Origin: a plasmid
Reading direction: 5' to 3' (one strand)
DNA length: 64,000 nt
Sequence record: NZ_CP119397.1
Part shown: piece by piece, positions 1 to 64,000 of the stretch
How positions within the stretch are numbered: position 1 is the first letter of the stretch
How the letters are laid out: each line of letters begins with the position of its first letter
The notes under the pieces: generated by a model
The model's input: only the letters and a program-made list of their open reading frames with translations
The model's database searches: none
What the model was told of the DNA's origin: nothing
Translations under genes and position numbers: made by a program

Positions 1-77
1 TCTTCGATCATGTCAGTATCTTGCTCTTCCAACCATTCATCAAAGTGTGCTGTGGTATCAACAATCCATCTTCCCAT
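1..77 (-). CDS. partial CDS, N-terminus only (MGRWIVDTTAHFDEWLEEQDTDMIE...), runs off window; unknown function
   Basis: ATG at 77-75 on minus strand with GGAG-like SD upstream; reading frame stays open to window edge; no recognisable family from 25 aa. Confidence 0.3.
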   Translation of the reverse strand, partial: MGRWIVDTTAHFDEWLEEQDTDMIE

Positions 78-417
78 CTTACCCGCCTGCTCCTATAAAC
101 CATAGTTTATATTATATAACCTGTAGTTTATATACCGATGTATGTGACCTCGCCCTGATCAAGGTCAGGTTTTAGGTATAGGGTGTGATCAAAAAGAGGA
201 GGGTTTACAAAAGTGCACTTGTGAAGATAGGCTGGATGTAGCCGCACACAGCGCTTTTTTATTTTTGATTGGCGGAAAAATAAAAACCCCCGCGGCCAAA
301 AGCACACGAGGGTTTTTATTTATGGGCGTATTTCCCACAGCAAAATCTGCGCCCGGATCATTACACCTGAACAGGCTTTGCTGTGGGCCAATAAATAATA
401 ATGGAGAGAATAAAATT

Positions 418-497
418 TGGAACGCCATCGAGGGATCGAACCCCGGACTGCCAACTTCTTGCTGAAATTGCCGCTCTTCCAACTGAGCTAATGACGT
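418..497 (-). tRNA. tRNA-like element / probable pseudo-tRNA: good acceptor stem, D-arm (GCTC-AGTTGGAA-GAGC), T-arm (CGGGG-TTCGATC-CCTCG) and encoded CCA, but anticodon region 4-5 nt too long and without a canonical 5-bp stem/7-nt loop
   Basis: Manual folding of reverse complement of 418-497: ACGTCAT/ATGGCGT acceptor pairing (one G-U), canonical D and T arms, discriminator + CCA; region 27-52 cannot be folded into a standard anticodon arm. Confidence 0.4.
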
Positions 498-623
498 ATT
501 TTCTTTACCCCGGCCGCTGTTAATTAAATAACGGGCCGGGGTCATCAACACCAGGCGGGAAAACGTATCTGCTCCGGGAAACCCATCATCGCTGTTGCAC
601 GTTACCCTGCCCGGTGTTTTAGC

Positions 624-836
624 TTACAGCGCGACGACGTTCGCGGCTGATGGGCCTTTCATCCCTTGTTCGATGCTGAATTCAACCTGCTGGTTTTCTT
701 CCAGGGTTTTGAAATCATTGCTCTGGATGGCAGAGAAGTGCACGAACACGTCTTTGCTGCCGTCAGCCGGAGAAATAAAACCAAAACCTTTACCCGCGTC
801 GAACCATTTTACTGAACCTGTCATTTTAGTAGACAT
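624..836 (-). CDS. cold-shock protein, CspA family (70 aa)
   Basis: Translation [38 protein letters not shown]... carries RNP1/RNP2 motifs (KGFGFI, VFVHF) of CspA/CspE/CspC. Confidence 0.9.
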
Positions 837-1287
837 AGAAATTTCCTTTCTGTTTTTTTAGGCCGCCATAATGGCGAAAGAGGTCTGTTTTTTTAGTGAG
901 AAATTATGGGGCGCTAAAAGAAGAAATTTCGCTGAAGAAGGGGTATCTGAAGATATCGCTAAGACGGAGAATCGCTTGACTCAAATTGCTTTCAAAAATC
1001 TGTACTACAAACCGAGAACGCTATTTACACATAATTAACAGGCATTAGCAAGCGCTATTTATTAAAGACTTTTTATACTGCCTGAAAATAACTGCGCGGC
1101 GCGTTATCCCTGCCCCCGCTTTTGCCCATGGCGGCAAAAGGTGCCATCGCCTTTTTTTCTGCCCGGCAAATTTGTTAAACGCCAGTGTTAAAGGCGGGAT
1201 GCCTGAGGTTAATGTTAAAAGTATGTTGTAACTATGGAGCAACACGTAAACGGGGATATTGCCCCGGCAACACCGGGGCACCGTCCC

Positions 1288-1728
1288 TTACGCCGGGATA
1301 CGCAGTTTCTGGCCTGGATAGATTTTATCGGGGCTGGAAAGCATCGGCTTGTTGGCTTCGAAAATCTTGTTGTACTGGTTGGCATCACCGTACATTTTCT
1401 GCGAAATTTTGCTCAGCGTATCGCCGGACACCACATTATAAAATTGCGACGCCGGTTCAGCCGCGGCGCTGGTCACCTGGTCTTCTACCTCGCTGATGCC
1501 GTGCACGTTACCGGCTGCCACCAGGATCTTCTCTTTCTGCTCCTGGGTCAGGCCGTCGCCGGTCACTACCGCTTTATTGCCGTCCACTTTCACATCTACT
1601 TTGTCACTGCCCGGCAGATTCAGTTCGTTGATGTGTTTTTTCAGGGCATCACTGGCCTGCGATTCGTTGCCTTTTACCGCATCCCACAGTTTTTCACCCG
1701 CATCTTTCACAAAATCAAAAAGTCCCAT
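1288..1728 (-). CDS. kbp: potassium-binding BON/LysM protein Kbp (YgaU)
   Basis: 146 aa; [18 protein letters not shown]... N-terminal BON, C-terminal LysM ([47 protein letters not shown]) nearly collinear with E. coli YgaU. Confidence 0.85.
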
Positions 1729-1843
1729 GCCTTACTCCTGGTTATGACGAAGAGTGTTAAACGTAGCAAAGATTTACCCCTTCAGCCGGTTGGCGCGGCA
1801 AACCCGCGCCGTTTTCCGGAGGAATCTGACCCAGGGCCTGCCC

Positions 1844-3160
1844 TTACCCCGCCTGGTAAAGCGGGAACGCGCCGAACAGCAGGCCACCGGCCATCAGCGC
1901 CAGGCTGACCAGGATCCCCCACTTGATGGCGAACCGCTGGTGGTCACCGATGTCCACTTTCGCCAGCCCCACCAGCAGGTAAACCGACGGCACCAGCGGG
2001 CTGAGCAAGTGGAACGGCTGGCCGATAATCGAGGCGCGGGCGATCTGTTCCGGGGTAATGCCGTAGCTGGCGGCCGTCTGCGCGATCACCGGCAGGATGC
2101 CGAAATAGAAGGCGTCATTCGACATAAAGAAAGTGAACGGCAGGCTGACCAGCGCGGTAAACACCGCCAGATAGGGGCCGAAACTGTGGGGGATGATCGC
2201 CAGCAGGCTTTTGGCCATCGCGTCCACCATGCCGGTGCCGGAGAGGATACCGGTAAACACCCCGGCGGCGAAAATCAGTGAGGTGACGGCCAGCACATTC
2301 CCGGCATGGGCACTGATCCGCGCTTTTTGCTGCGCCAGGGAGGGGTAGTTCAGCATCACCGCAATCGCGAACGCCAGCATAAACAGGATCTGGATCGGCA
2401 GCAGCCCGACCACCAGCAGCACCAGCAGCACCGTGGTCAGGACGAAGTTCGGCCAGAACATCCGCGGGCGGCGGTTGGCCTCGTTCTCTTCGGCATCGCC
2501 AAAGCCCAGATCGATGTTTTCCAAATGCTGGCTGTCGAGGCGCATCACCCCCAGCCGTTTGCGCTCACTTACGCCGAACAGCATCGCCAGCCCCACCAGC
2601 GTGACGCAGCCCAGGAGGATCGCCGGCAGCATCGGGATGAAAATATCCAGCGCGTCAATGTTCAGCGCTGCCGCCGCGCGGGCCGTCGGCCCGCCCCACG
2701 GCGAGAGGTTCATGATGCCGCTGGCCAGGTTAATCAAACAGGTCATCGCCAGCACATTCATGCCGAGTTTGCGGTAAAGCGGTAAAAACGCCGCCACGGC
2801 GATCATATAGGTGGTGGAGCTGTCGCCGTCGAGGGAGACCAGCAGGGTTAAAATGGCGGTGCCCATCAGCACTTTCAGCGGGTCACCGCGCACTACCCGC
2901 AAAATGGCACGTACCAGCGGGTCAAATAACCCGGCATCAATCATCAAACCAAAATAGAGAATGGAGAACGTCAGCATCACGCCGGTCGGTGCCAGCGCCT
3001 TGACGCCGTTCAGCATCATCTCGCCCAGCCCGCTATAGAACCCACCCGCCAGTGCAAACAGGGTCGGCACAATAATCAGCGCAATCAGCGCTGACATCCG
3101 TTTTGTCATGATGAGATACATAAAGCAGGTCACCATCGAAAAACCAAGTATCGTCAGCAA
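1844..3160 (-). CDS. CitMHS-family (citrate/Mg2+-citrate:H+ symporter-like) transporter
   Basis: 438 aa polytopic membrane protein, N-term MLTILGFSMV... typical of CitMHS family; ~12 hydrophobic segments. Confidence 0.7.
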   Translation of the reverse strand: MLTILGFSMVTCFMYLIMTKRMSALIALIIVPTLFALAGGFYSGLGEMMLNGVKALAPTGVMLTFSILYFGLMIDAGLFDPLVRAILRVVRGDPLKVLMGTAILTLLVSLDGDSSTTYMIAVAAFLPLYRKLGMNVLAMTCLINLASGIMNLSPWGGPTARAAAALNIDALDIFIPMLPAILLGCVTLVGLAMLFGVSERKRLGVMRLDSQHLENIDLGFGDAEENEANRRPRMFWPNFVLTTVLLVLLVVGLLPIQILFMLAFAIAVMLNYPSLAQQKARISAHAGNVLAVTSLIFAAGVFTGILSGTGMVDAMAKSLLAIIPHSFGPYLAVFTALVSLPFTFFMSNDAFYFGILPVIAQTAASYGITPEQIARASIIGQPFHLLSPLVPSVYLLVGLAKVDIGDHQRFAIKWGILVSLALMAGGLLFGAFPLYQAG

Positions 3161-3407
3161 AATCAGTTCCTCTTATCAGTGGCGAAATGGGCAACGAAAC
3201 GGGGCGCGGCCGCGATGTTATGAAAATGTTTGTAAATAACCTTGTGATCGGTCATTTTATCGGCATTGGTTTACGGTTAACCCCTTGTTTATATTGAGTT
3301 AACCTCTTTGCAGCGTAGCAATGTTTTTTCGTGCAAACTTTTTTTAACAAAAAAAGGTGACAGCGATCATGCAGGAGAAAAGAATGAGGAAGGGAGTGTG
3401 ACAGGGA

Positions 3408-3455
3408 TCACGCATAAAAACGGCTAACGTCAGGCCTGCAGGGTGCCGGCCTGAC
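3408..3455 (-). terminator. rho-independent terminator after SDR gene
   Basis: GTCAGGCC-N11-GGCCTGAC hairpin followed by T-run on minus strand. Confidence 0.6.
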
Positions 3456-3480
3456 AGCAGGTTGGAAACATCAAAAAGCC

Positions 3481-4233
3481 TTAAATCTGTACCAGGCCGC
3501 CATCCACAAACAGTTCAGCCCCGTTAATGTAGCTGGCGTCATCAGAGGCCAAAAACAGTACCGCGTTGGCGATCTCAGCCGGCTGGCCGACGCGCCCGGC
3601 CGGGATCGCCTCAACCATCTGCGCTTTGATCTCTGCGGCCTCCCCACCGCTGCCGAACAAGGTGTCCAGCCCGCTGGTGTCCGTCACGCCGGGGCTTATC
3701 ACGTTGACCCGGATGCGGCGTGCCTTGAGGTCGAGGATCCAGCTGCGGGCAAAGTTGCGCACTGCCGCCTTGGTGGCCGAGTAGACGCTGAAGGCCGGGG
3801 TGCCGGCGATGCTGGTGGTTGACGAGGTCAGCACCACTGCCCCGCCGTCACGCAGCAGCGGCAGCGCCTTTTGCACCGTAAACAGCACCCCTTTCACATT
3901 GGTATCGAATGTCTGCTGATAGTGCGCTTCGGTAATCGCCCCCAGCGGCGCAAATTCCCCGCCCCCGGCGTTCGCCACCAGCACATCAATATGGTGATGT
4001 TTCTGCTGCACCGCGTCATATAACCGGTCAAGGTCGGCGAGCTGGCTGACATCCCCTTGCACCCCGGTCACATTACCGCCGATGGTTTTCACCGCGGCGG
4101 CCAGTGTTTCCTCACGGCGGCCGGTGATAAACACCGCTGCGCCCTGGTCAGCAAAGGCTTTCGCGGTGGCCAGGCCGATACCGCTGGTGGCACCGGTCAC
4201 CACGACCACTTTTTGAGCAAATGTCGTTTTCAT
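3481..4233 (-). CDS. SDR-family short-chain dehydrogenase/reductase
   Basis: 250 aa; TGATSGIG Rossmann motif, NAG, Y-x3-K catalytic region (YSATKAAV). Confidence 0.85.
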   Translation of the reverse strand: MKTTFAQKVVVVTGATSGIGLATAKAFADQGAAVFITGRREETLAAAVKTIGGNVTGVQGDVSQLADLDRLYDAVQQKHHHIDVLVANAGGGEFAPLGAITEAHYQQTFDTNVKGVLFTVQKALPLLRDGGAVVLTSSTTSIAGTPAFSVYSATKAAVRNFARSWILDLKARRIRVNVISPGVTDTSGLDTLFGSGGEAAEIKAQMVEAIPAGRVGQPAEIANAVLFLASDDASYINGAELFVDGGLVQI

Positions 4234-4349
4234 CGTATTTCTCCGCTATCCGTTGGGTTGTTGAAAATGAGACTATCACCGCCACGACTGGGCAAAAAGC
4301 CAGCAAAAATGGGTTGTATCGTTCTGTTTATGGAACACTGGGAGGGTGG

Positions 4350-5261
4350 GTGCGCAATGATCTGAATGACTACCGCTACTTTGCGGAGGTGGTGGCGCAC
4401 GGCGGGTTCGCCGCCGCCGGGCGGGCATTGCAGGAGCCGAAATCCAAACTCAGCCGCCGCATCGCCAACCTGGAGACGCGCCTCGGAATACGGCTGATTG
4501 AACGTACCAGCCGCCGTTTCCGGGTCACCGAGGTGGGGCAGGCGTTTTACCTGCGCTGCCGGGCGATGTTGCTGGAGGCGGAACAGGCCGACGCGGTGAT
4601 TGCCGAAACCCAGGCTGAGCCGCACGGCGTGGTGCGGTTCAGTTGCCCGACCGGCATGGTGGAGGTGGTGTCACCGCTTATCACGGCCTTTCTGCACCGT
4701 TACCCCAAAGTCAGGCTGCAACTGCTCGCGCTGGATCGTGCCGTGGATTTGATTGAGGAGCGGGTGGATGTGGCGCTGCGCATCCGCATCGCGCTGACCA
4801 GCGATGCCGAGCTGATCATGCGGTCGCTCGGGGAATCACGCCGTATTCTGGTGGCCGGTCGACAGTGGGCGAACCACGCCGGCAAGCCGATCAGCGCCCT
4901 CGCCGGCCTGCCGACCCTCGCCACCCAGGATGAGCCGGGCGAGGTGGTGTGGGAACTGGAATCCACGGCAGGCGATACGCACACCCTGCGCCATGCCCCG
5001 CGCATGACCTGCAGTGATTTCGCGGCAGTGCGTGCGGCGGCCATTCAGGGGCTGGGCGTGGCGTTTCTGCCGGATCACAGCTGCCGTGAGGCACTGGCGC
5101 AGGGCGGGCTGATCCGCCTCTGGCCCGACTGGCACAGCCAGGCCGGGCGGGTGCACCTGGTGTTTACCACCCGCCGCGGGCTGCCCCCGGCAGTGCGGGC
5201 GTTTATCGACTGCCTCGCCGGGGGGTTCCCGGCCGGGGCGCTGAGTGACAAAGCGGGCTGA
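4350..5261 (+). CDS. LysR-family transcriptional regulator (GTG start, divergent from SDR gene)
   Basis: HTH N-terminus (V/M)RNDLNDYRYFAEVVAHGGFAAAGRAL...; GGAGGG SD 6 bp upstream of GTG 4350; classic divergent LysR/target arrangement. Confidence 0.75.
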   Translation: MRNDLNDYRYFAEVVAHGGFAAAGRALQEPKSKLSRRIANLETRLGIRLIERTSRRFRVTEVGQAFYLRCRAMLLEAEQADAVIAETQAEPHGVVRFSCPTGMVEVVSPLITAFLHRYPKVRLQLLALDRAVDLIEERVDVALRIRIALTSDAELIMRSLGESRRILVAGRQWANHAGKPISALAGLPTLATQDEPGEVVWELESTAGDTHTLRHAPRMTCSDFAAVRAAAIQGLGVAFLPDHSCREALAQGGLIRLWPDWHSQAGRVHLVFTTRRGLPPAVRAFIDCLAGGFPAGALSDKAG

Positions 5262-5353
5262 GTCTGAAAAGGCCTGCTTATGCGCCAACCAGCTTGCATC
5301 CCGCCTAAAAACCAGCGAAAGATAAAGCCCCCCGTTTTTGCAAGGAGACGCCC

Positions 5354-6058
5354 ATGTCTGCCCCGCTTTCGATTGGCTTTTTGCTGTTCCCCCACCTTAC
5401 CCAGCTTGACCTGACCGGGCCGTATGAGGTGTTTGTGCGTGCGCCGCATACCCGCGTGCACCTGATCTGGAAAACCCGTGACCGGGTCACGGCAGACCGC
5501 GGCCTGGGCCTGCTGCCGACCACCACCTTTGCGGACTGCCCGGATCTGGATGTGCTCTGCGTGCCCGGCGGGCCGGGGCAGATTGACCTGATGGAGGATG
5601 AGGAGACGCTCGCTTTCCTGCGCCGGAAAGCGCAACAGGTGCGGCTGATTACCTCGGTCTGTACCGGCTCGCTGGTGCTGGGCGCGGCCGGGCTGTTGCA
5701 GGGCTACCGCGCTACCAGCCACTGGGCGTCGCTGGACCAGCTCGCGCTGCTGGGGGCCGAGCCGGTGGCGGAACGCGTGGTGCATGACCGCAACCGCATC
5801 ACCGGCGCAGGCGTGACTTCCGGCATCGATTTTGCGCTGCATGTGGTGGCGGAAATCTATGGCGCGGAAGCGGCCCAGCTGATCCAGCTGCATATGGAGT
5901 ATGACCCGGCCCCGCCCTTCTCCGCCGGTTCTCCGCGCAGCGCCTCCCCGGCCCTGCTGGACGCCGCCCGTGCACAGAGCGCGGCCTTTGTGGCAAAACG
6001 CCGCGCCGTCACGGAACGCGCCGCGGCCGCCCTGCACCGTTCAGACAAGGAGCCGTAA
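5354..6058 (+). CDS. DJ-1/PfpI-family protein (ThiJ/isonitrile hydratase-like)
   Basis: 234 aa; conserved nucleophile elbow ...ITSVCTGSLVLGAAGLL... typical of DJ-1/PfpI. Confidence 0.8.
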   Translation: MSAPLSIGFLLFPHLTQLDLTGPYEVFVRAPHTRVHLIWKTRDRVTADRGLGLLPTTTFADCPDLDVLCVPGGPGQIDLMEDEETLAFLRRKAQQVRLITSVCTGSLVLGAAGLLQGYRATSHWASLDQLALLGAEPVAERVVHDRNRITGAGVTSGIDFALHVVAEIYGAEAAQLIQLHMEYDPAPPFSAGSPRSASPALLDAARAQSAAFVAKRRAVTERAAAALHRSDKEP

Positions 6059-6074
6059 GGCCCGGCGTGACGGT

Positions 6075-6369
6075 TTAGAGCAGGTGGCGCAGCAGCCCGG
6101 TGGCCACCACGCTGATGACCACCACCGGCAGCAGCGAAAAGCGCATTGCGGCCAGCAGGGTGATCGCCAGCGCCAGGATCTCAGCAGGCTCGCGGGTGAC
6201 GAAATGCGGGGCGATCACCGTGATCAGCACGCAGCCCGGCGCGGCTTCCATCACGGCGCGGGTGCGCGGGCCAAGCGTACGGTCACGCAGCAGCAGGTAG
6301 CCGCCAATCCGCGTCAGGTAGGTGCTGACAGCCATCAGCAGGATGGTCAGAATCGTCGTGGCGCTCATG
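6075..6369 (-). CDS. azlD: AzlD branched-chain amino acid exporter small subunit
   Basis: 98 aa hydrophobic protein MSATTILTILLMAVSTYLTRIGGYLL...; ATGA start/stop overlap with upstream azlC. Confidence 0.75.
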
Positions 6370-7096
6370 CTTTTTTCCCCACCAGCAGAATGGCGGCGAT
6401 GCCGCTGAGCGCCCCGGCCGGCACATAGTAGGCCGTACCGGGAAAGAGGTGCCAGGTGATCCCGGCGCTCACCAGGCTGACCAGCCACGGCAGCGCCGCA
6501 CGGGTGCCGCGCCACATGCCTTTGAGCAGCACCAGAAACACCGCCGGGAACGCCATATCAAACCCAAAGCGGGTGATGTCCCCCAGCAGCGGGCCGACCA
6601 GCACGCCGCACCCGGTGGAAAAGACCCAGAGCAGCCAGAGCGCACCCGCCACCCCGGCATAAAAGCCCATGCTCAGCGCCGGGGCCAGCCCGCGGGCGCG
6701 GCGATCCAGGGCGTCCGCCATACCCATCGCCCAGCACTCATCACACATGAAAAACAGCGCCGGTAACGCCTTCCGGGCGGGAAGATGGTGCAGGTAGGGC
6801 GCGAGCGACGCCCCCATCAGCAAGTGGCGGCTGTTCACCAACAGGCTCACCAGCACAATGGTCAACAGCGGCGGCGGTGACGCCCAGAGCGCAATGGCGG
6901 CAAACTCCGAGCCACCGGCGAAGTTCAGCCCGGTCAACAGCGACAGCCCGGCCGCCGTGAACCCTTTTTGCGCGGCCTGCGCGCCGAGCAGCAGCCCGAA
7001 CGGCAAGATGCCGATCATCACCGGCAGCGCGGCCACCACGCCCCGGAAGACCTCATCGGAAACGCGGGTCGCGGGTGATACCCTGATGCCTGACAT
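6365..7096 (-). CDS. azlC: AzlC-family branched-chain amino acid transport protein
   Basis: 243 aa membrane protein with AzlC-family signature; translationally coupled to azlD. Confidence 0.8.
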   Translation of the reverse strand: MSGIRVSPATRVSDEVFRGVVAALPVMIGILPFGLLLGAQAAQKGFTAAGLSLLTGLNFAGGSEFAAIALWASPPPLLTIVLVSLLVNSRHLLMGASLAPYLHHLPARKALPALFFMCDECWAMGMADALDRRARGLAPALSMGFYAGVAGALWLLWVFSTGCGVLVGPLLGDITRFGFDMAFPAVFLVLLKGMWRGTRAALPWLVSLVSAGITWHLFPGTAYYVPAGALSGIAAILLVGKKA

Positions 7097-7295
7097 GGCT
7101 CCCTCCTGTTAATAATCCCGTGTGAACCCCGTGCGGGCGGATGCCCTGACGGCGACGCAGTATAGCGCAGGCGCAACATTTTTTTAACACTCAAGAGGGG
7201 GTAGACGCGGGGGGAAGCACCGCAGGGAAAGGTGAAGGGGGAAGGTAAAGGGGAAAGAAATCGCGGCAAAAGGTTGCCCTTCTGCCGCGCTACGC

Positions 7296-8048
7296 TTATT
7301 TCTCGGTGCCGAAGCCCTGTTTGATCACAGCCGGCAGCACGTTCGGGAAATAGATATGTTTATAATACCCACCCACGCTCTCACTCCAGCTGTCGCCGTC
7401 TGTGCGGCCAATGGTTGCCCAATGCTGCTGGATTTCCTGGTTATAACGGGCGATCAGTGCCGGCATACCCTCTTTCTGATAGGTCTCTTCATGGCGGAAG
7501 GTTTCCATCGGCAGGCGCGGCTTCTGGTGCGCCGGTTCATCGACGTAGCCCAGCGCCAGGCCGACCACCGGGAAGGTCAGGGACGGCAGCGCCAGCAGGT
7601 CAATCATCTCGTCCGGGCTGCGGCGGATACCGCCAATCGGCACCACGCCCAGCCCCGCGGAGCGGGCGGCCGTCATCGCGGAGGCCAGCGCAATACCGAT
7701 GTCAGTGCAGCCGGAGACCAGGCTCTCGATGCTCTGGTGGGCGATCTGCGTCTCGCCGTTCATGGCAATCGCCTGTTCACTTTTATGCATATCCAGCACA
7801 AAGGTGAGAAACACCGGCGCCTGGGCAATCCACGGCTGGCCACCGGCGATCCCGGCAATCTGGCGGCGGCGGGCGCTGTCACGCGTCACAATCACCGACA
7901 CCTGCTGGGAGTTCACCGAGGTCGGTGCACGGTATGCGGACGCAATAATCGCATCCAGGATCTCGTCAGAAATGGCAGTGTCGAGGAAACTTCTTTCACT
8001 GCGATGGCGGGTCAGGGTGTCAATAACGGAATTCATAGTACTCTCCAC
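7296..8048 (-). CDS. oxygen-insensitive NADPH nitroreductase, NfsA-like
   Basis: 250 aa; collinear with E. coli NfsA (TxxHRSxRxF N-term, GLGxVxIGGIR, KPRLP motifs). Confidence 0.8.
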   Translation of the reverse strand: MESTMNSVIDTLTRHRSERSFLDTAISDEILDAIIASAYRAPTSVNSQQVSVIVTRDSARRRQIAGIAGGQPWIAQAPVFLTFVLDMHKSEQAIAMNGETQIAHQSIESLVSGCTDIGIALASAMTAARSAGLGVVPIGGIRRSPDEMIDLLALPSLTFPVVGLALGYVDEPAHQKPRLPMETFRHEETYQKEGMPALIARYNQEIQQHWATIGRTDGDSWSESVGGYYKHIYFPNVLPAVIKQGFGTEK

Positions 8049-8241
8049 GGTGTCTTGCCCGTCACCCTACTATTATTCCTAGCCTGATAATTGTTTCGTT
8101 GTGCGATGGAAAACCAGATGGAAAAGCCACATCACCGCCCGGCGGTTTCGCCCAATAAGCAGGTTATCAGCAGGTTAACTCTCGGTAACAGCCGCCGGAT
8201 CGGCTACGATACCTGACCAGATCACGGAGGGAGCACGGCGG

Positions 8242-9726
8242 GTGACCAGAAAAGCAACACGGAGCGAGGTGCCGGCGCTGGGCGCGCTGGATCGGCAGGC
8301 CGGGCAACTCAGCCGCCAGTTAACGCAGGCCCTGCGGCAGGCCATCCACAACGGCAGCCTGCAACCCGGCGAGATGCTGCCCTCCACACGCAGGCTGGCG
8401 CAGGCGCTGCAACTGGCGCGCGGCACCGTCACCGAGGCGTATGAGCAACTGGTGGCGGAGGGGTTTCTGGTGTCGCGCCGTGGCTCAGGCACCTGCGTCA
8501 CCCCGCTTCAGCAGGCCGCGCCGCCGCCCGCCTGTGTTCCGCCTTGCGCCGCCCCGCCCCTGTCTGCCCAGGCGCACGCCTTTGCCCAGGCCGCCGGACG
8601 CATCGTCACCCTGCCCGCTGCGCCGTTTGCCGTCTCTGAGCCGGTCGGGGCCGCCGCGCCGGATGAGGTCTGGCGCACACTGGGCAACCGCCTGCGCAGC
8701 CGGGGCGCGGGCGCGCCCGCCGGTTACGCTGCCCCACATGGCGCGTGGCCGTTGCGTCAGGCGGTGGCGGAGTACGTGCGCACCTCCCGGTCGGTTCAGT
8801 GCTCGCCGGAACAGGTGATCATCACCGCCGGGATCCAGCAAGGGCTGGCGCTGTCTGCCCAGATCCTGCTGGACGCCGGTGACGCGGCCTGGGTGGAGGA
8901 TCCGGGCTACCCCGGCATCACCGCCCTGTTTGAGAGCGCCTGCCATGACCGCCGGATGGTCCGCGTGCCGGTGGATGCCGAAGGGCTGGATGTGCAGGCC
9001 GGTCAGGCGCTCGCCCCACATGCACGGGCAGCCTTCGTGACACCGTCACACCAGTACCCGCTGGGTATGCCGATGAGCATGTCGCGCCGCAACGCCCTGA
9101 TTAGCTGGGCCAGGGCGCAACAGGCGTGGATTGTGGAAGATGATTACGACAGCGAATTCCGCTACACCGGCCACCCGTTCCCCGCGTTGCAGGGGCTTGC
9201 GCCGTCACAGGTGATTTACCTCGGCACCTTCAGCAAAATCCTGTTCCCCTCGCTGCGCCTTGGGTATGCCGTGGTGCCGGATGCGCTGATTGATGCCTTT
9301 TGCGGCGCACGGCTGCTGATGGACCGGCACCCGCCGGGGGCGGACCAGACGCTGCTGGCGGCGTTTATGGCAGAGGGGCATCTGGCGCGCCATATCCGCC
9401 GTTTACGCACGCTGTATGCGGAGAAGCATCATGACCTGAACCGCGCGGTGGCGGAACAGATTGACCCGGCGCTGGCCTGGCTCCAGCCCTGCGATCAGGG
9501 TATGCACCGGGTGCTGTGGCTGCGGGAAAGCGATGACCGCGAGGTGCTGCCGCGGGCGCTGGCGGCCGGGGTGGCGGTGCGCGCCATCTCGCCGATGTAC
9601 GCTGACGGCCGCGGCCGCAGTGGGCTGCTGCTCGGGCTGGGCGGGTATTCGCGTGAGCAGGTGGACGCCGCCGCCCGCACGCTGAACCGCATATTGCTAG
9701 CGACGCGGAACAAACCGTCAGCCTGA
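8242..9726 (+). CDS. MocR/PdxR-type GntR-family regulator with PLP aminotransferase-like domain
   Basis: 494 aa; N-terminal GntR wHTH (LPSTRRLAQALQLARGTVTEAYEQLVAEGFLVSRRGSGTCV) plus ~350-aa fold-type-I aminotransferase domain. Confidence 0.8.
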   Translation: MTRKATRSEVPALGALDRQAGQLSRQLTQALRQAIHNGSLQPGEMLPSTRRLAQALQLARGTVTEAYEQLVAEGFLVSRRGSGTCVTPLQQAAPPPACVPPCAAPPLSAQAHAFAQAAGRIVTLPAAPFAVSEPVGAAAPDEVWRTLGNRLRSRGAGAPAGYAAPHGAWPLRQAVAEYVRTSRSVQCSPEQVIITAGIQQGLALSAQILLDAGDAAWVEDPGYPGITALFESACHDRRMVRVPVDAEGLDVQAGQALAPHARAAFVTPSHQYPLGMPMSMSRRNALISWARAQQAWIVEDDYDSEFRYTGHPFPALQGLAPSQVIYLGTFSKILFPSLRLGYAVVPDALIDAFCGARLLMDRHPPGADQTLLAAFMAEGHLARHIRRLRTLYAEKHHDLNRAVAEQIDPALAWLQPCDQGMHRVLWLRESDDREVLPRALAAGVAVRAISPMYADGRGRSGLLLGLGGYSREQVDAAARTLNRILLATRNKPSA

Positions 9727-10593
9727 GCAGCGTCTGGCGGTGAGCACGCAGGCCATCACCCCGGCCATCACCGCGATCATCGCCGGTTCAACCGCCTCGT
9801 GCAGCAACCACCCGGCCAGCGCCAGCCCGAAGAAGGGTTGCAGCAACTGCAACTGGCCAACGGCGGCAATCCCGCCCTGCGCCAGCCCGCGATACCAGAA
9901 AATAAAGCCTATCCACATGCTGAACAGCGACACATAACCCAGCGCTGCCCAGGCTTCACCCCCCGCCGGGGGCCAGCCGGCGGGCGCGGTCACCAGCATC
10001 AGCAATAAGGCAAACGGCAGGGCGAACACCAGCGCCCAGGAGATCACCTGCCAGCCGCCGAGTGTGCGCGACAGCACCGCCCCTTCGGCGTAGCCCAGGC
10101 CGCACAGCACTATCGCCGCCACCATCAGCAGATCCCCTGATGACAGCCCGCCCACGCCCTGACGCAGCGCAAAGCCCGTCACCAGCGCCGCCCCCAGCGC
10201 GGAGAAGAGCCAGAACGCCGGTCGCGGCCGCTCACCGCCGCGCAGCACGCCAAACAGGGCTGTGGCCAGCGGCAGCAGGCCGATGTAGACCAGTGAATGG
10301 GCCGAGGTGGTGTGTTGCAGTGCCAATGCCGTCAGCAGCGGAAACCCCACCACCACCCCGGCGGCGACCGTGGCCAGCGGCAGCCATTGCGCCCGCTGCG
10401 GCGCGCGCTGGCGCAACAGCAGCAGCGCCGGGCCGGCCAGCAGTGCGGCAATCACCGCCCTGGCGGCCGTCAGGAACAGCGGGTCAAACGCCAGCACCGC
10501 CAGCCGCGTGGCCGGCAGCGACCCGCTGAAGATCAGCATTCCGATGAAACCATACAGCCACCCCTGCGCCACCCGTGCTGCGTTATCCGCCAT
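9718..10593 (-). CDS. DMT-superfamily (EamA-like) transporter; start may alternatively be 10674
   Basis: 10 TM-like hydrophobic segments, duplicated EamA halves; divergent from MocR regulator, a common pairing. Confidence 0.7.
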   Translation of the reverse strand: MADNAARVAQGWLYGFIGMLIFSGSLPATRLAVLAFDPLFLTAARAVIAALLAGPALLLLRQRAPQRAQWLPLATVAAGVVVGFPLLTALALQHTTSAHSLVYIGLLPLATALFGVLRGGERPRPAFWLFSALGAALVTGFALRQGVGGLSSGDLLMVAAIVLCGLGYAEGAVLSRTLGGWQVISWALVFALPFALLLMLVTAPAGWPPAGGEAWAALGYVSLFSMWIGFIFWYRGLAQGGIAAVGQLQLLQPFFGLALAGWLLHEAVEPAMIAVMAGVMACVLTARRCSG

Positions 10594-10772
10594 ACCGTTC
10601 CCCACGCCATAAATGAAAATGTCCTGTGTCTCGCTGCCATTCTGGCGCGCCTGACGGCACAGCGTCAGAGCCACTTTGCAGGGATTTCAGTGGGCCACTT
10701 TGCCGGGGGAGATTGAGCCGGGCGGGCAAACCGGTTAGGGTGGGAAACCCTTCAGACCATGGAACGCTGCGC

Positions 10773-11300
10773 ATGGACACGTTGCTGACACCCCGTTTTA
10801 CCCTGACCCGGCTGGCTGAACATGACTGGCCTTTTTTCCTGCAACTGCGGCAGGACAGCGCGATCATGCGTTATATGGCAGAGATTATTCCGGAGGCGGA
10901 AACACGAGCGTTATTTGAACAACGTTTGCAGCCCTGGGCACCGGGCGCGCCGCACCCGCTGGATTTTATTATCCGGGCGCACGGCAGTGACACGCCGCTG
11001 GGGAATATTGGGCTACGTCACGGTGATGAGGGGCCGCACGTCGCGGAAGTCGGGTATACGGTCGCAGTGGCTGCCCAGGGGCGCGGCATTGCCGGTGAGG
11101 CATTGCAGGCAGTGTGTGACTTTGCCTTCCGGCAGGTGGGCATCCGTACCCTGAAAGCGGTGATCGTGGCGGAAAACGCGGCCTCGGCCAGGGTACTGGA
11201 GAAAAATGGGTTCCGGCGTGTGGCGGTGCTGAAAGCCAGCTACACCCTGCGGGGGCAGACCTATGATGACTGGGTTTATCAGCGGGTACAGGAAGGGTGA
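10773..11300 (+). CDS. GNAT-family N-acetyltransferase (RimJ/RimL-like)
   Basis: 175 aa; acetyl-CoA binding motif A region QGRGIAGEALQAVCDFAF. Confidence 0.75.
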   Translation: MDTLLTPRFTLTRLAEHDWPFFLQLRQDSAIMRYMAEIIPEAETRALFEQRLQPWAPGAPHPLDFIIRAHGSDTPLGNIGLRHGDEGPHVAEVGYTVAVAAQGRGIAGEALQAVCDFAFRQVGIRTLKAVIVAENAASARVLEKNGFRRVAVLKASYTLRGQTYDDWVYQRVQEG

Positions 11301-11413
11301 TGCCCACGGCTGAGGGTATGCGGTACCCTGCAAAAAAACAGGGGCAGAAGCGCCAACACCGGCGCGGCTGCCCCATCGACAGAAAAGGTCGTCATGGCCC
11401 GGCAGGCCACGGC

Positions 11414-11626
11414 TTACGCCTCTTCCGTCACGATCACGAATGCCCCGGTTTCTTTCTTCACTTCCGCGCCGGCATCTGCACAGGCAGAGGCGAGCCGGAA
11501 AAATTCATCACTGCCAATATTCCAGTCGAGCCGGATATAGCGGTGTTGCCCGGAATGCAGCATCTCAAGTGCTTCATTGACACCCTCGGCCGATGCGCCA
11601 TTCCCTGAAGTCTTCAGTTCTGTCAT
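11414..11626 (-). CDS. small acidic hypothetical protein (70 aa), translationally coupled to upstream RHH gene
   Basis: ATGA overlap (11623-11626) with preceding ORF; no recognisable domain. Confidence 0.5.
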   Translation of the reverse strand: MTELKTSGNGASAEGVNEALEMLHSGQHRYIRLDWNIGSDEFFRLASACADAGAEVKKETGAFVIVTEEA

Positions 11627-11922
11627 TTTTTCTTCCTGAGCAACTTTCTCAGCCCCCGCAGTTCTTTGGCAGAGAGCGGTGGCTCAGCAGAGGTGTTCTC
11701 CGCCGGGGCGCTGCCCGCCTCAATGGTCTCTTCCACGTTGTCCTGATATTCGGTGCCGTCCACCTCATCAGCGCTCGGTGCGGTGCCGCTGAGCGCCTCG
11801 TCCAGCAGGGCGGCCGTTAACTGGCTCAGGCTGAGGCTTTTCTCTTCTGCCTCTGTTTTGAGCTTCTCTTTTAACTCAATCGGTATCTTAACGGTCAGAC
11901 TGGTGATTTCACTCATGTACAA
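11623..11922 (-). CDS. ribbon-helix-helix (CopG/Arc-like) DNA-binding protein with acidic linker and basic C-tail
   Basis: N-terminal LTVKIPIELKEKLKTEAEEKSLSLSQLTAALLDEAL = beta-strand + two helices of RHH fold; C-terminus LRGLRKLLRKKK. Confidence 0.55.
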   Translation of the reverse strand: MYMSEITSLTVKIPIELKEKLKTEAEEKSLSLSQLTAALLDEALSGTAPSADEVDGTEYQDNVEETIEAGSAPAENTSAEPPLSAKELRGLRKLLRKKK

Positions 11923-12132
11923 CTCCGTAACATTAAATTAAATGACAGCAACAATGATGAAAACAAACCGGCAACGTGCCGCTAACAGTGTAAACGATTA
12001 CCGCAATCGATAGCGTATCTATAAGAAAAATCAGAGTGATCCCCTGTGCAAAGGGCACGAAAAAAGGCAGGGCGAGGGGGAAAACACGAAAGGTGGGCGC
12101 GGAAAAGGGCGGTTTCCGCGCAGGGCACGCGG

Positions 12133-12417
12133 TCAGAGGCCATCCACAATGGTGATCATCGCGTCAGCGACGCCGGCGCGCCTGGCCCGTGCCTGCTGGT
12201 ACGCCTCTGAGTGGTAACAGGCCAGCGCCGTGGGGTAATCGTCAAATTCAATCACCACATGTTTGATGAAGGCTGCCCCTTCCAACGTTTCAGCCTGGCC
12301 GCCCCGCGCCAAGAAGCGGGCGTTAAACTGGCGGAATGCGTCGGGGGCCAGCGCCATATAGTGCTGATACTGTACGGGATCATGAACGGTGACGTGGGCA
12401 ATCCAGTAGGCGGGCAT
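12133..12417 (-). CDS. DUF1330-family protein
   Basis: 94 aa, MPAYWIAHVTVHDPVQYQHYMALAPDAF... matches DUF1330 (dimeric alpha+beta barrel-like) proteins. Confidence 0.65.
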   Translation of the reverse strand: MPAYWIAHVTVHDPVQYQHYMALAPDAFRQFNARFLARGGQAETLEGAAFIKHVVIEFDDYPTALACYHSEAYQQARARRAGVADAMITIVDGL

Positions 12418-12421
12418 CGGG

Positions 12422-13099
12422 TTACTCCTGCTCAGTTAAAATGCGTTTCGCCAGTTCAGCGGCTTCCGTGAGGTGGGCCAGCACCTCGTTGCGCGCCAGA
12501 TCGGCGTCATTTTTATCAATCGCATCATAGATGCGTGACATGCGCTCAAAGCCCGCGACACGGCGCTCATGGCTTTTCAGCGTCAGGGCGCGCAGGCGGC
12601 TGATGCGGCTGTTAAGCCGCTGCACAATTTCCCAGGCGATGGTGTGGTTGGCAACCTGGAAAATGGTTTCGTAAAACGCCTGGGAGGCCTCAACCCGCCG
12701 GATGTCATCATGCTCGTTGGAGGCCTCGGCGATCTGCATCAGTTTCTGGTGCAGCACCTGTTTGTCATGCGGTTGCGCCAGCCGGGCGCAGTCGTGCGCC
12801 GCCTCCTGCTCCAGCAGCATCCGGATGGCGTAAATCTGCTCCGCCACTTGCCAGGTCAGCACCGCCACTATCGGCCCCTTTTTCGGCAGGTTCTCAATCA
12901 GCCCTTCGGCTTCCAGGTAGCGGATAACCTCCCGGACCACGCTGCGGCTGACGCCCAGCTCTTCACTGAGTGTCCGCTCCACCAGCCGGTCACCCGCTTC
13001 AAAATACCCGGCGATAATCGCCTGGCGCACTTTGGTCAGCGCCAGTTCACGCAGGGTTTGCGGGGTATTCTCTATTTTTAATGAATGGTTTGGCAGCAT
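12422..13099 (-). CDS. GntR-family (FadR/FCD subfamily) transcriptional regulator
   Basis: wHTH LSEELGVSRSVVREVIRYLEAEGLI + C-terminal FCD-type all-helical domain; divergent to catabolic operon. Confidence 0.85.
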   Translation of the reverse strand: MLPNHSLKIENTPQTLRELALTKVRQAIIAGYFEAGDRLVERTLSEELGVSRSVVREVIRYLEAEGLIENLPKKGPIVAVLTWQVAEQIYAIRMLLEQEAAHDCARLAQPHDKQVLHQKLMQIAEASNEHDDIRRVEASQAFYETIFQVANHTIAWEIVQRLNSRISRLRALTLKSHERRVAGFERMSRIYDAIDKNDADLARNEVLAHLTEAAELAKRILTEQE

Positions 13100-13128
13100 G
13101 GGCTTCTCTTTGATGAGCGGAATTTTTA

Positions 13129-13138
13129 ACGTATACGT
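13129..13138. promoter_or_regulatory. perfect palindrome ACGTATACGT in 5' region of gntR gene (candidate autoregulatory operator)
   Basis: 10-bp perfect palindrome 30 bp upstream of regulator start; GT-N-AC core typical of GntR/FadR operators. Confidence 0.4.
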
Positions 13139-13554
13139 AACAATAAGGGGCGGGCGTCCGCCTCGTCCTGACCGCCTGCCGGTTAACTATTAGCACTGTT
13201 TCGCCTGCTTTGGCAATCCTGGTATGCCATATGCCATCCGATTAACTGCATGGCGTCTTTACCGGCACCTGACGGGAAACTGCCGGAAATCCGCGTCAGT
13301 TCACAAATCTGTTATTTCGCCGGAATGCGCAAATTATCACCACCCATCCAGCCCGGCCATGTAAAATATCCAGCTGATAAATATCGACAATTATTTTACA
13401 CCCTGCCTTTTTTTTCACCTTTTTCTTCCTGCACCCGTCAGCCCGGTAAACCGGTATTTCTGAAACAGCGTTGGCGGGTTAAACCCGCCTGCTGCCGGGG
13501 TTTGCCTGCTGTAGATGCCGCCCTTTTCAGAAAATTTTAAGTATTCCGTATGAT

Positions 13555-13564
13555 GGTATACCAA
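13555..13564. promoter_or_regulatory. perfect palindrome TGGTATACCA overlapping -35 (TTGACA) of the 13.65 kb operon promoter: candidate GntR/FadR-type operator
   Basis: TGGT-N2-ACCA consensus of FadR-subfamily operators, immediately 5' of TTGACA (13567-13572). Confidence 0.5.
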
Positions 13565-13649
13565 CTTTTGACATACAACGAAGCCCGGTGCTATACCTCG
13601 TCTCACGCCACATAGAGTTAACATTTCATTTACTTTTGGAGGTTGTTCC

Positions 13650-14252
13650 ATGCATCCGAATATCCGTAAGACACTGGTTTCCACTGAGACGATCTATTCC
13701 GACGGCGGCAAGGCAGCCGGCCAGCCGCTGGTGATGATCGCGGCCGCAGCCGTGGTGAAAAACCCGTGGGCCGGGCAAGGCTTCGTTGAAGATCTGGCGC
13801 CAAAAATCCGCGAGATGGCCCCGGTGCTGGGCGAGCTGCTGACGGCGTTGATCATCAAAGAGGCCGGGTCGGGCGAGCAGGTTCAGGCGTTCGGCAAAAG
13901 TGCCGTGGTGGGGCTGGACGGCGAACTGGAACACGCCTCCGCGCTTATCCACACCCTGCACTTCGGCAACCATTACCGCTCGGCAGTCGAGGGGAAAAGT
14001 TACCTGGCGTTCAACAACACCCGCGGCCCGGCCAACTCCCCGATCCTGATCCCGATGATGGGCAAAAACGACGAGGGCAGCCGCGAACACTACCTGACGT
14101 TCCAGTTCAACATCAATGATGCCCCTTTCAGTGACGAAATCGTCATTGCGCTGGGCGCTGCGCTGGGCGGCAGGCCACACCACCGTATCGGCAACCGTTA
14201 CCTTGACCTGAAAGAGTTAGGCCATGATCCGAAAAACCCAGCAGCTGTCTGA
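13650..14252 (+). CDS. 'amino acid synthesis' family protein (PF06684-like)
   Basis: 200 aa; overall resemblance to AA_synth family proteins; first gene of operon. Confidence 0.6.
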   Translation: MHPNIRKTLVSTETIYSDGGKAAGQPLVMIAAAAVVKNPWAGQGFVEDLAPKIREMAPVLGELLTALIIKEAGSGEQVQAFGKSAVVGLDGELEHASALIHTLHFGNHYRSAVEGKSYLAFNNTRGPANSPILIPMMGKNDEGSREHYLTFQFNINDAPFSDEIVIALGAALGGRPHHRIGNRYLDLKELGHDPKNPAAV

Positions 14253-15069
14253 GATAAACCTCCGGGTCAGCTATCTGGAAGCGGGCCAGGGCGCGCCGCT
14301 GGTGCTGATCCACGGGGTCGGGATGAACGCGGAATCCTGGTATCCGCAGATGGCAGCGCTGAGCCGCCACTTCCGGGTGCTGGCGGTGGACATGCCGGGG
14401 CATGGTGAAAGCGAGGGCTTCCGCCACCCCGCCGCCCTGAACGAGTACGTCGCGTGGCTGGCCGCGTTCCTGCGTACCCAGCCGGAGGCGCGTTTTGCCG
14501 TGGCGGGTCACTCGATGGGCGCGCTGATCACTGCCGGGCTGGCGATCGACTGCCCGGCGCTGGTGAGCCACGCGGTAGTGATGAGCGGGGTGTTCCGCCG
14601 CAGTGACGCGGCCCGCGCCGCCGTCGTGCAGCGCGCCGCTGAACTCGCCGCCGGGCAGGGAGAGATCGACTCGCCGCTGGCGCGCTGGTTCAGTGACGCA
14701 CCCGGCGAACAACCACTGCGCCGCCAGGTGGGCGACTGGCTGCACCGGGTTGACCGGCAAGGCTACGCCTGCGCCTATCAGGCGTTTGCCGGGGGCGACC
14801 AGCTCTACGCCGACCGCTGGCAGGCGATCCAGTGCCCGGTACTGGTGCTGACCGGCGAACAGGATGCCAACTCCAGCCCGGCAATGGCCCGGCAGATGGC
14901 CCAGGCCGCCCCCCACGGGCGGGCGGTGATTATTGAAAACGCCCGGCACATGGTCACCCTGACAGACGCAGAGCGGGTCAACGCGGAACTTCTGGCGTTT
15001 CTCCGCCCTGCCCCTGCACCGGTTGCCCGGCAGACCACACGAGAAGGAGTGACAGATGGACGCAGATAA
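14224..15069 (+). CDS. alpha/beta-fold hydrolase
   Basis: HGVGMN oxyanion region, GHSMGA nucleophile elbow (Ser in G-x-S-x-G). Confidence 0.8.
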   Translation: MIRKTQQLSEINLRVSYLEAGQGAPLVLIHGVGMNAESWYPQMAALSRHFRVLAVDMPGHGESEGFRHPAALNEYVAWLAAFLRTQPEARFAVAGHSMGALITAGLAIDCPALVSHAVVMSGVFRRSDAARAAVVQRAAELAAGQGEIDSPLARWFSDAPGEQPLRRQVGDWLHRVDRQGYACAYQAFAGGDQLYADRWQAIQCPVLVLTGEQDANSSPAMARQMAQAAPHGRAVIIENARHMVTLTDAERVNAELLAFLRPAPAPVARQTTREGVTDGRR

Positions 15070-15985
15070 ACGCAGACAATTACGTGACGCTTTCGGCGCT
15101 TTTATGACCGGCGTCACCGTCGTGACCACCACGGGTGATCACGGCCAACCGCTTGGCTTTACCGCCAATTCCTTCTCCTCGGTGTCGCTGGAGCCGCCGT
15201 TGCTGCTGGTCAGCATTGACAAGCGTTCGGCCAATTTTGCCCAGTTTACCGGCTGCGGCCACTTCGCCATCAATGTGCTCGCCGAGCAGCAGAAAGAGAC
15301 CTCAAACATTTTTGCGCAGAAAATTGAGGATCGCTTCGCGCTGATTGACTGGCACCCGGCTGCCTCCGGTGCGCCGCTGATTGACGGCAGCTCCGCCTGG
15401 TTTGACTGCCGCCTGCATCAGGTGGTGGATGCCGGTGACCACGCCATTTTGATCGGGGAAGTCGGGGCGTTCGGCTCCAGCGGCACCGCCGGGCTGGGTT
15501 ACTACCGCGGTGCCTATTTCACCCCGTTCCATAATGCCGAATCCCTGATCACCAACCCGGAAGTGGTGGTCAGCGCGCTGATTGAATCCAACGGCCGGGC
15601 GGTGATGGTCAGACAGCAGGATGGCGGCTACGCCCTGCCCGCCCGCACCGTCGGCGGCCAGGGCGTCAGTGACACCCTGGCCGCACTGACCCGCGATCTG
15701 TCTCTGAACGCCAGCCCCGGCTTTGTCTATTCGATTTACGACGAGCGCCCCAAAAACCGCCAGCACATCGTGTTCCTGTGCGCCCTGCCGACCGATGCCG
15801 CAGAGGCACAGCCGCCGCTGCACCAGGCCGAGTGGTATCCCCTGAGCAATCTGGCCGGTTTGCCGATTGCCGACTCCGCCCTGAAATCGCTGATGAACCG
15901 TTTTGTCAGGGAACATGCGGTGGGTAATTACGCCATCTATTACGGCGATGAACAACGCGGCAGCCTTAAACATTTCGCCGGCTGA
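15056..15985 (+). CDS. flavin reductase-like domain protein with ~150-aa C-terminal extension
   Basis: N-terminal 160 aa = flavin reductase (HpaC/RutF-like: FMTGVTVVTT..., GDHAILIGEV); C-terminal half of unknown fold. Confidence 0.75.
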   Translation: MDADKRRQLRDAFGAFMTGVTVVTTTGDHGQPLGFTANSFSSVSLEPPLLLVSIDKRSANFAQFTGCGHFAINVLAEQQKETSNIFAQKIEDRFALIDWHPAASGAPLIDGSSAWFDCRLHQVVDAGDHAILIGEVGAFGSSGTAGLGYYRGAYFTPFHNAESLITNPEVVVSALIESNGRAVMVRQQDGGYALPARTVGGQGVSDTLAALTRDLSLNASPGFVYSIYDERPKNRQHIVFLCALPTDAAEAQPPLHQAEWYPLSNLAGLPIADSALKSLMNRFVREHAVGNYAIYYGDEQRGSLKHFAG

Positions 15986-16004
15986 ACGCCGTGAGGACGC
16001 AACC

Positions 16005-17042
16005 ATGAAACTCTCTTTATTCGTTCATATGGAAAGAATTTCCCCCGATGAGCCGCAGGAAACGCTCTACAACGAGATGATGACGCTGTGTGAAATCGCG
16101 GATCGCGGCGGTATGCACGCTATCTGGACGGGTGAGCACCACGGCATGAATTTCACCATCGCCCCCAACCCGTTTATCAACCTGGTGGACATCGCCCACC
16201 GGACATCCAGGGTTCGCCTGGGCACCGGCACCGTGGTCGCCCCGTTCAACCACCCGATCCGGCTGGCCGGGGAAGCGGCGATGACTGACCTTATCACCGG
16301 CGGGCGGCTGGAGCTGGGCATCGCACGCGGTGCGTACAGCTTCGAATATGAACGCCTGATGCCGGGGCTGACGGCCTGGGAGGCGGGCCAGCGGATGCGT
16401 GAGCTGATCCCGGCGGTGCAGAAGCTGTGGCAGGGCGATTACGCCCACCAGGGGGAGTTCTGGTCATTCCCGTCGACCACGTCCGCGCCGCAACCGGCCA
16501 AAGACGCCGCACCGCCGATCTGGGTGGCAGCGCGTGACCCGAACAGCCATGAGTTTGCCGTGAAAAATAACTGCAACGTACAGGTGACGCCGCTGCATCA
16601 GGGCGAGGAGGAGATTGTCCGGCTGGTGACCTGCTTCAAAGAGGCCTGCCGGGCATTCCCACCGCCTGCCCCGCTGAAAATCATGCTGCTGCAACATGGC
16701 TATGTGGCGGAGGATGAGGCCGACGCGCAGCAGGCCGCCACCGCATTTAACCGCTTCTACAACTATTTCGGTGCCTGGTTCAAGAATGAGCGCCCGGTCA
16801 CGCAGGGGCTGATCCAGCCGCTGACCGACGAGGAGATTGCGGCCAACCGTTACTACTCCGCCGAGGCCATGCGCACCAACCTCGCCATCGGCACCGCCAA
16901 TGACCTGATCGCCCGCCTGAAACATTATGAGGCGCTGGGCTATGACGAGTTCGCGTTGTGGATCGACAGCGGGATGCCGTTTGCCCGCAAAAAAGCGTCA
17001 CTGGAGCGTTTTATTCACGGCGTGCTGCCCGAATTTCACTGA
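16005..17042 (+). CDS. LLM-class (luciferase-like) flavin-dependent monooxygenase
   Basis: 345 aa; TIM-barrel LLM hallmarks (MKLSLFVHM..., WTGEHHG, GRLELGIARG). Confidence 0.85.
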   Translation: MKLSLFVHMERISPDEPQETLYNEMMTLCEIADRGGMHAIWTGEHHGMNFTIAPNPFINLVDIAHRTSRVRLGTGTVVAPFNHPIRLAGEAAMTDLITGGRLELGIARGAYSFEYERLMPGLTAWEAGQRMRELIPAVQKLWQGDYAHQGEFWSFPSTTSAPQPAKDAAPPIWVAARDPNSHEFAVKNNCNVQVTPLHQGEEEIVRLVTCFKEACRAFPPPAPLKIMLLQHGYVAEDEADAQQAATAFNRFYNYFGAWFKNERPVTQGLIQPLTDEEIAANRYYSAEAMRTNLAIGTANDLIARLKHYEALGYDEFALWIDSGMPFARKKASLERFIHGVLPEFH

Positions 17043-17051
17043 GGAACCCTG

Positions 17052-18518
17052 ATGGAATCGTTCAAACTCTATATCGACGGCCGCTTTGAGGCGGGCAGCG
17101 CCTGTTTCACCTCGCTGAACCCGGCCACGGAGCAGCCCTGGGCGGAGATTGCCGAAGCGCAGGCAGAGGACGTCAACCGGGCGGTGGCCGCCGCGCACCG
17201 CGCTTTCCATGACGAACGCTGGCGCGGCCTCACCGCCGGTGCGCGCGGCAAATTGCTGCTGCGGCTGGCGGATCTGCTGGAGCAGAACGCCGGGGAACTG
17301 GCGCGGCTGGAGACGCTCGACACCGGCAAAATCATCCGGGAAACCCGCGCCCAGGTAGCGTATGTCGCGGAGTATTACCGCTATTACGCCGGGCTGGCGG
17401 ACAAGATGGAGGGCCGCACCCTCAGCATCGACAAACCGGACATGGAAACCTGGGTCACGCGTGAACCCGTGGGCGTGGTCGCGGCGATCATCCCCTGGAA
17501 CAGCCAGCTGTTTTTATCGGCCGTGAAAATCGGCCCGGCGATCGCCGCCGGCTGCACGCTGGTGGTCAAGGCCGCGGAAACCGCCCCGGCCCCGCTGCTG
17601 GCGTTTGCGCGCCTGATCGACGAAGCCGGGTTCCCGCCCGGCGTCTGTAACATCATTACCGGCTTCGCCGCGACGTGCGGCACGGTGCTGACCACCCACC
17701 CGCTGGTGGACCACATCGCCTTTACCGGCGGCCCGGAAACGGCAAAAAGCATCATCCGCAACAGTGCGGAAAACCTGGCGCGCACCTCGCTGGAGCTGGG
17801 CGGCAAATCACCGTTTATCGTGTTTGAGGATGCTGACCTGGAGAGCGCCGCCAATGCGCAGGTCGCGGCGATCTTCTCCGCCTCGGGCCAGAGCTGCGTG
17901 GCCGGCTCCCGGCTGCTGGTGGCAGAAAGCATCAAAGACGCGTTTCTCGAGGCGCTGACGCAGAAGGTGCGCGGCATTGTGATTGGCTGCCCGCAGCAGC
18001 CGGAAACCCAGTTCGGCCCGCTCTGCACCCCCCAGCAAAAAACGCGCATCCACCAGCGGGTCACGCAGTCACTGGAACAGGGCGCGCGGCTGGTCACCGG
18101 CCATTACGACCTGGATCGCCCCGGTTATTACTACCCGCCAACCATCCTCGACTGCTCAGCCCAGCCGCAGGCCGTGTGCGTGACGGAGGAACTGTTCGGC
18201 CCGGTACTCTCGGTGCTGACCTTCCGTGATGAGGCCGAAGCGGTGCGCCTGGCGAATGACACCGGGTATGGGCTGGCGGCCGGGGTGTTTACCCAGAACC
18301 TGACCCGCGCCCACCGCGTGACGCGCCGTCTGCGCACCGGCGTGGTGTGGCTCAACACCTACCGGGCGGTCTCCCCGCTGGCCCCCTTTGGCGGCTACGG
18401 CAAATCGGGCTTTGGCCGTGAAGGCGGCATGGACGCGGCGCTGGAGTACACCACCACCAAAACCGTCTGGTTACGCACCAGTGATGCGCCGATAGATGAC
18501 CCGTTTGTGATGCGCTGA
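17052..18518 (+). CDS. NAD(P)-dependent aldehyde dehydrogenase
   Basis: 488 aa; catalytic Cys/Glu motifs (ELGGKSP, GQSCVAGSRLLV). Confidence 0.9.
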   Translation: MESFKLYIDGRFEAGSACFTSLNPATEQPWAEIAEAQAEDVNRAVAAAHRAFHDERWRGLTAGARGKLLLRLADLLEQNAGELARLETLDTGKIIRETRAQVAYVAEYYRYYAGLADKMEGRTLSIDKPDMETWVTREPVGVVAAIIPWNSQLFLSAVKIGPAIAAGCTLVVKAAETAPAPLLAFARLIDEAGFPPGVCNIITGFAATCGTVLTTHPLVDHIAFTGGPETAKSIIRNSAENLARTSLELGGKSPFIVFEDADLESAANAQVAAIFSASGQSCVAGSRLLVAESIKDAFLEALTQKVRGIVIGCPQQPETQFGPLCTPQQKTRIHQRVTQSLEQGARLVTGHYDLDRPGYYYPPTILDCSAQPQAVCVTEELFGPVLSVLTFRDEAEAVRLANDTGYGLAAGVFTQNLTRAHRVTRRLRTGVVWLNTYRAVSPLAPFGGYGKSGFGREGGMDAALEYTTTKTVWLRTSDAPIDDPFVMR

Positions 18519-18711
18519 CCCAGTGCGCAGGGCGGCGCGCCCCCGCCGCCCGCGTTATGCGTTTCAGGACGACACCGCCCGCCTGTTTCTGACGTCATCA
18601 CCTGTTAAGGCAACCCTCGCCGGTTGTCAGGATGGCTGTGGGCTTTTTTCAGGGAATACCGCCTTACACCCGCTGTTTACACGCTGAAATCCTGATTTCC
18701 CGGAGGTTAGA

Positions 18712-20109
18712 ATGAGTGCCCAGCCCGACCAGAAACGGTTAATTGAAAACAAGTCTGTTGATTACGTCCCGGCGTCAGAGCGCCACGGCCGCTCACGCAG
18801 CCTCTTTACGCTCTGGTTCTGCACCAACATTGCACCGCTGGCGGTGGTCACCGGGGCGATGGCCAGCCAGACGTTCCACCTCAGCATTGCCTCGGCGCTG
18901 ACGGCGATTATCGCCGGGCACCTGTTCGGCGGGATTTTCCTGGCCCTGACGTCGGCACAGGGGCCGCAGGTGGGCATTCCGCAAATGGTACAGAGCCGGG
19001 CGCAGTTCGGCCGTTACGGTTCGCTGCTGGTGATTATCTTCGCCACCGTGATTTACCTCGGCTTCTTTATCTCCAATATCTCCCTGTCCGGGCGGGTGAT
19101 TAACAATGTCATCCCGGCGTTGCCGCTCCCGGCCGCCACGCTCACCGGGGCAGTGGTCGCGACGCTGATTGGCGTGGTGGGGTACCACTTTATCCACCAT
19201 ATCAACAAGGTAGGTGCCTGGGTGATGGGCGCGGCGCTGCTGGGCGGGCTTTTGCTGATGCTGACCCAACCGCTGCCGGCCGATTTCTGGCAGCGCGGCA
19301 GCGTCACCCCCGGCGGCTGGTTTGCCACCTTCTGCATCGGCGCGGTGTGGCAAATCAGCTTTTCGCCCTACACCTCTGACTATTCACGCTACCTGCCGGC
19401 CAGCGCCGGCATTGCGCGGCCGTTCCTCTGCACCTATCTGGGGGCGTGCTGCGGCACTATCCTGGCGTTTGTGTTCGGGCTGGTGGCGGTTAACCTGGTG
19501 CCCGGCAGCGATGCAATGGCCTCCGTCCGGCAGGCGACCGGCTGGCTCGGGCCGATGCTGATGGGGCTGTTTTTGGTCAACATCATCTGCCATAACTCCA
19601 TGAACCTGTATGGCGCGGTACTCTCGCTGATTACCGCCGTCCAGACGTTCCGCCCGCACTGGACGCCGGATGCGCGTGTCCGGGTGCTGTTCTCCGCGCT
19701 GGTGCTGGCAGGCTCGGTGCTGACGGCCCTGGCGGCTTCCGCGCACTTTGTCACCTTCTTCCTGAACCTGATCCTGGCGTTGATCGCCGTGCTTATCCCG
19801 TGGAGCGTGATTAACCTGATCGATTTCTACCTGATCAATAAACAGCGCTATGACATCCCCTCGATTTTCAGCGCGGACGGCGGGCGTTACGGGCGGGTCA
19901 ACACCCGCGCCTTGCTGGTCTATTTCGGTGGGATTGTGGTGCAGGTGCCGTTTGTGGAGAACGCCTTTTTCACCGGCCCCTATGCCAACCTGATCCCAGG
20001 GGTGGATATCTCCTGGATTATCAGCCTGGTGGTGACCAGCATCGCCTACCCGCTGTTCCACAGCCGCCATGATGTGCGGGTGCCCAGCGGCCGGGCAAGC
20101 AAAGCCTGA
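18712..20109 (+). CDS. NCS1-family (cytosine/purine/uracil/hydantoin-type) permease
   Basis: 465 aa, 12 TM; NCS1 N-terminal signature region. Confidence 0.85.
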   Translation: MSAQPDQKRLIENKSVDYVPASERHGRSRSLFTLWFCTNIAPLAVVTGAMASQTFHLSIASALTAIIAGHLFGGIFLALTSAQGPQVGIPQMVQSRAQFGRYGSLLVIIFATVIYLGFFISNISLSGRVINNVIPALPLPAATLTGAVVATLIGVVGYHFIHHINKVGAWVMGAALLGGLLLMLTQPLPADFWQRGSVTPGGWFATFCIGAVWQISFSPYTSDYSRYLPASAGIARPFLCTYLGACCGTILAFVFGLVAVNLVPGSDAMASVRQATGWLGPMLMGLFLVNIICHNSMNLYGAVLSLITAVQTFRPHWTPDARVRVLFSALVLAGSVLTALAASAHFVTFFLNLILALIAVLIPWSVINLIDFYLINKQRYDIPSIFSADGGRYGRVNTRALLVYFGGIVVQVPFVENAFFTGPYANLIPGVDISWIISLVVTSIAYPLFHSRHDVRVPSGRASKA

Positions 20110-20141
20110 GAGCCGCCCCGCCCGGCTTTCCGCCCCGGCCA

Positions 20142-20170
20142 TGCCCCTGCCCTTTGGCGGGGCTTTTTTC
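20142..20170 (+). terminator. rho-independent terminator after permease gene
   Basis: GCCCCTGCC-N-GGCGGGGC hairpin followed by TTTTTT. Confidence 0.7.
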
Positions 20171-20322
20171 AGCCCGCCGGCTTCTTTTTCCCGCTGGCTA
20201 AAGTTTCGGCAAAAACCCACCGATAACTTACCAGCAGGACGTTTATGTACAGGATGTCGCCTATGTGATAGCGCAACGCCGGGAGTGCCATAATGGCCGG
20301 AAAAGTACGACAGAAACACCCC

Positions 20323-22245
20323 ATGAGTACCCGCACACAGATGCTGCTCACGGGCGCGTTAACCATCACCCTTGGGTTTGTGGTCACCATTGGTGTGCTG
20401 AGCTGGCAGTCAGGCCGCGAGCAAAAATTGCTGGCCGGGCAGTACCTGCAACAGATCGCCCAGTCCAGCGCCCTGCAAATCCAGCAGGAGCTGAGCTATG
20501 CCAGGGATGTGGCGCACAACCTGGGCCAGAGCCTGATCGCCCTGCCCGCCGCCGGGATAAAAGAGCGCGCCGCCGCCGATAAGCTGACGGAATACGCCCT
20601 GCGGGATAACCCTGATTACCTGTCGATGTCCGTGATTTTCGAACAGGATGCCTTCGACGGGCGCGACGCCGAGTTCGCCGCCCTGCCCGGCCAGGCACCG
20701 AACGGCCGCTACGCCTGGTTTGTCGACAAAAACCAGGCGGGCCAGTACGCGATGCACCCGCTGCTCTCCTATGCCACGCCCGGCCAGGGCGACTACTATC
20801 TGGTGCCGCAAAAGAGCCGCAAAGATACCCTCACCGAACCCTACACCTACGCCTATAACGGTGTGCCGACGCTGCTGACTTCCGTTTCGTCGCCGATCGT
20901 CAGTGACGGCAAACTCTGGGCGGTGGTCGCCTCCGACATCTCGCTGGCGTCGTTGCAGAAAAAAGTCGATCAGATAAAACCCTGGGAAGGCAGCGGCTAC
21001 GCCATGCTGCTTTCGCATGGCGGCAAAGTGGTCTCCCACCCGGATAAAACGTTAGCGGGTAAAGTCTGGCCCGGCCGGGCCGATAACTTCACCGCGGACA
21101 TCGTGCAACAACATGACGCGCGGCTGGACGAAGAGGTGATGGTGACCTGGCAACCGGTCACCATCGGCAACAGCGACCAGCCGTGGTACCTCGGCGTGGT
21201 GGTGCCGGTCAGCCAGGTGATGGCGGCCGCCAACCGGCAGTTAACCAATGCCGTGATCCTGATGGTGGTGAGCATCCTGCTGGTGAGCGCGCTGCTTGGG
21301 GTAATTTTCAGCCGCAAAGTGCTGCGGCCGATCGGCGGCGAGCCGTTGCAGGCTGCCACCATTGCGCTGGCGGTTGCGGAAGGCAAGCTGGATAACGTCA
21401 TCCCGGTCAGTGCCGGTGACCGCAGCAGCCTGTTTTTTGCCCTGCACACCATGCAGGCGCAGTTGCGCGGTATTGTCGGCCAGCTGAAAGAGGCCAGCGA
21501 CTCGGTGCGCCAGGGCGCAGGCGAGATTGCCGGCGGCAACCTGGATCTCGCCTCCCGCACGGAACAGCAGGCCGCCGCGCTGGAGGAGACCGCCGCCAGC
21601 ATGGAGCAGATCACTGCCACCGTGAAACATAACGCCGCGAACACGCACCAGGCCACGGTATTGACGGAGAACGCCACCCGCATCGCCGGGCGCGGCGAGC
21701 TGCTGGTGAACCAGGTGGTGGAGACGATGACGCAGATTGATGACAGCGCCCGGAAAATCGGCGACATCACGGCGATCATCAACAGCATCGCGTTCCAGAC
21801 CAATATCCTGGCGCTGAACGCTGCGGTGGAGGCCGCACGGGCCGGAGAACAGGGGCGCGGCTTCGCCGTGGTGGCCTCTGAAGTGCGCAACCTGGCGCAA
21901 CGCAGCGCCACCGCCGCCACCGAGATCGCCGCGCTGATTGAAGAGTCCGGCCGCCGCGTCGGCAGCGGGGTGCAACTGGTGCACGATACCGGCAACACCA
22001 TGCAGGAGATGACCCAGGCCGTCACGTCCATGCAGAGCATTATCAACGAGATCGCTACCGCCTCGGACGAACAGGCCAAGGGCATCAGCCAGGTGACGCT
22101 GGCGGTCAACGAGATGGACGGCACCACCCAGCAAAACGCCGCCCTGGTGCAGGAGATGTCTGCCGCAGCCAGCTCGCTGGAGGCGCAGGCGCAACAGCTC
22201 GCCCAGACAGTAGAGCAGTTCCGGTTGTCGGCCCAGCCTGCGTAA
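20323..22245 (+). CDS. methyl-accepting chemotaxis protein with periplasmic Cache-like sensor, HAMP and MA signalling domain
   Basis: TM1, ~270-aa periplasmic domain, TM2, HAMP, highly conserved MCP signalling hairpin ([37 protein letters not shown]). Confidence 0.85.
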
Positions 22246-22281
22246 CCGGCAACCGGATCGGTAGCTTGTCTGCGTGATAAC

Positions 22282-22310
22282 GCGGCCACCCTGTCAGGTG
22301 GCCGCTTTTT
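22282..22310 (+). terminator. rho-independent terminator after MCP gene
   Basis: GCGGCCACC-N-GGTGGCCGC hairpin + TTTTTT. Confidence 0.7.
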
Positions 22311-22415
22311 TGTGCATGTGCGCCGGGCCGGTGATGCCTGCGTAACGGTTTTTGCCGGAACGCGTTATGCTGGGGGGATACGCCTCCTTTAACACAAATT
22401 ATCTTTCCGGAGACA

Positions 22416-23954
22416 ATGTTGGCCCTATTCCGTAACCGGTCCCCTGAACGCATCATGCGCGCGTGTTTGATGATTATCAGCGCGGCGGTGCTGTTCACCG
22501 GCACCTGGTCGCTCTGGCACTCCTGGCACGGCACCGTGCAGGATGCCGAGAAGGACGCGAAAAACCAGTCGCTGTCGCTCTCGCGGCAGGCGCAGGATAC
22601 CTTTTTACAGGTGGAACTCACCCTGGAGGAGCTGGCGCGCAACGCAGACGCGATGTTTGCCGCGCCGTCCCATTTTGCCGGGCCGGGCGGGCTGCTGGCC
22701 ATGCAGAAGAGCAAACTGCCGCAACTGAATGGGCTGTTCGTCTATGACGCGCAGGGGCGCTGGGTCACCACGACCGCGAAACACGTGCCGCCGCGGGCCA
22801 ATAATGCTGACCGGGAATATTTTATCTGGCACCGTGAGCATAACGACGCGCTGATCCACGTCGGGCATGTGATCCGCAGCCGCTCCAGCGGGGAGCTGAT
22901 CATCCCGGTATCCCTGCGCCTGAATGATGCGCAGGGGGCGTTCCGCGGCGTGGTGCTGGGCACGGTGAGGGTCGATTTTTTCCGCCACTTTTATGGCTGG
23001 TATGAGCAGGGGCCGAACGATCTGCTCGGGCTGCTGCACGCTGACGGCACCATCCTTTATATGCGCCCCTTCCCGGACAGCGTGATTAACCGCAGCCTGG
23101 CGCACAGCCCGCTGTTTACCCGCCTGCTGAAAAGTGCGCTCACCGGCACCCGCACCTGGAAAAACCGGGTGGACGGCGTAACGCGCCTGACGGGCTATGC
23201 CCGGCTGGAGCGCTACCCACTGGTGGCGGTGGCCGGTTATGACCGTAATGCCTTACAGCGCACCTGGTTCAGCAATAATGCGGTGATCATCATCCTGAAC
23301 GGCCTGCTGCTGTTGCTGGTGATCGTGCTGGGCCTGCTGGGGTTGAGGCAGTTCAACACCACCTTGCGTAAACAGCGTGAGCTGCTGGAAGTGCGTGACG
23401 AGCTGACGCGGGTCAACCATACCTTGCAGGATCTGGCGCTGGTGGACGGCCTGACCGGCATCGGCAACCGCCGCCAGTTCGATTTTTATCTGGAGCAGTG
23501 TCTGCTGCGTGCGAAAGGGTCCGGGTTGCCGGTGTCGCTGGTGATGCTGGACATCGACTTTTTCAAAAACTACAACGATGCCTTTGGCCATGTTGCCGGT
23601 GACGAATGCCTGAGGCAGGTCGCGGAGATCCTCGACCACCTGCCGCGCCGCGGTGCCGACCGGGTAACCCGCTACGGCGGCGAAGAGTTCGCGCTGATCC
23701 TGCCGGGCACCGGCGCCGATGAAGCCAGACAGGTGGCGAAACGCGCACTGGCGGCCCTGCGCCGGGCGGCCCTGCCGCACAGCGCCAGCCCGTTGCCGGA
23801 AAAAATCGTCACCCTGAGCGGCGGCGTCAGCACCGCCCACCCCGGCGGCAGCGCCGATGAGCTGAAACGGGCAGCCGATGCCGCGCTCTATCAGGCCAAA
23901 CGCGCCGGCCGTAACCGGATTATGGGTGCCGGGGTGGTGAAGGAGGGGGAATGA
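22416..23954 (+). CDS. sensor diguanylate cyclase (periplasmic sensor domain + GGDEF)
   Basis: N-terminal TM, ~270-aa periplasmic domain, TM, GGDEF domain with intact RYGGEEF active site. Confidence 0.85.
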   Translation: MLALFRNRSPERIMRACLMIISAAVLFTGTWSLWHSWHGTVQDAEKDAKNQSLSLSRQAQDTFLQVELTLEELARNADAMFAAPSHFAGPGGLLAMQKSKLPQLNGLFVYDAQGRWVTTTAKHVPPRANNADREYFIWHREHNDALIHVGHVIRSRSSGELIIPVSLRLNDAQGAFRGVVLGTVRVDFFRHFYGWYEQGPNDLLGLLHADGTILYMRPFPDSVINRSLAHSPLFTRLLKSALTGTRTWKNRVDGVTRLTGYARLERYPLVAVAGYDRNALQRTWFSNNAVIIILNGLLLLLVIVLGLLGLRQFNTTLRKQRELLEVRDELTRVNHTLQDLALVDGLTGIGNRRQFDFYLEQCLLRAKGSGLPVSLVMLDIDFFKNYNDAFGHVAGDECLRQVAEILDHLPRRGADRVTRYGGEEFALILPGTGADEARQVAKRALAALRRAALPHSASPLPEKIVTLSGGVSTAHPGGSADELKRAADAALYQAKRAGRNRIMGAGVVKEGE

Positions 23955-24007
23955 AAGTGATAGCGAGAACGGCTGCCCATAAGGAATAGGGCAGCGTTCC
24001 TGTTGTT

Positions 24008-24382
24008 CTACTCACTGAACCGCGGAACCTCTTCGGGCCGGGTAAACAGGGTCAGCCCCAGTGATTGCCCGAGGCGCACATCCTTATCTGCCCCCGCTGA
24101 TGCGCCGGGGAGGCGCAGGATCGCATCACAATGGCCGATCAACCGGTGCGCCACCGGGTAGAGGAACGCTTCGCTGATCTCATCCCCAATCCGGGTTGAC
24201 CCGGCCGTCTGCGCCAGCGGCAGCGCCAGCCATTCGCCAATCACCGGCGTATGCCCGCGTTGGTAAACCGCCAGCGCCGCCTGCGCCAGTTTCGCCAGGT
24301 TTTCGTTAATCTGCGCGAGCGAACCGTCAGTGCCGCTTCTGACCGGGCCGGCAATCAGGATCATCATTCTTTTCATTATCAT
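24008..24382 (-). CDS. DUF4406-like (nucleoside 2-deoxyribosyltransferase-like fold) small protein
   Basis: 124 aa; MILIAGP...GH.PV...CDAILRLPGAS.GA..DV.LGQSLGL pattern typical of DUF4406 / DNPH1(Rcl)-like proteins; 3 bp downstream of nudK. Confidence 0.5.
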   Translation of the reverse strand: MIMKRMMILIAGPVRSGTDGSLAQINENLAKLAQAALAVYQRGHTPVIGEWLALPLAQTAGSTRIGDEISEAFLYPVAHRLIGHCDAILRLPGASAGADKDVRLGQSLGLTLFTRPEEVPRFSE

Positions 24383-24385
24383 CTC

Positions 24386-24970
24386 CTAGAGCTTCGCATG
24401 AATTGCAAGGTAGTGAAGCAACATGATGGTTTTGGCATCCATAATGTCGCCGGTGTCGATCGCCTTCAGGGCGCGTTCAAACGGCCACTCCAGCACCTCG
24501 ATGTCTTCGCCCTCCTCTATCACGCCGCCGCCCTCCCCGCGGCGATGGCGCGCCGTGTATTCGCCGATGAAAAAGTAGAGCTTTTCCGTCACGGAGCCGG
24601 GGCTCATATAGGCCTCGAACACTTTCTCGACCTTTGTGATTTGAAAACCGGTCTCCTCTTCCGCCTCCGCCATCACCCGCGCTTCCGGTGAGGCGTTATC
24701 CAGCAGCCCAGCCGCCGCCTCAATCAAAAAACCGGAATGGCCGTTGATATACACCGGAAAACGGAACTGCCGGGTCAGCACCACCGTGCGTTGGGCCTTG
24801 TTGTATAACAGGATCACCGCGCCGTTGCCGCGGTCATACGCTTCCCGGCTCTGCGTCTGCCAGGTGCCGTCGCGGCGCAAAAAGTCGAATGTGTAGGTTT
24901 TCAGGGTGTACCAGTTGTCAGATAACAGGGTTTCCCGGATGTGACGAACGCGCTGACAATCTTTTTCCAT
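24386..24970 (-). CDS. nudK: NUDIX hydrolase, GDP-mannose pyrophosphatase NudK-like
   Basis: Collinear with E. coli NudK ([21 protein letters not shown], Nudix box GLLDN...EEETGF). Confidence 0.8.
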
Positions 24971-25050
24971 AGTGCAGGCCTCATAAGGGGTGACAAAAAA
25001 CACGCTATCATGCACAATCGTGCAATATCAAGAAAATTCGTGAAGGATAA

Positions 25051-25812
25051 ATGATGCTCGCCAGCCAACGGAAACAACAGATTTTGCAGATTCTCGCCGA
25101 AGAAAAACAGGTGCTCTCCTCAGAACTTAGCCAGCGATTTGGGTTGTCTGAGGACTCTATCCGCCGTGATCTCAGGGAATTGGCAGCCGAAGGGCTGGTG
25201 CAGCGGGTGCACGGCGGCGCGCTGCCGGTGTCTGCCGCCCTGGCACCGTTCGATGTAAGAAAAAGCGTGCAGATAAACTCAAAACGTGCAGTGGCGAAAA
25301 GGGCCGCCAGCCTGATTCAGCCGGGCCAGGTGGTGCTGATGGATGGCGGCACCACCACGGAAGAGATGATCACTTTCCTGCCGCCGGATCTCGCCATTAC
25401 GGTGGTCACCCACAGCCCAAGTATTGCCGTCGGGCTGGTCAGCCACCCGTCAGTTGAGGTGATCCTTATCGGCGGAACGCTGTTTAAACATTCGGTGGTG
25501 ACGATGGGGGCATCTGTGCTGGAGGCTACCCGCCGGATAAATGCCGATCTGTTCTTTATGGGTGTCACTGGCGTGCACAAAACGGCCGGGTTCACCACCG
25601 GGAACTACGAGGAGGCGGGCATCAAACGGGCGCTTTCCGGGCGGGCCGCCGAAACGGTGGTGATGGCCTCACAGGAAAAAATCAATTCCGCCTCCCCGTT
25701 CGCCATCGGGGATCTCGCGTTGGCCGCTACGTTAGTGGTGGATACTGAGCTGGAACCAGAGATGGAGGCCGCCCTGGCCCGGCAACAGGTAGCGGTAATC
25801 CACGCCGATTAA
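25051..25812 (+). CDS. DeoR/GlpR-family transcriptional regulator
   Basis: N-terminal DeoR HTH (RKQQILQILAEEKQVLSSELSQRFGLSEDSIRRDLRELAAEG), C-terminal sugar-phosphate sensor domain. Confidence 0.85.
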   Translation: MMLASQRKQQILQILAEEKQVLSSELSQRFGLSEDSIRRDLRELAAEGLVQRVHGGALPVSAALAPFDVRKSVQINSKRAVAKRAASLIQPGQVVLMDGGTTTEEMITFLPPDLAITVVTHSPSIAVGLVSHPSVEVILIGGTLFKHSVVTMGASVLEATRRINADLFFMGVTGVHKTAGFTTGNYEEAGIKRALSGRAAETVVMASQEKINSASPFAIGDLALAATLVVDTELEPEMEAALARQQVAVIHAD

Positions 25813-25924
25813 TGAAATTTTCTCATGACACCATTCTTCTTCCGGCACTTACGCTTTGCCGGTGTTTTTCCTATGCTTTTGTTCAGCTAAACACTCTGCT
25901 TATTCTGCTGACAGGAGATTCATC

Positions 25925-26326
25925 ATGACGAAAATTTATCAGGCGGGTTCCCAGGCTTCGTATGCCGGGCCGGAAGAGTGGTTTACCGGCACCGTGCGGG
26001 TTGACCCGCTGTTTGCCGCTGAGGAACCGGCGCGCACCAGCGGCGGCAGCGTCACCTTTGAACCCGGCGCGCGTACCGCCTGGCACACCCACCCGCTGGG
26101 CCAGACGCTGATTGTCACCGCCGGGTTTGGCTATGTGCAGACCTGGGGCGAACCGGCCCGCGAAATCCGCCCTGGGGATGTGGTCTGCATCCCGCCGCAT
26201 GAGAAGCACTGGCACGGTGCCTCGGCCACCACGGCCCTGACCCACATCGCGCTACAGGAAGCGCAGGACGGCAAGGCAGTGGAGTGGCTGGAAAAAGTCA
26301 CCGATGAACAATACGGTGGTCAATAA
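25925..26326 (+). CDS. cupin-domain protein (cytoplasmic paralog)
   Basis: 133 aa; [23 protein letters not shown] and HWHGA cupin motifs. Confidence 0.75.
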
Positions 26327-26367
26327 GCCCTTTTTCCCGGTAACCCTTATCACCCAGGAGGACGCGA

Positions 26368-27261
26368 TTGGCGCGGGAAAACCTTAACGATCTGACGGCC
26401 TTTGTCACCCTCGCCCGTGAGAAGAGTTTTACCCGGGCCGCCGCGCAACTGGGGGTCTCGCAGTCGGCGTTAAGCCACAGCCTGCGTACCCTGGAAACGC
26501 GGTTGGGCATCCGGTTGCTGACCCGCACCACCCGCAGCGTGTCGCTGACGGATGCCGGTGAACATCTGCTGAACGATCTGGGGCCGTACATTGACGGCAT
26601 CCAAGACACCTTGCAGTCGCTTAAGGATCTCAACGGCACGCCGTCCGGCACCATCCGCATCTCCACTTCTGATTACGCCATCAATACCGTGATCTGGCCG
26701 AAAGTGCGGGGGTTATTGCGCGACTACCCGGAGATCCATCTGGAGCTGATTGATGACTATGCGCTGACCGATATTGTCTCCAACCGGTTTGATGCCGGTA
26801 CGCGGCTGGGCGAGCAAATTACCAACGGCATGGTGTCGGTGAAAATCGGGCCGGATGTCCGCTTTGCGGTGGTCGGCGCGCCCGGCTATTTCACGCAGCA
26901 CCCGGTGCCTGAACACCCTAACGATCTACTGCAACATACCTGCATTAATCTGCGCTTTCCTACCCACGGCAATCTGTATGTCTGGGAGTTTGAAAAAGAC
27001 GGCAAAAGCGTCAATGTGAAAGTGGAAGGCCAACTGGTGTTCAGCCGGATTTACCAGAACCTGTCTGCCGCGCTGGAGGGGTTCGGGCTGGCGCATGTGC
27101 CGCGTGACATCGCCGAACCCTACATTGCCCGCGGGGAACTGGTCAGCGTGCTGGAGGACTGGTGCCCCTATTGGGACGGCTATTACCTCTATTACCCGAG
27201 CCGCCGCCAGCCCTCAAAAGCCTTCAGCCTGCTGCTGAATGCGTTGCGCTTCTACCAGTAA
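26368..27261 (+). CDS. LysR-family transcriptional regulator
   Basis: HTH LTAFVTLAREKSFTRAAAQLGVSQSALSHSLRTLETRLGIRLLTR + LysR substrate-binding domain. Confidence 0.8.
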   Translation: MARENLNDLTAFVTLAREKSFTRAAAQLGVSQSALSHSLRTLETRLGIRLLTRTTRSVSLTDAGEHLLNDLGPYIDGIQDTLQSLKDLNGTPSGTIRISTSDYAINTVIWPKVRGLLRDYPEIHLELIDDYALTDIVSNRFDAGTRLGEQITNGMVSVKIGPDVRFAVVGAPGYFTQHPVPEHPNDLLQHTCINLRFPTHGNLYVWEFEKDGKSVNVKVEGQLVFSRIYQNLSAALEGFGLAHVPRDIAEPYIARGELVSVLEDWCPYWDGYYLYYPSRRQPSKAFSLLLNALRFYQ

Positions 27262-27315
27262 CGCCTTGTACATTAACCGGCATCGCGCCGGTTAACGGCC
27301 TCAGCACACGCTGGG

Positions 27316-27804
27316 TTACTGGGTGTACTGTGCGTCACTCACCTTTTCCAGCCAGGCCACGGCCTCTCCTTCCGGCGTTGCCTCCTGGATCGCCAGATGC
27401 ACCATGCCTGTTTTGTCTGTCGCGCCGTGCCAGTGTTTCACGCCCGGCGGGCAGTGCACCACATCCCCCGCGCGAAGGGTCTTTTTCTCACCGCCCCATG
27501 CCTGCACCCAGCCGGTGCCGGAAGTGACGACCAGCGTTTGCCCGAGCGGGTGGGTATGCCACGCCGAACGCGCGCCCGGCTCAAAGGTGACATACGCGCC
27601 GGTGGCGCGCTGCGGCGGCACCGGCGAAGTGAACAGCGGATCAACCCAGACCCGGCCGGTAAAATTCGCCGCTGGCCCTGGGACAGAGGCGCGGTCTTCA
27701 CTTTTTGTCAGGCGCATCTGGGTCGCTTCGGTCTCCACGGCCTGGGCAGGCAGGGCAAAGGCCAGCATCAGGGGCACGGCGGCAGGGGTAAAACGCATCA
27801 TCAA
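27316..27804 (-). CDS. cupin-domain protein with N-terminal signal peptide (exported paralog of 25925-26326)
   Basis: Signal peptide [22 protein letters not shown]; same [23 protein letters not shown] / HWHGA motifs. Confidence 0.75.
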
Positions 27805-28096
27805 GGCATCTCCTGTTTCAGCATGGAAAAGGTGGGCAGTCGGGTGCTGAACGTGGGAACGTTCTGCGCAGCCTTACAGGGAGGGTATCGGGCAGCGACG
27901 GGCCAGAGAAGGGGCGGATCGTGATAACTGTTATGAATAAAACCGATAACACGCCCCGATTCATGCGCTTACTTCATAACTGCCAGCAAATTATCGCTAT
28001 ATTCTGCTGAGTCACCCCTGACTACACTATGCCTCTTATATCCATTATGTTGGCCGGCGCGGCTTGCCTGCGTCCGGCGATGTTTATTCCAGGAGA

Positions 28097-29296
28097 ATGA
28101 TGACGATGTCAGTCACAACTGAGGCGACGCGCCCGCGCCAGATGTGGAGCGCCGTCGGGGCGATGACGCTCTGTGTTGCCATGCTTATTGCCTCTGAATT
28201 TATGCCGGTGAGCCTGCTGACGCCGATTGCCCGGGATCTCCATGCCACACAGGGCATGGCCGGGCAGGCGATTTCGGTATCCGGGTTGTTTGCCGTGCTG
28301 ACCAGTCTGCTGATCGCGCCGCTTGCCGGGCGGTTTGATCGCCGCCACATCCTGATGCTGATGACCTTACTGATGATGGCCTCGCTGGTGCTGATCGCCC
28401 TGGCCCCCAGTTTTGGGGTGCTGATGGCGGCACGCGCCTTTCTCGGGATGGCGGTAGGCGGTTTCTGGGCGCTCTCGACCGCCACGGTGTTGCAACTGGT
28501 GCCTGAACCGCTGGTGCCGAAAGCACTGGGCATGATCTATATGGGCAATGCGGTGGCGACGGCATTCGCCGCCCCGGCCGGGGCCTATCTGGGGGCGGTG
28601 ATCGGCTGGCGCGCAGTATTCTGGGGGCTGGTGCCGATGGTGGTGGCGAACCTTCTGTGGCAGTGGGTCAGCCTGCCGGCGATGCCGCCGCGCGCCGGCA
28701 TTCCGCTGTCACGGGTATTCAGCCTGCTGAAACGCCGCCATGTCGGGTTTGGGATGCTGGCGATTATGCTGACCTTCGCCGGGGCGTTTGCCTCGTTCAC
28801 TTACCTGCGGCCTTTCCTGGAAACAGAAACCGGTGCCGCGCCGGAACAGCTCTCCCTGCTGCTGCTGGGGCTGGGCGCTGCCGGATTCGCCGGCACCTAT
28901 ATTGCCGGGCAGTTACTGGCGCGGGATCACCTGTTGCAACTGCTGCGCGGTTTGCCGGTGCTGCTGGCGCTGGCCACCGCGGGCCTGTTGCTGATGGGGC
29001 ATTTTGTGCCGGGCGTGGCGGTGATGATGATCCTCTGGGGCGGCATTAATGCCGCGATCCCGGTCTGCTGGTCTACCTGGCTGTCCCGCGCCCTGCGTGA
29101 CGAACCGGAAAGCGGCGGCGGGCTGATGGTCGCCTGTATCCAGCTTGCCATTATGCTGGGCGGTGCGCTGGGCGGCCTGCTGCTCGACCATTTCTCCATC
29201 ACCGCCACTTTTACCGGCGGGATGCTGCTGCTGGTGTTATCGGCGGTGATCGTCGGCCGCGGCGGGCGGATTTGGTGGACGGCGTCTCGGGGCTAA
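28097..29296 (+). CDS. MFS transporter (DHA1-type, NepI/purine-nucleoside efflux-like)
   Basis: 12 TM; AGGAG SD before ATG 28097; MFS motif A region GRFDRR. Confidence 0.8.
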   Translation: MMTMSVTTEATRPRQMWSAVGAMTLCVAMLIASEFMPVSLLTPIARDLHATQGMAGQAISVSGLFAVLTSLLIAPLAGRFDRRHILMLMTLLMMASLVLIALAPSFGVLMAARAFLGMAVGGFWALSTATVLQLVPEPLVPKALGMIYMGNAVATAFAAPAGAYLGAVIGWRAVFWGLVPMVVANLLWQWVSLPAMPPRAGIPLSRVFSLLKRRHVGFGMLAIMLTFAGAFASFTYLRPFLETETGAAPEQLSLLLLGLGAAGFAGTYIAGQLLARDHLLQLLRGLPVLLALATAGLLLMGHFVPGVAVMMILWGGINAAIPVCWSTWLSRALRDEPESGGGLMVACIQLAIMLGGALGGLLLDHFSITATFTGGMLLLVLSAVIVGRGGRIWWTASRG

Positions 29297-29324
29297 GGCG
29301 CTGGACGATGGCACCCAATAAAAA

Positions 29325-29353
29325 AGCCGATGCCCTGGGGCATCGGCTTTTTT
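29325..29353. terminator. bidirectional rho-independent terminator between convergent MFS and ddc genes
   Basis: AAAAAGCCGATGCC-CTGG-GGCATCGGCTTTTTT palindrome. Confidence 0.75.
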
Positions 29354-29368
29354 CTGCCAACCGGAAAA

Positions 29369-30859
29369 TTACGCGGCCGGTAACTGTTGTGCGGTGGTTT
29401 CCACCAGCGCCAGCAGCGTTTTGATGTCGTCCAGCGTAACGGTCGGGTTGAGCAACGTCATTTTCAGGCAGGTGACGCCGTCAAATTCCGTGACGCCCAC
29501 GTTGGCACGCCCGGAGTCCAGCAGGGCATCACCGATGCGCTGGTTGAGCAGCGCGATGGCGGCATTGTCCGCACCGGCAAGCGACGCCGGACGGTAGCGG
29601 AACAGCACGCTGGCCAATTGCGGCTGCATCACCAGCTCCAGGGCCGGTTGCTCAGCCACATAGGCCGCAACCTGCTGCGCCAGCGTCACACCGTGATCGA
29701 TGATCTCAGCGTATTGCTTCTGGCCCAGCGCTTCCAGGCCCATCCACAGTTTCAGTGCATCGAAACGGCGGGTGGTCTGCAACGACTTGGAGACCAGGTT
29801 CGGCACGCCCTGCGCTTCATCGAACTCAGAGTTCAGGTACGCCGCCTGATAGCGCATCAGCTCATAGTGGCGTGCTTCCTTCAGCAGGAAGGCGCCGCAA
29901 CTGATGGTCTGGAAGAACTGCTTGTGGAAGTCCAGGGTGATGGAGTCCACCAGCTCAATGCCGTCCAGGTAGTCGCGGTACTTCTCAGAGAGCAGCAGCG
30001 CGCCGCCCCAGGCCGCATCGACGTGCAGCCAGATGTCGTGCTCGGCCGCCACCGCCGCGATGTCACGCAGCGGGTCAATCGCACCGGCATCGGTGGTGCC
30101 GGCGGTCGCGACGATCGCCAGGATCTGCTCGCCGTTGGCCTGCGCCTGCGCCACTTTCTCTTTCAGATCATTGAGATCCATACGCGCAAAGCGGTCAGTT
30201 TTCACCAGCGTGACGGACTGGTAACCCAGGCCCAGCAGCGCCATGTTTTTCTGCACCGAGAAGTGGGCGTTTTCAGAACAGAAGACTTTGATCTTTCTGA
30301 GGTTGCCTACCAGCCCATCCTGCTGGATGGAGTGGCCCTGGCGGGCGAAGAAGGCGTCACGCGCCAGCATCAGGCCCATCAGGTTGCTCTGGGTGCCGCC
30401 GCTGGTGAACACCCCGGCATCGCCGGGCTGGTAACCGACCTGGGTACGCAGCCACTCGATCAGCTTCATCTCAATGATGGTGGCTGACGGGCTCTGGTCC
30501 CAGGAGTCCATGCTCTGGTTGGTGGCGTTGATCAGCACTTCAGCCGCCTGGCTGACAACCAGGCTCGGGCAGTGCAGGTGTGCCACGCACTGCGGGTGGT
30601 GTACCGACAGGCTGTCTTTCAGGAAATACTCAATCGCGCGTTCAATCGCGGCCTGGTTGCCCAGGCCCTGCGGGTTGAAATCCAGCGTGATGCGCTCACG
30701 CAGTTCCGCCACGCTTTTCCCCTGATACATCTCAGGCTGTTGCAGCCACTGCACGACGGCCGCGCTGCTCTGGGCGATGGCCTGCTGGTACGCCTCAGTG
30801 CTTTGCGCAGAGGCGGCCAGAATCGGGTTTTGCCGGGTCATTCTTTCTCTTCCACTCAA
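29369..30859 (-). CDS. ddc: L-2,4-diaminobutyrate decarboxylase (PLP-dependent, group II decarboxylase)
   Basis: 496 aa group II decarboxylase immediately downstream of and overlapping dat (ATGA), the conserved dat-ddc arrangement. Confidence 0.85.
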
Positions 30860-32241
30860 ACCGGTTTAACACCGGCAGCCAACAGGGCGTGTTCAAATTT
30901 ATCCAGGAAAATCTCCAACTCGTCGTTGGTGATAAGCAGGGAAGGCAGCAGACGCAGTACGCTGCCGTGACGCCCGCCACGCTCCAGGATCAGCCCCGCT
31001 TCGAAGCATTTTTTCTGCAACAGGGCAGACAGCTCGCCGTCAGCCGGGTAGCAACCCATGTGATCCTGCGCTTCGCCCGGCTTCACAATTTCGATGCCGA
31101 TCATCAGGCCCAGGCCGCGTACGTGGCCAATCACCGGGTAACGTTTTTGCAGGTCAGCCAGTTTGCCTTTCAGCCACTCACCCTGGGCGGCGACTTTGTC
31201 AGCCACCTGGTTGTCTTTCAGGTACTTCAGGGTGGTCAGGCCGGTGGCCATCGCCAGCTGGTTGCCGCGGAAGGTGCCGGTGTGGTGGCCCGGTGCCCAG
31301 GCGTCGAACTGTTTCTTGATGCCCAGCACGGCCAGCGGCAGGCCGCCGCCGACCGCTTTGGACATCACGATGATGTCCGGCTCAATGCCTGCGTGCTCGA
31401 AGGCAAACAGTTTGCCGGTACGCGCAAAGCCAGCCTGCACTTCGTCGATGATCAGCAGGATGCCGTGCTCCTGGGTCACTTTACGGATGCGTTGCAGCCA
31501 CTCGACCGGGGCCGGGTTCACGCCGCCTTCGCCCTGCACGGCTTCCAGGATCACGGCTGCCGGTTTGCGCACGCCGCTCTCGACATCGTTGATCAGGTTT
31601 TCGAAGTAGTAGGTCAGCGCTTTCACACCGGCTTCACCGCCGATGCCCAGCGGGCAGCGGTACTGGTGCGGGTAAGGCATGAACTGGACTTCCGGCATCA
31701 TGCCGTTGACGGCCTCTTTCGGAGACAGGTTACCGGTCACCGCCAGGGCGCCGTGGGTCATGCCGTGGTAGCCGCCGGAGAAGCTGATCACGCCGCTGCG
31801 GCCGGTGTGTTTCTTGGCCAGTTTCAGGGCGGCTTCTACCGCGTCCGCGCCGGACGGGCCGCAGAATTGCAGGCAGTACTCGCTGCCCGCGCCCGGCAAT
31901 AAGGAGAGCAGGTATTCGGAGAACTGATCTTTCAGCGGAGTAGTCAGATCCAGTGTATGTAACGGCAAGCCGCTGGTAATGACATTTTGGATGCTTTGCA
32001 GTACATCAGGGTGATTATGGCCGAGCGCCAGCGTGCCTGCGCCTGCGAGGCAATCAAGATATTGATTGTTTTCAACATCGGTGATCCAGACGCCCTGGGC
32101 TTTTGCGATCGCCAACGGCAATTTACGTGGATAACTCCTGACATTCGATTCGAATTCAGCCTGACGCGCCAAATAAGTTTCATTGTTACTGTTTAATGAA
32201 TTAGCACCTAAAGTATCAATACGGACTTTATCCGTCATCAT
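30856..32241 (-). CDS. dat: diaminobutyrate--2-oxoglutarate aminotransferase
   Basis: 461 aa class-III aminotransferase; collinear with DABA aminotransferases (Dat/EctB-like). Confidence 0.85.
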
Positions 32242-32700
32242 ATCACTCCTACAACCAGGGTTATTGTTAACGCCCAGGTTGAATAATTGAATTAAAAAAG
32301 TCGTTACCGTGGGTAAAGCGCGGCCAATATAGGGTTTTTTACCCCGGTACTCAATACTTAATTTTGTTTAGATTTGTTTACATTTTTTAGCCTAATAATC
32401 AACAGGTTGGTGGATTAATCATCACCTCAGTTGTTATCATTATGTTACATGTTTTTTTATAGCCAATAAAACGCCGCATTTTATTGTCTGCGGGGCATGA
32501 AAGGGCGCGGCAACCTGCCGGACGCATTGCCGGTAAAAACGCAATAAAATCCAATTTATTATTGCCGTTGAACAACGGCTTAATTAAACACCCCGGTTTC
32601 CGGCAAGGAAAAGCCCAGGTCTGTTGCCCCTGTTAGCGGCTGGCTGCGGGTACGTGGGAGGCGTGCAGGGGCCGCCTGTTTTTTGCGGCCCCCGGTGGGT

Positions 32701-33354
32701 TTAGCGGCTTGCGGCCTGCTGCCGGTTTACGGCAATCTGCTCCGCGTCGTGCAACAGCGCCTGCAAATCCTCTTCATCAATATCCAGAAATTGCCCCGCA
32801 AGCAGCGCTTCATGCAGATCCTCCCGGGTTATCGGCACCGCAAAAGAGATCGGGGCGGGTTTGCTTTCAGCAGCAGATAAAGGATGGGGATAACGCCGCC
32901 CGGCCAGATTGTTGAACACAATCGCCAGCACCGCGAGGCACAGCGAGTTAACCAGAATCGGGCTGAAAACGTAGTAAAAGCCCTCCTGGTGGATCCCTGC
33001 CCCGCCCACAATGGCCGTCAGCGCCACTGCCCCACCGGGCGGATGCAGGCAACGCAGCACATACATCAGGGCAATCGCCAGCCCCACCGCCACCCCACAG
33101 GCGATAGCCGGCTGGGGAATGCACATGCCGACGGTGACCCCAATCAGCGCGGAAAAGACGTTGCCGCCGATAATCGACCAGGGTTGTGCCAGCGGGCTGT
33201 TGGGCACGCCAAACAGCAACACCGCCGAGGCCCCCATCGGTGCCACAAACCAGGGATTGACGTCGCCCAGTAACCAGCGGCTGAACAGGCTGGTCAACAC
33301 CAGGCCAATGGCCGCCCCCAGGCTCGCCAGGATAATCTGTTTTTTGGCAACCAC
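32701..33354 (-). CDS. HPP-family membrane protein
   Basis: 217 aa; 4-5 TM segments, HPP motif region (LHPPGGAVAL). Confidence 0.7.
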   Translation of the reverse strand: MVAKKQIILASLGAAIGLVLTSLFSRWLLGDVNPWFVAPMGASAVLLFGVPNSPLAQPWSIIGGNVFSALIGVTVGMCIPQPAIACGVAVGLAIALMYVLRCLHPPGGAVALTAIVGGAGIHQEGFYYVFSPILVNSLCLAVLAIVFNNLAGRRYPHPLSAAESKPAPISFAVPITREDLHEALLAGQFLDIDEEDLQALLHDAEQIAVNRQQAASR

Positions 33355-33697
33355 TAACGGCTGGGGCCAGAGGCGGCGCAGCCCCTTTTACGCGGGCCGG
33401 CCACGTATGTTGACGATGTTCATCCATTTTGCAGGTCACTCATTATTAGTCAGTTCTTTTTATGTGGCCGCGATTCTCCCTATTCAGTGCCCCGCTATCA
33501 ACTTTTTATCCCGCCTGCCCAACACGCCACCCCACACCACCGGAACCGCACAAAAAAACGCGATTTAACGTCCTGTTAAATAAATAAAAACATCAGTAGA
33601 CCCAACTGGTAACAGCTTGTAGTATAAATTGCCGCGCGCAACCGGAAGGCTTCTGGCAGGATACGCGCCACTCAGCGTGCATTGGTACGATCCTTCC

Positions 33698-35767
33698 ATG
33701 AAGTGGCTTTCTAAAAACGCAGTTCTGTTCTCTGTAAAAACCTGTCTTGCCGCCTTTCTGGCCCTGTTTATTTCCCTTGAACTTAACCTTGAAAAACCGG
33801 CCTGGGTCTTGACCACGGTCTATGTTGCCTCACAGCTCTATTCCGCCTCGACCCTTTCCAAATCGGTGTTCCGCCTGTTGGGTACCCTCCTGGGGGGGCT
33901 GTTTATTTTCCTGATTTACCCCATCACGGTGCAAAGCCCGGTGCTGTTCAGCCTGTGCGTCTCGCTGTGGGTGGCGGCCTGCCTCTATCTTTCGCTGCAT
34001 GACCGCACGCCGAAAAGTTATGTGTTTATGCTGGCGGGTTACAGCGCCGCCATTATGGGCTTTCCCAGTGTGGCGTCGGCCGGCTCCATCACGGACACGG
34101 TGATTTCCCGCATTGAAGAGATCACGGTGGCGATTGTCTGTAGCTCACTGGTGCACCGGCTGGTCTTCCCGGTGTCGATGCGCAGCCTGCTGGAACAGAG
34201 CGTCAGCGTCTGGTACCAGAACGGGCGCAAACTGTGCAGCGAGCTGATCACCGTGTTGCCGAAAGACAAATCCCTGGCGCGGGAGGACATCCTGATCCAG
34301 ATGGCGAACTTCCCGCTGAATGTCGAAACGCTGATCACCCATTGCGTGTATGAAGGCGATGCGGCGCGCAAGCTGATCCGCCTCGTCAGCGTGCAGTACC
34401 AGCACCTCTCTTACCTGATCCCGACGCTGACCGCCATTGAGGTGCGGCTGAACCTGCTGGGCGAACAGCAGATCCGCTTTCCCGAGCCGGTGGCGCAGAC
34501 ATTCCGGCAGTTTCTGCACTGGCTGAACGGGGGTGACATCCTGCATGAGATTGATGCCGTCAAAGAGGCGCTGCACACCTGTCAGGCCGGGCTGCAACAG
34601 GCCTGGCAGCGCCGGGCGCTGGGCACGGAAGAGAGCATTTTGCTGATTGGCCTGCTGGAGCGGCTGGCGGATTTTGTGCGCATCGCCGGGGCGTACCAGA
34701 GCGTCAGCGTGCTGGTCAGCGATCTCTCCGGGGATACGCGGCTGGCGAAAAAGGCCCGCGCGCACCGCCACATTGATAAAGGCATGTTGCTGCTCTCGGC
34801 ATTGACGGCTTTTCTCGCCACGTTCGGCTCCTGCCTGTTCTGGATTGGCAGCGGCTGGGCGGACGGGGCCACCGCCCCGATGATGGCGGCGATCCTCAGC
34901 TCCTTCTTTGCCGGGGCCGACACACCGCTGACGCCGATGAAACTGTTTATCAAAGGGGTGCTGTTCGCGCTGGTGGTCAGCGTGCTGTATATCGCGTTGC
35001 TGATCCCGCAGGCCGTGACCTTCGAGGCGCTGCTGATTTGCCTGACGCCGGGGCTGATGGCGCTGGGGCTGGTGATCGCCCGGCCTGCCACCAACATGAT
35101 TGGGCTGAGCGTCGCCACGCAGTTGCCGGGGTTTATCGGCATGAGCCACCACTTTGCGCCCAATCTGCCGGGGGTAATCAACACCGCGATGTCTGCGATG
35201 GTGGGGATCCTGTTCGCGGCCACCATTACCGCGGTTATCCGTAACAAGCGCCCGGCCTGGACGGCCAAACGCGCACTGCGCAAAGGGCTGCGTGACTTGC
35301 TGCGGTTCATCAAAGAGATTGAGCGCAACGCCTCGTCGCTGCTGGCGCGCCAGCAGTTTATCGCCCGTACGCTGGACAGGGTGAACATTATCCTGCCGCG
35401 CAAACGGCTCGACCCGGAGGCGGATCTGGAATCCGGCGGGAACCTGATTGCAGAAGCGTGGATGGGGGCCTACTGCTTTGATTTCTATGCACGCGACCGT
35501 GAGGTGCTGGTGCAGTACCACATCGACAGCGGGCAGATGTTTCACGAGCTGGGGTTATACCTCAAGCGGCGTATGAAATCGCTGCACACCGCCCCGCACC
35601 CGGCGTTGCTGGAGGAGCTCGATTTACTGCTGTTCCGGCTGGAGATGCTGGCAAGCCGGGATGAGCGGGCGTTTAAGCCGCTGTTCTACTTGTTTAACAT
35701 CCGGTTATTGCTGTTTCCGCAATTGCGCTGGCCGGGCCATGAGCACGACGCCGGTGACCCGGTGTGA
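33698..35767 (+). CDS. FUSC-family (fusaric acid resistance / aromatic acid exporter, YccS/AaeB-like) membrane protein
   Basis: ~690 aa with two hydrophobic blocks separated by a cytoplasmic domain, typical FUSC topology. Confidence 0.8.
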   Translation: MKWLSKNAVLFSVKTCLAAFLALFISLELNLEKPAWVLTTVYVASQLYSASTLSKSVFRLLGTLLGGLFIFLIYPITVQSPVLFSLCVSLWVAACLYLSLHDRTPKSYVFMLAGYSAAIMGFPSVASAGSITDTVISRIEEITVAIVCSSLVHRLVFPVSMRSLLEQSVSVWYQNGRKLCSELITVLPKDKSLAREDILIQMANFPLNVETLITHCVYEGDAARKLIRLVSVQYQHLSYLIPTLTAIEVRLNLLGEQQIRFPEPVAQTFRQFLHWLNGGDILHEIDAVKEALHTCQAGLQQAWQRRALGTEESILLIGLLERLADFVRIAGAYQSVSVLVSDLSGDTRLAKKARAHRHIDKGMLLLSALTAFLATFGSCLFWIGSGWADGATAPMMAAILSSFFAGADTPLTPMKLFIKGVLFALVVSVLYIALLIPQAVTFEALLICLTPGLMALGLVIARPATNMIGLSVATQLPGFIGMSHHFAPNLPGVINTAMSAMVGILFAATITAVIRNKRPAWTAKRALRKGLRDLLRFIKEIERNASSLLARQQFIARTLDRVNIILPRKRLDPEADLESGGNLIAEAWMGAYCFDFYARDREVLVQYHIDSGQMFHELGLYLKRRMKSLHTAPHPALLEELDLLLFRLEMLASRDERAFKPLFYLFNIRLLLFPQLRWPGHEHDAGDPV

Positions 35768-35773
35768 AGGTGC

Positions 35774-36247
35774 TCAGGAAAAGTCATAAATCAGCCTGAA
35801 GAAATTCTCTTCATTAAAGGGCGTGACGTGATGCGGTTTCTGATGGTCAATGATCGCCCAGTTTTCAAAGTTCGCCCGGCTGTCCTGCATCCGCAGTTCA
35901 AACAGTTTTCTGTCACTGCGGTCATTGCCCACGGAAACCAGGATACAGCCTTTCGCCCCGCCAAAATAATAGAGGCCCTGCGGCACAATAAAGAGGGTCT
36001 TTTTGCCGTTGGTCAGGCGCAGTTCCTGAACCTGGTAGCGGGCGTAAGGCGCATTCCCGGCAGTCAGAAACGTTTCTGTCCTGTCACAGCGGACGCTGCT
36101 GTCCTGGAACCATAACTCGATGTTTTCGAACAGGAAGGCAATTTCCCGTTGAAACATGGAGATATCCTCTTTCACGGCCTCAATCGCGGTTCTCTCTTCT
36201 TCCACGTTTTCACGCATCTTTTTGAAAAAGTCATCTTTGGCTGTCAT
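35774..36247 (-). CDS. orphan hypothetical protein (157 aa), visibly lower G+C than neighbours
   Basis: Clean ORF with no recognisable motif; stop only 6 bp from convergent FUSC stop; AT-richer codon usage. Confidence 0.5.
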   Translation of the reverse strand: MTAKDDFFKKMRENVEEERTAIEAVKEDISMFQREIAFLFENIELWFQDSSVRCDRTETFLTAGNAPYARYQVQELRLTNGKKTLFIVPQGLYYFGGAKGCILVSVGNDRSDRKLFELRMQDSRANFENWAIIDHQKPHHVTPFNEENFFRLIYDFS

Positions 36248-37253
36248 TGGGTGCTCCTTTATTTATCACAATGCCGCAGCAGGTATTTTTTGAGCGTATC
36301 ACCCGGCTGCACAGGGTGCATTTTTCCTGCCATCATTTTATCTCACCGACTTATTTCCCCGCGCTTCGCTTTCTCACTTTTCCTTATTGAACAAAGAGAG
36401 CACATTCTTATTTCCCGTGGTGCCCGGCCGGGGCATACGGCGGATAAACCGCCCGGTGTCATTTTTCATAAAAAAAATCAGTGATGGCCCTGCACCGCAT
36501 GGCAGGCGCGGCTGCATGGCGGGCGGAACCCGGCGCGGAAAGGGGTTGCCGGGCCCTGCCGGCGGGGGGTGTGAAAAAAGCTTCACCGTTGCGTGGTGGT
36601 TTTCTGTTATTTAACAGGGGGTACGGAAAACAGCCTGAAACCGTTATTTCCGCCTCTCTCATAAATCATCATTTTTTAAAAAAATGGGTTGACATTATAG
36701 CAGCGAATACTACATTTAAGGTGACGATGAGATGACAAATGATCAAGGCATCAGGCGAAGGGTGCCGCTGTTTATATCTTGTTGTTGCCATGCAGTTATC
36801 TGTATGAAGAGATGTGCGATAAAGGCCACGAAGTGAATGTTGTATGGGAAGGTTACGCCCGGCGTTTATTCCTGGGGTGTATTTACGTAACCACGCTTTC
36901 AGGCCACGTAATAGCAGTTGCTCATCGCACGCAGGGGGAACTACCGCGATAATCAGGTTCTTTATTGCCGTGGGTTCTTTAGCGGCGCGGTTATATTACG
37001 CAACGGCAGTTATCAGGCCGTGAAATAAAGAATGCCTATCGCAGGGCGGTGTACTGAGCCGGCTGCGCATCCGGGCTGGCGGTATAGCGGAGTATTTCCT
37101 ACGCGTCAGTGTCATCAACGCGTTATACAGGAGGACATAGTTATCGGGTGTCATATATTCCTGTTATTACAGTGCACCTCATCAGATGTGCAAACCGAAG
37201 TATCATGTTGTTAAGTCAGTAAATGTTAATGTGTCAATCTGCAGTACCCTAAA

Positions 37254-37283
37254 GGCTCCCGCTACACAGTGGGAGCCTTTTTT
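37254..37283 (+). terminator. strong rho-independent terminator with no annotated upstream gene
   Basis: GGCTCCC-GCTACACAGT-GGGAGCC followed by TTTTTTGTTTTT. Confidence 0.7.
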
Positions 37284-37510
37284 GTTTTTCCTGCCTGCGT
37301 TGCTTTCCCTCCAATCCGGTTTTGCTTATCCCTTCAATATTGTGTGCCTTTTGGTTAAAAACTGCATCAGGATATGTGGTGACGGCTGCCGGGCCGGGTG
37401 AGGTTATGCCGCACTGCTATAGTGTGAAGGCAATATAGTGTGAAGGCTATAACGCCTGCCGCCGATGCCGGGGCAGCCTCACTGCATCCCTATTTTCAGG
37501 AGGAGAAGTC

Positions 37511-37912
37511 ATGAAGACGTTGCATCATGCCATCAAGATCGCGGCCCCCTGCGCCGCGGTGTATCGCGCACTGACCACCCCGGAGGAGATGGCCGTCTGG
37601 CATAAAGGCCAGGTGGAAGGCGATATTGCCCCCGGCCGGATCCTGACCCTCACCCCAAAGCCCGGCCTGCGTTTTGGCTGGCGCACTGACCAGCTTGAGC
37701 CGGACCGGCTGATCGCCCAGACCTGTGTGGAAGGCCCCGGCAACTCCCGCGACAAAACGCTGACCCTGACCCTCTCGGAACCGGCCCCAGGCGTGACGCA
37801 GGTGACCTTGGCGGACGGTGAATGGCAGGAGGATGACCCCCACCTGCCGTTCTGCAACAGCTATTGGGGGGCGGTGCTCTACCGCCTGAAAATCCACGCA
37901 GAGAAAAAATAG
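37511..37912 (+). CDS. SRPBCC-superfamily (AHSA1/polyketide-cyclase-like) protein
   Basis: 133 aa; MKTLHHAIKIAAPCAAVYRALTTPEEMAVWH... pattern of Aha1/START-like small proteins. Confidence 0.65.
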   Translation: MKTLHHAIKIAAPCAAVYRALTTPEEMAVWHKGQVEGDIAPGRILTLTPKPGLRFGWRTDQLEPDRLIAQTCVEGPGNSRDKTLTLTLSEPAPGVTQVTLADGEWQEDDPHLPFCNSYWGAVLYRLKIHAEKK

Positions 37913-37925
37913 GGAGTACCGCGCC

Positions 37926-39491
37926 ATGCCTCAGAAACGCCCAGCACATTACCATGTGGTCAATCCCGGCGATGCCCACCCCCAGGGGTGGGACGTGCCG
38001 CCGGTCAACGATTTACGCTCCGCCATCGCCTTGCTGAAAACCCTGCCGGGCCACTACCTGGAAACAGACCGCGAGACGGACCCCATCGGCGAACTGGCCG
38101 GGGTCTACCGCCATATTGGCGCCGGCGGCACCGTGATGCGCCCTACCCGCACCGGCCCGGCGATGCTGTTTAATAACATCAAAGGCTTCCCGGATGCGCG
38201 GGTGCTGGTGGGGATGCTGGCCAGCCGTGAACGGGTCAGCGCTTTGCTGGGTGCACCGGTACGTGAGCTGGGTATCCAGATGGCGGAAGCGCGCAGGAAC
38301 GTCACGCCGCCGGTGATGGTAAAGCAACAGGATGCGCCCTGTCAGGAAGTGGTGCACCGCGCTGATGAAGCGGGCTTTGACCTGCGCAACCTGTTGCCTG
38401 CGCCGACCAATACCGCCGAGGATGCCGGCCCCTATTTCTGCATGGGGCTGGTGCTCGGCAGTGACCCGGATGATCAGGACAACGCGGATGTCACCATCCA
38501 CCGCCTGTGCGTGCAGGGTAAGGATGAGCTGTCGATTTTCTTTGCGCCGGGGCGGCATATCGATGTGTTCCGCCAGAAAGCAGAGGCGGCGGGCAAGCCG
38601 TTGCCGGTCTCCATCAATATGGGGCTGGACCCGGCCATCTATATCGGGGCGGAGTTCGAGGCACCCACCACCCCATTCGGGTTTAATGAACTGTGCGTGG
38701 CCGGTGGCCTGCGCGGCCAGCCGGTCGAGCTGGTGGAGTGTTTGACTGTGCGCCAGCGGGCGATTGCCAGGGCGGAAATCGTGATTGAAGGGGAAATCCT
38801 GCCGGGTGTCCGCGTGGAGGAAGATCAAAACACCCATACCGGTAAAGCGATGCCGGAATTCCCCGGTTATACCGGTGAGGCGAACCCCTCGTTGCCGGTG
38901 ATCAAGGTCAAGGCCGTCACCACCCGCAAAAACCCGATTCTGCAAACGTTGGTCGGGCCGGGTGAAGAACACGTCAGCCTGGCCGGTATCCCGACCGAAG
39001 CCAGTATCCACATTGAGTGCCAGGATGCGCTGCCGGGGCTGGTGAAAAATGTCTATGCCCACAGTGCAGGCGGCGGCAAGTTCCTGGCCATTCTGCAGGT
39101 GCAGAAACGTCATGACGGCGACGACGGCATGACCCGCCAGGCAGCACTGATTGCGCTGGCCGTGTATCGTGAGCTGAAAAACGTCATTCTGGTGGATGAG
39201 GATGTCGACTTATTCGATACCGATGATGTGCTCTGGGCGATGCAGACCCGCTTCTCAGGTGACATGGACGCGATCTTTGTGCCGGGTGTCGCCGGGCATG
39301 TGCTCGACCCGTCACAAACACCGCAGTATGACCCGCGCGTCACCGCCAAAGGCACCACCACCAAAACAATTTTCGACTGTACGGTGCCGTTCCACCTGAA
39401 AGAACACTTTGTCCGCGCGCAGTTCCAGGAGGTTGACCCGAGCCTCTGGGCACCTTCCCTGTTTGGGAAAACCAAACCGTCAGACGCGTAA
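37926..39491 (+). CDS. UbiD-family (prFMN-dependent) aromatic acid decarboxylase
   Basis: 521 aa collinear with UbiD/Fdc family. Confidence 0.8.
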   Translation: MPQKRPAHYHVVNPGDAHPQGWDVPPVNDLRSAIALLKTLPGHYLETDRETDPIGELAGVYRHIGAGGTVMRPTRTGPAMLFNNIKGFPDARVLVGMLASRERVSALLGAPVRELGIQMAEARRNVTPPVMVKQQDAPCQEVVHRADEAGFDLRNLLPAPTNTAEDAGPYFCMGLVLGSDPDDQDNADVTIHRLCVQGKDELSIFFAPGRHIDVFRQKAEAAGKPLPVSINMGLDPAIYIGAEFEAPTTPFGFNELCVAGGLRGQPVELVECLTVRQRAIARAEIVIEGEILPGVRVEEDQNTHTGKAMPEFPGYTGEANPSLPVIKVKAVTTRKNPILQTLVGPGEEHVSLAGIPTEASIHIECQDALPGLVKNVYAHSAGGGKFLAILQVQKRHDGDDGMTRQAALIALAVYRELKNVILVDEDVDLFDTDDVLWAMQTRFSGDMDAIFVPGVAGHVLDPSQTPQYDPRVTAKGTTTKTIFDCTVPFHLKEHFVRAQFQEVDPSLWAPSLFGKTKPSDA

Positions 39492-39803
39492 TTCCCTCTG
39501 GCCCCTGTTTACTGCGGGGGCCTTGCCGTACGGCCCTACCCTGTTCTCAACCCCTTGAAATCGCAGGGTTATCCTCATCCCCTCTCCTGCTCCGCGATAA
39601 GCCTTGGGTGATCTTACTCACAGATTTATATCAAGTTTTTCCCGCAGGTGCCGATTTAGTGAGCCTCGGCGAGCGTAAAAAAAGCCCTGGTGCCTGTGCG
39701 CCGGGGCGCTGCCGGTAAGCCAGCGTACTTGGGCGTTATCCGGGCATACCCGGTATTAAGGGATGGCCGCGCTGCCGCATTCTATTTCAAAGGGGAAGAA
39801 GTG

Positions 39804-41357
39804 ATGGTTTCTGTGAAAAATATGAGAGTGGGCCTCCGTCTGGGGGCGGCATTCGGGTTAGTCATCCTGCTTTTGATCATCGTCAGCACCACCGCCATCG
39901 TCAAAATCGGCAACATCAACTCCGCCGTGGATGGCATCGTCAATGACCGCTACATCAAAGTCCGGCTGGCGTTTGATGTCCGGGACGGCGTGAACGATCA
40001 GATCAAATTCCTGCGCGGCATCGTTATTGATACCGCGCGGCCGCAGTTCAATGAAAAACGGTTTAAGCAGCTCGCGGCCGCCACCACCCAGACCAACGAG
40101 GCGATTGAGAAAATCGCCCGCTTACAGACCACCGCCGTCGGCCAGAAAAAAATCAGTGGGGTGAAAGCCGCGGCAGAGGCGTTTGAAACCCAGAAACAGG
40201 CCCTGATCGCCCTGGTGCGCGCCGGTGATGAGCTTGCCGCCGCCGAATATGTGCTGCTGAAAATCACCCCGGCGCAGAACGCGTTTCTCGACAGTGCAGT
40301 GAAGTTCGCCGATTCCCAGTCCGGCCAGTTGCAATCTGAGGGTGCGCAAGCGCTCAAAGACGGCTCCACCGCCATCAATGTCACGCTGATTTTCTCCGCG
40401 CTGGCGATCCTGGCTGCGGTGCTGCTGGGCTATCTTCTGACCCGTTCAATCGTCAGCCCGCTGCGTGACGCCGTCAGCGTTGCCGAAAATGTGGCGGCGG
40501 GCGATCTGCGCACGGTGATCCGCGTCACCTCGACGGATGAAACCGGCCAGCTGATGCAGGCGCTGAAAAACATGAACGAAAACCTGCTGAAAATCGTCAA
40601 TGAAGTGCGCAGCGGCACTGACCTTATCGCCAACGCCTCCGGTGAGATTTCCGCCGGGAATATGGACCTGTCAGTCCGCACCGAACAGCAGGCCAGCTCA
40701 CTGGAAGAGACTGCCTCCGCCATGGAGCAGATGACCTCCACCGTGCGGCAGAATGCCGACAACGCGCGCCAGGCCAACCAACTGGCGGCGCAGGCCTCCA
40801 GGGTGGCGACCGAAAGCGGCGACGCGGTGAAGCAGGTGGTCAGCACCATGAATATGATCAACACCTCGTCGAAGAAAATCGTCGACATCATCAGCGTGAT
40901 TGACGGCATCGCCTTCCAGACCAACATCCTGGCGCTGAATGCCGCGGTGGAAGCCGCGCGTGCCGGTGAACAGGGGCGCGGGTTTGCCGTGGTGGCGTCT
41001 GAAGTGCGTAACCTGGCACAACGTTCCGCCTCCGCTGCCAAAGAGATTGCCCAGCTGATTGAAGACTCGGTATCGAAAGTGGATGAGGGTGAAAAGCAGG
41101 TCGCCAAAGCCGGTTCGACGATGGAAGAAGTGCTGGCCAGCGTGAAAAGCGTGACTGACATCATGGGTGAAATTACCCTGGCCAGCGCGGAACAACGCAG
41201 CGGTATTGAAGAGATCAACACCGCCATCACCCAGATGGACCAGGTCACCCAGCAGAATGCCGCGCTGGTGAACGAATCCGCCGCTGCTGCCCAGTCGATG
41301 CAGGAACAGGCGCACCAGTTGGCGCGTGCCATCCGCGTGTTTAAGGTTGAGGCGTAA
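39804..41357 (+). CDS. methyl-accepting chemotaxis protein with four-helix-bundle periplasmic sensor
   Basis: TM-periplasmic 4HB-TM-HAMP-MA; signalling hairpin identical in motif to MCP at 20323. Confidence 0.85.
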   Translation: MVSVKNMRVGLRLGAAFGLVILLLIIVSTTAIVKIGNINSAVDGIVNDRYIKVRLAFDVRDGVNDQIKFLRGIVIDTARPQFNEKRFKQLAAATTQTNEAIEKIARLQTTAVGQKKISGVKAAAEAFETQKQALIALVRAGDELAAAEYVLLKITPAQNAFLDSAVKFADSQSGQLQSEGAQALKDGSTAINVTLIFSALAILAAVLLGYLLTRSIVSPLRDAVSVAENVAAGDLRTVIRVTSTDETGQLMQALKNMNENLLKIVNEVRSGTDLIANASGEISAGNMDLSVRTEQQASSLEETASAMEQMTSTVRQNADNARQANQLAAQASRVATESGDAVKQVVSTMNMINTSSKKIVDIISVIDGIAFQTNILALNAAVEAARAGEQGRGFAVVASEVRNLAQRSASAAKEIAQLIEDSVSKVDEGEKQVAKAGSTMEEVLASVKSVTDIMGEITLASAEQRSGIEEINTAITQMDQVTQQNAALVNESAAAAQSMQEQAHQLARAIRVFKVEA

Positions 41358-41385
41358 ACCCCGGCCGCAGCGTCAGCGTTCACCC

Positions 41386-41412
41386 AAGCCGGTCAGTTGA
41401 CCGGCTTTTTTA
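41386..41412 (+). terminator. rho-independent terminator after MCP gene
   Basis: AAGCCGGTCA-GT-TGACCGGCTTTTTT. Confidence 0.75.
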
Positions 41413-41502
41413 TGCGCAAAAACACCCCGGATTATTTTTAATCTTCCTGGGTGGGGTAAGCCGTTGTTTAGCGGCGACTCTTGTCACAGTCCGCCTTTTT
41501 TT

Positions 41503-41580
41503 GAACCAAAAAGGTACTGTAACAGTGTTTTTTTTACATTTTTTTAGTACTAAAAGAGTGTCATTACGGCACATTGGTTA
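41503..41580. repeat. R1: copy of TAGTAC-AAAAG hairpin repeat family
   Basis: ...GAACCAAAAAGGTACTGTAACAGTG...TTTTTAGTACTAAAAGAGTG... shares GGTAC/AGTACTAAAAG cores with R2-R11. Confidence 0.55.
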
Positions 41581-41938
41581 TACGCTTATCAGCAGGCCTT
41601 TTCCCGCCGGGCCAGGCAAACAGCCTCTCCTTTCCCGCCTGCCCTGCCCGCCTTTACATGTACATAATTTGACCTACCCACTATCTTAGTAGATGTCACT
41701 AAGCATTCCTGCACCATCCATAAACAACAATAGTCACAACACGTTATTACCGTGCGGCGGCGCGTGACCGGACGATCCCCGGCCTGCGCCCTATAGCCTC
41801 AGCTTTGATGTCGTTTGACGAACACAGCGCCTGGTTTTCCGAACAGGAAAGAAGAGTGGCCCCGGTCACTACGTTATGGGACAGCCTGCCGATTGCCACA
41901 GGCTGCATCTGTGAATCACCTAACACGCGAGAGTCGCT

Positions 41939-43771
<1,833 letters not shown>

Positions 43772-43810
43772 CCCCCTTTTTCGGGGTATCATCATGATGC
43801 TCTTTTGATA

Positions 43811-43870
43811 TCAAAAAAGTACTCTTAAAGCACCTTATTGGTACCAATAAGGTGCTTTTTTTACACCTTT
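43811..43870. repeat. R2: repeat-family copy with perfect palindrome GCACCTTATTGGTACCAATAAGGTGC
   Basis: Between convergent ABC and LysR genes; AGTACTCTTAAAGCACC...GGTGCTTTTTTTACACC. Confidence 0.6.
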
Positions 43871-44772
43871 CAGCTCTCTCTTTCTGCCTGCGTCCGGGCT
43901 TTGAAAAAGTCGATAAACGCCCGCACTTTTTCCGGTATGTGGCGGGTATTCGGGTAGAGGGCGGAAATCGCTTGCGACGGGAAGCGATGATCGGGCAACA
44001 GAACGGTGAGCCGTTGCTCCCTGACCAGCGGCTGTACCAGCCAGTCCGGCAGCAGTGCGACCCCACTCCCCGCCAATACAAAGGTCAGCAGGGCCGCAGC
44101 GCTGTCCGCCAGCCAGGCTGCGCCGCCTGCGACGTCAAAGGCCACGGTGTGGCCTTCCGGCGTTTTCACCGGCCAGTTCAGCGGCGACGCCAGGCGTGAA
44201 TGGGCTATCCAGTGCGCCTGCGCCAGGCCGGCCAGATCCTGCACCGGATGGCGCGCCAGATACGCCTTTGCGGCCACCGGCAAAATGCGGAAACGGCCAA
44301 TCCGCGCCGCATGGTGGCTGGAGTCCCGCAGGCTGCCAAGACGGATTGCCACATCCACGCGCGCGGCGACAAGATCGGTATGCTGGGAGGAGGAGCTGTG
44401 GCGGATGCGTAATTCAGGGTGATGGCGGGCAAAGGCCGCCAGCGCCGGGACTACCGCGTGCGCCCCGTACTCCGGCGTGCTGGCAACATGCAAGGTACCC
44501 TGATACCCCTGATGCTCTCCGCGCACCTCTTCCAGCGCCGCCTCAGCCGCGCGCAGCAACTGTTGGCTGTGGGCATAAAACCGCTCTCCGGCATCCGTCA
44601 GCGCCAGCTGCCGGGTCGTGCGGACCAGTAACGCCACGCCCAGTTCTTTCTCCAGCTGTTTCAGGTTAACGCTGACCACCGCCCTGGTCTGGCCCAATGA
44701 CTGGGCGGCACCGGTAAAGCTGCCCGCTTCCACCACCGCGACAAACATCGCCAGACGTTGCAAATTCAACAT
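43870..44772 (-). CDS. LysR-family transcriptional regulator
   Basis: HTH MLNLQRLAMFVAVVEAGSFTGAAQSLGQTRAVVSVNLKQLEKELGVALLVRT. Confidence 0.85.
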   Translation of the reverse strand: MLNLQRLAMFVAVVEAGSFTGAAQSLGQTRAVVSVNLKQLEKELGVALLVRTTRQLALTDAGERFYAHSQQLLRAAEAALEEVRGEHQGYQGTLHVASTPEYGAHAVVPALAAFARHHPELRIRHSSSSQHTDLVAARVDVAIRLGSLRDSSHHAARIGRFRILPVAAKAYLARHPVQDLAGLAQAHWIAHSRLASPLNWPVKTPEGHTVAFDVAGGAAWLADSAAALLTFVLAGSGVALLPDWLVQPLVREQRLTVLLPDHRFPSQAISALYPNTRHIPEKVRAFIDFFKARTQAERES

Positions 44773-44961
44773 AGAAGGCCATCCCTGCTCAAAAGAGCCG
44801 GCAGTATACGCAGTTGCCGGGCAGGGATCCTACCCCTGCCTTCTGCACGGCAGATGCCGGTGCGTGGATTGTCAAAATTCCATTAACACTCTGGTCGCCT
44901 GCTGCGGCGTTATCCTGCCCTCGCTCAGCCGCTACACTGGCCCCCTATTACAGGAGGCCCT

Positions 44962-46341
44962 ATGCCCTACCGCATCCGCGTTGCCGTATTCTATCTGCTG
45001 GGATTTTTTGTCGATTTAATCAATATGTTCAGTACCGGTGTCGCTTTTCCGGCTATCGGGCGAGCGTTGCATGCTTCCCTGGCTGAGCTTGCCTGGGTCA
45101 GCAATGGCTATATCCTTGGCCTGACCGTGGTGCTCCCGCTCAGCGCCTGGCTGATGCAACGGGTAGATGCCCGGCGCATCATGCTGTTATCGCTGGCCCT
45201 GTTCCTGCTGGCGACCCTGGCCGCCGGTACTGCTGCCCGCATTGAGACGCTGATTGGCTGGCGGATTGTGCAGGGGCTGGGCGGCGGGCTGCTGATCCCG
45301 GTCGGGCAGACGCTGGCATACCGCCTCTATCCCCGCCATGAACGGGCCAGGCTGTCGGCTGCCATTATGCTGGTGGGATTGCTGGCCCCGGCGCTCTCAC
45401 CGGCGTTAGGCGGCCTGATTGCTGACCAGTTCAGCTGGCGCGGCATCTTTTTCGCCAGTTTGCCGCCGGCACTGTTGGCCCTGATCCTGGCCGCCTGCTG
45501 GTTACGCCCCACCCCACCCCCGGCGGAACGCACCCCGCTGGACTGGCATGGCCTGCTTACCTTCAGCGCGGCCGTGGCGCTGTTGTTGCTCGGCCTGACC
45601 GGGCTGGCTGAACACAGCATGCGCTGGCAACCCTGGGTGCTGGTCGCCGCCGGTGCGCTGCTGCTGGTGAACGGGATTCATCACAGCCGCCGCCACCCTC
45701 ACCCGTTGCTGGCCCCGGTGCTGCTGCATGACCCGCTGTTGCGGATGGCTATGCTGATGTATCAGGCGATCCCTGGGTTGTTTATGGGGGTGAACCTGCT
45801 GGCAATGCTGTTTTTGCAGGCGCAGTTGTTGATGACTGCCGCTCAGGCCGGCGCCATGATGGTGCCGTGGGCGCTGGCCTCTTTTGTCGCGATCCTCACT
45901 ACCGGCAAACTGTTTAATACATTGGGCCCACGCCCCTTGCTGGTTGCAGGCTGTCTGGCGCAGGGCGCAGGTATGCTGCTGCTGGCCCAGATCTCCGGCA
46001 CCGGGCAAGAGACGTGGCTGTTGGCCGCGTTTACGCTGATGGGACTTGGCGGCAGTTTGTGCAGCAGCACGGCCCAGAGCAGCGCCTTTCTGACCATACC
46101 TGACAGCCGGCTGGCGGCAGCCAGCGCACTCTGGAACATTAACCGCCAGCTCAGTTTCTGTCTGGGCGTCACGCTGGTCAGTATGCTGTTCGGTGTGTTG
46201 CAACAGCATATGGATCTCTTGCGCGCCAGCCACGGCTGTTTTTATCTGGTCGCGGCCAGCACGCTGTTACCGCTGGCGGGCGTATTACGTCTGGATAACC
46301 GCGGCATTGTGCGGCGGATTGCCTTGTCTAAGGAGAGCTAA
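44962..46341 (+). CDS. MFS drug/metabolite efflux transporter (DHA2, 14-TM EmrB-like)
   Basis: 459 aa, 14 hydrophobic segments; divergent from LysR. Confidence 0.8.
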   Translation: MPYRIRVAVFYLLGFFVDLINMFSTGVAFPAIGRALHASLAELAWVSNGYILGLTVVLPLSAWLMQRVDARRIMLLSLALFLLATLAAGTAARIETLIGWRIVQGLGGGLLIPVGQTLAYRLYPRHERARLSAAIMLVGLLAPALSPALGGLIADQFSWRGIFFASLPPALLALILAACWLRPTPPPAERTPLDWHGLLTFSAAVALLLLGLTGLAEHSMRWQPWVLVAAGALLLVNGIHHSRRHPHPLLAPVLLHDPLLRMAMLMYQAIPGLFMGVNLLAMLFLQAQLLMTAAQAGAMMVPWALASFVAILTTGKLFNTLGPRPLLVAGCLAQGAGMLLLAQISGTGQETWLLAAFTLMGLGGSLCSSTAQSSAFLTIPDSRLAAASALWNINRQLSFCLGVTLVSMLFGVLQQHMDLLRASHGCFYLVAASTLLPLAGVLRLDNRGIVRRIALSKES

Positions 46342-46724
46342 TGAACCCCTATTTTCAACACGTGATTGATCTGCACATCGCCATTGAGCAGTGGCTTGGC
46401 AAAGGGACGGGCGAACTGCCCGCGCTGCTGAGCTATTTTACGGACGATTTTTCGATGGTGACCCTGGGCGGCGGCACACTGGATAAACCGGCACTGGCCG
46501 CGTTTTTCACCGCCCACGGCAACGCGCGGCCGGGGCTGGCGATTGATATCGAAGAGATGGCGCTGATTGCGCAATGGCCGGAGGGGGCTGTGGTCAGTTA
46601 TCAGGAGCGCCAGCGCCTGCCCGGCCAGCCTGCGCATTTGCGCCGATCTACCGTGGTCTTCAGCCACACAGAGGCCGGGTTACAATGGCGGCATCTGCAT
46701 GAAACGCCGGTAAGTGGGGCCTGA
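46341..46724 (+). CDS. NTF2-like (SnoaL/DUF4440-type) small protein
   Basis: 127 aa; stop/start overlap with MFS gene. Confidence 0.55.
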   Translation: MNPYFQHVIDLHIAIEQWLGKGTGELPALLSYFTDDFSMVTLGGGTLDKPALAAFFTAHGNARPGLAIDIEEMALIAQWPEGAVVSYQERQRLPGQPAHLRRSTVVFSHTEAGLQWRHLHETPVSGA

Positions 46725-46737
46725 CAGGCTGCGTTTC

Positions 46738-46797
46738 ACCCACACTAAAATCACACCTATTTAGTACCAAAAAGGCACATTAACGGTGCCTTTTTAA
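46738..46797. repeat. R3: repeat-family copy (CCCACACTAAAATCACACCTATTTAGTACCAAAAAGGCACATTAACGGTGCCTTTTT)
   Basis: First 30 bp identical to R4; GGCAC-N7-GTGCC hairpin. Confidence 0.7.
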
Positions 46798-46954
46798 TTC
46801 CTCTTCAGTACCATATTAGTGTATAGGGCTGAACACAGCGAGCACCTGACAACGGCCATTTGGATCATTGAAATGGCTCTCTGAGCGCATTCTGCCAGGG
46901 ATAGACAATGTATAAACAACAGGATATTATTTAACCATATCTACTGGGGAGGTA

Positions 46955-47212
46955 ATGATGGGTACGGTCAGAAAATGGGGTAACAGCGATGGTGTCATAC
47001 TTAACGCCTTCCTGATGCGCGAAGCCGGTATCAGCCGTGGTGATGTGGTTGAACAAAAAGCGGTTGAAGGCGGCATTATGATATTCAAAGCCGCAAAGAA
47101 AAAACTCACTCTGGAAGAACGGCTGGCAATGTGTGACCTGGAAGCCCCTGCATTTTCTGAAGAAGAAGCCTGGGGAACAACGCTTGAATTTGTAGGTAAG
47201 GAGAAGCTTTAA
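46955..47212 (+). CDS. MazE/ChpS/PemI-type antitoxin (AbrB/SpoVT fold)
   Basis: MMGTVRKWGNSDGVILNAFLMREAG... matches ChpS/MazE N-terminal swapped-hairpin domain. Confidence 0.8.
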   Translation: MMGTVRKWGNSDGVILNAFLMREAGISRGDVVEQKAVEGGIMIFKAAKKKLTLEERLAMCDLEAPAFSEEEAWGTTLEFVGKEKL

Positions 47213-47574
47213 TGGCAGCAGCCGGCAGGATCCCCGACCGCGGTGATATCTATTCTATTGATGTTTCACCAACACGGGGAAAAGAGTTACAGGGAGGCAG
47301 CAATGACCGGCGCTATGTCCTGGTACTTAGCCATCAGTCCGTGAATCAGTTGGGGACAACATTATGCGCGCTCATTACCCAGGGCAGTGTTCCCGCCCGT
47401 GAAAAAGGGTTTACTGTGACACTGATGGGAAGTGGTTCAGCGACACAGGGTGTCGTCACCCTTTGCCATGTCCACACGTTTGATTTTCAGGTACGGGGTG
47501 CCCGTTTTATTGAAGAAGTTGATGACGTGGTGGTTGAGGAATGTCTTGATGTATTGGACGTCATGACGCACTGA
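47212..47574 (+). CDS. MazF/ChpB/PemK-type endoribonuclease toxin
   Basis: RGDIYSIDVSPTRGKELQGGSNDRRYVLVLSHQSVNQLGTTLCALITQG collinear with ChpB (RGDIVLVGFDPASGHEQQGAGRPALVLS...); ATGG start/stop overlap with antitoxin. Confidence 0.8.
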   Translation: MAAAGRIPDRGDIYSIDVSPTRGKELQGGSNDRRYVLVLSHQSVNQLGTTLCALITQGSVPAREKGFTVTLMGSGSATQGVVTLCHVHTFDFQVRGARFIEEVDDVVVEECLDVLDVMTH

Positions 47575-47595
47575 CCAGTCCGCCCTTTCTCATTG

Positions 47596-47652
47596 CCCAC
47601 ACTAAAATCACACCTATTTAGTACCTAAAAGGCACCTTTACGGTGCCTTTTA
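47596..47652. repeat. R4: repeat-family copy, 30-bp direct repeat of R3
   Basis: CCCACACTAAAATCACACCTATTTAGTACCTAAAAGGCACCTTTACGGTGCCTTTT. Confidence 0.7.
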
Positions 47653-47672
47653 GGCTCTAATTCAGCACCACA

Positions 47673-48560
47673 TTAATGCGAAGTGGTGAACGAGGCGAGC
47701 ACGAGACGGGTCGCGGTTGCCAGCACGTCGCGGCGGGCTTCGGCATCCGCTTTTGGCTGCGTAAAGTAGATGGCCAGCACCAGCGGTTTGCCGTGCGGCG
47801 GCCAGATAACCGCCAGATCGTTGGTGGTGCCGTAGTCGCCCGATCCGGTTTTATCCCCGACGTCCCAGCCTGCCGGCACCCCGGCGCGGATACTCTTCGC
47901 ACCGGTCTGGCTGTTCTTCAGCCAGCCAATCAGTTGCTGTTGCTGGGCCTGGGGCAAGGCCTCGCCCAGTGCCAGGTGTTGCAGGTTACGCGCCATCGCC
48001 CGCGGTGTGGAGGTGTCGCGTTCATCACCGGGAATGGCGGTATTCAATTCCGGCTCCCAGCGGTCAAGGCGGGTTTTGTCATCCCCCAGGCTGCGCGCCA
48101 GTTTGGTAATGCTCTGCGGCCCGCCGATCTCGGTTAACAACAGGTTGGCGGCGGTGTTATCACTCCATTCAATCGCCGCTGCGCAGAGTTCTGCGACCGT
48201 CATCCCCTCTGCCAGATGTTTGCCGGTGACCGGCGCGTAACTCTGCAAGGCGGCGCGATCGTAACGGATGCGTTTTTCCAGCAACGCCGGTTGCGTGACG
48301 CTGCGTTGCAGTACCGCACCCGCCGCCAGCACTTTAAAGGTGCTCGCCATGGCGAAGCGCTCTTCACCGCGGTAGGTGATTTCCCGCTGGCTGCCGGTGT
48401 CGATCAGCGCGACCCCAAGCCGCCCATTGGCGTTGCGCTCCAGTTCCGCCAGTTGGGCCGTCAGCGTATCGGTGGCCGCAGCGGCCTGAAAAACAGCGCC
48501 GGAGAGCGCCAGCCCGGCAGCGAACAGAAGGGTACGGCGGCAACGTGACAACAGATTCAT
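47673..48560 (-). CDS. bla: class A beta-lactamase, CTX-M/RAHN/FONA-like chromosomal-type
   Basis: Signal peptide; S70-T-F-K, S130-D-N, E166 (WEPELN), K234-T-G-S motifs; KTGSGDYGTTNDLAVIWP nearly identical to CTX-M family. Confidence 0.9.
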   Translation of the reverse strand: MNLLSRCRRTLLFAAGLALSGAVFQAAAATDTLTAQLAELERNANGRLGVALIDTGSQREITYRGEERFAMASTFKVLAAGAVLQRSVTQPALLEKRIRYDRAALQSYAPVTGKHLAEGMTVAELCAAAIEWSDNTAANLLLTEIGGPQSITKLARSLGDDKTRLDRWEPELNTAIPGDERDTSTPRAMARNLQHLALGEALPQAQQQQLIGWLKNSQTGAKSIRAGVPAGWDVGDKTGSGDYGTTNDLAVIWPPHGKPLVLAIYFTQPKADAEARRDVLATATRLVLASFTTSH

Positions 48561-48589
48561 CTATTAAATTCCTTATTAATAAGTATAAA

Positions 48590-48660
48590 AACAGCATCAA
48601 AAAGGTGTTTTTTTGGTACCGCTAAAGCACCTTTCCGATACCGTAACGCGCCTTTATACA
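48590..48660. repeat. R5: repeat-family copy (AAAAAGGTGTTTTTTTGGTACCGCTAAAGCACC...)
   Basis: Shares TTGGTACC / AAAGCACC cores. Confidence 0.55.
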
Positions 48661-48763
48661 GGTTATCTTTCTGGTGCGCCTCTTCCGTTTAGCATTTCAG
48701 GATTATCCTTATGAGAGGGTGGTATCACATCATCCCCCCGATTTTTTTTAACGAGTTATCGCT

Positions 48764-49999
48764 ATGAGTAAGAAACCGTCCGATCAGATCCAACTGCTGA
48801 CCTCACCCGGCGGCGCGCCGGTAAAAATGTGGACGCAGGGTGTGCCCGTCGAGCCGGAAGCCAGGGCGCAATTACAGAACACCGCCAAAATGCCGTTTAT
48901 CTTTAAACACCTGGCCGTGATGCCGGATGTGCACCTGGGCAAAGGCTCCACCATCGGCAGCGTGATCCCCACCCGCGGGGCAATTATCCCGGCGGCGGTC
49001 GGTGTGGACATCGGCTGCGGGATGATTGCTGTGCGCACCTCGCTGACGGCAACGGATTTGCCGGACAACCTCGCCGGGCTGCGCAGCGCCATTGAGCAGG
49101 CAGTGCCGCACGGGCGTACCACGGCGCGTTCCAAACGCGATAAAGGCGCGTGGGATCGTACGCCGCAAGAGGTGGACAACCACTGGTCAACGCTCGCCCC
49201 GCGCTTTAAACGCCTGACCGACAAATATCCGCAGTTGCTGAAAACCAATAACCACCAGCACCTCGGCACGCTGGGCACCGGCAACCACTTTATTGAGATC
49301 TGCCTGGATGAGCAGCAACGGGTATGGGTGATGCTGCACAGCGGCTCGCGCGGGGTTGGGAATGCCATCGGCACGCTGTTTATTGCACTGGCGCAGAAAG
49401 ATATGCAGCGCCATATCGCCAATTTGCCGGATCGCGATCTCGCCTATTTTGAAGAGGGCAGCCGCCATTTTGAGGACTATATGGCGGCGGTCGGCTGGGC
49501 GCAGGATTTCGCCCGCCACAACCGCGAGGTGATGATGTCGCGGGTGCTGGCGGCGCTCTCCAGGGTGGTGCCGAAACCCTTTATGACCCAGCAGGAGGCC
49601 GTGAACTGCCACCACAATTATGTGCAGCGGGAGAGACATTTTGGCGAAGAGGTGCTGGTCACGCGTAAGGGCGCGGTGTCAGCCCAGAAGGGCGAGATGG
49701 GCATTATTCCCGGTTCAATGGGGGCGAAAAGTTTTATCGTCCGGGGGCTGGGTAATGCAGAAAGTTTCTGTTCGTGCAGCCACGGCGCCGGGCGGACCAT
49801 GAGCCGCACCGCTGCTAAAAAGCGTTTCAGCGTGGCTGACCAGATCCGTGCGACAGCCCATGTCGAATGCCGCAAAGACAGCGAAGTGATCGATGAAATT
49901 CCGATGGCGTATAAAGATATTGATGCGGTGATGGCGGCGCAATCCTCGCTGGTGGAGATTGTGCATACCCTCCGGCAGGTAGTGTGTGTGAAAGGATAA
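48764..49999 (+). CDS. rtcB: RtcB-family RNA 3'-phosphate/2',3'-cyclic phosphate ligase (stand-alone, no rtcA/rtcR)
   Basis: 411 aa; metal-binding His/Cys motifs (PDVHLGKGS, GVDIGCGM, GTGNHFIE, HSGSRG) of RtcB. Confidence 0.9.
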   Translation: MSKKPSDQIQLLTSPGGAPVKMWTQGVPVEPEARAQLQNTAKMPFIFKHLAVMPDVHLGKGSTIGSVIPTRGAIIPAAVGVDIGCGMIAVRTSLTATDLPDNLAGLRSAIEQAVPHGRTTARSKRDKGAWDRTPQEVDNHWSTLAPRFKRLTDKYPQLLKTNNHQHLGTLGTGNHFIEICLDEQQRVWVMLHSGSRGVGNAIGTLFIALAQKDMQRHIANLPDRDLAYFEEGSRHFEDYMAAVGWAQDFARHNREVMMSRVLAALSRVVPKPFMTQQEAVNCHHNYVQRERHFGEEVLVTRKGAVSAQKGEMGIIPGSMGAKSFIVRGLGNAESFCSCSHGAGRTMSRTAAKKRFSVADQIRATAHVECRKDSEVIDEIPMAYKDIDAVMAAQSSLVEIVHTLRQVVCVKG

Positions 50000-50002
50000 A
50001 CA

Positions 50003-50065
50003 ACACCAAAAAGGCACCTTAAGAGTGCCTTTTTGGTACTAATAAGGCGCCTTTTTTACACCAAA
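50003..50065. repeat. R6: repeat-family copy (AAAAAGGCACCTTAAGAGTGCCTTTTTGGTACTAATAAGGCGCCTTTTTTACACC)
   Basis: Between convergent rtcB and phosphoesterase genes; two consecutive hairpins. Confidence 0.7.
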
Positions 50066-50089
50066 AAACAGCCAGCCTATACAGGCTCA

Positions 50090-52192
50090 TTATAGTGGTG
50101 TGATTTCCCCGCTTTGCAGATTAACCCGGAAATTTCGGCTGGGTTGGCCGTGCAGGTACTTATCCAGCACCCGGAAAAGGGTGCCGAACCGCAGGCGAAA
50201 CACCTCGTCGAATCGGCTTTTGTCGTTAATTTTTTGCGTGGCCGGCGGCAGGGTGGCGGCAAGGCTGCCGGTTAACAGGTGGTACTGCCTCAACCGCGCC
50301 GCAGAGATATCCCGTAGTGCCAGTTCATCCGCATTACGCAGGCGGTAAAAATCCACGGCCAGGTCAAATCCGTTCCAGCGAGCAAAGTCCTCCAGCGTCA
50401 ATCCCGCCTGCTGGGCCAGCGCCTGCGCTTTTTGCCGGGCGTTTTCCCAGGCCTCCGGGTTTTCCTGTGAATAGCGCCGGGTGATCTCCCCCTTGCGCGG
50501 CGTGCTGCCGGATGCGCACTGCGCAGGCGCGACGCCCGGCGGCCCGCCCAGGATATCGCGGTAGGTTATCTGCCCCGCTGACTGGCTCAGGATAAGCATC
50601 TCTTTGCCGTTCAGGCTGAACAGCATTTGGCGGATGTCACACGGCCACTCTTCGGGCAGAAAACGCAGGCGTGTCAGCTCGGTGATATGCCAGTCAGTGA
50701 AGGCGTAATAGTCCGGCGCAGTGAGAATGGCTTTATTCCAGAGATGCGGCGAATGGCTGGCGTTCAGGTAATCCCACTCTTGTTGATAGTGTTCAAAAAG
50801 CTCGTTGAAACGCGGCACACTCCCCAGGATCACCGTCTGAACCTCCATCTCTGTGCGGTTTTTAATACTGAGGATCTTATAGGCCGGGACATAAGCCGCC
50901 AGCGACGGTGCCTGGATATTGACCAACATGCTGCCGTCCGGGTAGCGACGGACGCCGGTATCATTGAAGTGCATATGCCCGCCGACATGAACGCCAATGC
51001 CGGTTTTCGCCAGCGCATAGCTGGTTTCCTGACGGGGCGCCCGCGTAAGTTGCAAGGTGCCTTCACCAAACAGCGCTTCCATATCCTGCATTGCGCCGTT
51101 ATCAAACTCCACCATCGGGAAATGGCTGAACGTCACCAGCGTTTTATGTTCTGCTTTTGCGCGCTGTGCAACAGAGGCCATCCAGGCCACGGTCTGCTGT
51201 TTATGCGTCAGCATTTTGTTGTAGCCTGCCTCACCGGAGCCGGCAAAATTACCCGCCGCCCCAGGTTTTCCGGCATCCGCTTTTTCGTCCGGCACATACA
51301 CATTCGCATCAACAGCCAGTAACCAGAGGCCGGGAACAGGCTCGACCAGATAGCTGCTGTCCGCCACCATAAAGCACGGGCCATAGCCCGGCTGCTTATA
51401 ACGCCCACCGGTACCCTGGGTACAAATTTCATACTGCCGGCGACCAAAATCACTGGCCTGCAATGCAGCCTGATAACGGTAAGGTTGCTGGTGGTAATCA
51501 GAGTAGGGGGTTTCCCAGTAACGGTCGGCAGGCGAAGGGGTCAGGCCAAACGGCCCCATCGCCTTCATCACATACTCATACCCCCGGCTGGCCATTTCCT
51601 CGCTGCACAGGGTAGGTAACCCGGCCCCGGTGTTGATGAGGGCGGTACGGCCCGCATACCCGCTGCACTCTTTTGCACCCCGGCTGAAAATACGTTGTGT
51701 TTGCCCGCCCTGGCCGAGGAAATCCTCTTCGCCGCCTGGGCTGTCAAACGGGCGGTTGGGATCATGGTTGCCCGGCGTGGCAAAGAAACGCATCCCATAA
51801 CGTTGCCCATACTCCTGCAACAGCGAGACCAGCCCGCGAAGGTGCAGCGACTGCCCGTCATCGCTGAAATCCCCCGGCAGCGCGACCAGCGTAATGCCTT
51901 TACGGCCGGCGTCATCCAGGGCGGCCCGCAGCGCGAAGTAATTTTCATTAAACAAACGCGTGGAGGTCAACTGCGCATACATAGTCCGGATCACCGCCGG
52001 GCGGCCACTTTTGCTGTTTTTCAGGCCGGCAAAGGCCCCGTCGGCAAATTGCCCGTACACATCATGAAAGTGGATATCCGGCATAAAGGCGATGCGATAG
52101 GGAGAGGTGTCGGCGGCAGCCACACTGCCGGTCACGACAGCGAGCAGCGCCAGATAACGCTGAATGATTTTCTTCATTTTATGTTGCTCCAT
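50090..52192 (-). CDS. secreted calcineurin-like metallophosphoesterase (700 aa)
   Basis: Signal peptide; D-x-H, GDFSDDG, GNHD metallophosphoesterase motifs. Confidence 0.75.
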   Translation of the reverse strand: MEQHKMKKIIQRYLALLAVVTGSVAAADTSPYRIAFMPDIHFHDVYGQFADGAFAGLKNSKSGRPAVIRTMYAQLTSTRLFNENYFALRAALDDAGRKGITLVALPGDFSDDGQSLHLRGLVSLLQEYGQRYGMRFFATPGNHDPNRPFDSPGGEEDFLGQGGQTQRIFSRGAKECSGYAGRTALINTGAGLPTLCSEEMASRGYEYVMKAMGPFGLTPSPADRYWETPYSDYHQQPYRYQAALQASDFGRRQYEICTQGTGGRYKQPGYGPCFMVADSSYLVEPVPGLWLLAVDANVYVPDEKADAGKPGAAGNFAGSGEAGYNKMLTHKQQTVAWMASVAQRAKAEHKTLVTFSHFPMVEFDNGAMQDMEALFGEGTLQLTRAPRQETSYALAKTGIGVHVGGHMHFNDTGVRRYPDGSMLVNIQAPSLAAYVPAYKILSIKNRTEMEVQTVILGSVPRFNELFEHYQQEWDYLNASHSPHLWNKAILTAPDYYAFTDWHITELTRLRFLPEEWPCDIRQMLFSLNGKEMLILSQSAGQITYRDILGGPPGVAPAQCASGSTPRKGEITRRYSQENPEAWENARQKAQALAQQAGLTLEDFARWNGFDLAVDFYRLRNADELALRDISAARLRQYHLLTGSLAATLPPATQKINDKSRFDEVFRLRFGTLFRVLDKYLHGQPSRNFRVNLQSGEITPL

Positions 52193-52235
52193 GCAACAAC
52201 CTGTTCTGTTGCGAAGAGGGCATTTGCCCGGTCAA

Positions 52236-53822
52236 TTACGCCTGCGCTGCCCCGTCCCCATAGCCCAACTCCGTTTCCAGAAAGGCCACCAGCGCCGCTG
52301 ACGTGGGCACATTCATCAGTTGTTCACGAAAATCGCTGTGCATCAGCTTGCGTGCCAGCGTGGAAAAGATGCGCATATGCTCAGTCTGTGCCTGCGCCTT
52401 CAACGCCAGCATGATAACCAGCCGGACATCCACCCCGTCGCCCCAGGGCAGCGGGGTTTTCAGGCGCAACACCGCGAGCGTGTTGTGGAGGATGGCGGGG
52501 GACTGGCAGTGCGGGATCGCCACGGAAAAGCCCAGCGCGGTGGAGAACACCGCCTCACGCTGCCAGATGGCGCGCTCCGCCTCCACGCCGGACGCGGCAC
52601 GCTGGTCACTTTCCAGCCTGTCGGTCAGCTGCTTTATCACCTCATATTTATCGGGAAGGGTGTCATCAAGCTGTACCAGCGCAGGTGTGATCAGCGGCCG
52701 CGGCGCGGCCGTTTCCTCACGCCACTGAGGCCGCGGTTTATCACGCTCCAGCGTGAACCATCGCCCGGCCACTGCATCCGGGTCAGCAACCAGCACCCCA
52801 TTGCGCGCGTCCAGCAGCACGCGGGTTGCCTGCTGCATCTGCGGGTGCGCCCCAGGCGGCACGCAAAGCAAAGGTATGGAAAACGCCCGCGCAAGAATGG
52901 CGGTATGGGAGGTTTCCGCGCCCGTTTCCATCACAATGCCGTGCAGGTGGGGGCCGCGCAGGGCCAGCAATTGCCCCGGCGTCATCCTGCCCCGGCAGAG
53001 CACAATCGCCGCCTGTGTCAGCGCCGGTACTGCCAGTTGCGGATCGCGCGAGAGGCACGCGGCCAACCGGAACCCCAAATCCTGCATATCCAGCTCGCGC
53101 TGGCGCAAATAGTCGCTGTCGCTCTGCCGGAACGGCAAACGCAGCGCATCGAGGGCGCAGGCGAGGGCGGCCAGCGCATTGGCCGCGCCCTGTTGGCTGA
53201 ACAGCGCCTCTTCCACCGCCTCATCCCCCAGCAACTGGCTATGCGCGTCCAGGATTTGTGCGGCCTCGCCCTGGGCAGCGGCGGCGTCGCGTTCAAGTTG
53301 CGCACGGGCGCGGTGCCACGCCGCCAGCAGGTGCTGATGCTGCGTGGCGTGGTCGGTGGCAGGCTCACGTTGCGCCAGCCGGTGAAGATCGGCAGGTGTG
53401 AAACTCACCGGCACCCCCAGCGCTATCCCCGGGCTGACGCCGTTCCCGCGCAGCACCGGGGAGGCCGTGCGTGCGAGGAAAACCGGCAGTGCACAGTCTG
53501 TGCCCGGCGCGTGCGCGGCCGGTGGGGTATCGCACCCGGCCAGCTCATGCAGGATAAAATGGCTCAACGCCTGATGGGCCGCCTGCGCGTCCGGCCCGTC
53601 GATCTGTAACCGGCACGCATTTCCCAGGGCGACATCCGCCCCCACCAGCGCCAGCGCACTTTTGGCATTGGCCTGGCGCGCGTTATTGCCGTTCACCAGC
53701 GTCACAGACGAGGTAAACCGTGCGGCGCAGCGCGCCAGTGCACCGGCAGGGCGGGCATGGAGGCCATGCGGTAACGGGTAATGGAATGAAAGGGTCAGCA
53801 TCATATTCTCCTCCTGTGGCAT
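52236..53822 (-). CDS. PTS multiphosphoryl transfer protein: HPr - EI phosphohistidine domain - EIIA(Fru/Ntr type)
   Basis: N-terminal HPr (HYPLPHGLHARPAGAL...); central PEP-utilising mobile domain (ETGAETSHTAILARAF); C-terminal EIIA-2 (FSTALGFSVAIPHCQ). Confidence 0.7.
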   Translation of the reverse strand: MPQEENMMLTLSFHYPLPHGLHARPAGALARCAARFTSSVTLVNGNNARQANAKSALALVGADVALGNACRLQIDGPDAQAAHQALSHFILHELAGCDTPPAAHAPGTDCALPVFLARTASPVLRGNGVSPGIALGVPVSFTPADLHRLAQREPATDHATQHQHLLAAWHRARAQLERDAAAAQGEAAQILDAHSQLLGDEAVEEALFSQQGAANALAALACALDALRLPFRQSDSDYLRQRELDMQDLGFRLAACLSRDPQLAVPALTQAAIVLCRGRMTPGQLLALRGPHLHGIVMETGAETSHTAILARAFSIPLLCVPPGAHPQMQQATRVLLDARNGVLVADPDAVAGRWFTLERDKPRPQWREETAAPRPLITPALVQLDDTLPDKYEVIKQLTDRLESDQRAASGVEAERAIWQREAVFSTALGFSVAIPHCQSPAILHNTLAVLRLKTPLPWGDGVDVRLVIMLALKAQAQTEHMRIFSTLARKLMHSDFREQLMNVPTSAALVAFLETELGYGDGAAQA

Positions 53823-56404
53823 CAGTCGATTAACCAGGAAACCGGCGTACCGGCGGTCACCACGTCATCCGTTACCGCGCTGGGCGTCTCGGCCAGGGTG
53901 ACCCGGCGGCACGCCCCCTCAGCCACCGGTTGCCCGCAGTGAAGCGGCGTGAGGCCGGGGTTCCAGCCACGCAGCAGCAGCGCATTGCTGTGCTGCGCTT
54001 TTTGAGGGTGCTGAAATGCAGCGCGCAGTCCCATGACAGCAGGCTGTAACGCGCCGGAAAGTGCAGCCCATGTGGGTTGGTGCGAAAGCGTGACCAGCCG
54101 CTCTCAAGATAGCCGGAGGCCGGGGTACGCCACTGCTCAACCGCCCGCCAGAAGGCCGCATCTTGCCCCTGCGCCATCGGCAGTACCGCGAAATGGGCGT
54201 GATACAGGCCGGGAAGCTGCGAATCGGGCGTCGGCAGGGCCATGCCGGACGCACGGCCCGGCCGCCACAACAGGTCAGGTTTTCCCAGCCAGCCGACACT
54301 GCGGAACAGGGTGATCGCCAGCGTCTGTGGCTGTTGGGCCGGGATTTCATACTCCCGCAACCCCTCGGTAACGACGCACACACCGCGCGTCCCGTTATGC
54401 AGCATCACCAGGCTTTGCATCGGCCAGAGTGACGCCGGGGCCTCGGCCCAGTTTTTCCGCCTGCCAGCGCTGCAACGCGGCAGGCTGGTTTTCCCGTTCA
54501 ATCAGCCCAAACGGCTGATCGGCGAAGTGAACGGCCTGGCTGACCCCGACCGGGATTTCCACCTGCAACCGGTGGTCGCGCAGCGTATTGTTGACCTCAA
54601 TCTCCACATCCAGCCACGGCCGGTCATGCGGGAGCGACAGGACCAGGGTGACCTCCAGCGCGGCATTACACTGCCTGGCCTCGCGGGCGGCGGCGTCCAG
54701 CGGGGCAGGGATGCGCCAGGTGAGCGTCAGGGTATCGTTCAAAGGCCCGCGCACCCCGTGCAGGCCGGTCAGGCAGCCGTCACTGCTGATTTTCCAGTCT
54801 TCCGGCGGGGGCGAATAGTTGTAGTTATCCCCGGCGTCGCCGCCGTCCACCAGCCGCAATACACCGGGATAGCGCTGCCCGCTGCGTTTATCCTCCAGCG
54901 TAAGCTGCCCGTGCTCGACCACCAGCCGTAACCAGCGGTTCTCCAGCCCCTCCACCGCGGCCGGGGTGGTGTCAAACCCGGCTGCCCGGCCCTCCTGCAA
55001 CATCAGGGTCTGGTAACCGCAGGGCGGCAAGGCCTTCACCTCCAGCAGGATGTCGCATTTGCGATACCAGGTGGCCGTGGTGCTGTTTGACAGCTCCTGC
55101 ACGATGAGCGACATATCCTGCGGGGCTTCATGCAGCAGTTGCCAGCGGCAGGGCGCCCCGGCCTGATCCACAATGCAGAAATCCTGTTCGGGCGTGTAGA
55201 GGGTCAGGCGGACATGCGCATCGCGTTCGTGGGGCAGCGGGTTGAACACGATGATTTTCTTGCCCTCGCCGTTCAGCGTGATGCCTGCCGCCAGCATGGC
55301 CATGTTCAGTTCATAAAGCTGCCGGGCGCTTTCCAGCCCATCGCACAGGCGCGCGTTGACCATGCTGTTTACGCGGTCTGCATTGCAACCGCCGATGCTG
55401 TCATGCGCCTGCGATTTCATCGCCCCACGCCAGATCTGTTCCAGCACCGGTTGCGGGTAGGGCAGCCCCAGCCGGGCATTCATCGCCAAAAGCGGCTCCA
55501 GCGTCTGGCTGACAAACTGCTCCAGCCGGGCGTTCCGCTGTTTTATGTCCATGCGGGTGGAATAAATCCCGCGATGGACACGCATATATTTTGCGCTGAG
55601 CAACTCGCCGCGCCATACCGGCAGCGCGCAGCCGGTGGCCTGCAACGCGCTGAAAAAGGCAGTAAAACTGCTGCGCTTAAAACGGTATGCCTGCTGGCGC
55701 AGGTTCAGCGTATCCAGCATCGCAGGCACTGCATATTCGAAGGGGGACTGGTCGTTGCCGTTAGGCAGCAACAGGTGATCGGTCAGGGAAAAACGCGCCT
55801 GTTTGTCGAGGATGGCAGGCAGGCGTTGCGCCGCCTGCGTTGCCTCCCCCGGCAACCCTTTGGCACAGCCGTAGCCCCAGGGCAGCACCGCGGTGGTCAC
55901 GCGGCTGCCGTTCTGGGCGCACCAGGTAAATTCGCTGGCAGGGACATCATGCTCGCACCAGCCGCGCCAGATCACCGCGCAGCCGATGCCGAACTCGCGC
56001 AGAAACAGCGGAAGCTGGGCGCTCTGCCCAAAAGAGTCCGGGACATAGCCGACCGGCATGTAACCGCCCCACGCCTCGCAGTCCGCTTTTCCCAACAGCA
56101 GGTTGCGGGTGATCGACTCCGCCCCCACCACCAAAAAATCGGTCTGGGTATACCAGGGGCCAATCAGGATCCGCCCCTGGCGGATCAGCGTTTGCAGGCG
56201 TTCACGGTGTTCCGGGGCGACCTGCACATCATCCTCCAGCATCACCGTTTGCCCATCCAGCACAAAAGGCCCGAGGCCAGGATCCTGTTCCAGGCGACAG
56301 AGCAGATCCTGCATAAAATAATAGAGCAGCGTTTTTGACTCATTCTCAGTGAAATACCACTCGCGATCCCAATGCGTATGCTGAATGACATGCACGGTTT
56401 TCAT
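53822..56404 (-). pseudogene. mngB: GH38 alpha-mannosidase (MngB-like mannosylglycerate hydrolase), interrupted by at least two frameshifts
   Basis: N-terminal VHVIQHTHWDREW GH38 signature in ORF 54395-56404; C-terminal GH38 sequence continues in two other frames (53872-54501, 53822-54034). Confidence 0.7.
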
Positions 56405-56509
56405 GATTATCCCTTTTCCTGTGTCAGGGGTTATTCAGGGCGGGCGGCATCCCAGAAAATGGGCTTTCTGCTGACGCCTCTCGTCTGAAATAAATAAACC
56501 GGGTCGTGA

Positions 56510-57628
56510 TTACCGGCCCACTTTGAATTTCGGTGCCGCGGGCGCTTTTTTCGCCTCCGGCATGGCTTCTCCCCGGAAGATCAGCAAAGAGCCGGCGGTA
56601 ATCATCGCCGCCCCCGTCGCAATGGCGAGGACATACACCAGCCAGTTTTCCACCGCCAGCCAGCCATAAAAGCCGGAAATCGGCGCACGGTTCACCGCAC
56701 CCAGCCCTACCGCCATCGCGGCACCCACGGCGGAGCCGATGACGTTGATCACAATGATTTTGGGGTTGGCCAGCGCAAACGGGATCGCCCCTTCTGACAC
56801 CCCGATAAGCCCCATCAGCGTGGCGGCTTTCCCCGCTTCCCGCAGGGAGGCCGGAAAACGGTTAGCCCACAGCAACGTCGCCAGGCCCAGCCCGATCGGC
56901 GGCACAATGATGGCGACCTGGGCCGCCGTATTCGGGGCATAAATCCCTGACGCCAACAGCGCCATCGCCGTGGTGACGGCCGCTTTGTTGACCGGGCCGC
57001 CCAGATCGAACCCGACCATGCCGCCGACCACCGCCGCCAGGATCACCGTGTTGGTGCCTGACATCGCCAGCAGCCACTGTTCCATGCCGTGGTTCAGCGC
57101 GGCCAGCGGCGTGCCGATGACAAACGCCATCACGCTGCAGGTCAGCAGCGTGCCGCCCACCGGCAGGATAAAAATAGGCCCGGCCGAGGCCAGTGCCTTC
57201 GGCAGGGTGACCATCGTTGCCAGCGCCCGCACGATATACCCGGCGACAAACCCCGCCGCCAGCGCGCCGAGAAAGCCGGTGCCCAGGCTGTTTGCCAGCA
57301 GGCCGCCGACCATGCCCGGTGCCAGCCCAGGCTTGTTGGCCAGCGCAAAGCTGATATAACCGGCGACCACAGGCAACATCAGCGACAGCGCCATGCCCCC
57401 GAAGCCATCAAATTTATGCAGCAGCTGCACCACCAGGCTCGCGGCCTGTTCATGCCCGGCATCCCAGATGTTATCGATGCCGTACAGCGAGGCTCCAATG
57501 CGTGAAATGCCCATAATGACCGCCCCGGCAATCACAAAAGGCAGCATCCATGACACCCCGGTCATGATGGCGGTTTTGATCTCCTGGCCCGCCGCCGGTG
57601 CGGTGCTTCCCCCGTTTCCCTTAGCCAT
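56510..57628 (-). CDS. PTS fructose-family EIIC component
   Basis: 372 aa polytopic; fructose/mannitol-family IIC (cf. E. coli MngA/FruA IIC domain). Confidence 0.8.
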   Translation of the reverse strand: MAKGNGGSTAPAAGQEIKTAIMTGVSWMLPFVIAGAVIMGISRIGASLYGIDNIWDAGHEQAASLVVQLLHKFDGFGGMALSLMLPVVAGYISFALANKPGLAPGMVGGLLANSLGTGFLGALAAGFVAGYIVRALATMVTLPKALASAGPIFILPVGGTLLTCSVMAFVIGTPLAALNHGMEQWLLAMSGTNTVILAAVVGGMVGFDLGGPVNKAAVTTAMALLASGIYAPNTAAQVAIIVPPIGLGLATLLWANRFPASLREAGKAATLMGLIGVSEGAIPFALANPKIIVINVIGSAVGAAMAVGLGAVNRAPISGFYGWLAVENWLVYVLAIATGAAMITAGSLLIFRGEAMPEAKKAPAAPKFKVGR

Positions 57629-57935
57629 GCGTCACCTCCTGCTCCAGCGCCTCAAATATCGCATCGCCAAACTTAATCGGGTCGGCGACGCAGCACTCCA
57701 GTTTGATCAGGCCGTTAAACCGCTCTTTATTGAGGATGGCGACATCCGCCGCCAGGATAACGGCATCGGCGCGTGCCAGGTCGGCGTCCGTGATGGCGTT
57801 CTCCACCCCCATGCTGCCCTGGGTTTCGACTTTTATTTCATGGCCGCGCTGCTTGCCGGTTATTTCAAGGGCTTCCGCCGCCATATAGGTATGGGCCACC
57901 CCGGTCGGGCAGGCTGCAACACAAATAATGAACAT
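57621..57935 (-). CDS. PTS fructose-family EIIB component
   Basis: 104 aa; phosphocysteine loop CPTGVAHTYMAAE; AAGGAG SD; 8-bp overlap with IIC. Confidence 0.8.
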   Translation of the reverse strand: MFIICVAACPTGVAHTYMAAEALEITGKQRGHEIKVETQGSMGVENAITDADLARADAVILAADVAILNKERFNGLIKLECCVADPIKFGDAIFEALEQEVTHG

Positions 57936-57966
57936 AACAACTCCTTACAGGGGTCAGTTTCAGGCA

Positions 57967-58001
57967 ATAAAAAAAGCACAATGGCGAAAGGCGCATTGTG
58001 C
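57967..58001 (-). terminator. terminator/attenuator hairpin immediately upstream of PTS IIB RBS
   Basis: GCACAATG-N10-CATTGTGC stem followed by TTTTTTT on minus strand, 30 bp before the SD of the IIB gene. Confidence 0.55.
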
Positions 58002-58508
58002 TTTGCAGGAAGAGAGCGAAGGGGAAGGCGGCATCGTCGGCCTCGCCACTGGCGTGGCGGCACAGGATTAACTGATGCAGAGAGCGGGTGCGGAACAGGA
58101 AAGCCAGCTCGTGGCGTTTATGGCTGCGCAGCCGGACGGGTGACGCGGCAGGACGCCGGGTTTTTGCAACGTGGGCCGCTACAGAGGCACCGGGGCGGCA
58201 TAATTTCCCGGCGCTGCACCATAACTGTGCCCAGCCCGCGGCAATCTCTTCCCCAGCGTCCTGAGACACTGATGGTTCTTCTTCTGCCAGGTCAGCGAGA
58301 GACGTAAAACAGCACATCGCGTTCAGCCACGTCTTGCTCTTGCTGTCCACTGACAGCCACCATGCAGTGATGATGGAAAAAACCCGGATGAGATAAGCAG
58401 GCATGGTTTCCCCTCAAAAAACTCAGGCTGAGTATAGGACAGGGGTAAAATAACGAATGTGACTTTCCACACGTTTATTAACCGGAATCAACGTTCCATT
58501 TAGCGATG

Positions 58509-58566
58509 TAAAAAAGGCACCTTGACGGTGCCTTTTTGGTACTATTTATACACTCTTTTTACACCA
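58509..58566. repeat. R7: repeat-family copy (AAAAAGGCACCTTGACGGTGCCTTTTTGGTACTATTTATACACTCTTTTTACACC)
   Basis: Located 3' of DGC gene; GGCACC-N5-GGTGCC hairpin. Confidence 0.7.
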
Positions 58567-58589
58567 GAAACAGGGATTACCCGTAAAAC

Positions 58590-60089
58590 TTACCCGTTAT
58601 CTGTCAGGCAGGCGGCATTAATGATGCAGTCCCGCCCGGCGCGTTTGGCGGCATAAAGCGCGGCATCGGCGGCCTGTTTCAGGGTGGTGGCGTCATCCCC
58701 GGCGGTGGATGTGCTGATCCCGGCGCTGAGCGTGATGATTTTATCGGGCAGCAGGGAGGTATGGTGCGGCAACGCCGCGTTGTGTATCGCATACCGGATG
58801 CGTTTTGCCACCTTTTCCGCCTCATTGGCCGAGGTGCCCGGCAGGATGACCGCAAACTCCTCCCCGCCGTAACGCGCCACAACATCAGTGCTGCGGCGCG
58901 GCAGGTATTTCAACACATCAGCCACCCGCCGCAGGCACTCATCCCCCGCGACGTGGCCGAAGGTGTCGTTGTAGCTTTTGAAAAAATCGATGTCGCACAT
59001 AATCAGTGACACCGGTGCGCCGGTGAGGGACGCGCGCGCCAGGCACTGTTCCAGGTAAATATCAAACTGGCGGCGGTTGCCCAGCCCGGTCAGGCTGTCA
59101 ATCAACGCCAGATCCTGAAGCGTCAGGTTGACGCGGGTCAGCTCATCCTGTGTCTGCATCAGCTCCCGCCGGTGCCTCACGGTTTTACGGAACTGTTTCA
59201 GCACCAGCATCCCGAACAGGGAAATGGTCATCAACAGCAGCACATTGAGGCAGATAATCGCCAGGTTGTTTTTAATCCACTGGGTTTTCAGCAGATCGCG
59301 GTCAATGCCGACCGCCACCACCAGCGGGTAGCTCTGAAGCTGGGCATAGCCGAAAATACGCGTGACGCCGTCAATCGGCGAGTGCCAGGTACCGGCGCCC
59401 TGGGGCGAGGCTTTAAGCAGGCTGCGGTAGAGCGGGGTGTCTGCCATGCTCTTGTTGATGATGCGGTCTGAAAACGGACGCACGTACATCACCGTGGCAT
59501 CCAGATGGGTCAAACCGAGAATGTCTTTGGGCGACATCTCATAGTAGCCGTAAAACTGGCGGAAAAAATCGACCCGCACCGTGCCCAGCACCACCCCGCG
59601 GAACCGGCCCTGATCGTCATTCAGCCGCAAAGAGACCGGGATAATCAGGTCACCGGTCGAGCGGCTGTGGATCACATGGCCGACATGCACCCGCGCATCG
59701 TTATGCGTCCGGTGCCAGATAAAATATTCACGGTCGGCATTGTTGGCCTGCGGGTACATCCGGCGGCCGGAAGTCGCCAGCCAGTTCCCTTGCGCATCAT
59801 AAACAAAAAGCCCATGCAGTTGCGGCAACCGGCTTTTTTGCACCCCCAACAACCCCTGCGGGCCGAGGTAGCTCGCCGGGTTCGCGAAGATATCATCACC
59901 GTGGCGGACAATGTCTTCCAGCGTGATCTGCACTTGCAGGAAGGTATCCTCGGCCTGGCGGGACAAGGAGATCGACTGGTTTCTGGCCTGCTTTTCGGTG
60001 TCCTGCAACGTGTGTTGCCAGGATTGCCACATTGACCAGCCCACCACGAAGACCACGGCAACCGCAATAATAAGCAGGAAAACCGCCAT
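58590..60089 (-). CDS. sensor diguanylate cyclase, paralog of 22416-23954
   Basis: Same architecture, RYGGEEF motif; ~60-65% identity to first copy over full length by eye. Confidence 0.85.
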   Translation of the reverse strand: MAVFLLIIAVAVVFVVGWSMWQSWQHTLQDTEKQARNQSISLSRQAEDTFLQVQITLEDIVRHGDDIFANPASYLGPQGLLGVQKSRLPQLHGLFVYDAQGNWLATSGRRMYPQANNADREYFIWHRTHNDARVHVGHVIHSRSTGDLIIPVSLRLNDDQGRFRGVVLGTVRVDFFRQFYGYYEMSPKDILGLTHLDATVMYVRPFSDRIINKSMADTPLYRSLLKASPQGAGTWHSPIDGVTRIFGYAQLQSYPLVVAVGIDRDLLKTQWIKNNLAIICLNVLLLMTISLFGMLVLKQFRKTVRHRRELMQTQDELTRVNLTLQDLALIDSLTGLGNRRQFDIYLEQCLARASLTGAPVSLIMCDIDFFKSYNDTFGHVAGDECLRRVADVLKYLPRRSTDVVARYGGEEFAVILPGTSANEAEKVAKRIRYAIHNAALPHHTSLLPDKIITLSAGISTSTAGDDATTLKQAADAALYAAKRAGRDCIINAACLTDNG

Positions 60090-60337
60090 GACGCGATCAG
60101 GCGATTTAAAGCGGGATAAAGCTAAGCACTCCTCCGGTCAGGTTAACGGTGTTGCGGCATCAGTTTACGTGATTCCCCCCGGTGCAAAGGGCAGATAAAC
60201 CGCCCTGCAGAGCGTTAATCTCCCGCGCCCCGGCGGGGGACACTTCAGGTTTACTGATGCATAAGATGATTTGCGTTTAATCACTTTATCAGAGATAGCA
60301 CCGCAGACTGGTAGGTTGAGCAGAGCTTCTCCCGAAG

Positions 60338-60361
60338 TTATCCACCGTTTCTGTGGATAAC
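60338..60361. promoter_or_regulatory. inverted pair of DnaA boxes (TTATCCACC ... TGTGGATAA)
   Basis: TGTGGATAA is exact complement of consensus TTATCCACA; TTATCCACC 1 mismatch; 6-bp spacer. Confidence 0.55.
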
Positions 60362-60427
60362 CTTGAGTTTGCGCCCAGCCCATCAGCCAGGAAAAGGATA
60401 ATTTCAGGGGGTTAAAACGGGATAAAA

Positions 60428-60502
60428 ACGGCACCTTTGCAGCACAATAATAGTACCAAAAAGGTGTTTTTTTAACACTATCCCGACACCTTTTTGACAC
60501 GT
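60428..60502. repeat. R8: repeat-family copy (TAGTACCAAAAAGGTGTTTTTTTAACACT...GACACCTTTTTGACACG)
   Basis: Shares TAGTACCAAAAAGG core. Confidence 0.6.
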
Positions 60503-60713
60503 CCTGTCGTCAGCCTGGCCGCAGCGCTTCGTTAAACGAACGAAAACTGTTTTTACCGCGGTGTTTTCGCTTCAGCCGGGGTAATGTGGGAAAGAGAGAC
60601 CGCGTAAAAAAGAACAGAAAGGTGAGAGGGAAGAAACAGGCTGTTTGTACCGGCGGAATAAAAAGCAGCATGTCACATAACTTTTTTGCAGGCGCATTTA
60701 TAGCGCTGCCAAT

Positions 60714-60760
60714 CAATAAGGCACCTTAACGGTGCCTTTTTAGTACCATAAAGGTGTCAA
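60714..60760. repeat. R9: repeat-family copy (AAGGCACCTTAACGGTGCCTTTTTAGTACCATAAAGGTG)
   Basis: GGCACCTTAACGGTGCC identical to hairpin of R3/R6/R7 class. Confidence 0.7.
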
Positions 60761-60767
60761 AACAGGA

Positions 60768-61055
60768 TCACTGTAATTCGTTCTGCCCATGTTCGGCATA
60801 AAAGGCCAGCGCATAGCGGATCATATTCAGTTTGGAGCGCTGTGTTTTTTCACATAACGCTTCAAGCTGCGCGAACTCATATTCATTGAACGGGACGCGG
60901 ATAGCTTTGTAATCACGCTTGGCGTCTTTATCGTGCGTGGGTTCGGCTGCCGCACTATGGTCAGCCTGGGCTGCAAAGGCTTCTATTTTTTTATCGACCG
61001 GGATAGCCGGCGCTTCTCGGCGTTTTACCATGAGATCAACTCCTGTACCAGACAC
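60768..61055 (-). CDS. parG: ParG-like ribbon-helix-helix centromere-binding partition protein (alt. start 61031)
   Basis: C-terminal RHH (RVPFNEYEFAQLEALCEKTQRSKLNMIRYALAFYAEH) with disordered N-tail, directly downstream of small ParA. Confidence 0.6.
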   Translation of the reverse strand: MSGTGVDLMVKRREAPAIPVDKKIEAFAAQADHSAAAEPTHDKDAKRDYKAIRVPFNEYEFAQLEALCEKTQRSKLNMIRYALAFYAEHGQNELQ

Positions 61056-61660
61056 TGAATTTCCGCTTTCGCTTTGCCGTTATCCATTTCCACCACGCCT
61101 TTACCCTCAGACATACAATCGCGGTAAATTTTGCGGTCACGGATCACGGTATTCAGCAGGTTAAGGATTGGGAAATCAGCCAGGTAGTCTTTGGCTTCCT
61201 GCGTTTCATTGATCACCGGATTGGTCGGGGCCATCGTCAATACGGCACAAGGGCGCAGCGCCTCGTTGATGTCCAGCGCCTGGGTGATGATGTCATTAAG
61301 CTTCGGCAGGGTGTCCAGATCCGGCTGTGACGGGCGGAACGGCACCAGCAGCACATTGGCGGCCGTCATGCCGGTACGCAACTCGCGGCTGTCACGCCCG
61401 GCGGAATCCACCACCACATACTCATAGCGCTTGGCCAGGTCGAGCAGCGTTTCGCGGATATTGTCAAATTTCTGGATGCTGTGAACCACCGGCAGATCCT
61501 CCTGCCCGTTCCGGTCTGTGACCCAATTTGACGCGGTACCCTGGCGGTCTGCATCCACCAGAATGACATCTTTGCCCTGACGCGCCAGCTCTGCACAGAT
61601 ATTGGCCGCCGTGGTTGACTTGCCGCATCCGCCTTTCTGGCTGCCGATGAGTATAATCAT
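61025..61660 (-). CDS. parA: ParA-family partition ATPase (small type Ib, ParF/ParA-like)
   Basis: 211 aa; deviant Walker A KGGCGKST, DADRQGTAS, Walker B VVDSAG. Confidence 0.85.
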   Translation of the reverse strand: MIILIGSQKGGCGKSTTAANICAELARQGKDVILVDADRQGTASNWVTDRNGQEDLPVVHSIQKFDNIRETLLDLAKRYEYVVVDSAGRDSRELRTGMTAANVLLVPFRPSQPDLDTLPKLNDIITQALDINEALRPCAVLTMAPTNPVINETQEAKDYLADFPILNLLNTVIRDRKIYRDCMSEGKGVVEMDNGKAKAEIQCLVQELISW

Positions 61661-61777
61661 GATACCTTCCTGGAGTTAATTAAGTGCTGAATTGGTACCA
61701 ATTGAATATCAAAACGGAACACAATTCAACCCTGTTTTCAGTGGGTAAGCAAAGGCCGGCCATGCCCGCCCGCCGCC

Positions 61778-62707
61778 TCAGGGAGCCGGGTGATCCAGCG
61801 CCTGGCAGAACCAGCTCACCACCCGGCCAATCACCGCCGGCTGGAACCAGTGCAGGTCTGCATGTTCCGCGCCGTCAATGATCACATACTCAGCCTGATT
61901 GCCGCGCGCTTTCAGCGCCTCGTACAGCTGTTGGCTTTGCACCGGCGAAACCAGCGTGTCTGCGCTGCCGTGCATAATAAGGAAAGGTGGCTTTGGCCCC
62001 TCAAGGTGACCCATCGGGCTGGCCGCCAGCGCCCTGGCCGGATCAGCCGTGATTGGCGCGCCCCCATGTTCTTTAAATGCCACGCCGTTGATTAACAGTG
62101 CCTGAGTGATGGCCGGCGAACGCTGGATGGCCTGCGCTTCGGGAGAGAACCCTTCAGTAATATTAAGCAGGTTGGAAATGCCGTACAGCGTGGCGGCGGC
62201 CTGGACATCTGACGCGTGCTGTAAGTAACGTCCTTTATCAAAGGTGCGCTGCCCGTTGGTCATGGCCATCATTTGTGCCATATAGCCCCCGGCGGAATCT
62301 CCCACCACGCCGATGCGGGCGCTATCAATGCCGTACTCTTCAGCATGTTCCCGCAGAAACCGCACGGCTGCTTTGCCGTCTTCTATTAAGGAAGGGTAGG
62401 GGTTCGGTATTACCCGGTATTCCACGGCCGCCACCACAAAGCCGGCTTTCGCCAGTGCATACCGCATACCGATATATTTTTCATGGTGGGCGGACATAAA
62501 GCCCCCACCCGGAAAATAGAGGATGGCCGGTTTTTTCTGCTCACTGCGTGGGATAAGCAGTGACATTCTCAGCTGCCGGATTTCTGCCACGCTTTTGACC
62601 TGTGAGTAGATAACATGGCTGATGGCATCAATCTGTGTTTCCCGGCTCTCAACCCGGATCACCTCTGCGCCGTCTGTATAGCCGGGCAGTTCGTTGAATG
62701 CGGACAT
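61778..62707 (-). CDS. alpha/beta-hydrolase fold-3 esterase/lipase (HSL family)
   Basis: HGGGF oxyanion motif (FPGGGF), GDSAGG nucleophile elbow; AAGGAAAG SD before ATG 62707. Confidence 0.8.
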   Translation of the reverse strand: MSAFNELPGYTDGAEVIRVESRETQIDAISHVIYSQVKSVAEIRQLRMSLLIPRSEQKKPAILYFPGGGFMSAHHEKYIGMRYALAKAGFVVAAVEYRVIPNPYPSLIEDGKAAVRFLREHAEEYGIDSARIGVVGDSAGGYMAQMMAMTNGQRTFDKGRYLQHASDVQAAATLYGISNLLNITEGFSPEAQAIQRSPAITQALLINGVAFKEHGGAPITADPARALAASPMGHLEGPKPPFLIMHGSADTLVSPVQSQQLYEALKARGNQAEYVIIDGAEHADLHWFQPAVIGRVVSWFCQALDHPAP

Positions 62708-62797
62708 GATTCTTGCTTTCCTTCTTTTATATGTCGTGAAGATAGGTATAGCGAAGATTTCCCGGTCGCAGCGCAGAATCAGAACGTCATCCAGGGA

Positions 62798-62875
62798 AAC
62801 GTGATAAAAATTGCGGTGCTTTTTTGGTACTAAAAGGGAATGTTTTAAGTGTATTAAACACACTGTTTAGGCATC
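62798..62875. repeat. R10: repeat-family copy fused to a degenerate iteron (AAACGTGATAAAAATTGCGGTGCTTTTTTGGTACTAAAAGGG...)
   Basis: Iteron-like 22-mer immediately followed by TTTTTTGGTACTAAAAGG core. Confidence 0.6.
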
Positions 62876-62910
62876 AAAACAGCACCAGAATTGCGACGTT
62901 GAGGCAGTAT

Positions 62911-63610
62911 AAACGTGATAAGATTTGCGGTGCGGAACGTGTGTCTTAACAGGTTGAGAATCCGGCATTTTATAAAATGCTGGGGAGATGAGGCAGATCA
63001 AGGAAGCGTGATATTGAGTGGGCTGCACTTGAAAATTGCCATAGAGATAAAGTGCAGGAATGGGTGGCGTTCCGGTGCTGCCAGACCGGCCGTAATTCCG
63101 GCAAACCGCACTTTTTTCTGCCCTTGTGGCGATGTTTCCTTACCCCTTTTCATCCGGCCCGGCATCGTGTTGTCGCCGTTTTTCTCAGTCAGTATCAAAA
63201 AGGCATCAAAATCACGCCTTTTGCGGGTGTTTTTAGTACTAAAAGAGTATTCATTTGGCACTGCTTTTTATCTTAAGGTGATAAGATTTGCGGTGGGATT
63301 TCTCACTCATTTCACGCCAGACTGCGATCGGGCTTCCAAACGTGATATGTTTTCGGGAGCGTTTACCTTTTGAGTTAAAATAGTTAATTATCAGTGGGTT
63401 ATATCAATACCCCAGCCAGGTGAAACGTGATAACTTTTGCGGTTCATCAGCGCGCTTTCAGGCAAAGGAAAATCCATACGTGATACGTTTTGCGGTTCAT
63501 GAGAAAGGGAAACCTATTTCGCTGGGTGATGAGTCACGATCCTGCAACGGCGATCCGGTTGTGCAGGAGGATCCCATGGGCTGATCGCCAAACGTGATAA
63601 GATTTGCGGT
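62911..63610 (+). repeat. dispersed iterons I2-I7 (consensus AAACGTGATAAGATTTGCGGT) at ~60-110 bp intervals
   Basis: Copies at 62911, 63275, 63337 (degenerate), 63423, 63476, 63589, all in same orientation. Confidence 0.75.
63195..63270. repeat. R11: repeat-family copy (…ATCAAAATCACGCCTTTTGCGGGTGTTTTTAGTACTAAAAGAGT…)
   Basis: Shares AAAATCAC and TAGTACTAAAAGAG cores with R3/R4/R1. Confidence 0.55.
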
Positions 63611-63830
63611 CTTAGTTTCCATATTATTTATTACAAAACAATAAAATAGCGTATTACTTCTTGTTGAATAGCCCTTTTTTGCAATTATGCTGAAGTTGAT
63701 TGATTTCACATTATTCAGATCTTAAAAAACAAAGCGAAGCTGCGTTAGTTTGTTTTTTTCTTTGTTTCTATGTTTCTATGTTTCTTGTTTCTAGGGGTGT
63801 TTTTCCCTATCTGCTTCAACGGGTTACAAA
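63611..63830. other. AT-rich stretch with short tandem GTTTCTATGTTTCTATGTTTCT repeats (candidate DNA-unwinding element)
   Basis: Marked drop in G+C between dispersed and tandem iterons; triple GTTTCTAT repeat. Confidence 0.55.
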
Positions 63831-63833
63831 GGC

Positions 63834-63920
63834 ATACGTGATAAGATTTGCGGCTTAACGTGATAGGATTTGCGGTCTGACGTGATAAGATTTGCGGTCT
63901 GACGTGATAAGATTTGCGGC
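63834..63920 (+). repeat. four tandem 22-bp iterons (ACGTGATAAGATTTGCGG(T/C) + 3-bp spacer), followed by two degenerate copies to 63975
   Basis: Exact 22-bp periodicity (two helical turns), same orientation, adjacent to AT-rich region: classic iteron-type oriV layout. Confidence 0.8.
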
Positions 63921-64000
63921 TAAACGTGATCTCAGGATCTGTTGATAACTCGGTTTTTAAGGTGATATATTTTGCTAAAATATCACCTGTCGGAAAGCAC

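Follow-up and report, generated by a model that had tools for sequence, protein, structure and literature searches.

Which compound is degraded by the products of an eight-gene cluster of a Chimaeribacter arupi-like enterobacterium, and do these genes define a new catabolic route? In the Chimaeribacter genome the cluster bears generic gene names only, and it looked uncharacterised because no NCBIfam equivalog model reached its cutoff for any of the eight genes. A preliminary description of the 64-kb stretch analysed here (the window) viewed it as a possible, previously undescribed pathway for an N-heterocycle. Gene order and protein similarity indicate that it is very probably a trigonelline (N-methylnicotinate) catabolic cluster, tgnR / tgnF-D-A-B-C-P. 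The eight open reading frames had been correctly delineated and assigned to families, and all seem intact:

12133..12417, minus strand: DUF1330 gene (Pfam PF07045, E=1.6e-32; 60% to CAG69313, the adjoining A. baylyi gene)
12422..13099, minus strand: tgnR-like regulator of the FadR subfamily (GntR HTH and FCD domains, Pfam), divergent from the operon
13650..14252, plus strand: tgnF orthologue, PF06684 "amino acid synthesis" (AA_synth) family, first gene of the operon (Pfam E=2.7e-64; 74% to ADP1 CAG69311)
14224..15069, plus strand: tgnD orthologue, alpha/beta hydrolase, putative (E)-2-((N-methylformamido)methylene)succinate hydrolase, the name borne by ADP1 CAG69310 (48%, 264 aa)
15056..15985, plus strand: tgnA orthologue, NADH:flavin reductase with a predicted Nudix-fold C-terminal domain (49%, 307 aa, to ADP1 TgnA CAG69309)
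16005..17042, plus strand: tgnB orthologue, luciferase-like flavin-dependent monooxygenase (LLM), putative oxygenase component of trigonelline monooxygenase (68%, 344 aa, to ADP1 TgnB CAG69308/ACIAD2543)
17052..18518, plus strand: tgnC orthologue, ALDH family, putative (Z)-2-((N-methylformamido)methylene)-5-hydroxybutyrolactone dehydrogenase, the name borne by ADP1 CAG69307 (69%, 488 aa, full length)
18712..20109, plus strand: NCS1-family permease (tgnP), presumed trigonelline importer (61% to ADP1 CAG69306, at the same position)
20145..20172, plus strand: intrinsic-terminator-like hairpin (7-bp stem, 6 GC pairs) followed by the T-run CTTTTTTCAG, at the operon end

The tgn cluster of Acinetobacter baylyi ADP1 is said to have been worked out by Perchat et al. 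in 2018, and reportedly comprises TgnA to TgnF together with a permease and a regulator. TgnB is its LLM (UniProt Q6F9F6), and TgnF is a PF06684 protein described as stimulating or assisting TgnE. The best hits of all eight proteins in A. baylyi DSM 14961, where the compared sequences are identical to the ADP1 entries CAG69303-69313, are collinear, match in orientation and extend over the full length at 48-74% identity. The layout is the same in ADP1, with the DUF1330 and GntR genes on one side and the PF06684, hydrolase, two-domain reductase, LLM, ALDH and NCS1 genes on the other. NCBI and UniRef names for the ADP1 entries include the oxygenase and reductase components of trigonelline monooxygenase, MFMB dehydrogenase, MFMS hydrolase and succinate-semialdehyde dehydrogenase, and JGI applies the names tgnB and tgnA to proteins respectively 70% and 50% identical to the LLM and reductase of the cluster. 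An LLM this close to TgnB of ADP1, within eight genes collinear with tgn, does not fit a previously undescribed route; moreover, a "TG operon" had already been reported in Serratia marcescens, and use of trigonelline as a carbon source is a classical Serratia biotyping trait. The expectation of an N-heterocyclic substrate agrees with trigonelline, as indicated by tgn orthology, and nicotinate derivatives were among the candidates listed at the time. The sequence comparisons themselves establish orthology, synteny, intact catalytic motifs and a conserved operator; the reaction chemistry is drawn from the literature and from database names.

Under this identification, trigonelline would be taken up by the NCS1 permease, as orthology and gene position suggest. 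TgnA would reduce flavin with NADH and deliver it to the luciferase-like oxygenase TgnB, which would directly open the pyridinium ring to yield the lactol MFMB. The two-component ring-opening logic recognised earlier, a flavin reductase feeding an LLM oxygenase, is borne out by the orthology of the pair with TgnA and TgnB. The longest open reading frame of tgnB starts at 15903, and all homologues begin at the ATG at 16005 (MKLSLF..., 345 aa); A. baylyi TgnB has 15 additional C-terminal residues. MFMB would then be oxidised to MFMS by the ALDH-family TgnC. This enzyme had been taken for a substitute of RutE at a semialdehyde step; it is instead an orthologue of TgnC, a dehydrogenase presumed to act on the lactol ring-opening product, with the catalytic ELGGK and GQSCVAG motifs and only 34% identity to TgnE, versus 69% to TgnC of ADP1. 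TgnD, whose GHSMG nucleophile motif is also found in its ADP1 counterpart, would convert MFMS to succinate semialdehyde, methylamine, formate and CO2, and succinate semialdehyde would be converted to succinate by a dehydrogenase presumably encoded elsewhere. The 29-nt overlap between tgnF and tgnD is kept in ADP1.

The cluster reductase has a Flavin_Reduct domain (residues 1-157) followed by about 150 extra residues (~158-309). This C-terminal extension, singled out as novel in the preliminary description, is real but present throughout TgnA, and the structure of an orthologue has been solved (PDB 3rh7, from pSym), which matches the cluster reductase over its full length, C-terminal domain included (E=1.3e-77). 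According to its predicted model, which matches Nudix hydrolases with a TM of up to 0.73, the extension is a Nudix-fold domain, from which the Nudix box is absent. The C1 reductase of p-hydroxyphenylacetate 3-hydroxylase from Acinetobacter baumannii (PDB 5zc2) is likewise a two-domain flavin reductase of about 310 aa. Its N-terminal domain matches TgnA (NCBIfam, 166.6 bits over residues 7-156, and PDB hits), but the match ends at residue 157 and its C-terminal domain differs from that of TgnA.

Between the two divergent transcription units lie the following elements:

13100..13649, no strand: divergent control region, 550 bp, in which two short blocks alone are conserved among Enterobacterales (five-genus alignment)
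13187..13196, minus strand: conserved block CTATTAGCAC, near-invariant in the five-genus alignment (one substitution in one of five)
13554..13563, no strand: putative TgnR box, the perfect palindrome TGGTATACCA, invariant in the five aligned Enterobacterales genera
13568..13598, plus strand: candidate operon promoter, TTGACA, 17-nt spacer and CTATAC/TATACC, with TTTGACAT and ATG.TATA conserved in five genera

The control region spans 133 bp in A. baylyi ADP1, as against 550 bp here, and an Rfam search of 13100..13649 gave no match. TGGTATACCA is invariant across the five genera while the remaining intergenic sequence is not conserved. It occurs exactly upstream of a tgnF-like gene at 60 of 82 related loci from three proteobacterial classes (70 of 82 with at most one mismatch), and of 75 exact copies counted across 1.6 Mb of such loci, 59 fall in the 330 bp before tgnF; this conservation is far beyond chance. 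In ADP1, TTGTATACCA precedes tgnF and a perfect TGGTATACCA copy precedes tgnE; the operator core T[GT]GTATACCA before the operon is common to ADP1 and the cluster. TgnR, which shares 56% identity (219 aa) with its A. baylyi counterpart at the same position, would act as a FadR-type GntR repressor on TGGTATACCA at the operon promoter, as had been predicted and as the conservation of the box before the operon in related loci supports, with release presumably triggered by trigonelline or an intermediate. Of the operator as originally proposed, the conserved palindrome stands but not its overlap with the -35 element: it abuts a perfect TTGACA (13568-13573), lying 4 nt upstream. An imperfect second copy of the box, TGCTATACCT at 13589-13598, covers the presumed -10. 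A consensus promoter scanner picked another site, TTCAGA-17-TATGAT at 13526-13554. On the regulator side, CTATTAGCAC, with TGcTAATAG on the minus strand, is a candidate extended -10 for tgnR. The second palindrome noted earlier, ACGTATACGT at 13129-13138, is present but conserved in none of the four other Enterobacterales aligned, and a perfect 10-bp palindrome is expected by chance within 550 bp about half the time. The DUF1330 gene follows tgnR after 4 nt, probably on a shared transcript, and is a conserved companion of the cluster: of 75 loci having enough flank, 60 carry it beside the operon.

The window contains no tgnE, porin, CMD gene or methylamine-handling genes. By contrast, the ADP1 cluster has tgnE, the porin and the CMD gene downstream, and lies alongside sarcosine-oxidase-like and N-methylglutamate-pathway genes. 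In Acinetobacter and Tatumella the cluster is bordered by methylamine and N-methylglutamate genes, consistent with methylamine as a product. TgnF, the described helper of TgnE, is present despite the lack of tgnE within 64 kb. The missing tgnE, together with a genomic context that differs genus by genus and the occurrence of some copies on plasmids, could suggest a horizontally acquired module, cryptic or decaying, that no longer supports growth, with the downstream succinate-semialdehyde dehydrogenase and methylamine disposal missing. We consider this very unlikely, given eight reading frames that are full length relative to ADP1, intact catalytic motifs, strongly conserved operator and promoter blocks, and the gabD-type succinate-semialdehyde dehydrogenases that are common elsewhere in enterobacterial genomes (E. 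coli gabD matched).

Some 80 alpha-, beta- and gammaproteobacterial species keep the F-D-A-B-C order. The NCS1 permease is present in 39 of 43 Beta- and Gammaproteobacterial loci, with replacement in Alphaproteobacteria, and the identical eight-gene module in Serratia, Pantoea, Tatumella and Salmonella. The LLM phylogeny, suggested earlier as a check on novelty, groups the cluster LLM with characterised TgnB, nested inside the TgnB radiation (NJ tree). Enterobacterales TgnB forms its own clade, the most divergent of the canonical ones, at 64-72% identity to the rest; the proteins of Acinetobacter, Burkholderia and alphaproteobacteria share 74-84%. A divergent paralogous operon in Caballeronia is barely more distant (54-63% to canonical members), which leaves a thin margin between "same substrate" and "related substrate". 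Combined with the lack of tgnE and methylamine genes nearby, these distances could mean that the Enterobacterales clade has shifted its tgn-type machinery to another N-methylpyridinium betaine or pyridine carboxylate. Such a shift is unlikely in view of the complete eight-gene synteny, the identity of the operator sequence, which implies the same regulator specificity, and the conservation of permease and regulator relative to ADP1. Furthermore, Serratia strains are known trigonelline users, and the presence of the operon varies among strains as the trait does.

The Rut pathway (rutABCDEFG of E. coli) resembles tgn in that an LLM-type monooxygenase, supplied by a flavin reductase, opens an N-heterocycle that has not first been hydroxylated, and in that an alpha/beta hydrolase takes part in a later step. 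This superficially Rut-like composition, weak sub-threshold matches to RutF (103 bits, cutoff 254.75) and RutD (66 bits, cutoff 238.5) and an NCS1-family transporter would favour the earlier idea of an undescribed Rut-analogous pathway, for substrates such as pyrimidines, hydantoins or barbiturate. Its probability now appears negligible: each gene finds a closer orthologue, in collinear order, in tgn, a characterised cluster; equivalents of RutA, RutB, RutC, RutE and RutG are all absent; and the grouping of the LLM with a characterised enzyme from a known operon refutes the reading. RutA does not figure among the top LLM matches, in line with the earlier view that the LLM does not look like RutA, and with RutF and RutD models far under cutoff the cluster is not a member of this pathway. 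Rut carbon ends in 3-hydroxypropionate, whereas tgn carbon would end in succinate, from a pyridinium betaine.

Closer to the trigonelline assignment, the trigonelline catabolism (trc) region of Sinorhizobium/Rhizobium pSym includes SMa0793 (PDB 3rh7). On pSymA, TgnA, TgnB and TgnC homologues lie side by side, next to nodulation genes, and may correspond to the genetically defined trc locus; the LLM is carried by 203 Rhizobium and Sinorhizobium plasmids. The S. meliloti copy differs by ABC transporter genes in place of NCS1, a NIPSNAP gene after the ALDH gene and a TgnA with lower identity to that of the cluster (~45%). Finally, the homABCDER operon catabolises homarine (N-methylpicolinate), an isomeric N-methylpyridine carboxylate (Ferrer-Gonzalez et al., 2026). 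It yields N-methylglutamate, its HomA (~700 nt, FAD-binding) and HomB (~1,700 nt) do not correspond to a Flavin_Reduct/LLM pair, and regulator and transporter differ from those of tgn (Ferrer-Gonzalez et al., 2026). In both systems, ring opening would precede demethylation, and an aldehyde dehydrogenase-like enzyme is found in each.

The eight genes at 12133-20109 correspond, one for one, to the tgn cluster of Acinetobacter baylyi ADP1, which encodes the degradation of trigonelline (N-methylnicotinate). All eight ORFs listed in the preliminary description were found by ORF and Pfam analysis, with the families claimed for them. Compared by BLASTP with the proteins of A. baylyi DSM 14961, the products gave best matches that are collinear and in the same orientation, and the DSM 14961 proteins are identical to CAG69303-69313 of ADP1 by exact-sequence look-up.

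Genes of the cluster at 12133-20109, in order, with identity to A. baylyi (BLASTP against DSM 14961) or to the ADP1 protein named
12133-12417: DUF1330 protein; 60% to A. baylyi
Divergent gene: GntR regulator with FCD domain (TgnR); 56% to A. baylyi
13650-14252: PF06684 "AA_synth" protein (TgnF); 74% to A. baylyi and to CAG69311
Next gene: alpha/beta hydrolase (TgnD); 48% over 264 residues to CAG69310, GHSMG common to both
Next gene: Flavin_Reduct protein (reductase, TgnA); 49% over 307 residues to CAG69309, covering residues 1-306 of 309
From ATG 16005: LLM monooxygenase (TgnB); 68% over 344/345 residues to CAG69308 (ACIAD2543)
Next gene: aldehyde dehydrogenase, ALDH (TgnC); 69% over 488 residues to CAG69307
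Last gene: NCS1 permease; 61% to A. baylyi

The ADP1 cluster was reached by way of the NCS1 permease, a less conserved protein whose search returned Acinetobacter matches at 61% identity; the contig of one such match carries the same eight-gene layout, and a scan of one genome per species with the Acinetobacter LLM led to A. baylyi DSM 14961, whose proteins were then identified by exact sequence. The LLM search itself listed no Acinetobacter protein among its best 120 matches. The LLM and permease of the window are 99-100% identical to Chimaeribacter arupi proteins. The cluster looks uncharacterised because NCBIfam equivalog models stayed below cutoff for each of the eight genes.

The five enzyme genes are tightly spaced, with overlaps of 29 and 14 nt followed by gaps of 19 and 9 nt. 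The LLM was taken to start at ATG 16005, giving 345 aa as in every homologue; TTG 15903 was rejected as its start since all homologues begin at the position matching ATG 16005. The permease follows the ALDH after 193 nt, a gap in which no conserved element was seen, and is itself followed by a good terminator hairpin at 20145. A weak Rfam match to Hrs1 (20102-20170, minus strand; 26.4 bits against a gathering threshold of 56.4, E=0.09) lies over this hairpin and most probably does not represent an sRNA. The catalytic motifs GHSMG of the hydrolase and ELGGK and GQSCVAG of the ALDH are intact. Directly downstream of the cluster stand genes for a dCache-type methyl-accepting chemotaxis protein (20293-22245) and a dCache-GGDEF diguanylate cyclase (22416-23954). 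Neither is conserved beside the module in the Serratia, Pantoea, Tatumella and Salmonella loci, so both were left out of the cluster, and a tie to trigonelline sensing is speculative.

The function of the ADP1 counterparts is carried by their NCBI and UniRef names: trigonelline monooxygenase oxygenase component for CAG69308, trigonelline monooxygenase reductase component for CAG69309, (E)-2-((N-methylformamido)methylene)succinate hydrolase for CAG69310, (Z)-2-((N-methylformamido)methylene)-5-hydroxybutyrolactone dehydrogenase for CAG69307 and succinate-semialdehyde dehydrogenase for CAG69304 (TgnE). JGI likewise names a protein 70% identical to the window LLM [quoted passage not shown], and TgnB (UniProt Q6F9F6) is described as a luciferase-like enzyme. 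In a neighbour-joining tree rooted on a paralogue, the window LLM is nested inside the canonical TgnB set. The expectation of an N-heterocycle substrate is thus borne out by collinearity with a trigonelline cluster at 48-74% identity, and that of a two-component ring opening by a reductase and an LLM that are orthologues of the two trigonelline monooxygenase components. The ALDH had been read as a semialdehyde step in place of RutE. It is 69% identical to TgnC (CAG69307) vs 34% to TgnE (CAG69304), and these identities make it an orthologue of TgnC, the lactol dehydrogenase, and not of TgnE.

Most probably, trigonelline would be imported by the NCS1 permease and its ring opened oxygenolytically by TgnA and TgnB to the lactol MFMB, which TgnC would oxidize to MFMS. 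Hydrolysis of MFMS by TgnD would then release succinate semialdehyde, methylamine, formate and CO2, reportedly the TgnD products in the 2018 trigonelline abstract, and a dehydrogenase encoded elsewhere would convert succinate semialdehyde to succinate. Both intermediates, MFMB and MFMS, are encoded in the database enzyme names of the ADP1 proteins. A tblastn search of the 64-kb window with ADP1 TgnE recovered only the TgnC-like ALDH, at 34%, and no tgnE. This gene lies within 10 kb of the cluster in 35/84 related loci and in 0/4 of the other Enterobacterales, and was treated as accessory because it varies across the family. No sarcosine-oxidase-like or N-methylglutamate-pathway protein was found by tblastn of the window either. 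Since the window carries neither these genes nor tgnE, trigonelline may serve this organism mainly as a carbon source. In an Acinetobacter locus (L001, 1-3523 and 14697-21404) and a Tatumella locus (L085, 1-4540), the genes flanking the cluster encode sarcosine-oxidase-like subunits, glutamine-synthetase-like and glutamate-synthase-like proteins and an ammonium transporter, none of the last three being present in the window. These flanking genes fit disposal of the released methylamine through the N-methylglutamate pathway.

Expression of the cluster is predicted to depend on TgnR. The regulator has the FadR-subfamily domain layout (Pfam GntR, E=2.5e-14; FCD, E=3.1e-19), and the operator consensus of this subfamily is a palindrome of the T.GT..AC.A type. 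Such a palindrome, TGGTATACCA, is present at 13554-13563. Its exact sequence occurs upstream of the PF06684 gene in 60/82 loci, drawn from three classes of proteobacteria, and the count rises to 70/82 if one mismatch is allowed, which upholds the proposal of a GntR operator at the operon. Moreover, related loci totalling 1.6 Mb contain 75 exact copies, 59 of which fall within the 1.7% of DNA immediately preceding the PF06684 gene, and in ADP1 TTGTATACCA precedes tgnF. Alignment of the 450-550 bp intergenic regions of five enterobacterial genera revealed the conserved arrangement GTAT[GT]ATGGTATACCA...TTTGACAT...(17 nt)...ATG.TATAC and another conserved block, CTATTAGCAC, near the regulator, with almost nothing else conserved. 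Taken together, TGGTATACCA is a strong phylogenetic footprint of a predicted TgnR operator of FadR-subfamily type. In Acinetobacter, four further exact copies stand some 100 bp ahead of tgnE (L013, A. baylyi, 15534; L003, L004 and L012, about 15530), so that the separately transcribed tgnE of this genus seems to be a member of the TgnR regulon as well.

As for the position of this box relative to the promoter, the palindrome itself is real and conserved; the overlap with the operon -35 that had been described is not, as the box abuts the TTGACA hexamer. An imperfect copy of the box, TGCTATACCT, covers the presumed -10. A consensus scanner favoured another promoter, whose -10 ends at the TGGTATACCA box, and the operon thus has two candidate promoters. 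The second palindrome of the preliminary description, ACGTATACGT at 13129-13138, was dropped: it is unconserved in every other genus aligned and its occurrence is as expected by chance. A one-mismatch operator copy, TGGTATGCCA, stands at 13220-13229, some 120 nt ahead of the tgnR start. The other genera do not share it, and it may be a species-specific autoregulatory site or due to chance. The tgnR-tgnF intergenic region (13100-13649 here; also L083-L086, from Serratia, Pantoea, Tatumella and Salmonella) spans 450-550 bp in Enterobacterales vs 133 bp in A. baylyi. It contains no convincing ORF, and an Rfam scan of it gave no match.

The companions of the named enzymes deserve separate consideration. 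The DUF1330 gene lies beside the operon in 60/75 loci with sufficient flank, and in Alpha-, Beta- and Gammaproteobacteria alike it is probably transcribed together with tgnR. Among the entries looked up, that of the ADP1 DUF1330 protein bears no Tgn enzyme name, and the protein may be an unrecognised component of the pathway. TgnF, the best conserved protein of the cluster and invariably the product of its first gene, is described as a member of PF06684 and as a stimulator of the succinate-semialdehyde dehydrogenase TgnE. Its conservation where this partner is missing, as in the window and in 49/84 loci, hints at a role beyond helping TgnE.

The third companion is a domain of TgnA. The Pfam Flavin_Reduct domain stops at residue 155 of this 309-aa protein, and the C-terminal extension that follows had been called novel. 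It is in fact shared by ADP1 TgnA and by all full-length homologues among the 120 matches listed (300-331 aa, with roughly 300-315 aa as the general length), and a full-length orthologue, SMa0793 of Sinorhizobium meliloti, has a crystal structure (PDB 3rh7; E=1.3e-77). A model of residues 158-309 (15527-15985; pLDDT 83.6) matched the Nudix hydrolases 3cng, 3id9 and 3o8s in Foldseek with probability 1.00 and TM up to 0.73, and a profile search with the domain gave, after 3rh7, weak matches to Nudix proteins only. Pfam returned no match for the domain, Nudix included, even at E<=10. Nudix hydrolases are recognised by the Nudix fold together with the catalytic Nudix box Gx5Ex7REUxEExGU, and neither this box nor an REx2EE motif is visible in the sequence of the domain. 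The domain is taken to have a Nudix-like fold and is probably not a hydrolase; as guesses at its role one may name NADH binding, nucleotide binding or regulation. DUF1330, TgnF and the TgnA Nudix domain are all missing from the enzymes named for the catalytic steps in the ADP1 database entries and in the accessible text of the citing papers. It is conceivable, though we would rather bet against it, that the published four-step scheme is incomplete, with at least one of DUF1330, TgnF and the box-less Nudix domain acting in the breakdown of the pyridinium ring as an enzyme, chaperone or sensor not recognised so far, and that TGGTATACCA also defines a pan-proteobacterial TgnR regulon.

Nearly all of 84 related loci, from Alpha-, Beta- and Gammaproteobacteria, keep the order PF06684-hydrolase-reductase-LLM-ALDH. 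The NCS1 permease is found in 39/43 Beta- and Gammaproteobacterial loci vs 0/27 alphaproteobacterial ones, and ABC transporter genes replace it in the S. meliloti pSymA copy. The enterobacterial LLMs form a clade of their own, 64-72% identical to the others, whereas those of Acinetobacter, Burkholderia and Alphaproteobacteria share 74-84% with ADP1. An operon of Caballeronia pedi, paralogous to the canonical one, is only slightly more distant (54-63%), so that from sequence a shift of the tgn-type clade of Enterobacterales to a related substrate is conceivable, though unlikely. Against it stand the identical operator, the complete synteny and the trigonelline phenotype known in Serratia. In the C. 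pedi locus (L037) this additional, divergent operon is complete and runs on the opposite strand, its LLM showing the above identity to canonical TgnB, and many Burkholderiaceae (L014-L017, L020, L025, L028 and others) carry extra reductase-hydrolase-GntR triplets by the canonical cluster. The additional operon and the triplets may represent paralogous pathways for related substrates.

The exact eight-gene module recurs, with genomic surroundings that differ from case to case, in Serratia odorifera, Pantoea latae, Tatumella and Salmonella, and large Pantoea and Klebsiella plasmids also carry it (plasmid matches H1-H6). Given unrelated contexts in four genera and these plasmid copies, it appears to be a mobile catabolic module. 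The Salmonella copy (L086) adjoins colicin and toxin-antitoxin genes. At its NCS1 position (12516-14319 of the S. enterica contig) no gene is called, an ORF 75% identical to the window permease being present there; the permease gene may be disrupted or uncalled. Complete E. coli genomes yielded no cluster, only short ALDH-family matches to gabD. The LLM is found on 266 plasmids, mostly symbiotic plasmids of Rhizobium and Sinorhizobium. On pSymA the cluster adjoins noeB, in keeping with the symbiotic region of pSym to which trigonelline catabolism genes have classically been assigned, as cited in the 2025 S. marcescens genome paper.

Plants, coffee, legumes and urine are rich in trigonelline, so that the module marks the capacity to use a betaine commonly supplied by plants or hosts. 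Eight generically named Chimaeribacter genes can now be named as a trigonelline utilisation module, as can their counterparts in Serratia, Pantoea, Tatumella and Salmonella and on Klebsiella plasmids, and the deeply conserved TgnR operator could be used for regulon prediction or biosensors. Trigonelline is also one of the carbon sources of Grimont for biotyping S. marcescens, a species in which the 2025 genome paper reports a strain-variable "TG operon". The module is the likely genetic basis of this strain-variable trait in Serratia biotyping.

At equivalog level the cluster does not match the Rut pyrimidine operon. RutF scored 103 bits against a cutoff of 254.75 and RutD 66.1 against 238.5, and RutA fell outside the 25 best NCBIfam models for the LLM, in agreement with the earlier remark that this protein is not RutA-like. 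Unlike the Rut operon, the eight genes include no RutB (isochorismatase-type amidase), RutC (RidA family), RutE (nitroreductase) or RutG (NCS2) by Pfam, the nearest nitroreductase gene being 4 kb off, beyond unrelated genes. The homABCDER homarine operon was rejected as an alternative, as its gene families differ. Nor is the route previously undescribed, as had been suggested, since the LLM is 68% identical to TgnB and the operon was already noted in S. marcescens. The F-D-A-B-C gene order, followed by the permease and accompanied by a divergent GntR gene, has the order and orientation seen in A. baylyi and in about 80 other species, and the system is the one known since 2018 as the tgn cluster.

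Follow-up and report, generated by a model that had tools for sequence, protein, structure and literature searches.

The last part of the window, by which we mean the whole stretch of 64,000 nucleotides analysed here, contains a parA gene with a small downstream partner gene, an esterase gene, a field of dispersed direct repeats (iterons), an AT-rich region and a tandem array of the same iterons. The features are listed below in window coordinates, with the strand where one applies.

60430–60765: two modules with GTAC-core palindromes (60448–60461 and 60738–60751), downstream of the next gene
60768–61031, minus strand: gene for an 87-aa predicted ribbon-helix-helix (RHH) protein (open reading frame, and gene calls in eight contigs)
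61025–61660, minus strand: parA, 211 aa, deviant Walker A motif KGGCGKST (ORF translation)
61690–61703: perfect 14-bp palindrome AATTGGTACCAATT, about 40 nt upstream of the parA ATG
61778–62710, minus strand: esterase of the BD-FAE/alpha-beta-hydrolase type, 310 aa (Pfam BD-FAE, 1e-41)
62796–63610, plus strand: seven dispersed iterons in the same orientation (pattern scan), starting, in a 22-nt frame, at 62796, 62910, 63273, 63337 (degenerate), 63422, 63475 and 63589
62822–62835: GTAC-core palindrome TTTTGGTACTAAAA, adjoining iteron 1
63231–63244: perfect GTAC-core palindrome TTTTAGTACTAAAA, within the iteron field
63538–63586: four GATC sites in 49 bp (63538, 63552, 63570 and 63583)
63610–63832: AT-rich region, candidate DNA-unwinding element (DUE), delimited by A+T content
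63726–63759: 34-nt dyad block AAAACAAAGCGAAGCTGCGTTAGTTTGTTTTTTT in the AT-rich region, from the comparison of replicons
63833–63920, plus strand: four tandem iterons in exact 22-bp register (pattern scan)
63924–63948: truncated iteron, two GATC sites (63928 and 63936) and a DnaA-box-like site
63940–63948, minus strand: the DnaA-box-like site, TTATCAACA (8/9 match)
63942–63971, plus strand: rep promoter-like site (-35 TTGATA, 18-nt spacer, -10 TATATT, TG upstream)
63960–63988: half-iteron inverted repeat AGGTGATAT-N11-ATATCACCT, overlapping the -10 hexamer
63992–64000, plus strand: Shine-Dalgarno-like GGAAAG and spacer, with the rep ATG at the next base

Iterons, AT-rich region and initiator gene

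The iteron consensus is ACGTGATAAGATTTGCGG, and 11 copies, all on the same strand, were counted in the window. Ten of them match the pattern with three mismatches or fewer, all on the plus strand and all inside 62799–63919, against 0.03 matches expected in shuffled sequence; the 11th, starting at 63340, is degenerate (four mismatches), and a 12th is truncated (ACGTGATC, 63924–63931). The initial annotation had reported about 12 iterons in one orientation; the count here is 11 copies plus the truncated one. Its dispersed set is also there, but the figures of six copies over 700 bp become seven over about 815 bp, and the four tandem iterons do keep a 22-bp register (pattern starts 63836, 63858, 63880 and 63902) but do not run to the window edge, because the last 80 bp hold other elements.

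Between the two sets lies the AT-rich stretch with repeated units that had been described there. Its A+T content is 71% at 63610–63800, compared with about 40% window-wide, and four T-rich units of the GTTTCT(A)T type are found at 63764–63794. All six replicons compared have the AAAACAAAGCGAAGCTGCGTTAGTTTGTTTTTTT block and the GTTTCT units in essentially unchanged form, and the region probably constitutes the DUE. The GATC cluster immediately precedes the iteron next to the AT-rich region (the window-wide density of GATC is 4.8 per kb); two to three of its sites are kept at this place in other species despite differing surrounding sequence, and they are possible Dam/SeqA control sites. No IHF consensus was found within the origin by motif scan.

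In the interval between the tandem array and rep, at the segment with the truncated iteron and the DnaA-box-like site, TCTGTTGATAACTC is invariant in five aligned replicons, and CTGTTGATAACT is found at this position in the plasmid pSGAir0207_1; 8/9 matches to the DnaA box occur 15 times within the window. The rep promoter-like site scored highest in the promoter scan (10/12 matches), in which the total number of promoter-like matches in the region was no higher than chance. The arms of the inverted repeat are invariant in six replicons and share GTGATA with the iteron, while the centre is variable (TTGCT, CAGAA, CATAA, TTTGA). We infer that this repeat is the operator for Rep autorepression.

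A Rep initiator had been predicted immediately past position 64000, with an inspection of the next sequence proposed as the check, and this is where the gene lies. It is outside the window and was read from contigs of other strains: in eight of eight Chimaeribacter arupi contigs, which encode an identical ParA and are 99.1–99.5% identical to the window over 51–64 kb, a gene of 334 aa has its ATG at window position 64001 (window 64000 aligns to 7662 of locus L007, in which rep occupies 7661..6657). The product matches Pfam Rep3_N (2e-35) and Rep3_C (4e-19) and, among solved structures, RepE of F (1rep, 7e-22, residues 11–240), RepA of pPS10 (1hkq, 2e-14) and pi of R6K (2e-10). In the closest annotated plasmids, the homologous origin stops 19 bp short of a gene annotated as "replication initiation protein / RepB family", from which the ParA gene is divergent. 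The architecture of an iteron origin followed by rep is thus present much as it had been proposed, with small corrections of coordinates.

The replicon and its relatives

The closed genome of C. arupi DSM115072 includes a circular plasmid, p251, of 250,769 bp, in which a class A bla gene (locus tag P0E69_22805, in the p251 block) occupies 234,442..235,329 (PMC10587679). The class A bla gene of the window is located at 47673..48560, and both of its ends are offset by 186,769 from those of the DSM115072 gene. Because this offset is constant, window base 64000 corresponds to p251 base 250,769, the last base of the plasmid, and rep therefore lies at record position 1; the bla coordinates and the locus-tag order together place the window at p251 186,770–250,769. 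It should be mentioned that this equation is coordinate arithmetic from the paper (PMC10587679), not from the sequence of the record; if it holds, the p251_DSM115072 record would open with ATGGCTAAGCTGGACGTT and finish with the last bases of the window. Since rep starts one base past its end, the whole window is plasmid cargo and not chromosome, and the derivation from a secondary replicon that the initial annotation had suggested is borne out by bla coordinates that fit the last 64 kb of circular p251 exactly. Two draft contigs with the same origin (262,745 and 278,309 bp) are both larger than p251, which means either that the size of the plasmid varies from strain to strain or that the assemblies joined other DNA.

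The layout of rep, origin, parA and RHH gene is also found in C. californicus, C. coloradensis, the plasmid pSGAir0207_1 of Nissabacter sp. SGAir0207 (305 kb, closed) and two Rahnella-type plasmids, Rahnella aceris pRAHAQ02 (NC_015063.1) and the plasmid of Enterobacteriaceae bacterium Kacie_13 (CP045667.1), both in MOB-suite rep_cluster_1002. All of these and C. arupi share conserved iterons, DUE core, DnaA-like box and operator arms. The Rep of Kacie_13 is about 80% identical and the ParA of pRAHAQ02 82% identical to those of C. arupi, and these two plasmids share the iteron consensus, the four-copy array and the divergent parA–RHH pair. They differ in size (93–133 kb), in G+C content (46–48% over the loci examined) and in lacking cargo in the interval from parA to the iterons, whereas the Chimaeribacter replicon is 251–305 kb, has about 59% G+C and is genus-wide. 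Erwinia amylovora pEA29 is more distant (Rep 51% identical), with another iteron and another order of tandem and dispersed copies.

The esterase is cargo and no part of the replication or partition machinery. The slot it occupies, which separates the parA operator from the first iteron, is variable: it holds fragments of the gene in C. californicus and C. coloradensis and a glyoxalase gene in pSGAir0207_1, and is empty in the Rahnella-type plasmids. A tRNA-like gene and a cspA leader are also present in the window, the tRNA-Cys-like gene reaching the Rfam threshold only under permissive filters.

Taken together, we read 60.4–64.0 kb, with a probability of about 0.9, as the maintenance region of the low-copy circular megaplasmid p251, consisting of an iteron theta origin and a divergent type Ib par cassette; in other words, an ordinary iteron-controlled origin and partition cassette of known kind. 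It is less likely that the replicon is instead a chromid, that is, an indispensable secondary chromosome with plasmid-type maintenance. The same origin and a Rep of 97–100% identity occur in three named Chimaeribacter species and SGAir0207, and the divergence of the flanking genes (about 82–88% DNA identity) fits vertical descent. All C. arupi genomes are said to have the element, and the G+C content of the window (59.6%) is within about 1.4 points of the chromosome's 58.2% (PMC10587679). The copy number is near one as well, since pSGAir0207_1 was covered 114x and its chromosome 101x (PMC6687921), or about one copy per chromosome. Against this, the functions encoded in the window are all accessory: of 20 large ORFs scanned in its 64 kb, none matches an essential or core function. 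The tRNA-Cys-like gene is the one mentioned above, which needed permissive filters.

Proposed initiation and copy control

The mechanism that we propose for this megaplasmid origin is drawn from its anatomy and from the precedents of RepE of F, RepA of pPS10 and pSC101, and pi of R6K. The initiator would be the 334-aa Rep_3-family protein with its WH1 and WH2 domains, whose gene begins on the other side of the start of the circular record. Rep monomers would fill the four phased iterons (63833–63920) and, with DnaA at the adjoining TTATCAACA box, melt the AT-rich element (63610–63830), while Rep dimers on the inverted repeat over the -10 hexamer of rep would repress their own synthesis. The seven upstream iterons would titrate Rep and pair with the origin iterons ("handcuffing"), and in this way would keep the copy number of the plasmid close to one per chromosome. 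Dam/SeqA sequestration at the GATC cluster may contribute.

F RepFIA (ori2/RepE) is similar in many respects. Both initiators belong to one fold family, and both origins have four direct repeats in a 22-bp register beside an AT-rich region and a DnaA box, directly in front of rep. In both, the rep promoter is overlapped by an inverted repeat that contains part of the iteron, and the low-copy replicon has a partition system next to it. However, the Rep studied here shows only about 28% identity to RepE and exceeds it by 83 aa, having a C-terminal extension; the iterons are unrelated in sequence to those of incB; the additional iterons precede the unwinding element and do not follow rep as in incC; and the partition system is type Ib (ParF-like) and not type Ia (SopABC). 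The order of AT-rich region, three to four iterons of about 22 bp, inverted-repeat operator and rep is also that of pPS10 and pSC101, and the match to pPS10 RepA is to its WH1 domain; those plasmids are small and their minimal origins lack a field of iterons upstream, whereas the replicon here is 251–305 kb and has GATC clusters as well as seven additional iterons. P1 (oriR/incA) and Vibrio cholerae chromosome 2 (ori2/incII) were compared for mechanism only, P1 RepA and RctB not being detected here as Rep_3 relatives. They likewise combine origin iterons, separate control iterons and GATC clusters in or near the origin in a large replicon at about one copy per chromosome; Dam/SeqA dependence and handcuffing have been shown for them and are assigned here by analogy.

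The number and relative positions of the dispersed iterons are kept in the three Chimaeribacter species, pSGAir0207_1 and the Rahnella-type plasmids, with the DNA between them diverged or unalignable, and the four-copy array is at an equal distance from rep in all relatives compared. These iterons probably are auxiliary or copy-control (inc) Rep-binding sites. F and P1 have their control iterons on the downstream side of rep, where no iterons were found here, so that it is only by analogy that an inc role is given to the upstream set.

It is also possible, if unlikely, that the origin is correctly placed but extends over the seven upstream iterons, which would then be positive elements and not negative control sites, and might act across the unwinding element as an enhancer that loads Rep or forms a loop. 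The absence of iterons at the place where F and P1 hold their control arrays fits this idea, as does the fact that one upstream iteron stands at a nearly fixed distance from the tandem array in all relatives (244 bp in the three Chimaeribacter species, 246 in pSGAir0207_1 and 252 in Rahnella), bracketing the AT-rich element. The outermost copies, on the contrary, are 0.6–1.0 kb of unconserved DNA away, in C. arupi with cargo nearby as well. Furthermore, a negative effect of iterons beyond the minimal origin is established for F (incC), P1 (incA), RK2 and Vibrio chromosome 2.

Partition cassette and GTAC-core palindromes

ParA matches AAA_31, MipZ, CbiA and VirC1 of Pfam and falls below the cut-off of NCBIfam ParA_partition (2e-45; 154.7 bits, cut-off 180). 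Its closest solved relative, over the full length, is ParF of TP228 (4dzz, 5e-15), and by these sequence matches it is a ParF-like small Walker-type partition ATPase of type Ib, the type that the initial annotation had given. The RHH gene overlaps the parA stop and has an alternative GTG start at 61055 (95 aa). Across the 242 homologues of its family, the N-terminal MVKRR is invariant and the motif KAIRVPFNEYE...GRSKLN...IR is conserved. In the AlphaFold2 model (mean pLDDT 73; 86–88 over residues 51–80), the best Foldseek matches are ParG (1p94, E 0.36) and CopG (1b01), the latter with a target-normalised TM-score of 0.84 and an rmsd of 0.9 A. The match to Pfam RHH_1 (E 0.016) is under the family cut-off, Pfam ParG gave no match, and no sequence match to ParG or any solved chain was found. 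The ParG-like RHH partner of the initial annotation is therefore retained as RHH at the level of the modelled fold only, outside the Pfam ParG family, and is presumed to be the centromere-binding partner of ParA.

The position of the AATTGGTACCAATT palindrome is kept in C. californicus, C. coloradensis, pRAHAQ02 and Kacie_13. Its core, T(A/G)GTAC(C/T)A, is invariant, and the flanks vary yet stay palindromic (AAAGTAGTACTACTTT in Kacie_13); the RHH protein may use it as operator. On the downstream side of the RHH gene, the palindrome at 60738–60751 is fused to a hairpin (GGCACCTTAACGGTGCC, 60720–60736), and a palindrome occurs at the equivalent position in loci L012, L013, L015, L001 and L002 and in Arsenophonus pArsBee6; these modules are candidates for a downstream centromere and/or terminator. 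Within the iteron field, both TTTTGGTACTAAAA (L012, 3856; L013, 3864; L015, 3609) and TTTTAGTACTAAAA (4229, 4221 and 3366, respectively) are kept. The ParF-like ATPase and its RHH adaptor would drive partition, the adaptor's target most likely being the GTAC-core palindromes at the parA promoter and the cassette flanks and not the iterons. As in the type Ib systems of TP228 (ParF-ParG-parH) and pB171 (par2), a small Walker ATPase is accompanied here by a small protein with a disordered, basic N-terminus and a C-terminal RHH fold, and candidate sites on both sides of the operon recall parC1 and parC2 of pB171 par2. The small protein here, however, has no sequence match to ParG, and the candidate sites are GTAC-core palindromes, unlike ACTC tetramer boxes or 6-bp repeats.

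That the iterons are a partition centromere bound by the ParG-like protein alone, with no replication origin, is very improbable. Type Ib centromeres are indeed short direct-repeat arrays beside parA, and the dispersed repeats lie between parA and rep. Nevertheless, the tandem array adjoins a Rep_3 gene and an AT-rich element, the half-iteron inverted repeat overlaps the rep promoter-like site, the parA promoter has its own conserved palindrome, and pEA29 combines its related Rep with different iterons (TATGTGGAGAGATTTCCTG) in the same 22-bp register. Moreover, pArsBee6, with a ParA 72% identical, an RHH homologue and an unrelated Rep (27% identical), is without these iterons yet retains the GTAC palindromes around parA–RHH. 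It is thus the palindromes, not the iterons, that travel with the par cassette, and we rejected the centromere reading. Equally improbable is a defunct plasmid remnant integrated into the main chromosome: the draft contigs of up to 262–278 kb, a G+C content near that of the chromosome and the tRNA-like gene and cspA leader could be taken to favour it, but the closed assembly has p251 as a circle that fits the window, the SGAir0207 homologue is a closed plasmid, and Rep, iterons, operator and parA are intact and conserved in four lineages. Palindromes similar to those of the par cassette are also dotted over 22 kb of the plasmid.

The Initiator Gene and the Plasmid Context

When the exact ParA sequence was looked up in public assemblies, eight contigs were recovered, from strains of Chimaeribacter arupi and of 'Nissabacter archeti' and from one metagenome. 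These contigs are 99.1-99.5% identical to 51-64 kb of the window, the alignment reaches the final window base, and in every contig that extends past the origin the next gene encodes a protein of 334 aa. In L007, one of these eight near-identical contigs, window position 64000 corresponds to base 7662 and the gene occupies 7661..6657, so that its ATG lies at window position 64001. The protein matches Pfam Rep3_N (2e-35) and Rep3_C (4e-19), the WH1 and WH2 winged-helix domains, and its solved relatives are RepE of F (7e-22), RepA of pPS10 and pi of R6K. The initial annotation, made from the sequence alone, had predicted an initiator just past 64000; a Rep_3 gene, outside the window itself, starts at the very next base. 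No iterons were found downstream of rep.

A GATC-dense tract directly follows the rep stop codon, outside the window, in C. arupi 2016-Iso3 (L011, 6006-6320) and also in C. californicus and C. coloradensis (contigs L012 and L013) and in two Rahnella-type plasmids (L001 and L002). It holds 8 GATC in 315 bp, compared with about 6 per kb locally, and starts with the hairpin GAGACGATC...GATCGTCTC. The Rahnella-type plasmids have three GATC sites just after the stop codon, and within rep GATC occurs 12-13 times per kb.

The closed genome of C. arupi DSM115072 comprises a chromosome of 4,371,535 bp, the circular plasmids p353 (352,560 bp) and p251 (250,769 bp), and a linear element of 37,771 bp, all of which are reportedly present in other C. 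arupi genomes (PMC10587679). Its class A bla gene lies at 234,442..235,329 under locus tag P0E69_22805; tags 20270-21395 are on p353, at positions up to 302,447, and tags 22930 and 23080 are at 7,932 and 31,851 of the following replicon (PMC10587679). From the order of these neighboring tags, tag 22805 belongs to p251. The class A beta-lactamase ORF of the window, at 47673..48560, is the same 888 nt, and the offset of 186,769 at both of its ends makes window position 64000 equal to base 250,769, the last base of p251. From these published coordinates, we infer that the window is the final 64 kb of the p251 record rotated to the rep start, so that it ends one base short of the ATG; position 1 of p251 is then predicted to begin ATGGCTAAGCTGGACGTTAAA. 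Plasmid p353, at first favored as the source on account of two draft contigs longer than 251 kb, was dropped on the bla coordinates and the locus-tag order. The earlier suspicion that the window derives from a secondary replicon thus fits the last 64 kb of a circular plasmid. In other words, the whole 64 kb is to be read as cargo of a 251-kb megaplasmid of about one copy and not as chromosome, and this location matters for the question of how mobile the beta-lactamase is, and at what dosage it is carried, in an emerging opportunistic pathogen.

The host plasmid has already been reported as a plasmid, and its origin anatomy was previously undissected. The supplement of PMC10587679 contains no rep or par annotation. 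A megablast of window 60.7-64.0 kb against PLSDB gave no match, neither to p251 nor to pSGAir0207_1, and relatives were found only by blastn and tblastn.

Anatomy of the Origin and Its Relatives

Judged by its sequence, the region is a textbook iteron/Rep_3 theta origin joined to a type Ib partition cassette, and the reading given in the initial annotation is supported in its testable points. In principle it holds nothing unexpected; what is notable is that every auxiliary iteron is placed upstream of the unwinding element, together with the chromid candidacy of the replicon and the scattered par-associated palindromes. In a scan of the 64-kb window, the iteron pattern ACGTGATAAGATTTGCGG gave 10 matches with at most 3 mismatches, all on the plus strand and all within 62799-63919, where dinucleotide-preserving shuffles give a chance expectation of 0.03. 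The repeat finder and a looser scan added a degenerate copy at 63340 and a truncated one at 63924, and the consensus in a 22-nt frame is caaACGTGATAaGaTTTGCGGt.

Elements of the origin (window coordinates)
62796-63610 (+): seven dispersed iterons, from the repeat scan
63538-63586: GATC cluster, four sites in 49 bp
63836, 63858, 63880, 63902 (starts, +): four tandem iterons in exact 22-bp register, 81 bp from the rep ATG
Last 80 bp, from scans: truncated iteron, two GATC sites, TTATCAACA, promoter-like site, inverted repeat and GGAAAG
63940-63948 (-): DnaA-box-like TTATCAACA
Last 80 bp: promoter-like site TTGATA-18-TATATT, the best of the region in the promoter scan (10/12 matches)
63960-63988: inverted repeat AGGTGATAT-N11-ATATCACCT, overlapping the -10 TATATT; putative autoregulation operator built from iteron halves
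Last 80 bp: GGAAAG, Shine-Dalgarno-like

The four tandem copies in 22-bp register are as first described; the array had been said to run to the window edge and in fact stops short of it, the last 80 bp being occupied by other elements. Between the dispersed and the tandem sets, 63610-63800 has an A+T content of 71%, compared with 40% window-wide (window G+C 59.6%), and contains four GTTTCT(A)T-type units, its T-rich repeats being conserved. This AT-rich element adjoining the iterons is a putative unwinding element. The DnaA-box-like sequence is a single 8/9 match, invariant in six replicons, of a quality equaled by 15 matches window-wide. The IHF consensus WATCAANNNNTTR has no match in the origin, and an Rfam search of 60-64 kb returned one chance-level match only, which gives no sign of antisense-RNA copy control. 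Two ORFs that are called as genes in some contigs, 62915-63373 (+) and 62998-63261 (-), were rejected as genes: they overlap one another as well as the iterons, in a stretch that is unalignable between species.

Within the AT-rich element, a 34-nt block AAAACAAAGCGAAGCTGCGTTAGTTTGTTTTTTT is near-invariant in six replicons, its flanks having diverged. The block is a 10-bp A/T dyad enclosing a GC-richer core, and within this core lies GCGAAGC, a very stable DNA mini-hairpin motif. The single-strand fold of the block, computed for DNA, is modestly better than that of shuffles (z about -1.9), and for this reason we make no structural claim for the block.

A scan of species-representative genomes found a matching Rep in three species: C. 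arupi 2016-Iso3 (100%), C. californicus (99%) and C. coloradensis (97%). The closest annotated plasmids are pRAHAQ02 of Rahnella aceris (ParA 82% identical) and the plasmid of Enterobacteriaceae bacterium Kacie_13 (Rep about 80%), both assigned by MOB-suite to rep_cluster_1002. In these two, homology to 63727-63989 stops 19 bp before the annotated replication initiator gene, and the ParA gene is divergent. When the origins of the three Chimaeribacter species, pRAHAQ02 and Kacie_13 were aligned, the conserved parts were the iterons, AAAACAAAGCGAAGCTGCGTTAGTTTGTTTTTTT at 63726-63759, the GTTTCT units, TCTGTTGATAACTC and both arms of the inverted repeat; the inter-iteron DNA and the center of the inverted repeat were not conserved. 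Likewise, across the replicons compared the arms are invariant and the center is variable. The same order, rep-origin-parA-RHH, is seen in pSGAir0207_1 (CP028036), a closed plasmid of 305 kb from Nissabacter sp. SGAir0207. The dispersed iterons keep their number and relative positions among relatives, and the distance from the iteron bordering the AT-rich element to the tandem array is 244 bp in the three Chimaeribacter species, 246 bp in pSGAir0207_1 and 252 bp in Rahnella. The more distant pEA29 of Erwinia amylovora (Rep 51% identical) has another iteron, TATGTGGAGAGATTTCCTG, yet likewise carries four copies in 22-bp register; a literature search found no paper on the pEA29 iterons.

Beyond the ParF-like/RHH cassette, the Rahnella-type relatives (L001 8534-12068; L002 8511-12032) have another partition system, with a large type Ia ParA and a ParB, and a Phd/YoeB toxin-antitoxin pair directly downstream of rep; pRAHAQ02 has a ParM-domain gene besides. 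None of these additions accompanies rep in Chimaeribacter.

The analysis shows which parts are present and how far they are conserved, what Rep is and where its gene lies, and that the setting is a plasmid. A mechanism can be proposed after the well-studied RepE, RepA and pi systems. Rep monomers bound to the four phased iterons would, with DnaA, open the AT-rich element, and Rep dimers on the inverted repeat would repress rep. The upstream iterons would titrate Rep and pair with the origin iterons, holding the plasmid at about one copy, and the GATC cluster at 63538-63586 may add Dam/SeqA sequestration. That the upstream iterons are instead part of an extended origin rather than a negative control is a view we consider unlikely, at perhaps one chance in a handful or slightly better. 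As far as the literature found goes, this is apparently the first anatomical description of an origin of the rep_cluster_1002 type, which maintains plasmids of 93-305 kb in Yersiniaceae. Every origin element now has coordinates, which makes the origin testable and usable for vectors in these genera.

The Partition Cassette and the GTAC-Core Palindromes

ParA (211 aa; 61025-61660, minus strand) belongs to the ParA/MinD-type P-loop families and has a deviant Walker A motif, KGGCGKST, at residues 9-16. It is small and lacks an N-terminal DNA-binding domain, as type Ib proteins do. Its best solved relative, over the full length, is ParF of TP228 (4dzz, 5e-15), and its score against NCBIfam ParA_partition, 154.7 bits, is under the cut-off of 180.

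Downstream of parA lies the gene for an 87-aa protein, one of an unnamed family with at least 242 members. In this family the N-terminal MVKRR is invariant, and a variable linker joins it to a motif that is conserved at the C-terminus. Searched by sequence against solved chains, the 87-aa protein has no match even at E 10, so that a fold comparison was needed. Its AlphaFold2 model (mean pLDDT 73) has a strand-helix-helix at residues 43-84, with pLDDT 86-88 in the C-terminal half. Almost all Foldseek matches are ribbon-helix-helix (RHH) proteins, ParG (1p94) being first at E 0.36 and every E being 0.36 or more; against CopG, the target-normalized TM-score is 0.84 with an rmsd of 0.9 A. None of the Pfam families exceeds its cut-off for this protein; RHH_1 matches under threshold (E 0.016), as it does in 15/40 homologues, and no ParG-family match was found in Pfam for the protein or the 40 homologues. 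We therefore accept, on the model, that it probably works like ParG at the fold level only, and do not file it in the ParG family.

Sites near the cassette (window coordinates)
61690-61703: perfect palindrome AATTGGTACCAATT in the parA promoter; core T(A/G)GTAC(C/T)A invariant there in five replicons
60337-60361: inverted DnaA-box pair GTTATCCACC-N5-TGTGGATAAC, one perfect TTATCCACA and one 8/9 match

The flanks of the parA-promoter palindrome vary yet stay palindromic, as in AAAGTAGTACTACTTT of Kacie_13, and AATTGGTACCAATT and TTTTAGTACTAAAA are candidate sites for the RHH protein. A minus-strand promoter match at 61679-61650 has its -10 within coding sequence and for that reason was not accepted as the parA promoter. 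Lying 3.6 kb from the origin, with the GGDEF gene on one side and the RHH gene on the other, the DnaA-box pair forms a hairpin with a 9-bp stem; a TTATCCACA box recurs at the corresponding place in L011 (C. arupi) and, in L013 (C. coloradensis), no more than 100 bp from the end of the RHH gene.

An alternative named beforehand, that the repeats are purely a centromere bound by the ParG homologue and not an origin, is spoken against by the operator-like inverted repeat at the rep promoter, which is made of iteron halves, by the different element, the palindrome AATTGGTACCAATT, at the parA promoter, and by pArsBee6 of Arsenophonus, which has the par homologues without ACGTGATA-type repeats. In pArsBee6, ParA is 72% identical and an RHH homologue is present, Rep is merely 27% identical, no ACGTGATA-type repeats occur within the 5.5 kb containing the rep and par genes, and GTAC palindromes stand on both sides of the par genes. 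From this dissociation, together with the parA-promoter palindrome and the iteron-half operator, we conclude that the iterons go with Rep, and the palindromes with the partition cassette. Repeats going with Rep are also seen in that pArsBee6 is without the iterons and pEA29 has different ones.

GTAC-core palindromes occur at the parA promoter and also flank the cassette on either side, in positions conserved in seven replicons, and several copies lie far from par. The pattern TTTTRGTACYAAAA has 11 matches in the window, compared with 0.24 expected, all of them confined to 41.5-63.3 kb, the 22 kb closest to the origin. GGCACC-N5-GGTGCC hairpins adjoin five GTAC-core sites, namely four of the 11 matches and a core-only site at 58537.

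Scattered palindromes and hairpins (window coordinates, pattern scan)
41498, 41542, 43803, 43836, 46759, 47616, 50031, 60448, 60738, 62822, 63231: TTTTRGTACYAAAA sites
46774, 47631, 50013, 58516, 60720: GGCACC-N5-GGTGCC hairpins, at gene 3' ends

The scattered palindromes may be extra sites for the RHH protein, of a dispersed, centromere-like kind, or they may be a terminator-bearing intergenic repeat. To our knowledge, no dispersed, parS-like distribution of sites has been described for type Ib systems. A joint reading, which we regard as speculative and rather improbable, would combine a genus-wide, single-copy Chimaeribacter chromid with a centromere set of GTAC modules and with the dyad block of the AT-rich element as a further recognition site. 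The ParF-like/RHH system would then use many palindrome modules, many of them hairpin-fused, in place of one centromere; the modules would be spread through the 22 kb lying on the origin's parA side, distributed like chromosomal parS sites, and the invariant dyad block would be recognized by a further protein or as a single strand.

Cargo Genes and the Chromid Question

The plasmid-type maintenance genes expected of a chromid are present (the Rep_3 initiator and ParA), and the composition is chromosome-like, the window having 59.6% G+C and the chromosome 58.2% (chromosome figure from PMC10587679). For pSGAir0207_1, the G+C content is 59.45% compared with 60.80% for the chromosome, and read coverage is 114x compared with 101x (PMC6687921), which indicates about one copy per chromosome. 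Genus-wide vertical conservation, chromosome-like composition and a copy number of about one make the replicon a chromid candidate. No core or essential genes were found among the 20 large ORFs scanned in the 64-kb window, which have accessory functions only; one tRNA-Cys-like gene is present. These ORFs encode transporters, LysR and GntR regulators, two chemoreceptors, two diguanylate cyclases and the class A beta-lactamase, and also catabolic enzymes, aminotransferases, a decarboxylase, UbiD, RtcB, PTS components and a GH38 mannosidase.

The tRNA-Cys(GCA)-like gene (421-497), called by ARAGORN and scored at 37.9 bits by the Rfam tRNA model under permissive filters only, follows a cspA unit, and a tRNA on a megaplasmid bears on the chromid question. 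Within 421-1016 (-), a cspA thermoregulator leader (Rfam RF01766, 179 bits) accompanies a 70-aa CspA ORF at 624-836. Two dCache-GGDEF diguanylate cyclases (22416-23954, plus strand; 58590-60089, minus strand) and two methyl-accepting chemotaxis proteins (20293-22245 and 39690-41357, both plus strand) amount to signaling cargo on the megaplasmid.

All draft genomes have an intact GH38 alpha-mannosidase gene of 860 aa. The window copy (53822-56404, minus strand) differs by a +1 insertion near 54456 and by a -1 deletion near 54004, which put 452 nt out of frame, the mark of either a real pseudogene or indel errors of a long-read assembly.

A slot for cargo separates the parA operator from the first iteron (61778-62710, minus strand; 3631-3790 in L012, C. 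californicus; 3790-4158 in L015, pSGAir0207_1), and its content depends on the lineage. In C. arupi the slot is taken by a BD-FAE esterase gene that is intact, of which C. californicus and C. coloradensis retain fragments only; in pSGAir0207_1 it contains a glyoxalase gene, and in the Rahnella-type plasmids it is empty.
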